From contig CM119270.1 in assembly GCA_051294375.1 (NCBI GenBank), positions 15,446,092 through 15,498,701 of the forward strand: a stretch of 52,610 bases of DNA. The letters run 5' to 3'. Shown one piece after another: positions 1-52,610 of this stretch. A program made the translations under genes and the position numbers. Under the pieces are notes generated by a model. That model did no database searches, was not told the origin of the DNA, and worked only from the letters and a program-made list of their open reading frames with translations. The DNA comes from Paraspadella gotoi (lineage: Eukaryota; Animalia; Chaetognatha). The number at the start of each line of letters is the position of its first letter. Position 1 is the stretch's first letter.

Positions 1-1047
1 TGCTACATCACAAGAATGGAAGCTACACTACATGACAAGTAGCATACTACTACCAATTTTAAGTTACTACACTACATTTATAAGTTACTACTCTACATTT
101 ACAAGTAGGATCTTTTTTCCTTATATACACTATGCTTCTACTACGGGACGAAATTTGGGTTTCGTAGAAAAAATATTTTTAAGAAGTAAACTCAATAAAA
201 GTAAATTATATAAACGCTAATAACTTTATAAACAAATTAATGAGTTTTTATGTTTTAGTTCTTTCTAGAAAATATATTTTAAAGTTTGATCAAATATTTA
301 TTTTTTCGTAGCGAAGTTTAAAACAAGATACTAAAATATGCAAATGAGATTCTCGCAGAGGACTGAAGACTCCGGATCGGATCAACGACTCGGGTAAAAT
401 CCGCCGGAACCAAAATGGAACAATTCTCATTGGTCGAGAAACAAATGGCACCGGCCAATGATCAGATGGGCTTAGAAGGAAATTTAGAGATATCTATGTA
501 TGTTTATAAATAATTTGTCCTTCATAAAAATTATTATTTTAAAAGAAAGTATTATCCAACAACAAACTAATTTCAATCTGAAGCAAGGCCTGAACAAGTA
601 AAATAATGAGATAGAGAGCAATAGAGTGAGCAAGGGAGAGAGAGAGAGAGTGACCCTTAATCTGAGTCACCTTGTCCTTTAAAGCCAAGAGCTCTGGCCA
701 GAGTCTGGCCGTCTGGTCGTAATACGCAAAATCTCCCCAAAGAATTAATAAAAAAAAAAGAAAATTCTAAGGATGAGCGCAGTTGCAAAATAGAGTCAGA
801 GACATCGGCTTGGGAGGTTTTTTGTTGTGAACTTTTACTAGAGAAGGAGTGAGAGAGAGAGAGAGAGAGAAAGAGAGAATTTTTTTAAACTCCCCATGGG
901 AGAAAACCGCATTAAAAAACCGGCAATGGCGAGAGAGAGAGAGAGAGAGAGAGTAGGAGGGGAGTGAAAAAGGGTGAAGCAGAGGGAAAAAATGGGTAGA
1001 ATAATTTCTCTTTTTTTTTCTGTCCCACACTAAAAAAGGGAGAAAAA

Positions 1048-1082
<35 letters not shown>

Positions 1083-1271
1083 AGTGAAAGCATTTCTTTC
1101 CCTTGATTGGCCACGACGCCGCTTAAACCGGCGCTAAAAACCGGACAACGGAACGTAAAATAAGAATTATGCGACGCCGCGACCGATGTGACCGCCGTTT
1201 GTCGCTACAGCGCGCCGGAGTCTCTCTCTTCTCTCTCTCTCTCTCTTCTCTCTCTCTCCTCTTCTCCTCCT

Positions 1272-1306
<35 letters not shown>

Positions 1307-1457
1307 CTCTCTCCTCGCCGGCCGCGCCTCGACGCGAGCGAGCGCCGTTTCGATCGTAAACCTTTTTACGACGGAGGAACTAATACTGGCGATTTGCATT
1401 CATTCCGAATTCCAATGAAAACTTATAAAAAAATTAAAGGAGGGAGAGAGAGGAGAG

Positions 1458-1528
<71 letters not shown>

Positions 1529-1796
1529 AGAGAGAGAGAGAGGCGACAACTAAGGAAAGAGAAAGAAATAACATTCAGTATATTGTGTTTAATTTCTGAA
1601 ATTTAAAAATAAAACTCTTACACAATTTATTTACAAACTTGAAACTTTCCAATTAGGCCCAGTAACCGAATAGAAATGACGCGATCAGACAAAACAAACC
1701 AAATACAAAGACGACGAGGACGACGACGACGACGACGACAACGATGACAACGACGATGACCTGACCGCCACGAGAAAGACGAAGACGAAAAAGTGA

Positions 1797-1838
<42 letters not shown>

Positions 1839-1844
1839 AGAGAG

Positions 1845-2115
1845 AGAAATTTCAAATCTCTCTCCGCCGCATACATGCGCAAACATACCATGGCGTGAGA
1901 GATGATTTGTTCAAAAAAAAAGAGGGGGGAAGACAGAGCTGGACAGAGAGGGGGAGCAAGAGAGAGAGAGAGAATTTCAAATCTAGACACGCCGCCGTCC
2001 AATGGCGTGAGAGAGATTTTCCTATTGGTTTGAATTCACCATCGCCCTGAGCTAATTGGCTCACAAAGTTTATCGTTTTTTAATGATGTCAGATATTAAC
2101 GTCCTTATTGGTGCA
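1845..2115. promoter_or_regulatory. Candidate promoter: CCAAT-box cluster with CHR-like TTTGAA/TTCAAA elements
   Basis: CCAAT at 1999 and ATTGG at 2024, 2055 and 2107. TTTCAAA at 1850 and 1975, TTTGAA at 2029. The module ATTTCAAATCT...ATGGCGTGAGAGA is present twice. Motif inspection only. Confidence 0.25.
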
Positions 2116-3009
2116 AATCCTGACCTTTTTTGCGAAAAAAATATATAAGAAGAGAAACTAGAAACAAAGAATTCATATCGCTTTATTGCGTAAAGCAACC
2201 GAAACAAAAAGGGGATATAAACAACATTTTTATTTTTTAACCAAAACTTTTCGCGCCTAAATTCTACATTTTATTTTTCCGTCGAAAGTTTCTACAACAT
2301 TTATAGTTCAACTGCACCCACCGACTATACAAAGAACGTACGACGATACAAAACTAAGTGTACCGTCAAGACGACGATCGACGAACGACGACCGCGACGA
2401 CGACGACAGACGAGCGGACGACGACGACGACGACCAGACGACGACGAGACGACGACGAACTTATCAATGAAACTAATGACAATTTAATTCTCTAGGACCA
2501 CACGGCGAAAAAAAGAAAGAAATAGAAACAAAAAAAGAAGAACGAAAAAAAAAGACAACTCGGAGACAATGACTAAAGATTCTGAACGGTGAAATTATTT
2601 CGCAATAAAGATACAACGTTTTCACTTATGGCGTCTTATTTCCCTGATATCGTCTTTATTCTCGACGCCCTTTGTTACGGTCGTTGGAACAGGGTGATCA
2701 CCCCGATAACAGATCCGATTCCCCCCCCCTCATTTAAAAAAAAAAAAAACAGCGAATAAAATTGAAAAGTGGAAAAACGGGTTTTTATCTCAACGAGTCA
2801 ATACCAATTTTTTTGGCCTGATTTTTCAGTTCGACGTTCGTTATAACACCTTGTTTTGGGCGTCTTTAGGTTAGAAAACAAATTATCGTCGCGAGTCTAT
2901 TCTTTCTCTCTCTCTCTCTCTCATCTCCATCTCTCTCTCTGACCTCGTCTCTCTCTCTTCTCTCTCATTGCTCTCTCTCCCTCTCTCTTTGTTAGGTCAT
3001 TGTCGTATA

Positions 3010-3154
3010 GTTCGCTCTTAATCCTTTTATAAAAAGTGTTTAAAAACATAATCAAAACATATCAATACAATTATAACAAACAGTAATGTTTATAAACAGA
3101 TTATTATTGTTTATATTTTAAACACTTTTACAAATAGGAAGTTAAGAGACGAAC
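3010..3154. mobile_element. Foldback / MITE-like element with imperfect ~35-40 bp inverted arms
   Basis: The left arm GTTCGCTCTTAATCCTTTTATAAAAAGTGTTTAAAA closely matches the reverse complement of the right arm TTTTAAACACTTTTACAAATAGGAAGTTAAGAGACGAAC. Confidence 0.45.
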
Positions 3155-3395
3155 AACAACGAGAGTTTATGTCCTACATTCTCTCTCTCTCATGTGGGTT
3201 GGTCGCAATCGACCGAGCGCTGGGTGACCAAAAGGCTTCCCACTCTTTCCGCTCCTTACTCTCTTACGCGGTCGAAGGTCGGAGGTTCATCCTGCGTCGC
3301 GTGACTCTCGAAAAATGAGCAGATCCTCTTCCTTTCTCTTACCGACGGGCGATTGTCTGTCGGGTCTCGGTTGCAAAGATCGCGAAAATAACGCT

Positions 3396-3617
3396 TTGAC
3401 TATTTTTTTCTCTCTCTCTCTAAGTTTTTGCTTTCTATTTTTATTATTTTCTCGAGTTTTTTTAAATGTTACAATGTGTTACAATAATCACATCTAAAAT
3501 ACCGCCTCTGACTCTTTTTTCTCTCTCTCTTTAAGTTTTGTCTTTTCTATTTTTTTATTATTTTCTGCATGCTTTTTTAAATTGTTACAATTTTTTACAA
3601 TAATCACATCTAAAATA
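3396..3617. repeat. Two-copy ~115 bp direct tandem repeat
   Basis: TGACT..TTTTTCTCTCTCTC..AAGTTTT..TTCTATTTTTATTATTTTCT..TGTTACAAT..TTACAATAATCACATCTAAAAT occurs at ~3396-3500 and ~3509-3617. Confidence 0.85.
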
Positions 3618-4089
3618 AAAAAAACTTGAAAAATATTCATGAGTTAGGCTGAATTTTTTTTCATAAGTAATATATTTCGACGTCTTTCTTTTTTCTAATA
3701 TCTAATTTCTTACAATTATTTTTTCTGCTGGCAAGTAAATCCCATAGAAAAAATGAGTTAATGATTCGCATCTTGTAGAATGACTATTCAGAATAAACTA
3801 TTATTGTATTAACAGTTAAATAACTTATTTCGAGTTTTATTTTATGTTATAACTGTAGCAAGTGGTAAGTCTGTGAGAGACTCATTATTAAGGAACTTGT
3901 TTTTTTACTTTTAGCCCTCATATAAGCGAGCAGTGTGATCGTAAACTGCGGACGTTCTCTAAACACTGTCAGAATTCCCAGACCAAAAGGACAAAGTTAA
4001 ACTTGAACCAGACTGGACGCAACCAATAGTAATAGTGATAATAAAAAATTTAAAACATTTATGAAAAAAAATTCGAACACTTTATTGTT

Positions 4090-4244
4090 AATAATTTTAC
4101 TTTTGACGACCGGGGTTTTGGCGTTTTTTGGGAAAACTACCTAAATATTTATTTAACATTTTTTAAAAAATTAATTACCGAATTACCCTAACCATTAAAC
4201 TCTTCTATCCTAACTACTCCGGTCGTGGTAAAGTTAAAATTATT
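4090..4244. mobile_element. MITE-like element with ~25 bp terminal inverted repeats
   Basis: AATAATTTTACTTTTGACGACCGG (4090-4113) versus CCGGTCGTGGTAAAGTTAAAATTATT (4219-4244), whose reverse complement is AATAATTTTAACTTTACCACGACCGG. Contains an internal CCCTAACC. Confidence 0.5.
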
Positions 4245-4538
4245 GCCATTTTATTTTTTTTTTTATCCATGGTATTCCTTTCTTTTCTTGTTTGTATTTA
4301 AGATTTACAAAGAATTTTTTTGAATTTCTTTACAACGATTTTATTATTATTAAAATGTCAGACATGTTTCTGGCTCTGTGATTTTTATCAGCGCTTATTA
4401 ACAGTTCGTGAATAATGGGTGATAATTTGTTGAGTTAAAGATGAGAGAGAGAGAGAGAAGAAAAAGAGTTAAGTTTCCAACAAAGAACTTGAGACAGATT
4501 AGTGGTCAGTTGTTAGGGACAGATTTAGTATGCTGAAA

Positions 4539-4569
<31 letters not shown>

Positions 4570-4727
4570 AAAACAATTACATATTGAGGCAATGTACAAA
4601 CTAAGAAACTTTGATTTGTATGTCTAATAAACAAAATTGTAATAAATTAATTTTGCAATTTGAAAAATTGAAATGAATTAAATTGATAATATAAGAGTTT
4701 AATTCAGAGGGATAGATAAGTAATAGA

Positions 4728-4909
4728 TTTTAGAGAAATATAAGATGTAAGAGAAGGAGCTCAAAATGAAGCGATCAACCCCACTGTCCTCTCTAGCTTA
4801 TGATTGCTGCCAATGATCGGCACCATTCAGCCAGCCTTTCCTTTCATAAGACCTTGGGGAAGGGCCTGCCTCATTTTGAGCTCTTTTCTTACTCTATTAT
4901 ATTTCAAAA
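4728..4909. mobile_element. Foldback / MITE-like element
   Basis: GTAAGAGAAGGAGCTCAAAATGA (4747-4769) versus TCATTTTGAGCTCTTTTCTTAC (4871-4892). Pairing extends outward imperfectly (TTTTAGAGAAATATAA / TTATATTTCAAAA), and there is an inner CTTATGA/TCATAAG pair. Confidence 0.5.
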
Positions 4910-5312
4910 CATGTCTGGCATTTTAAATAATAATTAAAAAACCGTTCTGTAACAATTTCAAAATTCTTTTTTTGTAAATTTTTATTTTTAAAAGTTATTA
5001 ATTTCTATGCTTCATATATTTTTCCGTATTGACATTGACTGATTTTTTTCAGAGAAATGATAAATTTCTCCCGAAATTCGAGAGAAGACCCCGCGAAAGA
5101 GGAGCCGAAGAAGGAGATGAGTTGTGAGAAAGAGAAGGGTAAGAGAATCCTCTTCTCTTCTGCGACGAAGACGAGCGAATCAGGATGCGGACTTACTTCC
5201 GCCCGCCGATGGAAAGTCGCGGGCTGAGTCGCTGGATGTACCAATCAGCGTCAGAGATAGTGGAGGGAAAAGTCAACCATATGCCTCCTCTCTCTCTCCT
5301 CTCTCTCTCTCT

Positions 5313-5358
<46 letters not shown>

Positions 5359-6508
5359 TCTCTCTTCTCTCTCGTCTCTCTCGTTACAAAGTCTTTCTTT
5401 TTTACTGTTTTTGGCGTACCAGTTTTGGCAAATGAATTGTTTTTATTCTCTCAGCTGAGACGATCAATTTTTCGCGCGCGTCGATTCGAACTCGATAACA
5501 AATCATGTGCACCGAAAAAGTGCGCAGTAGTATTAGAGAGACTTGTCCCGACTCGTTTAGGGAAATGATAAAAGGTGATATGATGTAAGCAAAAAGTATA
5601 TTCATGCTTATTTTTTGTCTCCTATAAATCTCGTTTATATTTATTGCTATATTGTTTTATACGGATAAAATAATTTCTCTAGTTTTCTTTACAGCCCTGA
5701 AAAAAAATTCAAAAGCATAAAATTTGCTATATATGTTATACATGCGTAATAAAAGCTATATATGATTGAAACGCTATATAATAGTACATATGCTAACTTA
5801 GGTATAATTATTACATTTCTTCCCCCTATTCCTCATCTTCTCCATTCCTTTACTTCTTCCTCACTCTCTTCCTTTTTTTCATCCAAATTCGCTGCCCAAT
5901 TCGCAACTTTCTTTTCTTTTTTTTTCTTTTTTGTTCTCGCGTGAATGTTCTCCTCATCCTCTTCCTCCTCCTCCTCCTCCTCCTCCTCCTCTTCCTTCGT
6001 CCCGGCCTCCTTTCGCCCTGGTCGACGCCGTCTTGCTCTTCTCTCTCCCCTTCGTCTATTCTTCGTTCTTCCTCTTCCTCTTCTTCAAAACCCCAGACCA
6101 AAAAAATTGATGAATCATGATTTCTCTATCTATCTCTCTCTCTCTTACCCTCGCTTCTTCTCTCACTCTAATTTTTTGATTATCGATGATGAAATCGCAC
6201 GCAGAATCACGACAAATTTGCTTTCCAATTTTTTTTTCTTTTTCTCTTTTTCAATTTGATTCGTTTTCGTTTTAATCCAGAATTCGATCTTTCGGAGGAA
6301 AAAAAATTGTCTGAAAAAAAAACAAAAAAAACAAGCGCGAAAAATTTTTACAAATTATATTTTGACTCGAAGTTGTACGAAAAAAAAACAAACAAACAAA
6401 AACTATACAAATAAAAAAACTTATTGCGAAACAGAAACATTTTCGAATTATCCTACTAGACTCTCTCAATCAATTGACCAATCTCCCTACCATCGCCCAC
6501 CCTCCACA

Positions 6509-7882
6509 ATGTCGTCCACCTCTCCTCCCTCTTCGTCCTCCGACACCGCCTCCGCCACCCCTTCCTCCACCACGCCTCCCGTCTCCTCCCCCTCTTCATC
6601 TCGCTCTCCCGTTTCCATGACAACGTCGTCCTCTCCCTTCTCCCTCGTCTCCTCCATCTCGTCCTCCTTCTCCTCTTCCCCCTCCCACCGACGAGACAGC
6701 GGCTACATGTCCCTCGCCAATTCTCCCGCGTCGCCAGAAGTCGAGAGCGTCAGTAGCAGCCGCTTTTCCTTCGACGTGGCGGCGGCGCAGCGACGGGGAA
6801 CGCAACTGCAGCATCGGCAGCAGCGTCAGTCGCGTCGATTGGCGCCGGAAACGCGCGGCGACGAAGAAAACCCGGAAAACGCGGAGGCGACGTCGCAGAG
6901 CAGCGCCGTCGCCGCGAATGACGACGACAACGACGACGACGTCGAATCCGAGGCTGAAACCGAAACCAAAGACGCGGCCACTTTGCACTCTGCCCCCCAA
7001 ACCTCTACACCTTTGGACTCTGCGCCCCAAACCTTAGCTCCTTTGCACTCTGCGCTTCAAATCTCACCCCCACCACTTCCACTCTCGTAACCCTACCCTC
7101 TTTCTCCCTCACCCCTCGCCCTCTTCCCTTCCTCTCCCCTTTTCCCTCCTTCCACTCCAACTCGCCACCGAAGAATCGAACTTACCTCTCTCCTCCCCCG
7201 ACTCTACCCTCTCCCTTCCTCCCCCACCCCTCCCTCATTTACGCGTCACCCCCACCCCACACCCCCTTTCACCGCCGCCCCAACCGCCGCTCCGCCTCCC
7301 GCCGTCGACGCCCGCCGCCCCTCGTCATCGTCTCTCTTCGAACCGTCGTCTCCTTTTCTCCGTCGTCATCGGCGGTTACGGCATCCGATGCCGAAAATAC
7401 CGCGGCCTTCGACCCTAAAATGCCTTCGAACGTCGAAGATGCCGCGACGATGACTGTTGACGATTTTTTCAACGAAAATTCGGCGTTGGGTGCGGCAGAA
7501 AATGCCGCAACTCACCCCGAAGAGCTTAACGACGTTGGCAGCGCCGAAGCGATTTCCCAAGATCAACTCCAACCGGCGTCAACCGAGCGCGCCGAAACTT
7601 CGGCGTCTTTTTTCCTCGGCGAATCTCCGGACGCCAACGACGCCGCTTCTTCGCAGGGCGCCACTTCCTCGGCGTCGCTACAACTGGAAGACGCGAACGG
7701 CGCCGTCCGAGACCGGCGCCTCAGGGAAGAAAGAACGCCGCTATCGGCGCCGCCTTTTTCGACCTTTTCCTTGCCGGCGTTTCGCTTTCCGGCACTGCTG
7801 CCGGCGCCGCTGCCTAGAATCCCGCCGCCGACGGATGAAGAATCGTTTTCGTTCTTTTCGCCGCCGGCAGAGCGACCGTCGG
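6509..7882 (+). CDS. Large exon of an unknown Ser/Pro/Ala/acidic low-complexity protein with a DSGYMS degron (one apparent frameshift near 7050-7330)
   Basis: acaATG at 6509 opens a frame to 7090. A second frame is open from 6922 to 8028. The island is GC-rich and non-microsatellite, carries an in-frame 30 bp repeat (LHSAPQTSTP/LDSAPQTLAP/LHSALQISPP), and has a candidate donor G|GTCAGT at 7882/7883 (phase 1) where the composition changes abruptly. No homolog recognised. Confidence 0.55.
6983..7072 (+). repeat. 3 x 30 bp frame-preserving tandem repeat
   Basis: TTGCACTCTGCCCCCCAAACC.. / TTGGACTCTGCGCCCCAAACC.. / TTGCACTCTGCGCTTCAAATC.. start at 6983, 7013 and 7043. Confidence 0.85.
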
Positions 7883-8081
7883 GTCAGTACGAGGATTGGT
7901 GGTTGGGTGGGATTGTAAGTGGGATGGTAGGTGGGATAGTGAGATGGCAAGTGGGATGGCAAGAAGTAGGGTGGGATTGTAGGTGGGATGGTGGTTTGTG
8001 GTGTGTTAGTGAAGGTGAGACTTTTTAGGTGAAAGGCCGAACGGGTCAGAGAGCGAACAGAAATGAATGGAGTGAAAATAC

Positions 8082-8170
8082 AGAAAGAAAGAAAGAGAGA
8101 AAGAAAGAAAGAAAGAAAGAACGAAAGAAAGAACGAAAGAAAAAAAGAAAGAAAGAAAGAAAGAAAGAAA
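8082..8170. repeat. (GAAA)n microsatellite
   Basis: Direct reading. Confidence 0.9.
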
Positions 8171-9459
8171 AAGAAAAAAGATAATCAATATGAAGAAATA
8201 TTAAATGGTAAAAGAGTTTAATGATAGAATAAAATATTAAATGGTCAAAGAGGTTAAGGATAGAATAAAAAGAAGCTTGATATTGAAGGTTAAAATGAAG
8301 TTTAAAAACGCCCATGGGTTATTGGCAATGACTCTCGAGATCTCTAATCTCTAATGATAAATTGAAAGACGAAACGAAGCTGAGAGAGCGCACGGGATGA
8401 GAGAAAGTGTTTGGAAAGATCGAGCGAGATATATAAACTGTTAAGACAAAAGTCGAGAGTGATTTGATTTGATTTGAATATGTTCTATTGCACCTGGAAT
8501 GTATTGACACTCCCTAAGGCGACATTAAATTCAACAGTTTGTCACAGAATGAGTTTTTAAGTCTACTACATTCATATTGATTATGAATGATTATGAGTGA
8601 ATGAAAGATAAAAAAAAATAAACTCCCTCACAAACTTAGTTTCTTTTTTTTTCGTTTGTATCTCTCGAGGTCACGTGACCTTGGTAAGGTCGCGGAGGCT
8701 CCTTCGAGGTGAAGTCGGGGTGAGGTCGGGGCGCGAATGCCCCCCTCTCTTGGTGAGGTCGGGGCCACGGAAGCCCCTTGGGGTAAGGTTAGGGTCGGGC
8801 GAACTTTCTTCGGTTCCTCCATTTTTTTTTCTGGCTCCGTCGGTCGCCCGCGGCGGAAAAAAGTCTGTCGCGTGAAAATTAATGGTCGGCTCGACTCTTT
8901 TCTAGTTTGTTTGTTTGTTTATATTTCTTGTTTCTCATTTGCTTTTTGTTTTTTCTTTTTCTAAATTGTTTTGGAGTTTCGTTCTTATTTTTAATTTTTA
9001 AAATATTCATCTTTGTCTTTTTCATTTTTTTTTCTCTGTCGTCCGTTTCACCGTCTCTTTCGCTTTTTCGATAATTTTTGTCTCCTAGTTTTGGTTTACT
9101 GTCATTCCTTTACTGACATTGATTTGAGTGCATATTGCGCTCATTAAATGGCTATAAAAATAGTTTTTAATACAGTGGCCCTCATAGTTTGGCGGTTGAC
9201 GAATAAAAAATAAAAAGAACCAGTTTCTTGTATGTTTTCGAAAACGTTTCTCTCTCGAAGACAAGTTTCGTTAAAGTTTCTTCTCAAAAGGTTTTTCCCC
9301 TTTATAATTATATTCCTTTTTTTTCAAACTTGTTTCATTTTCCCGCATTTTTTTTCTTTCGAAAATAAATTACAAAAAAAAAGGAGGGAAAATTCCGACG
9401 CGAATGAAAATTTAATCTAGAATTTTTCTTTCGACTTTTATCATCTTCGTTGCCTTTGA

Positions 9460-9652
9460 TTCGATCCGCCTCCAGCGGCTTCCGCTGCCGCCGCCGACAA
9501 CTCCCCGCCGGCTGTGTCACCGTCACGCGTCGCGCCGCAACCGCCGCCGGCCGCGAGCGCCGCCGCCGCCGCCGCCCGGCCGGCCGCCCGATTTGATCAA
9601 ACGTCCGATGACCTTTCGTTTACGAAGCTATTGATTAGAAAACGCCCCACCG
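9460..9652 (+). CDS. Candidate Ala/Pro-rich coding exon
   Basis: GC-rich island reading FDPPPAASAAAADNSPPAVSPSRVAPQPPPAASAAAAAARPAARFDQTSDDLSFTKLLIRKRPT. PPPAASAAAA occurs twice with different codons. Splice boundaries are weak and uncertain. Confidence 0.3.
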
Positions 9653-9679
9653 GTAGACCCGGCCGCTTCCACCTCACTA

Positions 9680-10186
9680 CCCTCACCCCCTCACCACTCC
9701 ACCATGTCTCTCGCTGATTCGTGTGTCTCTCAATCAAAGCACTTTCGCCGTAAAAACCGCGACTCACCGCTGATTAAAAAAAAAAATAGTTTTTTTCAGG
9801 AGGACGTTTTACAAGTTGAGGAAACGCCATTTTCTATGATCGCCGCCAGGTTTCAATGGTCGCGGATGCGGCGTTGCCATGGGTCCAATCTACTTCTCTC
9901 TCTCTCTCTCTCTCTATCTCTCTCGAGTCTCGTCTCTCCTTCTTCTCTCTCTCTCTCTCTTCTCATCTCCATCCTCTCTCTTATTCTCTCTCTCTTATTC
10001 GGTTTTCTTTCTTTTTTTTTCTTTTTTTTTTCTTTCTTTTTTCCTTATAATTGATAATATTTGTTTATTATGTTCCTCATGTTCTGTATTTCTTTCTTCG
10101 TTAATTGTTCTCTATTTATTTCTTTTTTCTTTTCTCTCTCTTTCTTTCTTTCTTTCTTTCTTCTTCGATTTCTTTCCTTTCTTTCT

Positions 10187-10218
<32 letters not shown>

Positions 10219-12750
10219 TTCTCTATTTTTTTATCTCTTTCATTTCTTATCTTTCTTTCCAAATCTTTCTGACGCTCTTCCTTCGACTTCCCTCCCGCTG
10301 GTCCTCCCTCCACTCACTTCCTGTCCCAACCGAATTGTTCGCGGTGCGCTGATTTAATTTGAACGTTCATGTCAGATGGCCACGGAATCGATGCGCCGCT
10401 TTGACGCCGGTCGTCGTCGTCGCCGTCTCGCTAAGGCGACCGCAAAGGATTTTGGAACCCGCGGGCGTGGCACGGCCCTTCGTCCTCCCGAACGCCTTAA
10501 TCGCCAAGCTAAGATCAACGGGTCCGGTCTGACAAGGATTCCTTTAATTACCGCTTTTTGCCATCGTCCTTTGCCCCTTCTCCCTGCCTACAACCTGCCA
10601 TGCTCACGGCCGATGCCCAGCATGGCGTCCTTTATCGCTTCTTCCCCGAATGATGAATCCGGCAATCAGTCGTTAATTGCCATCAAGGTGCCACATACAT
10701 GATGCCCATCAAAATCTGTTTCGAAAAGACTTGCAGTATTTTCTGGTAAAGAAGCCTCGTGGCTTTGAAGCATTTAAAGAACCGCTTTAGATTACATAAC
10801 GTTAAACAGAAAGCTCTTAACTCTCTCTCTCTCTCTCTCTCTCTCAAGTCTCTCTTATCTCCTCTCTCTCTTATCTTTCTCTCACGCGTCTCAGGTCGGT
10901 CTCTTCTCTCTCTCTTATCCTCTCATTGCTCTCTCTCTGCTGCTCTCTCTCCTCTCTTCTCTCTCTCTCTCTACATCTTCTCTCCTCTCTCTCTCCTCTC
11001 TCTTCTCGCCTCTCTCTCTCTCTCTCTCAAAAATGATTCAAAATCAATCTCGAATCTTCCATTATTATCTTCCATCTCTAATCGACCTCCGATTTTCGCT
11101 TCGCGGAATTCAATGCAACGAAATGGAATCTGATCCACCTGGTCTTCGTCTTCTCTTTTCCTCGGGTTCCATCGTCTCCGGAATTCCGCCCGGAATTTCG
11201 CCGGTTCCGCCCAAGGACACGTCGAGAACCGTTCCGTCTGGTTTCCGGTCCGGAATCGCCTGGGCGGGCGAAGGTTGGTCCCAACGCCCCAACGGGCCCG
11301 ACCGCCGACGGAAGAGGAGAGGGAGACATGAAATGATAAAAGGAGACGAATTGAAAACCGTAGTGACAAGGTGGGAATACGAGTCAATTGAACAAGTCCA
11401 ACGAGAGGTGGTAAATAAACGGAAGCATTAACTAGACAACAGTGGGTTGTTTCTCGGCAAAAACTTTACCTGTTTGTGTTATACTATGATAGTATTAAAC
11501 TGTATTCTTTCTAATTAGGAATTGTCAACTGATTTTAAACACTTAAGACTAATTTTTGATAAGATAAGGTTCTGGGTATAAGCAGGGCTATGAAAAAGCG
11601 TTTTGGGTCCCGTTTTATGTTGTTATGAACTGAGGGCAATTGGGTGGACTTGGGTTTTTTCCGTAGAGACGTCAACTACGTCAGGCCGGTCCCGTTTCCC
11701 CAAGGGGGCGTGTCCGCCGTGTCCTTCGAGTCAAAGGTCGCACGATGGAATCTAACCGACGAAATCGACGGACCAAAGTTCGTCAGAAAAAAAGGAAATA
11801 AACCTTTTCCGGATTTTTGTGGGATTCGTTTTCCCTGTTGACGTCAGAGTTGTTGTTGTTGTTGTTGGTTTGTTGTGTTGTTGTTGTTGTTTTACTGCTG
11901 TATTGTTGTTGTTGTGGTGGTTGTTGTTCAAAGAACCTTGGCAGATGAACACTTTTGAAAAATAAAACTGTTAAAACGGGTTGTTTTTAGATGTTTCAAA
12001 GAACGTCATATATCTGGTTAAAAATAGGGCTTTTAGTCCTAAACATAGTAACAAATTAACTTGAAACAATACAGATTAATAATTATTAGAAACAAAGCCG
12101 CTATGGATCGCGTCTCGAAAACCCGCACTCTTCGCACGCATCGAATATCTTCGCTTCCAAGATTCGCCAATTTCCTTTGGGTCCATCGCTTCTGGAATTT
12201 TTCTTACGTCCCTGATGGAATAAATGCAAGGAAACACGGAATGCGAAAGACTTCCGTGGCATGCCGGTATGTTTCCGTGGCATGCGAGATGCTCCGGGAG
12301 AGGTAAAAAAACGTAGCATCTCTCGAGAATTCTGGAATGTAAACTCTAAACCCCATAATTTTTAAGACGGAGAACGTTTCTCAACCAAATCCTTAGTATT
12401 TAGAAGCCGAAGATTCAGTTGAAATTTTAATTAAATTTGATTTAATTTGGTTTACAAAATATTATAATGTAATACTTAAATAATCTTTTTCATAATCAGC
12501 CACTTTTTTTTCATACGGGGATCCCCTAATCTTTTAAATCAAACATCCTCTCTCCGCAGTTACTGTCTTATAACCTTTTCTCTTCCAATCTGATCTCTTG
12601 CGTCAAAAAAAAGAAAAAAAAAGAAGAAGAAACAAGTAAGTTGACCTTTGCGTCTTCAAACGAGAGGCGAGGCGCACGCAGGGATCCAACGTTTTATTCG
12701 ATTTTTTCCTCTAACTCGAGTTTTATTCCTTGTATTTTCTGGGTAGTTTG

Positions 12751-12786
<36 letters not shown>

Positions 12787-12802
12787 TCCTTTCTTTCTTT
12801 CT

Positions 12803-12835
<33 letters not shown>

Positions 12836-13660
12836 TTTCTTTCTTTCTTTCTTTCTTTCTCGGCTTCTCCTTCTTTGTTGCTCTACTTAATGTTTGTTTT
12901 TCCAGACCAAGATCTCTTGATGTCTTTTTTTTTATTTCTTTCCTTTTTTCAAATGCTCTCCGTTGCCGCTCCGTCTCCGCCCCCCCCTCTCCTCTCGTCT
13001 CTCTCTCTCTCACTCTCTCTCATCTCTCTCTCTCCTCTTCTCTCTCGCTCTCGATCTCTCTCTCTCCTACCCTTTCCCATCCTCTCTTAATCTTGCTTTG
13101 CATTCTTTCTCTCATTTTCCCTATCGTATTTTAACTACCACTCTAAGAAGAAGAAGATCTTGATAAGATATAAAACAAATCATTATTGCCTCACGGTCCC
13201 GCGGTTATTTCCAACTTCGGTCCGTCCGCTTTATTGTTTTAAGGTCGATGTTCGATTTTCTGTTTACGTATTTAATTTGTGTTTTAGTTTAGTTTTCAAT
13301 TGCCCATGAACTTTTTTCTTTTGGTAAGTTTTTTCTCTGTTTTTTTTTAGAACTTAGATTAACGTCGTGAGACTTTTTTTAGTTTCCAGTTTTCAGTATC
13401 AGATCCAGAAAAAATAATCCAACTACTTAATACTCGATCCTGGATTTAGGTTGTTAATTTCGATATAGTGAGGGTTCAGATGACAAAAACATTTTATCTT
13501 AGGATTGTTATTTTTTATCATAGTCATGCCGACGATTCCCTTTAAAAATTTTAGAGACGAACCAAAATCCGTTGTTATTGTTATATTTTCCCGATCGCTC
13601 TTTGGTTTTTGCTCAGATCATCCTATCGAATTTTGTTTTCTCCAATCGAATGATCTTTGA
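9680..13660. repeat. ~4 kb duplicated block, copy A
   Basis: Co-linear with 14155-18124 (shared anchors GCCGCTTTGACGCCGGTCGTCG, CCAAGGACACGTCGAGA, GTAGAGACGTCAACTACGTCAGG, GGCGCACGCAGGGATCCAACG). Differences are mostly 1-2 nt indels. Confidence 0.9.
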
Positions 13661-13733
13661 GCCTCGCTATCGTCTACTCTCCTCTTATCCTCTCTCTCGT
13701 CTCTCACTCTCTCTCTCTCCGTCCTCTCTCTCT

Positions 13734-13778
<45 letters not shown>

Positions 13779-14129
13779 GTCTCTCACTCTCTCGTTCTCT
13801 CCTTCCTCTCTCACCGGGGATCGCAATAGTTTTTCTTAAGAAATTAATTTAATTTCCTTTTCTCTCTCTTCTCTTCTCCCGCCTCTCGTCTCACTTCCGT
13901 TCCCTCTCACATTCTCTCTCTCTCTCTTCTCTCTCTCTTCTCTATCTCTCTCCGCTTACTAAGATGAAGAGTTTGAAACATTTGATACACGTGTGTAACA
14001 AAGTGACGCAAGGCAAGTGGGACTGCCCGGGGGAAAGCTGATTGTTTGTTAGTCGAGTAGAATAAAGACTCGGATATTGCTCTCTCTCTCTCTCTCTCTG
14101 CTCTCTCTCTTCTCTTCTCTCCCTCTCTC

Positions 14130-14154
14130 NNNNNNNNNNNNNNNNNNNNNNNNN
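14130..14154. other. 25-N assembly gap (also 21307-21331, 32177-32201, 34408-34432, 37375-37399, 43394-43418, 47030-47054, 49503-49527; 10-N gaps at 21764 and 41344; longer gaps at 47137, 51275 and 51847)
   Basis: Counted directly. Confidence 0.95.
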
Positions 14155-14576
14155 TCCCTCACCCCCTCACCCCTACACCATCTCTCTCGCTTCGTTCTCT
14201 CTCAATCAAATCCACTTTCGCCGTAAAAACCGCGACTCACCTGATTAAACAGAGTTTTTTCGACGTTTACAGTTGAGGAAACGCCCATTTCTTGTCGCCC
14301 GTTTCTGTCCGATGCGCGTTGCCATGGGTCCATCTCTCTCTCTCTCTCTCTCTCTCTCCATCTGTCTCTCTCTTCATTCTCTCTCTCTTTCGTTTCTTTC
14401 TTTTTTTTTTTTTTTTTTTTTTTTTTCTTTTTTCTTTTTATTTTTTTTTTATTTTTTTTTTTTTTTTTTTTTCTTTTTTTCTTTCTTTTCCTTTAATTGA
14501 TATTTTTGTTTATTAATTCCTCATTTCTGTATTTCTTTCTTCGTTAATTGTTTCTCTATTTATTTTCTTTTTTCTT

Positions 14577-14663
<87 letters not shown>

Positions 14664-17600
14664 CTCTTTCTTTATCTCTTTCTTTCTTTCTTTCTTTCCA
14701 TCTTTCTGACCTCTTCCTTCGATCTTCCCTCCCGCTGTCTCCTCCCACTCAACTCTCTGTCCACCGAATTGGTTCGGTGGCGCTGGATTTATTTGACGTC
14801 ATGTCAGATGCCACGGAATCGATGGCGCCGCTTTGACGCCGGTCGTCGTCGTCGCCGTCTCCGAGCGACCGCAAGGATTTGGACCCGCGGGCGTGGCCAC
14901 GCCTTCGTCCTCCGACGCTTATCGCCACCTAATCACGGAGTCCGGTCTGACAAGATTCCTTTATTACCGCTTTTGCCATCGTCCTTTGCCACCTTCTCCC
15001 TGCCACAAAACCTGCCAATGCTCACGCCGATGCCCAGCATGGCGTCCTTATCGCTTCTTCCCCGAATGATGAATCCGGCATCAGTCGTTAATTGCCATCA
15101 AAGGTGCCACAACAAGAGTGAGTATGAACTGGCACTCAGTACGAAGATCGTGTTGTCGATAAAAGGACGTATAGCCACGTGATTTTGTCGATGAGTAAAG
15201 AGGCGCCTCGTGCTTGATGGGCAAGTTCTCAAGAACCGCTTTAGGATACATAAACGTAAACAGTATACAGCTCTACCTAGTATTAAATAAAGAGATATAG
15301 TCTCAGTCTGGTCCAGGAGATTATCTCTCTCTCTCTATCTCTCGTCGGTTTCTCGTCTCGTCTCTCTCTGCTCTCGTACTCATCATCTCTCGCTACCCCA
15401 GTCTACCATCTTCTCTCTTCTCTCCTTCTCTTTCGCTCTTCTCTCTCTCCAAAATGATTCAACATCATCTCGACATCTTCCATTAATTATCTTCCATCTT
15501 CTAATCGACCTCCGATTTTCGCTTCGCGATTACAGATGAAAAACGACAATGGAATCTGATCCACCTGGTCTTTCCGTCTTTCTCTTTCCTCGGGTTCCAT
15601 CGTCTCCGGAATTCCGCCGGAATTTCGCCGGTTCCGCCCAAGGACACGTCGAGACTCGTTCCGTCGTGGTTCCGGTCCGGAATCGGCCTGGGCGGCGAAG
15701 GTTGGGTCCCAACGCCCCCAACGGGCCCGACGCCGACGGAAAGAGGGAGAGGGAGACAATGAAATGATAAAAAGGAGAGAATTGAAAACCGTCGTGACAA
15801 GGTGGGGAATACGAGTCAATTGAAACAAGTCCAACGAGGAGGTGGGTAAATAAACTGGAGCCATTAACTAGACAACAGTGGGTTGTTTCTCGGGCAAAAA
15901 ACTTTACCTGTTTGTGTTATACTATGATAGTATAAACTGTATTCTTTCTAATTAGGAATTGTCAACTGATTTTAACACTTAAGAACTAATTTTTGATAAG
16001 TAAGGTTCTGGGTATAAGCAGGGCTATGAAAAAAGCGTTTGGGTCGTTTTATGTTGTATGAACTGAGGGCAATTGGGTGGACTTGGGTTTTTTCCGTAGA
16101 GACGTCAACTACGTCAGGCATGGTCCCGTTTCCCCAAGGGGGCGTGTCCCGCCGTGTCCTTCGAGTCAAAGGTCGCACGATGGAATTTCTACGACGAAAT
16201 CGACGGACCAAAGTTCGTCAGAAAAAAAAGGAAATAAAACCTTTTCCGGATTTTTGTGGGATTTCGTTTTCCCTGTTGACGTCAGAGTTGTTGTTGTTGT
16301 TGTTGTTGTTGTTACTGCTGTTATTGTTGTTGTTGTGGTGGTGGTTGTTCAAAAGACCTTGGCCAGATGACACTTTGAAAATATAACTGTTAAAAACGGG
16401 TTGTTTTTAGATGTTTGCAAAACGTCATATATCTGGTAAAAAATAGGGCTTTAGTCCTAAACATAGTAAACAAAATTAAACTGAAACATACAGATTAAAT
16501 AATTAATTAAAACAAAGCCGCTATGGATCGGTCTCGAACCCGCACTCTCGCTACGCATCGAAAATATCTTCGCTTCAAGATTCGCCATTTTCCTTTGGGT
16601 CCATCGCTTCTGGAATTTTCTTTACGTCCGATGGAATAAATGCAAGGAAACACGGAATGCGAAAGACTTCCGATGGCATGCCGGTATGTTCCGTGGCATG
16701 CGAGAATGCCCGGGAGAGGTAAAAAAAGTAGCATCTCACGAGAATTCTGGAATGTAAACTCTAACCCATAATTTTTACGGAGACGTTATCCTCAAGCCAA
16801 ATCCTTAGTGTTTAGAAGCCGAAGATTTTAGTTGAAATTTAATTAAATTTGATTTAATTTGGTTTACAAAATATTATAATGTAATACTTAAATAATCTTT
16901 TTTCATATAATCAGCAACTTTTTTTTCATACGGATCCCCTAAATCTTTAATCAGACATCCTCTCTCCGCAAGTTACTGTCTTTAACCTTTTTTCTTCCAT
17001 CTGATCTCTTGCGTCAAAAAAAAGAAAAAAAAAGAAAGAAGAACAAGTAAGTTGACCTTTGTGTCTTCAACGAGAGGCGAGGCGCACGCAGGGATCCAAC
17101 GTTTATTCAGATTTTTTCCATCTAACTCGAGTTTTATTCCTTGTATTTTTCTGGGTAGTTTTTCTTTCTTTCTCTCGATTTCTTTCTTATTCTTTCTTTC
17201 TTAATCCTTTCTTTCTTTCTTTTCTTTCTTTCTTTCTTTCTCTTCTTTCTTACATTTATCTTCTTCTTTCTTTCTTTCTTTCTTGCTGTCTTTGCGCTTC
17301 TCCTTCTTTGTTTGCTCTACTTATGTTTGTTTTTCCAGAACCAAGACTCTTGATGTCTTTTTTTTTATTTCTCTTTCCTTTTCAAATGCTCTCCTTCCTC
17401 GTCTCCCCCCTCCATTCTCCTCTCGTCTCTTCTCTCTCACTCTCTCTCATCTCTCGATCTCTCCTCTCTCTCTCTCTCGATCTCCTCTCTCTCCTCCACC
17501 CTTCCCATCCTTCTCTTAATCTTCTTTGCCATTCTTTTCTCTCATTTTCCACTGATCGTTATTTTAACTACCACTCTCGCAAGAAGAAGAAGATTCTTGA

Positions 17601-18124
17601 TAAGAATAAAACAAATCATTATTGCCTCACGGTGTCCGCGGTTATTTCCAACTTCGGTCGTCCGTTTATATGTTTTAAAGGTCGATGTATCGATTTTCTG
17701 TTTACACGTATTTAATTTTTGTTAGTTTAGTTTAGTTTTCTCAACTTGCCATGAACTTTTTTTTTTGGTAAGTGTTTTTCCTCTGTTTTTTTTTTCGAAC
17801 TTAGATTAACCGTCGTAGACTTTTTTTTAAGTTTCCAGTTTTCAAGTATTCAGATCCACAGAAAAAAAATAAATCCAACCTACTTATACTCGATCCTGGA
17901 TTTAGGTTGTTAATTTCGATATAGTGAGGGTTCAGATGACACAAACATTTATCTTAGGATTGTTATTTTTTATCCATAGTCATGCCGACGATTCCTTTAA
18001 AAATTTTAAGACGAAACCAAAATCCGTTGTTATATGTTATAATTTTCCCCCGCTATTCGCCTCTTATGGTTTTTCGCTAAATCATCACTATCGAATTTTG
18101 TTTCTCCCAAATCGATGACTTTGG
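14155..18124. repeat. ~4 kb duplicated block, copy B (starts immediately after a 25-N gap)
   Basis: Begins TCCCTCACCCCCTCAC as at 9680 and ends ...AATCGATGACTTTG as at ~13655. Confidence 0.9.
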
Positions 18125-21100
18125 GAGACATCTGCTAATCGCTCCCTCTCATCTCTATGAGTCATATACCTCAGCTCTGCACGTCCGATTGGCCGTCTCC
18201 CATCACGGAGCGCGGCCGGCAGCGGCCTGCCGAACCGATCTCACTTCCTTCCTATCCGGGTTCTTTCCGCTCGATCAGGGCGTATTGTTCTTCCTCCTCT
18301 CCAATGGTGAGTCGGGGGCTTCTTCCGGTCGAAAGTCCGAGGCGGATCGGGGCCGCCGGATTTCTCTCTCTTACTCTCTCTGTCTCTTCTCCTTCCTCTC
18401 CATCTCTCTTTTCTCCTCCTTCCTCATTCTTTCATCTCTCTCTCTCTCTCTCCCCACCAAACACGTCGACAAGTAAAGTCCTTCACCATTTTTTTGAGGA
18501 CAGCAGATTTTAAGCGCGTATTCATTTAGCGTGGCTAGAGAACTAATTAGGTCATTACTCTCAATTCTAGAATTAAGGAAAACACTGGCCTCGATGTGTA
18601 AATCATTTCACTTACAATCAATTGGGATAGTTTTATGTAACATGGTGAAATGACCTTTATCCTTTTAATCAAAAATTTAAACATTTGGGACTATTTTAGT
18701 CAGTTTGTGTGCTTCAAATAGCCAAATACAATTAAAAAAACAGTTTTTTAAATTAAAAAAAAAAAATTTTTGAATTGACAGGTTTTGGAACAATCATCCT
18801 GAAAGTTTTATCAGTTAAATATTCCTTATAAGTTTTCTTGAAAACTTAGCTCCGCGTATGACTACTCTAAACCCAAGAAAGATGTTTTGTCAAAAATCCT
18901 AGGCAAACCCTTAAGGGGACACAGTGGAAACCAGGTGGGGGTTAAAAAAGCCATGAAAACATAACCGTTTGGACCCCTTTAAAACTTAAGCTGGTCTGAA
19001 AATGATATAATTTTTTTTTATAAATCAATTTTGGGAAAGTAGAGTATAAAAAAATTCCGATAAAATCAGCCCAAGCTAATTATTTTCTTTAAAAAAAATT
19101 TGGTAAAAAAAAAATCCTTTTTTCCAAGTTTTAAAATTTTTTTCTCCCAAAAAAAAGGGTAAGATTCTAATTTTAAAGATTTCAGCTTTTTTTCACAAAT
19201 TTATAAAGAAAAAAAAACTAGGAATGAATCAAAATTTACAGGTATCCGACTGATTTTATATCCCTAAACACTTTCTTTCCAAATGATTCCTGTAATCGAG
19301 AAAATGAAATATGAAAAATCTTTGAGAAAAGTAATATACAATATAAAAAAGAAAGAGAAAGAATATTCTGTACTTTTTGCTAAATTTTATTCATTGGTTT
19401 AATAATAGAAATCAATATAGTTTAGTTTAATTAAATACATTTAGGGATTGAAATGAATATTATTAAATAATTATTACAGTTTTTTGTTTCCTAGTAAGAA
19501 TAGAATTTAGGTTTCGATTTTCTGGCTTTTTTAAAAAGTAAATATCAAAAATATAAAATATTAGTTTGTAAAGCCTTTGTTCCAATGAGTTGTTCAAATG
19601 AAGCTTAAAACCTAAAATTATAGCTTGTAACAGTAAAAAAATAAAAAAATTGGAATTTAAGTAAAAAATCTTTCTATTGATTGCGATTAGGCAAATAAAT
19701 ATGGATTATATAAAATATTTTTTAGGTAAGGCGTCAACATAAAATTTTTTTCATAATTATTATATTATATTTAATTTTTGTTCCCAAAACTAACAAAATA
19801 AGAGAAGGAATTTTTTTTTGCCAATTTCCCGTACAAAAGAAAAATTTGACTATCACCATTTTCAAAATTTCTTTGATGATAGACCTTAAGCTATATAAAT
19901 CATTTTATACTGGGATCGCCTCCTTAAGTTTATATTTACCTTCAATATGTGCGAGATCTTCTCTTTTCTTTTATTTTTTGTCTTCATTTCCAACTACCCA
20001 CGCCGCGGGAAGACGAACGTCGTTTTTGTCAGACCGAGGGACGAATAACTGATTCAACTTAAATCTCCAAGAGAAAGTCGCGAGAAATATATGAGTCTTT
20101 AATTGAACACGAAGTGGGATAACCTTCGATTCAAGGAAATTATTCAAATACGAGGTTCTCTCGACGAAAACCAGTTTTTGTGAAGATTTCAAGCGAAAAA
20201 CTAACTACGGAAGAAAAAATCTCTCTGAAATTGAAGGAGCAGGAAGACGACTGCCGCTACTGAAAAATTTGACCATAAAGAATGCAAGAATATCTTTAAC
20301 AAATAAGAATAAAAATAATTTATTCACTTATTTACCCTTGCAGGCATAGAAAAAACAAAAACTTCTTAAACAGTAGCAAATGAACAAATCACAAAATTAC
20401 TATGGCAGTGATTTTTGATCGGGAATTTAGAAAAAAAAACAATCTTTTTCCAAATACTTGCTAAAATATATTAAACAGAATTGATAAAATTTAGCTCTAA
20501 CAAAGTGGGCTGGACTAGCGGAATTAATTGAAAATCATCGTGCTGCATTTTCTTAAATCAAGATCAAATATCATTTTTTGCTATTTAATAGAGAGAGTGG
20601 TAAGGGAAAAAGGTAGAGGAAGAAAGAAGGAAAGGATGACACAGAAAAATATTAGGGTAGAAAAACGTGTTGAGAAAGGGAGAAAAAGAGTCAGAAGAAA
20701 GAGAAAAAAGAAGAGAGTTACGAAAAAAAAAGTTCGAAGAAAGAAAGAAAAATAAGAAAAGGAGTGAAAAACAAAAAGAAAAAATTTTAATAAATAAGCC
20801 GGTGCCCATTATTTTTTGCCAAAGCGTAGGATAATCTAAAATTACGCAACAGATTTAACGAGCAAATTGATCTCATAAAAGTTGCTCTTCGCCAATGAAA
20901 AAATAATTTTTAGTTTCAATACTTAATTAAGGCGGATTACCGTAATAGAAGAATGATTGTCATAAAAGAAAATCAGTGTCTTATACCAGTATTTTGAACA
21001 TAGCATTCACTGAGCCAGTGAATCTATGTTATGAGAGAATAATAAGAATATAATAAATTAAAGAAGTGTTTCATATTTACAAGGGGAAAAAGAAAATAAT

Positions 21101-21499
21101 AGTTATATTTAAGATTCCAAATTTCATTGTTGAAATACCGCGTATAAAATCACTGCCCTATCCTCATACATTTCTTGAAGTAAAAAAGACTTCCCACTCC
21201 GGATCCCAGGGAACCGCATGATCGATCCGCCTTCGGAGGCAGAGAGAAAAGACTCTGGCGGTGCAGGGTAAGAAGAGAGAGAAGAGGGAGTAAGTTTGCC
21301 CGGCCTNNNNNNNNNNNNNNNNNNNNNNNNNTTTTTGGACCCTCAAAAAAATCAGAATGAAGAAAAGTGGGACAAAAATGGCACATCGATCAAATTCCTG
21401 TTTTTACAGTTTACAATATATTAGCCCCTTCGATTCTTTTAACAATCAGATCGATTAAGAAGCCAAAACAAACAAAACTCGTGTTCGAATCAGCGTCTG

Positions 21500-22025
21500 T
21501 CATCGTCACGTGAAATTCTGCGGTTCGACACTGAATTTTTTTTTTCCCGCCAAAAAATCGAGGGAGATCGTGTGTTCGAGTGTCTTTTGTTTTCTGCTTC
21601 TCCCTCGATCCCTTTCTCTTCCAATCATTCTATTTAAGCTGATATCCAATTGGCCTTTTCTCTTTTTTCCTCTTTACTTTATATAGTAATGTAAATAGTA
21701 CTCATTGAGCCGCATCGATTTAACTCCCCACGCCGTCCACCTTGCCATGTTTCTGTCATGTCCNNNNNNNNNNTCCTTTTTATCTGCCAGCTGTTATTCG
21801 TTTCGCTTCTTCACAGACAGTCACGTGGGCTGGGAGAAGTGAAAGGATCACGTGAGTGAATCCACAACATTATTTCACAGACTTTCATCACAATGTCACG
21901 CGAGGGATAAAAAAGTATGCCTTGGCATCAAATTAAAATTTGTTTGACCGAGTATAAATAAATTAAATTAAAAGAAAATGTATGAAATATAAACAATTAA
22001 ATCAAGTGGTATGTCACGTGATCCG
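21500..22025. promoter_or_regulatory. Candidate promoter: clustered TCACGTG (CLEAR/USF-type E-box) sites plus an E2F site and CCAAT
   Basis: GTCACGTGA 21505, GTCACGTGG 21820, TCACGTGA 21848, GTCACGTGAT 22013. TTTCCCGCCAAA 21543-21554. CCAATTGG at ~21646. Confidence 0.35.
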
Positions 22026-22134
22026 AGTTAAAAACCAGAGATTTCGATTGAGAATCAAACGTCCGTCGACGAAATGAAAACAAACACCGATTGAGTCAGA
22101 AATCTTTTTTTATCTTCATTTCTCCTTCTTTCTG

Positions 22135-22167
<33 letters not shown>

Positions 22168-22295
22168 TTTCCTTTTCTTTCTTTCTTTCTTTCTCTTAAA
22201 TCAGATCGCTCTATAATTCTTCATCTGCTTTTCCTTAATCGTTTACTCACCCTTCGTCTCCACTTTCCTTCTCTCTCCGTTAATCACCGAATCTT

Positions 22296-22334
<39 letters not shown>

Positions 22335-22341
22335 CTCTCTT

Positions 22342-22383
<42 letters not shown>

Positions 22384-23269
22384 TCCCCTAAAAATCTAGA
22401 CTAACGATCTTCCCCGAAATCATGAGGTTTTTCGGTTTTCGTCCGATCATAAATATTCCCCCTTTTCGCCCGTTAGCGTCGCAGGCGTCGCTGGTGTCGT
22501 CGTCGTCGTCTTCGTTCTCTCAAGAACAAAAGAGCAACGGATTTTGCGACTTTTCGCTTTCTCGGGGCCAAGGAGAGGAGCTGTGTTCACTTGTTTGTTT
22601 TAGCGTCTTAAACGTCGCCGGCAGACGTCGTCCTTGTCGTCGTCGTCGTCGAGGTTGTTGTTGTTTTCTTCGTCGTCGTCTTCGACTCGAGAAATAAATG
22701 GAAGACGAATTCGATAGTCAATGTCAGTCTTATTCTGTTTCGGTCTGATGAACTCTGATGGACGAAACTCGAAAAATCTCATTCCTAATTTCTTGTCTTC
22801 GAAAAAGAATCGGTTGCAGTTTTTCCTCTTTTTTTACTAATATATTCACAGTTAGTTATATATTCGTGTCCTAAAAAACAGGTTCCATTGAGTTTATCTG
22901 AGTTTCTGTACCAAAGACATCGAAGCTTCGCTCTTCTTGTTTTCCCCCCTTTTTTTGGAAGACAGAACTGCCAACTACTCCATCCTTTTCATGGTTGTTA
23001 TTGTCCTCACCACAACCCCAGCTACAAGGGCTATCTTTATTGTCTACCCCCTGCGAGGTCGCCTTGCATTTTCACCGTCTGCGTTAATTATCCACTTTCC
23101 AATTTCACCATCTCTTTTCTCGAATAAAATCCGAACTCCTTTTCCTTCTATTTCTTCCATCTGTCTGTCCACAGCTCTCATCTTCTCTGTTTCCACCAAT
23201 CTCTCTGTCCATTTTCTCTTTTCGTCTGTCCTTTATTTCCCATCTCAATCTTTAAACCAAAACTTTCCT

Positions 23270-23550
23270 TTCCCACTCCCCCGTATGTAGTTCGTTCATT
23301 ACTCGCGACCACATCCATCAAACCCAAAGGCCCCTGCCATAACTCCCCTCTCTCTCCCCGTATGTAATTCGTTCATAAACTATTTCCGACCACATACTTC
23401 AAACCCGAACTCCCCTCTCTCCCCGTATGTAATTCGTCTGTCCACTATTTCCCATTTCATCCTTCAAACCCAAATGCTCCTTTCCCAACTTCTTCTACCC
23501 CCCCCTAAGTCCTCTCTCCTCTCTCCCCGGATGTAATCCCGTCCATCCTC
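23270..23550. repeat. Degenerate minisatellite (CTCCCCGTATGTAATTCGT...TCAAACCC), about 4 units of 65-105 bp
   Basis: CCCCGTATGTA(A/G)TTCGT at ~23279, 23356 and 23421, and CCCCGGATGTAATCCCGT at ~23525. TCAAACCC follows each of the first three units. Confidence 0.7.
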
Positions 23551-24400
23551 TGTCCAGCTCCCCCGCTGGCGCCTCTAATGTTGTGATTCCCACCCGCGCC
23601 TCAAATCGTAATCCAAGCAATTTTACCGGAATCGCCGACGACGACGACGACGACGACGACGACGTCCCTCCAGCCTTAGTGACCATTGGGAGAGCCGCTA
23701 TAGCGTCCGATGCCGGGAAGATTAAATTCCCTAAGCCTCCCTTTGTCTCTGCAAACTTGCGAGGTGATTGGTGCACTCAGACGGGATGGGTTTCGTTCGC
23801 CTGCTTGTCATAACCATCGAGCAATAAAGATTGCATTTCATGCTCCCGTAAAAATTTTAAAATATCCATAACCAATAACAAAAACTGTCCAACTTACTGA
23901 CGCTGCTGAATTTATTTATTTTTATTTATTCATTTATTCATTTCTTTATTTTTTATTAATAATCCAAAACGCGTTAGATTTAACGTTATGTCTTGACGCT
24001 TGCTTTTTTGTTGGCGGCCTTCAGCAACTCATGGCCCATCAGTTTTCGTCTGCGGTTCAACCTGACTTTAATTCCGCCCCAGGCCAGACCAATCAACTGT
24101 GAATCTCCCCATTGAAGGCATTTCCCACCTGAGGGACGTTTTTCTTTTGTCAAAAGGAAAAGTCAGTCAGTCAGTCTCCACCCGAACGACACTCACTTTG
24201 GCCCAACGAAGTCAATTGGACCTGAATGGACCTCGATCGGACTCGTTCACCGCTGACCACGCCCACGTATCGTCCACGCCTCCGACTCCGCCTTCGCAGC
24301 CGCTTTCGCCGCTGAGGCCGCCGTTTCGACCGCCGACGTCGCAGCGCCATCTCCGCCTCCGTCGACGACGGGAATCAGCGGCGAGAAAAACATAAGAACG
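23495..24400 (-). CDS. Possible multi-exon minus-strand coding region, unidentified and error-ridden
   Basis: Protein-like stretches (AATSAVETAASAAKAAAKAESEAW; AWSAVNESDRGPF; EHEMQSLLLDGYDKQ; KFAETKGGLGNLIFPASDAIAALP) and a short GTGAGT...CTGAC...CAG intron-like interval at ~24130-24197. The frames do not join cleanly. Confidence 0.25.
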
Positions 24401-27400
24401 ACGCTGCTGACGGTGACAAAGATGACAACAAAACGACAACTGTAGGCTAGCCTTGGCAACATAGAACAATTATTAAATAAGTGATTAACATTGGTGCCCC
24501 GGAAAAAAAATATTGGTGCCAATTACTTTAAATATCGATTCGTAAATGTCAATGACTTTTAAAATGTAGTAAAGTAACGTTTGGTTCATTTGAAAAACAC
24601 GATGACGACGATTTAAACAACAACAAAGATAGTATGGACATCGGACAACGAAGCTAACATTCCGAACAACAACATCAACGGGGAGCCATGTGGACAACAA
24701 CCGCATTGTGGACAACGACGACCAACGCCCACGCAACTACGCGGACCGCAACCAGAGCCAACGATGGCATTGGGGATTTAATCGCTTTAATCACTGGCGA
24801 TAATCGCACAAAGAAAATGGCGTCCACCACCCGCGTCACGAGTTGACGACGCATAATGGGAGAAATCTAGCGGAGGACCGAGGAATTAAAACCAGGGGGC
24901 GTGTGGGGGGAGAAAACAAAAGGTAAACAATGGGAAAAGGAAGGGTTGGGAGAGAAAAAGGGTTGGGAAGAAAAGGAAAGGGAGAGAGAGGAAAGGAGGA
25001 TATGAAATAGAGTTTGAAAATAGACTGACATTAGTATGTTATGCAGCTTTATGATAATGGAATCGGATTAGAAAATAGAGTTTCATTGTTATGATTATTA
25101 GTCTCAAAATCGTTTTTTAAACCGTTTTCACTCTAATGAACATGAAACAGCCGTCTTATTTTCAACATCATACATACATTCCTTTCAATTATTTAATCCA
25201 ACATGAAAATCTTAAGAGCATCACTTTTGGTGTCAAAGTTTTGTAGCTTAAACGATCTTTTGTGCGACTCGTTTTTCTGTTTTATAAACTACAATATATG
25301 AGCATCGTCGTCACTGGTTAGTTATTAACTCTTTATTAACTCTCACTAAGTGAGACGGCGTAAAGAGAATTAGGCGGATCTCTGACGTCATTTACTAGAG
25401 ATAGAGTCGCCCTCATTATTTAAATCAGGATCACACTCGTCGAATTTTGACAGAAAAATGTTTCGGGAAATAATAAAACATTAGCAAAAAAAGTCACATT
25501 TTTAATCCGGACTTAAAGTTGCGATTATTTTTTTTCCTAACCTATTGATTTTTATTCCATGGCGACGACAACTGACCCATAAAGTGTTAATTAATTCTAA
25601 ATCCTAATTCTACAATATGCAAATAAGATTAAAGTACAAGAAAACTTTTTTTTAATTAAATCACCATTTATTAGCTATCGACCACAAGGAAAATCATCGA
25701 CCTTGAACGAGGCGCGGGCGATTCTAGTCACTCACAGTATGTTTCAATATCAGAATCACCGGCTTTTCACAGTCAGTGAAAGAGACTAACCGACACAGAC
25801 GATCACCGAGGGATTCGAAATGCAGAGAGGAAAATAAAATGGCGGTGATCGAGTGAACGAGTGATTAAAGTTCACACTTCACAGTTTTACTCGTCGTGAC
25901 GAGTGAAGTATTCGATTTTATGAGTCATCGAGACCTAATAAAATATCGGGGAGGCCGGAGGGGGGGGGATCGTAAACGAGCATTGAGTTAAATCATTCGA
26001 AACAAACATTCATAAATTTTACATGCATGTAGTATGAAACAAGACGTTCTAACTTGAGTTTATCACCGCCGATCGACTTTGAAAGTCATTGGTTCTCCAC
26101 CATCCATTCACACACCACCTTTACTTCGCACTCCCCCGTCCCTCGCCCATCCTGCAATTCACCCCCCCCCCTTTTAACGCCTTATTGAAAAGGTTGTTCG
26201 CTTACAAGACGCACAATGGGGCGTCAAAGAGAATGGCACCATTCTGCGTTCATCCGTCGCCCTTCCATCGCTGGTTCCATCCGCGGTTCCACGATGACCA
26301 TTAGTTTAAAAGGCGGGAGTTTGATAGAGTGGTACTATAATTTATGATTATAGTATAACTTAAATTTATATTTTACTGAGAAGCAAATTTAAAAAAAAAA
26401 AGATTTTTATTTAGACCCGTCAATTAAGCGGTGAGAAGTTGGCCGATATTCAACAATTTAGAAAGTAAATACCCCCAAATTATTTTGCTGTAAAATATTA
26501 TTTCAGTATTTTTTTTTCGTATATATAATATATAAAAATCTTTATTTTTCATCAAAATTAGCCACCCTATTCCTACGCGCGTCCTCAGGACCCGCGATCG
26601 CGTCTGACCATCGCGTTCAGTCAACTAAGAAAAAAACCGATGGACGCGCGAGCGAGAAACAGAAAATAGAAAAATCTCATTTGCATAAAGGAATCATTCG
26701 TTATGACGGAGGTTAAGCGGGACCGTAAACAAGGGAGAAGAGAGCGAGAGCGAGAGGAGCATCCTTTATCTCTCTCTCTCTCTCTCCATCTTTTACTGGT
26801 TGTCTTTTCATTCATTATTAACGCGGGGGCAGCGAGAAGGAGAGAAAAAAATGGAAGAATGATTTTTTTAAAAAAATATTTATCTTTTTTTCCCTTTGTT
26901 TAAGTTTGACTAATGACAGCGAGATTTTTTCTCCGCTTATGTTATGCGCACGACCGTTCGCACCTTGTTCGCATGTTCTTCGCGCTCATAGGATGTGTTC
27001 GTGATTCGATTTAAGATGTGACTCATGATGTGAGATCGAAGGAAGGAAATCGAAATTGAACGTAAACAGAAACGTGTTATCCTTCGACCTTTCACCGCCG
27101 AAGTCGCGAGTTTTACTAACGTAATCATATTTTGTAAACAAATCAAAACGAGATATTAAAAAAAATATAACTGCCAACCGTAAAGACTTTTACTATGAAA
27201 TGACGCTTGAAAATATATAGAATTAAGTGAACAAGTAAAAAATTTTCCCACGAATCTTGTAAAGTAATGCAATCTTAGTTAAATTGGAGAGCAGAGAATA
27301 CCGGAGAGAAAACCGGTTAAAAAACCCGGATGTAACTTCTTTGGCGACGAATCGAATCGTCATCATCGTCTTCTGTCGGCTTTGCTTAACGACTTCTCTA

Positions 27401-27444
27401 GGAAATCAAAATGGCGCCGTGTCATAAGCGCAGCGTCAACCCGT

Positions 27445-27503
27445 CGCATATCCTGCCGCATATCCTGCGCATATCTCGCCGCATATCTCGCCGCAAATAT
27501 CGC
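27445..27503. repeat. 5 x ~12 bp tandem repeat CGCATATCTCGC next to a YY1-like CAAAATGGCGCC motif (27407)
   Basis: Direct reading. Confidence 0.8.
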
Positions 27504-28388
27504 TCATGATGGCTCCCCCATTTACGTCATCTCTTTTTTTTTTTATCATTTTTTTTCATTCCGTCTCCCACTGACAGGACAGTTAATTCGATGGGTCCTT
27601 TAATGGTTCCATCCTCTCGCGGTTCCGTTCGGTTCCATCAGGCGGTCGCGGTCCGTCGCCTCCCGTTTGTCTCAATACCCTTTGGGTCTTAGATTAATCG
27701 AAGGGCGTGCGCCGTCTTGCCAGTCAAGAGAAGGGTGCGGTCGCTCTACGATAAACTTGAAAAATGAGTGAAAAATCTCATTTGCATATAGTAGTAAGAG
27801 GTTTTGTCGATACAAACACGATATTTACTGTTTTAATATGTTAATTAAAATAAACTATTTAAAGAAATTATTACAATTTCTTGAAGGACCTCGAATAAAA
27901 GAAAAAAACAGTTTATGGGTTATCTGAGAAAAGCCATGAAATAAATGTTAGGTAAACCAGTTTGAAGACCTTTTTAAACAATATTTAAAAAAATAGAAGT
28001 TCCTGGCATTAAAATATCACTCTTTCTAGTACGTAATTTCAGACCGTTTAGCTCGTAAAAAAATGATCCTGCTTATAGCATACCATCTGGCATATTCAAA
28101 TTGTGCAAAAAATTGAAGGTTTTTCGATCTACAGGCTATAATTCCCCTCACATTTTTTAAACGTCGTTACCTACTGAAATGAGCTGTCTCATAGTAACTT
28201 CTCATTGTAACTTCTCTCTCAAACTTTTGTCCTATTAACTCTCAATTTATTTTTCTGCGTCTTTCCGCTTTGAGACGCGTAAGAAAAACAATTAAAACGA
28301 ATTCGATTCGATAAACGATAACGAGATAAATGAACACCTCACTCGGTGCGCGGGCGAATAAACGAGGCGGAGGAATCATTACACTTTG

Positions 28389-28501
<113 letters not shown>

Positions 28502-28714
28502 AATTCACGCTGATTAATGCCTATCACGGTAATGACGATCACAATGACGAAGGAAAAAAAAGTGGGTGAATTTGAAACGACGACGACGACGACAACGACG
28601 ACAACAACGACGACAATGACGATAATAGACTTTTGGGAATAATTACGCCGTCGATTTGGCCTCAATTTCCGGATTTTGCGTAAAAAACGAAGTTGATATC
28701 GATTAATTTTCGTT

Positions 28715-28980
28715 TAACTTTTGGGTCGTCGTCATCATGGTTTTCGTCGTTGTCGTCGTTGTCGTCGTCGTCGTCTTCTTCTTCGCCGTCATCGTCTCGT
28801 TCGTATTCGACATCATCGTTTTCGTCGTCGTCGTCGTCGTCGTCATCGTCTTATTCCTCCTCGACATTATGGTTTTCGTCGTCGTCTGCCACTTCGTCTA
28901 TTTTGTCGTCGTCGTCGTCGTTTAATTGACTATGTTTTCAATGTCATTATTTTTCTTCGTCTTTCCTTTCGTCGTCGTCT
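28715..28980. repeat. Degenerate (TCG)n trinucleotide repeat
   Basis: Direct reading. It is the source of the poly-S/R/V pseudo-ORFs in the track. Confidence 0.85.
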
Positions 28981-29236
28981 TTATCATCCATTTACTCAAA
29001 ACCCAAAAGAGTCAAACCAATTGTTAACAGTTCTAAAGATCCAAGAAATCATCTTGGCTCGAAAAGACATAATTCCATCGAGGATGAAATAAAATCCCGA
29101 AAGGTGCAGATGTAAAGCGAATTAAATTGAGGGAAATTCCCTCGCGAATTTAAGATTTGTTGCTTCTTTCCTTTCCTATTGATTAGTCCCTCACACCCCC
29201 CCATAATCGGTATCCTTATTTTCTGGTTAACTCTCT

Positions 29237-29294
<58 letters not shown>

Positions 29295-29464
29295 TCTCTC
29301 TCTCTCTCTCGTCTCCCCGAGGATGTTTTTATGGTTTTTTCCTCTTTAAACGATTTCGGATTCACTGGATTTCGCGCGATGCTTCACTTTTCATCCTCTC
29401 TTCACGAAATTAACCTCGATAGGGGTGAACCCTGTTTTTGCACCTGTGGCGAAAGAGAGAAGAG

Positions 29465-29571
<107 letters not shown>

Positions 29572-29690
29572 GATTGAGAGTTGCATCCCTCTCTCTCTCC
29601 TCATCTGACGTGATTCTCTCTCTCGTCGAGGAAATAACTTCTTTAATCTTTTGTTTGATTTTTTCCAATTGTGTTGTTTTTACATTTTAG

Positions 29691-29834
29691 ACGTCGCCAC
29701 CATTCCGAACCACAACAACAACAACAGGAAGAAGCAACAAACGTCGACTCTCCCCAGTCGAAGTGAACAACGACAACAAAAATCTCTGAACGAGACCCGG
29801 ACCGCCGCCGGACCTGATCCCGGGAGTAGAGAAG
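29691..29834 (+). CDS. Internal exon (144 nt, phase 1/1) of the candidate BH3-only gene
   Basis: TTTTTACATTTTAG| acceptor and AAG|GTAAAT donor. Only one of three frames is open: (D)VATIPNHNNNNRKKQQTSTLPSRSEQRQQKSLNETRTAAGPDPGSRE. Followed by a CTTT-repeat intron. Confidence 0.65.
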
Positions 29835-29865
29835 GTAAATTTTTCTTTCTTTCTTCTTTCTTTCT

Positions 29866-29901
<36 letters not shown>

Positions 29902-29911
29902 TTTTTTTTTT

Positions 29912-29942
<31 letters not shown>

Positions 29943-30037
29943 TTTTCTTTCTTTCTTTTCTTTCTTTCTTTCTTTCTTTCTTCATTCTTTCTCTCTCTCT
30001 CTCGCTTCTCATTTTATTCCATTCCTTTTTGACAGAG

Positions 30038-30111
30038 CTTCCCAACTTCCGGTTATCGGGAGAGAACTTTCTCGCATCGCAGATGAAATCGAAGCGGAAT
30101 ACAGCGGAAGG
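30038..30111 (+). CDS. BH3-motif exon of a candidate BH3-only (Bim/Puma/Bmf-class) Bcl-2 family protein
   Basis: The frame starting at 30037 reads ASQLPVIGRELSRIADEIEAEYSGR, matching the BH3 consensus phi-G/A-x-x-L-x-x-I-G/A-D-E-phi. Polypyrimidine tract plus CAG/AG acceptor at 30033-30037, and a consensus AGG|GTAAGT donor (phase 0) at 30111/30112. Confidence 0.65.
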
Positions 30112-30440
30112 GTAAGTAAAAGTAAAACAACAACAACAAGAACTTTTAAACATTAAAACGAATAAGTAAATTATAAAAAGAAATTTATTTAAACGACAGA
30201 AATGCTAAATGACAATCTCTCTCTCTCGTCTCTCTCCTCTCTCTCTCTCTCTCTTCTCTCTCTCTTCGTCTCTCTCTGCTCTTCTCTCTTTTTTTTCACT
30301 TTGCTTACCCGCCAAGCTAACCATCTCTCTCCCTCTAACCGCACTCACCTCAACCAAGCAATAATGTCGAATAAACGCCGCCCATATTTTTTTTTCAATC
30401 TTTTTTTTCCAATCAATTTTATATTCTCCTCGGCAGTCGT

Positions 30441-30514
<74 letters not shown>

Positions 30515-30546
30515 GTCCTCTCTTCGTCTGCGCTCTCCTCCACCAG

Positions 30547-30618
30547 ACGACTCCCTCTCCATCTTTCTCCCCCACGCCCACTTCACTCACTGCCGTCTCC
30601 ATCGTCTCGATTTTGTGA
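30547..30618 (+). CDS. Candidate terminal exon of the BH3-only gene
   Basis: Long CT tract then CCACCAG| acceptor. The phase-0 reading is TTPSPSFSPTPTSLTAVSIVSIL-stop, with a hydrophobic end and AATAAA overlapping the stop. Alternative acceptors exist (e.g. ~30316). Confidence 0.3.
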   Translation, partial: TTPSPSFSPTPTSLTAVSIVSIL

Positions 30619-31400
30619 ATAAATCATTTGACGAACCTGAAGAGAAAAAGGAAATAGTTATGATCGAGATAAAAAAAGAGACTCGGGGTGGACGAAAAAT
30701 CAAGTGGAACGATGCCGACGAGAACGACGATATACGACGACGATAAAAACCGAGACGATCCATAAAGGCGCCCGACGCCGTCGAGTAAACGACGCCGAGA
30801 TAAAAGGGGGGCGCTTCAGGGGGCGGGAAGGCGTCGATAAAGGATTTGGGGAATCGGCGCCGCGACCGCGGGAACCGCGCGACCCGACGCCGACGCCGAC
30901 GGGTGCGCCGACGCCGCGCCGGACGCCGGGGCGGGAAAAGTAGGTATGAAGGCTGCGGGGTGATGCGACTGGATCGACTCGGAGCGCTGAGAGCATGGAT
31001 TGCGATGGATCACTGGATGGACTGTGCGACTGGTGATTACTGATGTACTCTGCGATTACCGTGATATGCTTCTGATATGATGTGGACGTACTATGGATGG
31101 ATCTAGCATGATGACTATGAGACATGTTTTATATCATGATCAGTGTTTGTCGTTGTTGACACTTTAACTTTAAGATTGCGTCAGATCAGAGAACAAAGTT
31201 TTTATTCGTTGCAAACAATGAGGGATTCGTTCCCTAGTTTTTTCGGTCCCGAGCTTGGATAAACTTAATTCTCAATGGAGGCCACGAAGGACTCGCTTAT
31301 TATAAAGACGAATTTATATTAAACAATATCTATATGCTTTTTGATTTAGTTTAGAAACTCGGGAACGAATCCCACACAAAATAAAAACTCTTTTCACTTC

Positions 31401-31444
31401 GACGCTGATGAAGACTCGAAAACCAAGAGTCGAAAGCGTCGCGT
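31401..31444 (+). ncRNA. Minimal type I hammerhead ribozyme motif (Penelope-like element type)
   Basis: GACG-CTGATGA(31405-31411)-A-GACTC-gaaaaccaa-GAGTC-GAAA(31432-31435)-GCG-TC-GCGT: both core boxes, a perfect 5 bp helix II, a vestigial helix III, UC triplet ending at 31440, and AATAAA at 31455. The helix I register is off by one nucleotide. Confidence 0.6.
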
Positions 31445-31799
31445 TTTTATTTGTAATAAAAAATCGTGTTATTTGCGAACAAACAAATATACTTTTGTTT
31501 ACTCTAATATGTTGAACAGCTGTGTGATGCGTGGTAGGGCTTAAACGTGGGCGTTACGTGGCGTGTCTTTCGCGGGCAACGGGTTGCAGCTGATGGGTTA
31601 GTTAAAGTGAATATCCAGGGTGCATTTTCGATTCTTTTGTCTGTGATGATGGTTCTCTGTTTCGTGGTCAATTTAATTTCGTCATCTCCGTCTAAAATGA
31701 TTCATGCAGAGCGATATATTGTTTTTTTGTCGGCTGAGAAAAAAAAGTCCCGGAAAAGCAAGGCTGGCCACCTGCCCCAACTTGAAGACTCCTCTGCTC

Positions 31800-32357
31800 T
31801 CTCTCGTCTCCTCTCTCTCTCTCTCTCTCTCTCTATCTCGTCTCTCATCTCTCTCTCTCATCTCTTCTCTCTCTCTCTCTCTTCGACTCATCCATCTCGT
31901 CCTCGTTTTTTCAGAGCTTTCTCCCTCTGACTCGCTTAACCTCCAACCTTAACCAGAATCACACAATCATCCTCTTAACTAAAAAAAATCCGTAAGCACC
32001 TCTCTTCCTCTCTCTCGTCCCTCTCTCTCTCTCTCTCTCTCTCTCTCATCTCTCATCTCTCTCGCTCTCTCTCTCTTCGCATCTCATCTCTCCCTCTCTC
32101 TCTCGGTCCATTATCCCTTTCCGTCATGAATCAGAACAGAGAGGGAGATACGATTTAAATATTCCTTTAATGGGGTNNNNNNNNNNNNNNNNNNNNNNNN
32201 NTCTCCTCTCTCTCTCTCTCTCTCACTCCACTCTTCTCGTTTTTTCAGACTTTCTCCCTCTGACTCGCTTACCTGCAACCTTAGCCAGAAGATCACCAAT
32301 CACTCCTCTTAACTAAAAAAAAAAAATTCCGTAACACCTCTCTCTCTCTCGCTCCTC

Positions 32358-32442
<85 letters not shown>

Positions 32443-32490
32443 TCTCCTCATTGAAATCAAACAGAGAGAGACGATTTATATTCCTTTATG
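31800..32490. repeat. Short duplication flanking a 25-N gap
   Basis: CTCGTTTTTTCAGA..CTTTCTCCCTCTGACTCGCTT..CTCTTAACTAAAAAAAA.TCCGTAA occurs at ~31903-32000 and ~32236-32340. Confidence 0.85.
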
Positions 32491-32747
32491 TGTCACTCTC
32501 CGCATTTCCGTCCCTCATTGTGGCCCCTTTTCCTTCGGCCCTCCCGCCTCGCGGTCATCAGAAAGAATTTGTTAATGCTCTTTTCTGCCGTTATATTGCT
32601 TTTATTTTCGGCTTTAATTGCTCTTTTCTTCGCCGGGTTCAGGGATGAAGGACGAGAGGAGATGATAAAGCTGGAATATGTCGAATTGAGAGGGAGAGAG
32701 AAGAGAAGAGAGAGAGAGACGAGAAGAGAGAGAGCAGAGAGAGAAGA

Positions 32748-32779
<32 letters not shown>

Positions 32780-35424
32780 CAAAGAGAAAACTCCAAATGC
32801 CGCCATAATGGATTTTCTGCGAAAGTGTGACGACAGACAGAAAGTTCGTTACTGCGCATTTAAAAACTCGATACGACAAAAGTTTCACCGAATCGTCAAT
32901 TAGTGATTCAGGTTTCGAGTTCGTCACTGATTCACTGATGTTTCAATTTTCCGTCCCGTGACTCTCACATCCTCACCGGTGATTCACTGGCGACCAAATC
33001 CGCTCCTTCGATGTTTCCTCACGAATCAAGATGATCGATTTGTTTTGTTTACAGTCGAAGATTCGAATTTGATTCTTTTTTTAGTAAACAATCATTTCTC
33101 TTTTTATTCACGCGTCATTTCTTACTTATCGTTCGAATTCAGTAGATTTATCGTTTTCAATCTAAATTCCTTAGCGTCCTGTTTCTTTTACGGTTTCAAA
33201 CGGTTTTCGAGTCATTGTGAAAACTCGTCCTTTTTCCTCACCGCCAGACCCTAAAAATAATTTGGCGATCACTCCTTCTACGAGTAAATAGGTCAAAATA
33301 ATCTACGGACTTAACAAAGGAAAAAAATCACCGTATTCCCATTTTGATCAGACTCGCGGTCAAATCGCTTCCTAAAACCACCAGCTTCTTTCCCTAATCT
33401 ATTTTTCAATCTCATCTCCTCCTAACTTTTTTTGTCCTTCCAGATCTTCAGAATCGGCGTTTTTTCCGTTTGTTCGTCTCGATCGTCGTCGTCGTTCGTC
33501 ACTTTTGTCGGTTGTTTTCCAAAGAAAATACTATTTGTTATCGCTTTGAGATACAATCCGAGAGATTATCTGACTGTTACATGCACTAACATCCTCAATT
33601 ACAAATAAGTTTGTCTAGCTATCGTTTAGTCCCATTTAAATTTAAATCTCGAACGTAAAATAAAAACTTTTTTTTTCTTTAATAGTTGCTTAGCAGCAGG
33701 ACGAACGCCTGTTAGTATACTTTGCACTTCGACATATACTAATCTCCTACTTCTCTATACCTAAAACAAAATCTTTAATCTATCAATATCAAATAGTGAC
33801 TGAGTGACTCTCTTCTCTAACGAGCCACACGCTGGTTAAGCCGATTATAAAGGGTAACCTTTTTGTCGTCGTCGCGTCCAAAAATACAAAAAACACCTTT
33901 TGAAGGGTGGACCGCCCGTTCGAAGCCATTAATCGCACCAAAGGGTTTTTCCCAACAGGATTAAACTTTCATCTCGTCGTCGTCGTCGTCGTCTATGTTG
34001 TGATGTTTTTGATTTTGTTATTGTTGTTTGTCAGTTTGTCGCCGTTCTGTTGTCGTCGTCGTCGAGGTTTCTACGTCATCGTTTTTTTCGACACTAGTTA
34101 AAGCTTTTTCGTCGTCCGTCGTCATCGTCATCAGTCTTTGTTGGTTTGTTTTTGTTGTTGTTTCTTGTGAAGTAGTTGTTGCGTTGTTAACAACATCTTT
34201 GTCGCCTGTGTAACCCTCCACTCGGACAGTCAATCATTCTCTATTGGGAGCCGTGAGCAATTTTCTGTCCTCAATATACCTATTATATATATTATATTAT
34301 TTTTATTATACTAATCATTTTCATGCCAGAGGTTTCGTTCTCTAAAATCCCTCAATCTCCGACGTCGTCTTCTTTCGTCGTCGTCTTCATGGCTAGCGCT
34401 CTTCGTCNNNNNNNNNNNNNNNNNNNNNNNNNCTCCACCCTACCCACCCAACCACCACCACAATCCCTCAACACACCCGCAGCCTCACCCGCCTCCATCT
34501 CGCTCGCTCCTGGATAACAGAATTCCCCCCCCACGTATTCATGGCCCGTTTCCAAGACTCCCGGACGCCCTCCTCATTTTTTTTTCGCTCCTGCTTTACT
34601 CACCACTAGGAGCCACGCTATTTCGCCTTTGTAGGCCCGGTACTCATTTCCTCCAGTTGCCTCTCGTCCGTGTCGCGTGTCGTCTCGTCGTCGTCACGTC
34701 GTCGTCCGTCGCGGCTCTCGTCTTATTTTGACATCGTTATTGCGGTCGTTAACTGTTATGCTCTGCGAGTTTCGATCCTTCATTGTAATTTATTCCTGTT
34801 TTTCATAAATTTAAATCAATCTCTCCTTGCCTGTTTAATTTTTTTTTGTTCTCCTCCCCCCCCCCACTGTCGCCGGCCCCCCCCTGTCTCCATCTGCCGA
34901 TTTTCCCCACCCCCAATGTTTCCCCATATCCTAAGCCCATTTGCCAATACGACTCAGACGCCTCAAGGACGAGTTCGCGTCTTCCAGACTCTTCAGAATC
35001 GGAGTTTTTTCTCTCGTCTTGTCTATCGTCCGTCGTCGTCGTCGTGTCACTTTTTTCGGTTTGTTTTCCAAAAATATTATTTGTTATCGTTTGAATAAAT
35101 CGAATTATTCTGGCTATTAATACTAATCTTAATTACAAAAGTTATTTGCTTAGCTTATCGTGTTAGTTCCCATTTAAATTATAAATCGTACGTAAATAAA
35201 AACTTTTTTTTTTTAAAGTTTTAGAGAGACGAACGTGTAATATTTCACTTTGACATAATACTAATTCCTACTTCTCTTATACCTAATAACAAAAAAATCT
35301 TTAATCTATCAAATCATAATAGTGACGAGTGACTTCTCTTCTCTAACGGACCACCACGCGTTTAACCGATTTATAATAAGGGTAACCTTTTCGTCGTCGT
35401 CGTCGTCCAAAAATAAAAACTCAC

Positions 35425-35768
35425 CTTTTGAAGGGTGGACCACCGCGAAGCCATTAATCGCACCAAAGGGTTTTTCCGCAACAGGATTAAATCTTTCATC
35501 ATCAATCGCGTCTCCGTCGTCTATGTTGTTGATTTTGATTTTTGGATTGTTGTTTGTATGTTTGTCGCCGCTTGCGTTGTCGTCGTCGTCGAGTGTGTCT
35601 ACGTCACGTTTTTTTTCGCCAACTAGTTAAAGCTTTTTCGTCGTCGTCTCATCGTCATCAAGAGTCTTTGGTTTTGTTTTTGTTGTTGTTTCTTGACGAG
35701 TATTGTTGCGTTGTAACAACATCTTTGTCGCCTCTGTAACCCTTCCACTCGGCACAGTCAATCATTCT
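35425..35768 (-). CDS. Candidate Asp/Asn-rich exon (noisy copy)
   Basis: On the minus strand, CCAATAG|AGAATG acceptor and a consensus AAG|GTGAGT donor. The 3' end reads DERFNPVAEKPFGAINGFAVVHPSK. Contains internal indels. Confidence 0.35.
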
Positions 35769-36458
35769 CTATTGGAGCGTTGAGCAATTTTCTGTCCTCA
35801 ATATACCTATTAAAAAAAATAAATATATTAATATAAAATCATTTTCATAAGAGATTTCGTTCAAAATCTAACTCCTCATCGCTCGTCTTCTTCGTCGTCG
35901 TCTTCATGGTCGTCTTCGTCGTAATCGTCGTCGTCTCTTCATCGTCACCTAATTTTTAAAAATTTCAAACGAAAAAGAGCTTTCGAAAATTGATCCCTGC
36001 CTGGAGACGATGACTACGATGATAGAGATGACGATGATGAATGATGACGATGATGATGAGATGGATGAATGATCGATTGATGAATGATGATGATATGATG
36101 AAGTATGACTGAATTGTGACAAGGAGACGTCAATGAATTCAACGGCAGGACGAGAGATATATTTTGCAAACATATATTTTTTTCTTAATATATTCAAAGG
36201 ATAAATTTTAAAATTTAAATTGACAATTAAAGCAAATAAAATTAGATATATATCGGAAAATCTACTAAACTATTAACGCACGACAACGACAACGAGATAT
36301 TCATTAAGCAGGTTTAACCAAATTCGATTCGTTTTCTGGATAATTTTTTTTTCCCTTTTATTCTTTTTTGTCTTTATATTCTTACTCTTTTTTTTTTGTA
36401 CAAAAGATTCGCATCTGAAAAAACAGGATCCACGCGGATGTGAGATTGAGAGAGAGAT

Positions 36459-36518
<60 letters not shown>

Positions 36519-38407
36519 CTTATTTTACACCGTTTTTTTTCTTTTTATATCTTGTTTTAGTTTTTTTTTCCTTTGTTCTCTTTATTATTTCTGTTTTCTT
36601 TTCTTTTTCCACTCATTTTTGTGTCCTTTTCATTTTTCCTCTTCGTATCTTCATCGTCTTTAGTTATGTTTTCTTTCTTTTTTTCTCTTATCTCTCTTCT
36701 TTTTTTCGTCGTAATCGTCGTCGTCGTCTTCATCGTCACCAATTTTTAAAAATTTTTTAAACGAAAAAAGTTTTCGAAACTTGATCTCCGGCCTGGAGAC
36801 GATGACTACGATGATGATGATGATGACGATGATGACGATGATGACGATGATGATGATGATGATGATATTGATAATGAAGATGACTGATGTGTGACAATGG
36901 AGACGTCAATGAATTCAACGGAGGACGAGATGAGATTTTTTGCAAACATATATTTTTTCTTTAAATATTCAAAGGATAAATTTTAAATTTAAATTGACAA
37001 TTAAACCAATAAATATTAGTATATTATCGGAAAATCATAACTTAAACTATTACGACGACAACGACGACGACGACAACGAGGACGATGTGAGTCATTGCGG
37101 TTAACCGCAAGATTCGATTCGTTTTCTGGATAATTTTTTTTCCCTTTTATTCTTTTTTTTTCTTTTATATTTCTTAGTGTACTTTTATAATTTCTTATCT
37201 CTTTTTTTTTTGTTACATAATAGATTCGCATCTGAAAAAAACAGGATCTCCACAGCGGAGTGTTGAGTAGAGGTGAGAGAGAGAGGAGAGAAGAGAGGAA
37301 GAGAGTAGAGAGAGAGAGAGAGAGAAGAGAGAGAGGAGGAGAGAGAGAGAGAGAGAAGAGCTATTTACATGTTTNNNNNNNNNNNNNNNNNNNNNNNNNG
37401 AAAAGTTCGTTACTAAGCGCAATTTAAAAACGTGAATTCTACAAAGTTGCACAGTAATCATCAAATTTAGTGATTCAGGTGTGTGAAGGAGTTCGATGAG
37501 CACTGATTAGATTCGAGATTTTCGTCCAGTGACTGCTCACATCCGAGCACTCGTGAGAAGGGCTGGCGTGACCAAGTGCCGCTCGGGCTATATCGATGGT
37601 TCCATCACGAATACAAAGAGTAGGATCGATGATTGTTTTGTTTAGGCAGATCGAAATGTCGAAATTTGAGAGTACATTTGATTGTTAGTAGAAACAAATG
37701 CATGTTCTATGATTTTAAATTATATTTATTATTTTTTATTTATTAATTATCAGTGTCGAATTGCAGAAGGTAGATTTTATCGTTTTTCAGATCAGAATGG
37801 TAACCTGTAGCGGAGCCTAGTTGCTTTATGAGCAGGTTTCAAAGACGGTATTCGAGAGGTACATTGGAGTGAAAACTCAGTCATCCTTATATGCCATGAA
37901 CGAACGAGGATGACAGAACGAAGAGAACGTAGAAAAGAAAGAGTAAAAATATCTGGCGAATGACTGGGTGAGCTCATATCACATATAGAGTATAATTGAG
38001 AGGATGTTAAATTCAAGAGAATAAATCTAAGACGGACGAAAACCATGGAAAAAAAATCACGTGTTCCGATTTTGATCAGACTCGCGTCAATTTATCGCTT
38101 CTAAAACCACCAGCTTCTTTCCCTTAATCATATTTTTTCATCTCATCATGGCCCTCCCACGACGGGGCTACCCACCCAACAACCACCACCCCTCAACCAC
38201 ACTCCGCAGGCTCTCACACCCTCCATCTCGCTCGCCCTTGGAATAACAGAAAGTGTCCCCCCCCCGTATTCATGGCCGCGGTTTCCAAACTGCGCGGACA
38301 GGCCGCCTCCTCATTTTTTTTTATTCGCTCCTGCTTTACTCACCCTAAGGAGCCAAACCTGATTTCGCCGCTTTGTGGCCACGGTACTCATTTCCCCCGT
38401 TTGCCTT

Positions 38408-38443
<36 letters not shown>

Positions 38444-41400
38444 GTCGTCCGTCGTCCGACGTCGCGGTGCTTCTTCGTCTTGATTTTTTGACATCGTTTA
38501 TTGCGGTTCGTAACTGTTGCATCTCTCGAGTTTCGATCCTTCATGTAATTTATTCCTTGTTTTTCAATAAATTAATCAATCTCTCCTTGCCTGTTGTAAT
38601 TTTTTTCATTTCTCTCCCCACCCGCCCACTGTCGCCGGCCGCCTGCCCCTGTCTCCACAGTCCTTTCGCCCAGCCCACCAATGAGTTCCCCAGTATCCCA
38701 GCCCTTTTGCCTAATACGTCGTAATCGCAGGCTCTCAAGGATTTCGCTGAGCATTTGGTCCTTAACTTTTTTTGTGCTTTACCAGATATCAAGAATCGGA
38801 TTTTTTCCGTTCGTCGTTCGTTATCGTCGTCGTCGATCGTGCGTCGCACTTTTTCGTTGTTTTCCTCAAAAAAAGAATTATTTTCTCATCGTCTCTGAAT
38901 CGAATTTTCTCTGCTCGTAATGACTAATCTTAATTACACAAAAGTTATTTGTCTTAGCTATTCGTGTTAGTTCCCATTTATAAATAAACTCGTACGTAAA
39001 TAAAAACTTTTTTTTTAAAGGTTTAGAGACGAACGTGTAATATTTCACTTTGACAATTACTAATCTACTTCTCTTATACTAAAACAAAATCTTTTAATCT
39101 ATCAAGTATCAATAGTGACTGGTGTCTCATCTCAACGGACCACACGCTGGTTAACCGATTATAAAGGGTAACCTTTTCGTCGTCGTCGTCGTCCAAATAA
39201 CTAAAAAACACCTTTTGAAGGGTGGACCACTTCCGCGAAGCCCATTAATCGCCTACCAAAAGGGTTTTTTCCGCAACAGGAATTAAATCTTTCATCGTTC
39301 TCTCGTCGTCGTCTCTATGTTTTGTTTTTGCAATTTTGTTTATTGTTGTTGTAGTTTGTGCGCCGTTCTGGTTTGTCGTCGTCGTCGAGGTTGTCTTACG
39401 TCATCGTTTTTTTTCGACACTAGGTTAAAGGCTTTTTTCGTCGTCTCGTCGTCATCAAGTCATCGTCTTTGTTGGTTTGTTTTGTTGTTTGTTTTCTTTG
39501 AAGTAAGTTTGTGTCGTTGTTAACAACATCTGTTGTCGCCGTTAACCCTCACTCGGACAGTCAATCATTCTCTATTGGAGCGTGAGCATTTTCTGTCCTC
39601 AATATAACCCTTTAATATATATATATTATTTTTTTATATAATCATTTTTCATGCCAGAGAGTTTCGTTCTCTAAATCTCCTCATCTCGCGCAGTCGTCTT
39701 CTTCGTCGTCGTCTTAATGGTGTCTTCGTCGTAATCGTCGTCGTCGTCTTCATCGTTTCAACCAATTTTTAAAAATTTTTTTAAACGAAAAAGAGTTTTC
39801 GAAACTTGATCTCGGCCTGGAGACGATGACTAACGATGATGAGTGATGATGACGATGATGACGATGATGACGATGATGATGATGATGATGATATTGATAA
39901 TGAAGTATGACTGATGTGTGACAATGGAGACGTCAATGGAAATTCAACGGAGGACGAGATGAGATTTTTTTGCAAACATATAATTTTTTTCTTAAAATAA
40001 TTCAAAGGATAAATTTTAAAATTTAAATTGACAATTAAACGCAAATAAATTAGGTATATTATCGAAAATCATTAACTTAACTAAATTACGAACGACAACG
40101 ACGACGACGATCACGAGGACGATGTGAGTCATTGGCGTAACGCAAGATTCGATTCGTTTTCTGGATATATTTTTTTTCCCTTTATTTCTTTTTTTCGTCT
40201 TTTATTATTTCTTACTCTTTTTTTTTTGTTACAGAAAGATTCGCATCTGAAAAAAACAGGATCCACGCGGAGTGTTGAGTGAGAGAGCAGAGAGAGAGAT
40301 GCAGAGACAGAGAGAGAGACGAGAGAGAGAGAGAAGATGAGAGAGAGAGAGAGAAGAGAGAGAGAGACTCTTACTATTTACACGCGTTTCTTTTTTCTTT
40401 TTATATCTTTGTTTTTAGTTTTTTTTTCTTTTTGTTCTCTTTATTATTTCTGTTTTCTTTTCTGTTTTTCCCCTCATTTTCTTTTTGTCCTTTCATTTTT
40501 CCTTCTTCGTATCTTCATCGGTCTTTAGTTATGTTTGTTCTTTTATTCTCTCTTTTTGTTTTTTCTCGTTTATGCTCAACGTCCTTTGCTACTTTTTGGG
40601 CCGAACCCGAAGAAAAAGAGAGACACAAAAAGAGACCGATAAAGCAATCAACTAACCTACCAAGCATTTAACCAAGCAATACACAAACCAAACAATATTA
40701 ATCGGACAAGAAAACCTAAGTAGTCTGTATATAAAATATTAAATATTAAATTCCCCCCATTTTCCCGTTTTGTAAACATCCCATAAAATAAAATCAAAAT
40801 ATGAAAACAAATCAGATAACTTTCTTAACGTTTCACATCTTATTCATTCACCGAAAAAAAAACACAAGAAAAAAAACAACAAAAGAATAATAAAAACAAA
40901 TCTCTTTGTTTTCTTTTCTTTGGTTTCGATCGAAACCACTGATGAGCTTCTCCAGATCAAAAAAAAAAAAAGGAAAAAAGAAAAAAAAAAGGAAAAAAAA
41001 GAAAAAAAGCTTCAAAAACATATGATCGCTGAACAAAAACGAGTTTAAAAAGTCCAGGCCTCTTTCTTTTTTTCTTTTTTTTCGAGACGAGGCGCCTTTT
41101 AAAATCTTGTTATCTTTCGAGTGAAGATTTATTTTTCTTTCCCTTTTTTTTTATTCATTGATCTATTTATAACTTCGACCGATGCATGCGTGTTTGGTAG
41201 AACGGTAAAAGATTTAGTTTTTTTTAGTTTTTTTTAAACTAATGTTTTTTGGACAGTTCCGATTATAATTTAACAATAAGGAAAGTTATTTAAGAAATCC
41301 ACGCCTTAACCAATACCAGCCTTTTGTTCCAAATCAAAGGCTTNNNNNNNNNNCGTGTAATATTTCACTTTGACAATTACTAATCTACTTCTTTATACTA

Positions 41401-41531
41401 AAACAAAATCTTTAATCTATCAATATCAAATAGTGACTGAGTGACTCTCTTCTCTAACGGACCACACGCTGGTAACCGATTATAAAGGGTAACCTTTTCG
41501 TCGTCGTCGTCGTCCAAAAATAAAAAACCAC

Positions 41532-41867
41532 CTTTTGAAGGGTGGACCACCCGCGAAGCCATTAATCGCCACCAAAAGGGTTTTTCCGCAACAGGATTAA
41601 ATCTTTCATCGTCATCATCGTCGTCGTCTATGTTGTTGTTTTTGATTTTGTTATTGTTGTTGTAGTTTGTCGCCGTTTGGTTGTCGTCGTCGTCGAGGTT
41701 GTCTACGTCATCGTTTTTTTCGCCACTAGGTTAAAGCTTTTTTCGTCGTCGTCGTCATCGTCATCGTCTTTGTTGGTTTTGTTTTTGTTGTTGTTTCTTG
41801 AAGTAGTTGTTGTCGTTGTTAACAACATCGTTGTCGCCGTTAACCCTGCACTCGGACAGTCAATCAT
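41532..41867 (-). CDS. Candidate Asp/Asn-rich exon (cleanest copy)
   Basis: The cross-copy consensus reads MIDCPS(G/A)GLTATTMLLTTTTTTSRNNNKNKTNKDDDDDDDDEKSFNLV(S/A)KKNDDVDNLDDDDNQTATNYNNNNKIKNNNIDDDDDDDERFNPVAEKP. It needs the 8-A run seen in the 35.6 and 39.4 kb copies; this copy has 7. Confidence 0.4.
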
Positions 41868-42213
41868 TCTCATTGGAGCGTGAGCATTTTCTGTCCTCAA
41901 TATACCTTTATATATATATATATTTATATATAATCATTTTCATGAAAGAGTTTCGTTCTCTAACTCCTCATCGCGGTCGTCTTCTTCGTCGTCGTCTTCA
42001 TGGTCGTCTTCGTCGTAATCGTCGTCGTCGTCTTCATCGTCACCAATTCAAGAGAAGAAGCATTCTTTATTCTTTTTATTCTCTTTATATTTCTTACTCT
42101 TTTTTTTTTGTTACAAAAGATTCGCATCTGAAAAAAACAGAAAGACCATCCACTCGCGGAGTGGTTGACGTGGTGAGAGAGAGACGGCAGAGAGCAGACG
42201 AGAGCAGAGAGAT

Positions 42214-42248
<35 letters not shown>

Positions 42249-43945
42249 AAGAGCAGAGAGAGAGAGAGAGAGCTATTTACCGCGCTTTCTTTTTATCTTC
42301 TTTATCATCCGTTGGTTTTTTAGTTTCTTTCTTTCGTTCTTGTTCCTCCTTTAATTCATTTCGTCGATTGTTGCGTCTGTTATCTGTTATTTCGAGGCTA
42401 TTTTCGTCGTGAGTCCTTCGGGGCATCATTTGTTCCTTTCTTCGACTGCCTTCACGGATGCGTTAGTTCATGGTTGTTACTTCTTATTCTCTCCGTCTTT
42501 CTAGCTTTTTTTCGTTTCATCGCTCAACGTGCCCTTTAGCCTAGCTTTTCTGGGGCCGAACTGCGCGAAGGACAGAAAGAGAGACACAAAAACGAGACCG
42601 ATAAAAGCGAAATCAAAACTAACCAGTAAGCGCGAAGGGAGACAGGCTTGTTAAGTCGCGAGCGTAAGCAACATACACAAGACCAACACATATTCATTGT
42701 CACGCGCACTAAGAGTGCGGGAACCTAGAGTACGTCTGTGATACATAAAGCATATTAAAATATTAAACTTCCCCCATTTTCCCGTTTTTGTAAACACTGC
42801 CCGGATAAAAATGCAAATCAAAATATAAAACAAATCCAGTTAACTTCTATAACGTTTCACTCTTATTCATTCACCGAAAAAAAACACAGAGAAAAAACAA
42901 CAAAAGAATAATAAACAACAATCTCTTTGTTTTCTTTTCTTTGGTTCGATCGAAACCACTGAGAGCTTCTCCAGATCAAAAAAAAAAAAAAAAGGAAAAA
43001 AAGAAAAAAAAAGGAAAAAAAAAGAAAAAAAGGCTTCAAAAAACATATGATCGCTGAACAAACCGAGTTTTAAAAAGTCCAGGCCTCTTTCTTTCTTTTT
43101 TCTTTTTTTTTCCGACGCCGCACCTCTTAAATCTTGTTATCTTTTCGAGTGAAGTTTATTTTTCTTCCCTTTTTTTATTCATGATCTATTTATACATGTA
43201 TCTAATCCGATGACGTGTTGGTCTCAGCAGACGGTAAAAGATTTACGTTTTTTAGTTTTTTTTTAACTAATGTTTTTTTGGAGCAGTTTCCGATTATAAT
43301 TTAACAATAAGGAAAGTTATTTAAGAAATCCACGCCTTAACCAAAACCAGCCTTTTGTTCCAAATCAAAGGCTTCGTCCAAAGATACAACATTNNNNNNN
43401 NNNNNNNNNNNNNNNNNNTAATTTACTTTCTTTCCAACTTAATATAAATTCAAAACAGAAAAATGAGTTTCGAAACTTGATCCCGTGCCTGGAGGACGTA
43501 TGACTACGATGACTAGACGATCGACGATGATGTATGATGATGACGATGATGATGATGATGGATGAATGATCGATTGATGATATGATGATGATATGATGAA
43601 GTATGACTGATGTGTGACAAGGAGACGTCAATGAATTCAACGGAGGACGAGATGATATTTTTGCAAACATATATTTTTTTCTTGAAATATTCAAAGGATA
43701 AATTTTAAATTTAAATTGACAATTAAACCAAATAAAATTAGATATACTATCGGAAAATCATACTAAAACTATTACGACGACAACGACGACGAGATATGTC
43801 ATTGCGGTTAACCCAAGATTCGATTCGTTTTCTGGATAATTTTTTTTTCCCTTTTATTCTTTTTTCTCTTTTATATTTCTTACTCTTTTTTTTTTGTTAC
43901 AAAAGATTCGCATCTGAAAAAACAGGATCCACGCGGATGTGAGTT

Positions 43946-44021
<76 letters not shown>

Positions 44022-44938
44022 ATTTTACACGCGTTTTTTTTCTTTTTATATCTTGTTTTTAGTTTTTTTTTCCTTTTGTTCTCTTTATTATGTTCTGTTT
44101 TCTTTTCTGTTTTTCCACTTTCATTTTCTGTTGTCCTTTTCATTTTTCCTCTTCGTATCTTCATCATCTTTATTATGTTTTCTTTCTTATTTTCTCTTAT
44201 CTCTCTTCTTTTTTTTTTTTTTCACAAATGTTATTCGTCATGTTAGATCTCCCGTCGCGTCAACGTGTAATTGTAAGCCGTCCATCGGACCGAAACGAGA
44301 AACCGTCAACCTATTTTCAGCTCAAATTTGGATTTTCACTTTTCTAAAGTGATTTTCCTTTTTTTTTTACTTCATCTTCGACGTCTTTACCTTTTATTTT
44401 CGGTTTTTGATTCACTCAAAGAAAAAAAAAGAAAAAAAAAGGATCCCTTCCTAAAATAGAGAAGCATTACCGAAAAGAAAGGAATGGGGGAAAAAAATTG
44501 AAAGAATAAAGTTGATAAAAGTCCATTACTGAGATAGACGGGGATGGCGGCCGATGCGGTGGTAGGGGAGGGGGTAAGCTCGATGGTGGTGGAGGTGAAA
44601 CGATTGTGAGAGAAGTCTTAGAGATAGTTGAATCTTCGAAAGATTAAGAGTATTAAGTATTTAAGAATTTGTAATAGATTACAATGGAAAATGTCAGTGA
44701 CTTAAAGCATTTAAATAGGAGAAATCCAATTTGTTAATGACGATAGCTACAGTAAGGGTGGTATAAGTAGCGCTACCATCGCGACGGCGACCTCTGTACA
44801 TCTTTAACAGCGTCGGCGGCGGCGGCGGAGGCGAGCTCTCCGTTCGTGCAGAAGCTAGAAATTTTTATTATTTTTTGGCGCTTTGCCATTTTTCAGGCGT
44901 TGCTAATCTCTGATGAACGACTTGATAAAAAGTAACGC

Positions 44939-44974
<36 letters not shown>

Positions 44975-45566
44975 TTATTGTTTCTTTTTTCTCTCTTTTC
45001 TCTCCTTCGTCTCTCTCTCTTCTCATTCTTCATCATATTCTTTTCTTCTTCTCTCTCTCTCTTCCTCCTCTCTCTCCTCTCTCTTTCTCCCCACCTCTCT
45101 TCATCTTCTCAACTCTCTCTGGAGGTAGCAATCATTCATCATCGCTACTCTTTCATCCTGCTCTTCCTCCTCTCTTCCTTTTCACTTTCCCATATTGTCT
45201 CTTTATTTTATTTTCCCTAATTTACCCTCATCTCCTCCCATCTGCGTCAGCGTTCTCTCTCTTCATCTCTCTCTCTCTCTCTCGTTCTCTCTCTCTGTCT
45301 CTCTCTCCTCTCTCTCTCTCTTCCTTTCCCTTAGTCCTTTTTATTCATCTCTCTTTTCTCTCCCTCTCTCTAATCTTTTATCTGCTCCGACTCTTCTCTC
45401 TTTCATCCAACTCCCATCTTCCTTTATTCACACCTTTACCCGCTTCTTATCTTCAATACATTCTCCCTTCCTCCTTCCTATTCCACTCTCTCATCTCACT
45501 CCTCGTCACTTCACCCCTTAGTTCTCTTCCACCTCAGTTTCTTCTACAATCAAATAGATCCATTTG

Positions 45567-47493
45567 TGCGTTTTTCTTTTTTTTTTCTCAGTGAGATTCC
45601 ACGACATCTAAGTCCTCGCTGTTTGAAGAAATATTAAGGTTCTATCTCCTCTCTCTCATCATTTTCTCTCCTCTGCTCTCTCTCCTCCTCTCTTTCCTCT
45701 ACTCTCTCTCGTTCTTCTCTCTCGTCTCTCTCATCTCTGCTTCTCTCTCTCTCTTTACTCTCTCTCTTCTCTCTCGTCTTCTTTGCTCATCCTCTCTCCC
45801 TTAACCTATTTTTCCATCAAATCCTCTTTTTTTCGAATCTTTATAATCCCCCAGGCCCAGAGTTTCTGCTCTCTTCTAATCGCCCATCTTCTTTTTATTT
45901 CTTTCTCGTTTTTTTTTTCTTTCCATTCGTTTCTTATCTTTCTTTTTTCTTTCTCTCATTAGATAGCGCCTCTTCTTCCATCACAGCATTCAAACCAAAG
46001 CAATGTTTCAAAGAGCCCGCTTTCCATTCTTATTTCTCGTTTTTCTTTCTACTTTCTTCTTCTTCTTTCTTTCTTTCTTTCTTTCTTTCCTTCTTTCTTT
46101 CTTTTTCTTGTCTATTCTTCTTTCTTTCTCTCTCTTTCCTTCCTGTTTTCTTTTCTCTTGATTACTCTTCATTAACTAAGCTTCTATATCTAATCTTAAT
46201 AATATTATTCCTAATCTCTCTCCTCCTCGCTCTACCTCCCTTGTTTGTTTAAATGTATTTTCTCCGTATTTGTTTTTTTTCCTCCCAGATTCTTATTATT
46301 TCTTCGTCTCCTCCTCTTCATTCATCATTTTTTCCCATATAAAATTTCACATGCTCCATTTCGTCTGTCTTTTGGGTCGGGTTGAATCAAATACTTCATT
46401 TCTTTCAAAAGAATGGAGAGGAGGAAGGGGGGGGAGGAGGAGGCAGGTGAGGAGGAGGAGGTAAAGAAGGAGGAGGAAGAAAAAAGATAGAAAAGCAAGA
46501 ATGAAGCATTTAGTAGAGGGCAATGAAATAAGAATTAGACGGTAGGTAGCGGTTATGAGAAGGAGAGAAGTGAGGGAATGAATATTGAAAATATTAAACG
46601 TAACTATAGACATTATTCAACAAGCCGTTTCTGGTATAATAAAAAAAAGAAATAAATGGTCAATAATTCGTGTACTATTTGAATATAAGTGACATAGTCT
46701 TTCAAACACAATTTTTGTTTTTCGTTCATTCGCCTTTTCATTCCCTCTCTCCATCAAGGATTTTTTTACTACCAGAGACACATAGATGAGCGCCCTGAGA
46801 AACAACCTACCGAGTCCAGTCCGAGTCCATCTAAGTCAGGCCGTCAGAGGATGGAGAGAGCATAGTAATGATTGTATGTTAGATCTTAGAGAGTCACGAC
46901 GAGCCCATGCCTCTATAATATTTAAGCGAAATCTGACCGAACCCGCGTCGGGGTCACGTTCACTTTCGTTACGCGATATTCACGGCGCTGGACCAGTTGA
47001 ACAGAGAGTGACGGCGTGAGGTGCTGTGANNNNNNNNNNNNNNNNNNNNNNNNNTGGTTTTTCTTTTTTTTTCTCAGTGAGATTCACCATCTAAGTCTCG
47101 CGTGAAAAATATAAGGTTCTATCTCTCTCTCTCTCTNNNNNNNNNNNNNNNNNNNNNNNNNNNNNNNNNNNNNNNNNNNNNNNNNNNNNNNNNNNNNNNN
47201 NNNNNNNNNNNNNNNNNNNNNNNNNNNNNNNNNNNNNNNNNNNNNNNNNNNNNNNNNNNNNNNNNNNNNNNNNNNNNNNNNNNNNNNNNNNNNNNNNNNN
47301 NNNNNNNNNNNNNNNNNNNNNNNNTTCTGCTCTCTTCAATCGCCATCTTTCTTTTTATTTCTTTTCTCTTTTTTTCTTTCCATCTTTCTTTCTTTTTTTC
47401 TTTCTCTCATTAGATGCGCCTCTTCCATCACAGATTCAAACCAAACAATGTTTCAAACGAGCCGCTTTCATTCTTATTCTCTTTTTCTTTCTA

Positions 47494-47564
<71 letters not shown>

Positions 47565-48245
47565 TTTCCTTCCTGTTTTCTTTCTTTTGATTATTTATTA
47601 ACTAAGTTCTATATCTAATCTTAATAATATTATTCTATTCTCTCTCGCTTATCTTTTGTTAATGTATTTCTCCTTTGTTTTTTTCCTCCCAAGATTCTTA
47701 TTATTTCTTCGTCTCCTCCTCTTCATCATTTTTCCATATAAATCACTCTCCATCTCTTTTCTGTCGGTTGACCAAATCACTTCATTTCTTCAAAAGAATG
47801 GAGGAGGAGGGGGAGGAGGAGGAGGAGGAGGAGGAGGAAGAGGAGGAGGAGAAAGAAGAAAAGCAGAATGAGCATATAGAAGGGCATGAATAAGAATTAC
47901 GTAGGTAGCGTTATGAGAAGGAGAAGTGAGGGGAGAAATGAAAATAAACGTACTAAAGACAAAAAGTTGGATAATAAAAAAAAAAAATGTCAAATCGTTA
48001 CATTGAAATAGTGACATAGTCTTCACAACATTTTGTTTTCGATTCGCTCATTCCCCATCCCGAGACCTGAGAGCCCGAGACCCCGAGTCCAGTCCGAGTC
48101 CATCTGGTCGCCGGCGTGACTTTTTTTTCTTTCCTCATAAAATATTTAAAGCGAAATCTGACCGAACCGCGTCGGGTCACGTTTTCACTTTTCGTTCACG
48201 CGATATTCACGCGCGACCAGTGACGAGTGACGCGTGAGGCTGTGA
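45567..48245. repeat. Duplication across a 25-N gap (45567-47029 vs 47055-48245)
   Basis: Shared TTTTTCTCAGTGAGATTC, GCGCCTCTT, CCGAGTCCAGTCCGAGTCCATCT and GCGAAATCTGACCGAACC, with indel-type differences. Confidence 0.9.
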
Positions 48246-48662
48246 AGTTAGACATGAAAAGATTTTGACTTCACTGTATGGGGATTGGAATGAGCGCGGG
48301 GTCGCGTGAAAGGAACAAGAATAGCCAGACTCATTTCGCCTTTGTTGTGTTGTTCTTTTTGAATAACCAGGTAACAAGGATTTATTACTTTAGCACCCCG
48401 TATTATATTATATATTATTAAAGCGAAAAACTTGTATGAATATAAAGGATTATCATTGACTACATTATACGTACACAAGAAATCTCTTAATTTTTAGCAT
48501 TATTGTTAATGTTCAGCGAATCGCGAGATGAATTCTTTTTTTAATAACTTCATAATTCTTAATCCCATGAATGACTAGAGTTGTAAAAAGTAAATCCGCC
48601 TAAACAACAACAATAACTCTTCTTCTTCGTATTCATGGGCGCAAAGAAGCGGAATGACGTCT

Positions 48663-48665
<3 letters not shown>

Positions 48666-48746
<81 letters not shown>
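48666..48746. repeat. Perfect (GA)n microsatellite
   Basis: Direct reading. Confidence 0.97.
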
Positions 48747-48748
<2 letters not shown>

Positions 48749-49323
48749 TTAATCGTCGCTGTCGTCTCTATTTTCCATGAGCTACAACAACAAAGACGTA
48801 AAGGGATCTTTTATCTAAAAAAAAAATCGTGAAAAGTTTGTTTATCTTTTAAAAAAACAAATTGACGGATTTTCGAAATTCATCGCTCGTGAAATGGAAT
48901 TTAAAATCGAGTACTCGTCAACGACGATGACGACGACGACGATGACGACGACGAAAGCTTTAATCCCTCTCTGCTCAGATTCATAACCAGAATGACGATG
49001 ACGAGAAGATGCGGTCGAACAAAATGACAACCACAGTGATGACGACGACACCAGTGACGACGACGTCGACGAAGACAACGATCTAACGTTTTCAAAATCA
49101 TTGCGTACCCAATGAAATGTTGTTCATTATGGAAATTTCGGAGCATTCGTTTTAGTTGCAAGTGAATTTGACTAATAATTAAAAAGATTTCGACTGCTAA
49201 TATTACTTTAACGTTAATGAGTTTTCTTTTATAATTACGTAGTAGAAACGACCCCTCGGCGAGATATTTGAGAATTCTTATATTGGTTGAAACAATTTCA
49301 CACCGCCTTCATTTTTCCCGCCG

Positions 49324-49472
49324 TGACCTGCTTTTCAACATTGTCGTCCCCTTTAGCCTCGATTGACCTGGTTCGTCACCGATAACCCGTTTCGCTTTCC
49401 GTGACCCTGGAGTTTCCACCTTTTCGCGACATCCGTGACCTCGTTCGTGACCTCTGACCCAGTTTGTGACCC
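49324..49472 (-). promoter_or_regulatory. Cluster of seven RGGTCA nuclear-receptor half-sites including a consensus DR1
   Basis: TGACCY at 49324, 49364, 49402, 49436, 49448, 49455 and 49467, all in the same orientation. TGACCTCTGACCC (49448-49460) is GGGTCAGAGGTCA on the minus strand. Confidence 0.35.
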
Positions 49473-52400
49473 TCTTATTCCAGACCGCGAGTCCTTTTTT
49501 TTNNNNNNNNNNNNNNNNNNNNNNNNNACCAGAAAAGAAAAAGAAAAGAAAAAAGAAAGAATAAAAATGGTTAATTTCGCGCACCGCTCGGTCACTTCAT
49601 TGGGCGGCGAAACAAAGAGAGAGAGAGAGACCCGGAGAGAGAGACGAGAGAGACGAGAGAGAGAAGAGAGAAGAGAGAGAGAGAGAGAGAGAGACGAGAG
49701 ATACAGAGAGAGAAAAAAATAAAGGATCAAACAGAGAATATAGATCGACACATAAAAGAGAACAAAAAAAAAGGACTCGCGGGTGAATAAGAGGGTCACA
49801 AACTGAGATATGTCATCTCCCAAATCTCGCCCCGCGGGGCGGCTCCTAGGGCGCCCCCAGGGGCACACTATTCCAGGGGGAGCAATAAAATGGTTCATTG
49901 AGGGGGCCGCCCCCCTTCTGCATTCCTCAGGGGGCCGCCCCAAGGGGGTCCCCGGGGCCAACATTTGGGTCTAATTTTTTTTTTAACCAAGACACAATTT
50001 AAAACTAAACCGGGCGACCCTAATGTAGCCCCCTTGGGGCCAAAAAAAAGTCTGCCCCTAGGGTACTTGGGAGCAAAAACTGCTCCCCAGGGGCGAGTTT
50101 AAGAGAGGGAGCAAAGTTCAGATGAGAGAATATACTTTCTGACTTATGATATTTTTTTTCGCGGTTTTTGAGGCCGAATTCGCTTCTGTGGAAAGAGAGA
50201 TGAGTATCTTTGCCTTCGACGCGGAATTTCGAAAGCGTTCGGGTCTTATCGGTTTCCTTCCATCGTTATAGTTTTTGGGAGAAGTATTTGTGCTTCATGA
50301 ACTGTACTTCAATGAAAGTTATTCTTTGACATAGCAATAAAATTGTATTAACAATTATCGACAATAGTACCAACGGCTTTTTACTTTTTCGTGAAATTAA
50401 TTATTTCTACCGAAAAATTCTTATTAAAACCCGAAGAACATAACAAAAAAAATCAATACGTACCTAGACATACGAATGCCGTCCAGCGATTCCACTTCTC
50501 TTTCATTCGAATTTCAATAACAAAAGTACAACAAACAAACAAACAAACAAAGTGTTGGCGGTCTTCATCCTTCTCCTCCCCTTTTAGCCGGCGCCGGCGG
50601 TCAGAATGACAAAGACTAATGATTCCATAGATTTCGCTCTGCTTGATGCATTCTCCTCATTAACTCGACATTTGCCATCGTGTCCAGCCGAGGGGCCGCG
50701 CGATTTAATCACCCGCGATGCGGAGGGAGGCCTTTCCCCGCGAAGACGAGGCCCGTTGTGTCACTTGGACGGAGGGGATGTGTCACGGGGAAGAGGGGGG
50801 GGATGTGTCACGGGGACGGGGGGATATGCTACGTAGTTATGAGGGCGGAACAGTTTTATAAACAGTAGTAGTTTCTGGGAGTTGCTAATTCGTTGTTTTA
50901 ACTTATGCGGGGGAATGAGCAAAAGGCTTGGCGTTTGCAGCTTTTCGTGGATGGACATCAAAGTATTGCAGCATTATGATACTTTCACATGACATGTAGT
51001 ATTATAGAGACAATTCTAATTCTCTTCGTATTTCATGTAACTACAGTTTTTTAATCACTTGTCAACTTCTCTTAATCTCAACCTAACAAAATTCATTTCC
51101 CCCCCCACCACTCCCAATCTTTGAAATCCAATTTTGGGAAAAAATCTCAAACGAATTTTGTGAATTTTGATCTCGTGTCAACTTTGCCCAAATCCCAAGA
51201 TTCAAACCGTCTCTCAATTCCCAAAACAACACGGATAACCCGCGAAAACGGGCTCTCTCTCTCTCTCTCTCTCTNNNNNNNNNNNNNNNNNNNNNNNNNN
51301 NNNNNNNNNNNNNNNNNNNNNNNNNNNNNNNNNNNNNNNNNNNNNNNNNNNNNNNNNNNNNNNNNNNNNNNNNNNNNNNNNNNNNNNNNNNNNNNNNNNN
51401 NNNNNNNNNNNNNNNNNNNNNNNNNNNNNNNNNNNNNNNNNNNNNNNNNNNNNNNNNNNNGGAGGAGGAGGAGGAGGAGGAGGAGGGGGCCGAGAGAGGA
51501 GGAATAATGTATGAGGTGTATCGACATTGTACAATCAACTCGCGTGATACAGACAGTGTCGCAATCTCCGGAGATTGCCTATTCACTGTTTACTGTTTAG
51601 GGTTATCAATATCGATAAACCGTAATGAAAAATATTCAAATAGCGAAACCAAACTTCCAAAATTCCGCCTATCTCTATCTCTATCTCTCTATCTATGTTT
51701 CCTTCGCTAACTGACTCCCGAAAAAACGAGAAGAATTGAAAACTTTCGACCTCCGACTCTCCAACTTTCAATGCGTACAAATTTGCCCCTAATCGGATTT
51801 CGATCTTGGCAATAACACATCTCTCTCTCTCTCTCTCTCTCTCTCTNNNNNNNNNNNNNNNNNNNNNNNNNNNNNNNNNNNNNNNNNNNNNNNNNNNNNN
51901 NNNNNNNNNNNNNNNNNNNNNNNNNNNNNNNNNNNNNNNNNNNNNNNNNNNNNNNNNNNNNNNNNNNNNNNNNNNNNNNNNNNNNNNNNNNNNNNNNNNN
52001 NNNNNNNNNNNNNNNNNNNNNNNNNNNNNNNNNNNNNNNNNNNNNNNNNNNNNNNNNNNNNNNNNNNNNNNNNNNNNNCCTCCGGCGATAACGGGGAACT
52101 GGCGAGTCGTTATTGAGCGGCGAGCGGCCTCTTCAAATCTTTTCACAGTCGCGACCAAAAACGCTGAAAACTGTCGTCGTTGTTGTCGCCAATTTTGGTT
52201 ATAATTTGATTTCAAAATTCTGGATATTTTTTCAAACGCTCCTCTAAAAATAAATTTATTTCAGATTTTATCTTTTGATTTGACTTCAAACCCATTCGTC
52301 TATTCACATCAATTCACATCACTTTACATTTTACGTACTTTCGCGTTGTAAAGAAGAAAGAACGAAGAACTATATTTTTAATAGAATATTGACTACTATT

Positions 52401-52610
52401 GTAAAATAAAATAAACATTTTTAAATAATAAAAAAAAACTTAATTTTATACAATCTGCGTCTCTCTTTTCTGACTCCGCGCTCCTCCCTTCCTCTGCCTC
52501 ACCTCCCCGCCCTTTCCCATACCCCCCTTCATCTCGCGGGATCCATTTGCCTCAACTTTTCACAGATTTCCGGGTCCCCCTTCCCCATTTGCTCATTTGG
52601 AAAGTCTCGT

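Follow-up and report, generated by a model that had tools for sequence, protein, structure and literature searches.

Introduction

In most invertebrate apoptosis pathways the upstream switch, a BH3-only protein, is still missing because such proteins escape sequence searches (PMC8998228, PMC10107002). In PMC8998228, they are described as known in Hydra, schistosomes and nematodes and as possible in Lophotrochozoa, and candidates of 118 to 373 amino acids (aa) found with Bim, Bad and Bmf seeds are reported from echinoderms. The authors who described Sayonara consider most BH3 proteins to be unrelated to one another and their in silico prediction to be notoriously difficult (PMC10107002), and BH3 consensus patterns are reported to predict poorly (PMC9171138).

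The closest described system is Bim. Exon E4 of human Bim encodes aa 132 to 166, including the BH3 at 148 to 162 (PMC4695108 supplement), and Bim isoforms swap exactly aa 167 to 198 (same supplement), which places a phase-0 boundary at the end of E4. In PMC7456325, the Bim BH3 peptide as printed ends 14 residues past its Leu; taken with the supplement of PMC4695108, this places a phase-0 junction at Leu+14. Residue 132 is Ala, Gly or Val depending on the isoform (PMC4695108 supplement), so entry into E4 is in phase 1, with an Ala-Ser start. Bim is a listed substrate of beta-TrCP with the degron core S-G-Y-F-S (PMC10317156 Table 1; also PMC4695108), the beta-TrCP consensus being DSGXXS (PMC13097077), and its hydrophobic C-terminus directs the protein to membranes (PMC4695108). 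The literature searched gives no account of the Bim intron position being shared with invertebrates, a point on which subscription papers, figures and the supplements of other papers may bear, and a search for Bim-like BH3-only proteins in invertebrates returned no paper under those terms together.

Here, we describe a short exon in a window of 52,610 nucleotides (the whole stretch of DNA that was analyzed). With a probability of about 0.68, this exon is part of a Bim-like BH3-only gene; the kind of protein is known, and the member would be newly found.

Results

The exon is real as sequence. It lies on the + strand at 30036..30111, starting at 30036 with a CAG acceptor or at 30038 with a GAG acceptor, and its 74 to 76 nt are flanked by repeats, a TTTC array (29842-30000) on the 5' side and a TC array (30216-30289) on the 3' side. 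An earlier note had described a unique exon of about 75 nt amid microsatellites, with a polypyrimidine tract, an AG acceptor and the donor AGG/GTAAGT; each of these elements is present, and no second copy of the segment occurs in the window. Two AGs adjoin the exon start, at 30034-30035 and 30036-30037 (CAGAG). On the + strand of the window, the donor after 30111 ranks 4 among 2458 GT sites, and the CAG and GAG acceptors rank 20 (score 9.0) and 507 (score 1.8) among 2674 AG sites, as scored with generic, approximate matrices. The preceding intron (29835..30035, +) consists mostly of the TTTC array, carries a branch-like CTCAT motif at -28 and ends in the CAG at 30033-30035.

The frame from 30037 reads ...IGRELSRIADEIEAEYSGR and contains the BH3 pattern: Ile at -4, Gly at -3, Leu at 0 (codon at 30067), Ile at +3, Ala at +4, Asp at +5, Ile at +7, Tyr at +11 and Arg at +14, followed directly by a phase-0 intron. 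The donor thus lies in phase 0, 14 codons 3' of the Leu codon, as had been claimed, and the companion claim that the Bim BH3 exon ends in the same phase at the same position is borne out by PMC4695108 and PMC7456325. The exon matches the minimal BH3 motif (L-x3-G/A/S-D with four hydrophobic positions), which was taken from PMC10107002, and is the single match to a strict BH3 pattern across the six frames of the window.

The motif alone does not exceed chance; its placement in the exon, with a phase-0 end at Leu+14, does. By chance, 0.17 matches to the strict pattern are expected per window and 1 was seen, so the motif by itself is not rare. Among simulated 76-nt exons, the strict pattern occurs in 2 to 5 per 100,000 and a looser core pattern that ends in phase 0 at Leu+14 in 1 to 2 per 100,000; in each of four models, none of 300,000 exons combines the strict pattern with such an end. 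Since the pattern was defined only after the exon was seen, these figures flatter the exon.

Profile searches point in the same direction at lower strength. Scoring of the peptide with a BH3 profile, which had been proposed as a check, was partly favorable: PF08945 (Bim BH3) is the only family matched among 24736 in Pfam (E 0.09 to 0.15), but its score of 12.4 to 13.1 bits is about half of the gathering cut-off of 25. The PUMA model in Pfam gave no match to the exon. Of the nine PDB matches at E≤10, seven are BH3 peptides of Puma, Bim or Bak (five of them Puma), and the best match, above all of the BH3 peptides, is to two chains of aspartate beta-decarboxylase. The top three clusters in the ESM Atlas, at 0.81, 0.78 and 0.77, are BH3 clusters of BH3-only proteins and are taken as a lead only. 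The C-terminal helix of L-aspartate beta-decarboxylase (PDB 2zy3 and 2zy5, residues 509-529) mimics a BH3 and outscores Puma, which makes it a useful false-positive control for BH3 patterns.

Searches for relatives were negative. Against 1.84 billion representatives, phmmer returned two matches to the exon, a protein of Tudor repeats and one of tandem repeats, both unrelated to Bcl-2 and rejected as relatives. Word-based searches yielded 0 of 12 candidates (71 to 2000 aa) for the BH3 stretch, 0 of 80 (339 to 2000 aa) for the degron region described below and 0 of 869 (108 to 345 aa) for 7291-7881, and the ESM Atlas gave no usable match to the degron region. In a metagenome scan that covered 24 of 64 parts, 4 of 599 stretches passed; all were class I (bacterial valyl-tRNA-synthetase-like) tRNA synthetases and were discarded. 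These matches and those to aspartate beta-decarboxylase show that BH3-like helices match by chance. A search of sequencing runs found 20 that share 0.13 of the words, none reaching half, and four runs compared with 30005-30210 yielded short intron matches only and no reads over the exon.

The main difficulty concerns the reading frame. The upstream exon 29691..29834 ends in phase 1, and the frame that follows depends on the choice between CAG and GAG: the CAG acceptor joins this exon to another frame (ELPNF...), not to the BH3 frame, and the GAG acceptor (the distal AG) gives a phase-1 entry starting with Ala-Ser. The BH3 frame therefore requires either that splicing use the weak AG located two bases further 3' or that one base be missing from the assembly near the exon start. 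The junction 29834-30038 proposed in the earlier note does not hold up well in this respect, because it relies on the second AG of CAGAG and the CAG acceptor for a start at 30036 is the stronger one.

The window shows visible signs of error. Blocks of 0.3 to 2.5 kb, in two to four copies at 72 to 93% identity, adjoin 25-N gaps in 9680-18120, 31860-44220 and 46170-48250; they are likely artefacts of long-read gap filling, not true duplications. Local duplicates beside the gaps owe most of their differences to indels (in one alignment of 854 columns, 47 indel events against 8 substitutions), so single-base errors are to be expected. GA and TC arrays near the exons contain 3.5 to 8 breaks per 100 bases, compared with 0 to 1.4 in three clean arrays. 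The window is error-prone, and a one-base assembly error is plausible, though the exons themselves may be accurate.

Alternatively, the locus could be a genuine gene whose disordered product is read in the ELPNF frame through the canonical CAG, the BH3 pattern having arisen by chance in the overlapping frame, which would not be used. Ordinary splicing rules applied to the assembled sequence lead to this outcome: the ELPNF frame runs without a premature stop into the candidate last exon, giving 262 aa when counted from Met 7420. Moreover, chance helices can outscore true BH3 peptides, and a scan of such size looks at very many exons. We nonetheless consider this reading unlikely, given that the ELPNF frame of the exon has no match in Pfam or PDB, that the BH3 pattern at the Bim intron position was absent from all simulated exons in each model, and that the indel-rich duplicates make a single-base error an expected event.

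Upstream of the BH3 exon, the gene model includes a probable first coding region in two parts. Part 1 (6509..7087, +) starts at ATG 6509, within an open reading frame (ORF) at 6260-7090, and is followed by a stop at 7088. It is Ser/Pro-rich and acidic, with in-frame 30-bp repeats at 6981-7055; the ORF from ATG 6509 contains 28% Ser, and 6509-6976 contains 85% disorder-promoting residues and nine S/T-P sites. A motif search identified DSGYMS, a match to the beta-TrCP degron consensus DSGxxS, at 6695..6712 (+). Shuffling of the two long ORF parts gives a chance expectation of 0.021 for DSGxxS and 0.005 for [DS]SG[YF]xS, and the window holds three further matches to DSGxxS when all six frames are counted. 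About 20 codons after DSGYMS, at 6764-6775, F-S-F-D is encoded; the Bim degron ends in F-S-F, and the resemblance may be due to chance.

Part 2 (6958..7882, +), also probable, lies in the next frame, within ORF 6958-8028, and ends at the donor CGG/GTCAGT in phase 1 (score 7.6), a phase that fits exon 29691. Parts 1 and 2 overlap by 130 nt in successive frames, which is likely to reflect a one-base assembly frameshift. Part 2 also contains a strong phase-0 acceptor (score 10.4), by which 7657-7882 could become a separate or alternative exon of 226 nt. The region 6509-7882 probably belongs to the same gene as the BH3 exon.

The internal exon 29691..29834 (+; 144 nt) is of low complexity and is open only in phase 1-1; its donor ranks 22 among 2458 and its acceptor 135 among 2674. 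The description of the upstream exon as low-complexity and disordered agrees with its composition, and the three upstream parts together range from 79 to 89% disorder-promoting residues, a figure that comes from composition alone and would change with the gene model. A further segment, 24560-24770, is purine-rich and has the look of Asn/Asp-coding sequence but was rejected as an exon, lacking good splice sites and breaking in its frames; it slightly resembles exon 29691-29834.

Downstream, the preferred last coding exon is 33444..33605 (+), with an acceptor that ranks 3 and a CTAAC at -22. In the phase-0 reading, it starts with IFRIGVFS and stays hydrophobic and basic. Noisy copies of this exon occur at ~34988 and ~38786; in phase 0, two of the three copies have a mean hydropathy of 1.8 to 1.9 over 15 residues and the third 0.4, the frame not being fixed, and the frame of the majority reading of the three shifted with the alignment settings. 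The rival last exon, 30547..30618 (+), comprises 23 codons with a weakly hydrophobic end. It is the exon implied by the last-exon end at 30618 in the earlier note, and it is the weaker of the two, with an acceptor that ranks 53 (versus 3) and no branch-point motif (versus CTAAC).

The nature of the downstream exons bears on the alternative that the BH3 exon belongs to a multidomain gene of the Bax/Bak/Bcl-2 type, its BH1/BH2 exons being garbled or outside the window. The DNA 3' of 30200 is noisy and duplicated, and the PDB matches include a BH3 peptide from Bak. Human BAX, too, has an intron near the end of the BH3 helix, which counts for this alternative. However, no Bcl-2-family Pfam match was found in 378 of 384 ORFs selected by complexity from 886 (six near N runs were omitted), the + strand of the 22 kb downstream contains neither GGW codons nor, even with one error allowed, NWGR codons, and PF00452 (the multidomain Bcl-2 family) with BH1/BH2 exons was not found. 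The upstream exons are long and disordered, and the next strong acceptor leads to a short, probably hydrophobic exon; on these grounds, a multidomain gene is improbable. The claim that no BH1/BH2 (NWGR) exon lies nearby agrees with the window as far as its noisy downstream DNA can show. A Pfam match to Auts2 above the cut-off falls on a GA repeat of low complexity and was rejected, and the remaining ORF matches are of low complexity as well.

Taken from Met 7420 through the last exon, the phases form a chain (1-1-(1)-0) without a stop. The T-over-A skew on the + strand is 0.11 to 0.16 across 5001-47000 and -0.06 and 0.02 outside, so that 5001-47000 is likely to be a + strand transcription unit. 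The CpG observed/expected ratio of the whole window is 1.28 (1.30 with repeats masked), a value of about 1.3 that excludes a typical vertebrate and, together with the microsatellite types, suggests little germ-line methylation. The microsatellites are of GA, TTTC, GTC and GAT; no CA or TA arrays are among the matches listed (150 of 174). Long GT-AG introns would fit an animal genome.

Against the model count two frame breaks, at the start of the BH3 exon and in the first coding region. These breaks also count for the alternative that no functional coding gene is present, the exons being pseudo-exons in repeat-rich DNA, remains of a decayed gene or part of a non-animal genome without a BH3 partner. 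Sequence searches found no relatives, no Pfam match in the window points to a taxon, and further exon candidates that score highly, 46289-46446 among them, seem spurious; conversely, open frames of 156 to 197 codons in otherwise stop-rich DNA, the compatible phases and the strand skew give the absence of a gene a low probability. Another alternative is an IAP antagonist of the RHG family that resembles Hid and carries a BH3-like segment. It shares the outline of a disordered middle, a short terminal exon and a hydrophobic tail (PMC8620624 sections 2.3 and 2.5) but is very improbable: an IAP-binding motif (pattern from the same paper) follows 0 of 11 Met codons in 6200-7900, though a 5' exon outside the model could carry one, the single + strand match (10376) is inside the modelled intron and a duplicated block, and the insect RHG homologues cited in that paper are <300 aa.

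Discussion

A divergent invertebrate BH3-only gene, as the earlier note had proposed, remains the best explanation of the locus, in view of the Bim intron position, the degron-bearing disordered region and the probably hydrophobic last exon in compatible phases. That proposal is weakened by a Pfam score at half the cut-off, by an enzyme helix that outscores the BH3 peptides and by a BH3 frame that can be reached only if the acceptor is non-canonical or the assembly is in error; the term "invertebrate" derives from composition only.

Assuming a single transcript, the BH3-only gene would span roughly 27 kb with four coding exons, the BH3 exon being penultimate, and would encode a product of ~570 aa. 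Its BH3 frame would be translated through the distal AG or, if one base is absent from the assembly, directly. The predicted protein, long and disordered, might be kept at a low level by the putative phosphodegron, which would be phosphorylated and read by beta-TrCP/Slimb. The C-terminal tail may anchor the product in a membrane, inserting in mitochondria, and the BH3 helix would then occupy the groove of pro-survival Bcl-2 proteins; such occupation would free or activate Bax/Bak and lead to cell death.

A stronger claim would make the gene a genuine Bim orthologue that has diverged deeply, in a protostome whose genome is unmethylated, and would trace the limits of the BH3 exon, the beta-TrCP degron and the tail exon to the bilaterian ancestor; this is possible but doubtful. 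If it were correct, apoptosis would have come under Bim-type control long before vertebrates arose, and such control could be found through exon geometry, not through sequence, which would speak against the view that the BH3-only proteins of different lineages are unrelated. A candidate that shares both the Bim intron position and the degron offers a handle on homology versus convergence among BH3-only proteins. We suggest a search rule for any animal genome: a short exon with a BH3 pattern and a phase-0 donor at Leu+14.

Like the candidate, Drosophila Sayonara and nematode EGL-1/CED-13 are protostome BH3-only proteins missed by homology searches. Unlike it, Sayonara is a coiled-coil member of PTHR21974 with a convergent BH3, and a Bim-like layout is not reported for any of these proteins in the literature covered. 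The echinoderm candidates are likewise long and predicted to be disordered, carry the BH3 on one exon and are candidates by sequence only; they differ in that no sequence link was found to this locus, whose CpG ratio of 1.3 is not depleted and whose model is longer. Puma (BBC3) shares Ala-Asp at +4/+5 and Tyr at +11 and accounts for most of the PDB BH3-peptide matches.

The most extensive likeness is to human and mouse Bim (BCL2L11). The predicted product differs from it in length (~570 aa here versus 198), in an extra 144-nt exon and in having no alignable similarity beyond motifs, and no dynein light chain motif (TQT-type; DKSTQT in Bim) was found in the modelled exons. Because the PF08945 score stays below the cut-off and this motif was not found, the candidate is not filed as Bim. 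The likeness lies in a short exon, predicted here to be penultimate, that carries the BH3 and Tyr at +11 and ends in phase 0 at Leu+14; in a likely phase-1 entry beginning with Ala-Ser (here in the distal-AG reading); in a Ser/Pro-rich exon further upstream that contains the degron core S-G-Y-x-S (here a motif whose link to the BH3 exon is probable); and in a short last exon that, here, may be hydrophobic/basic.
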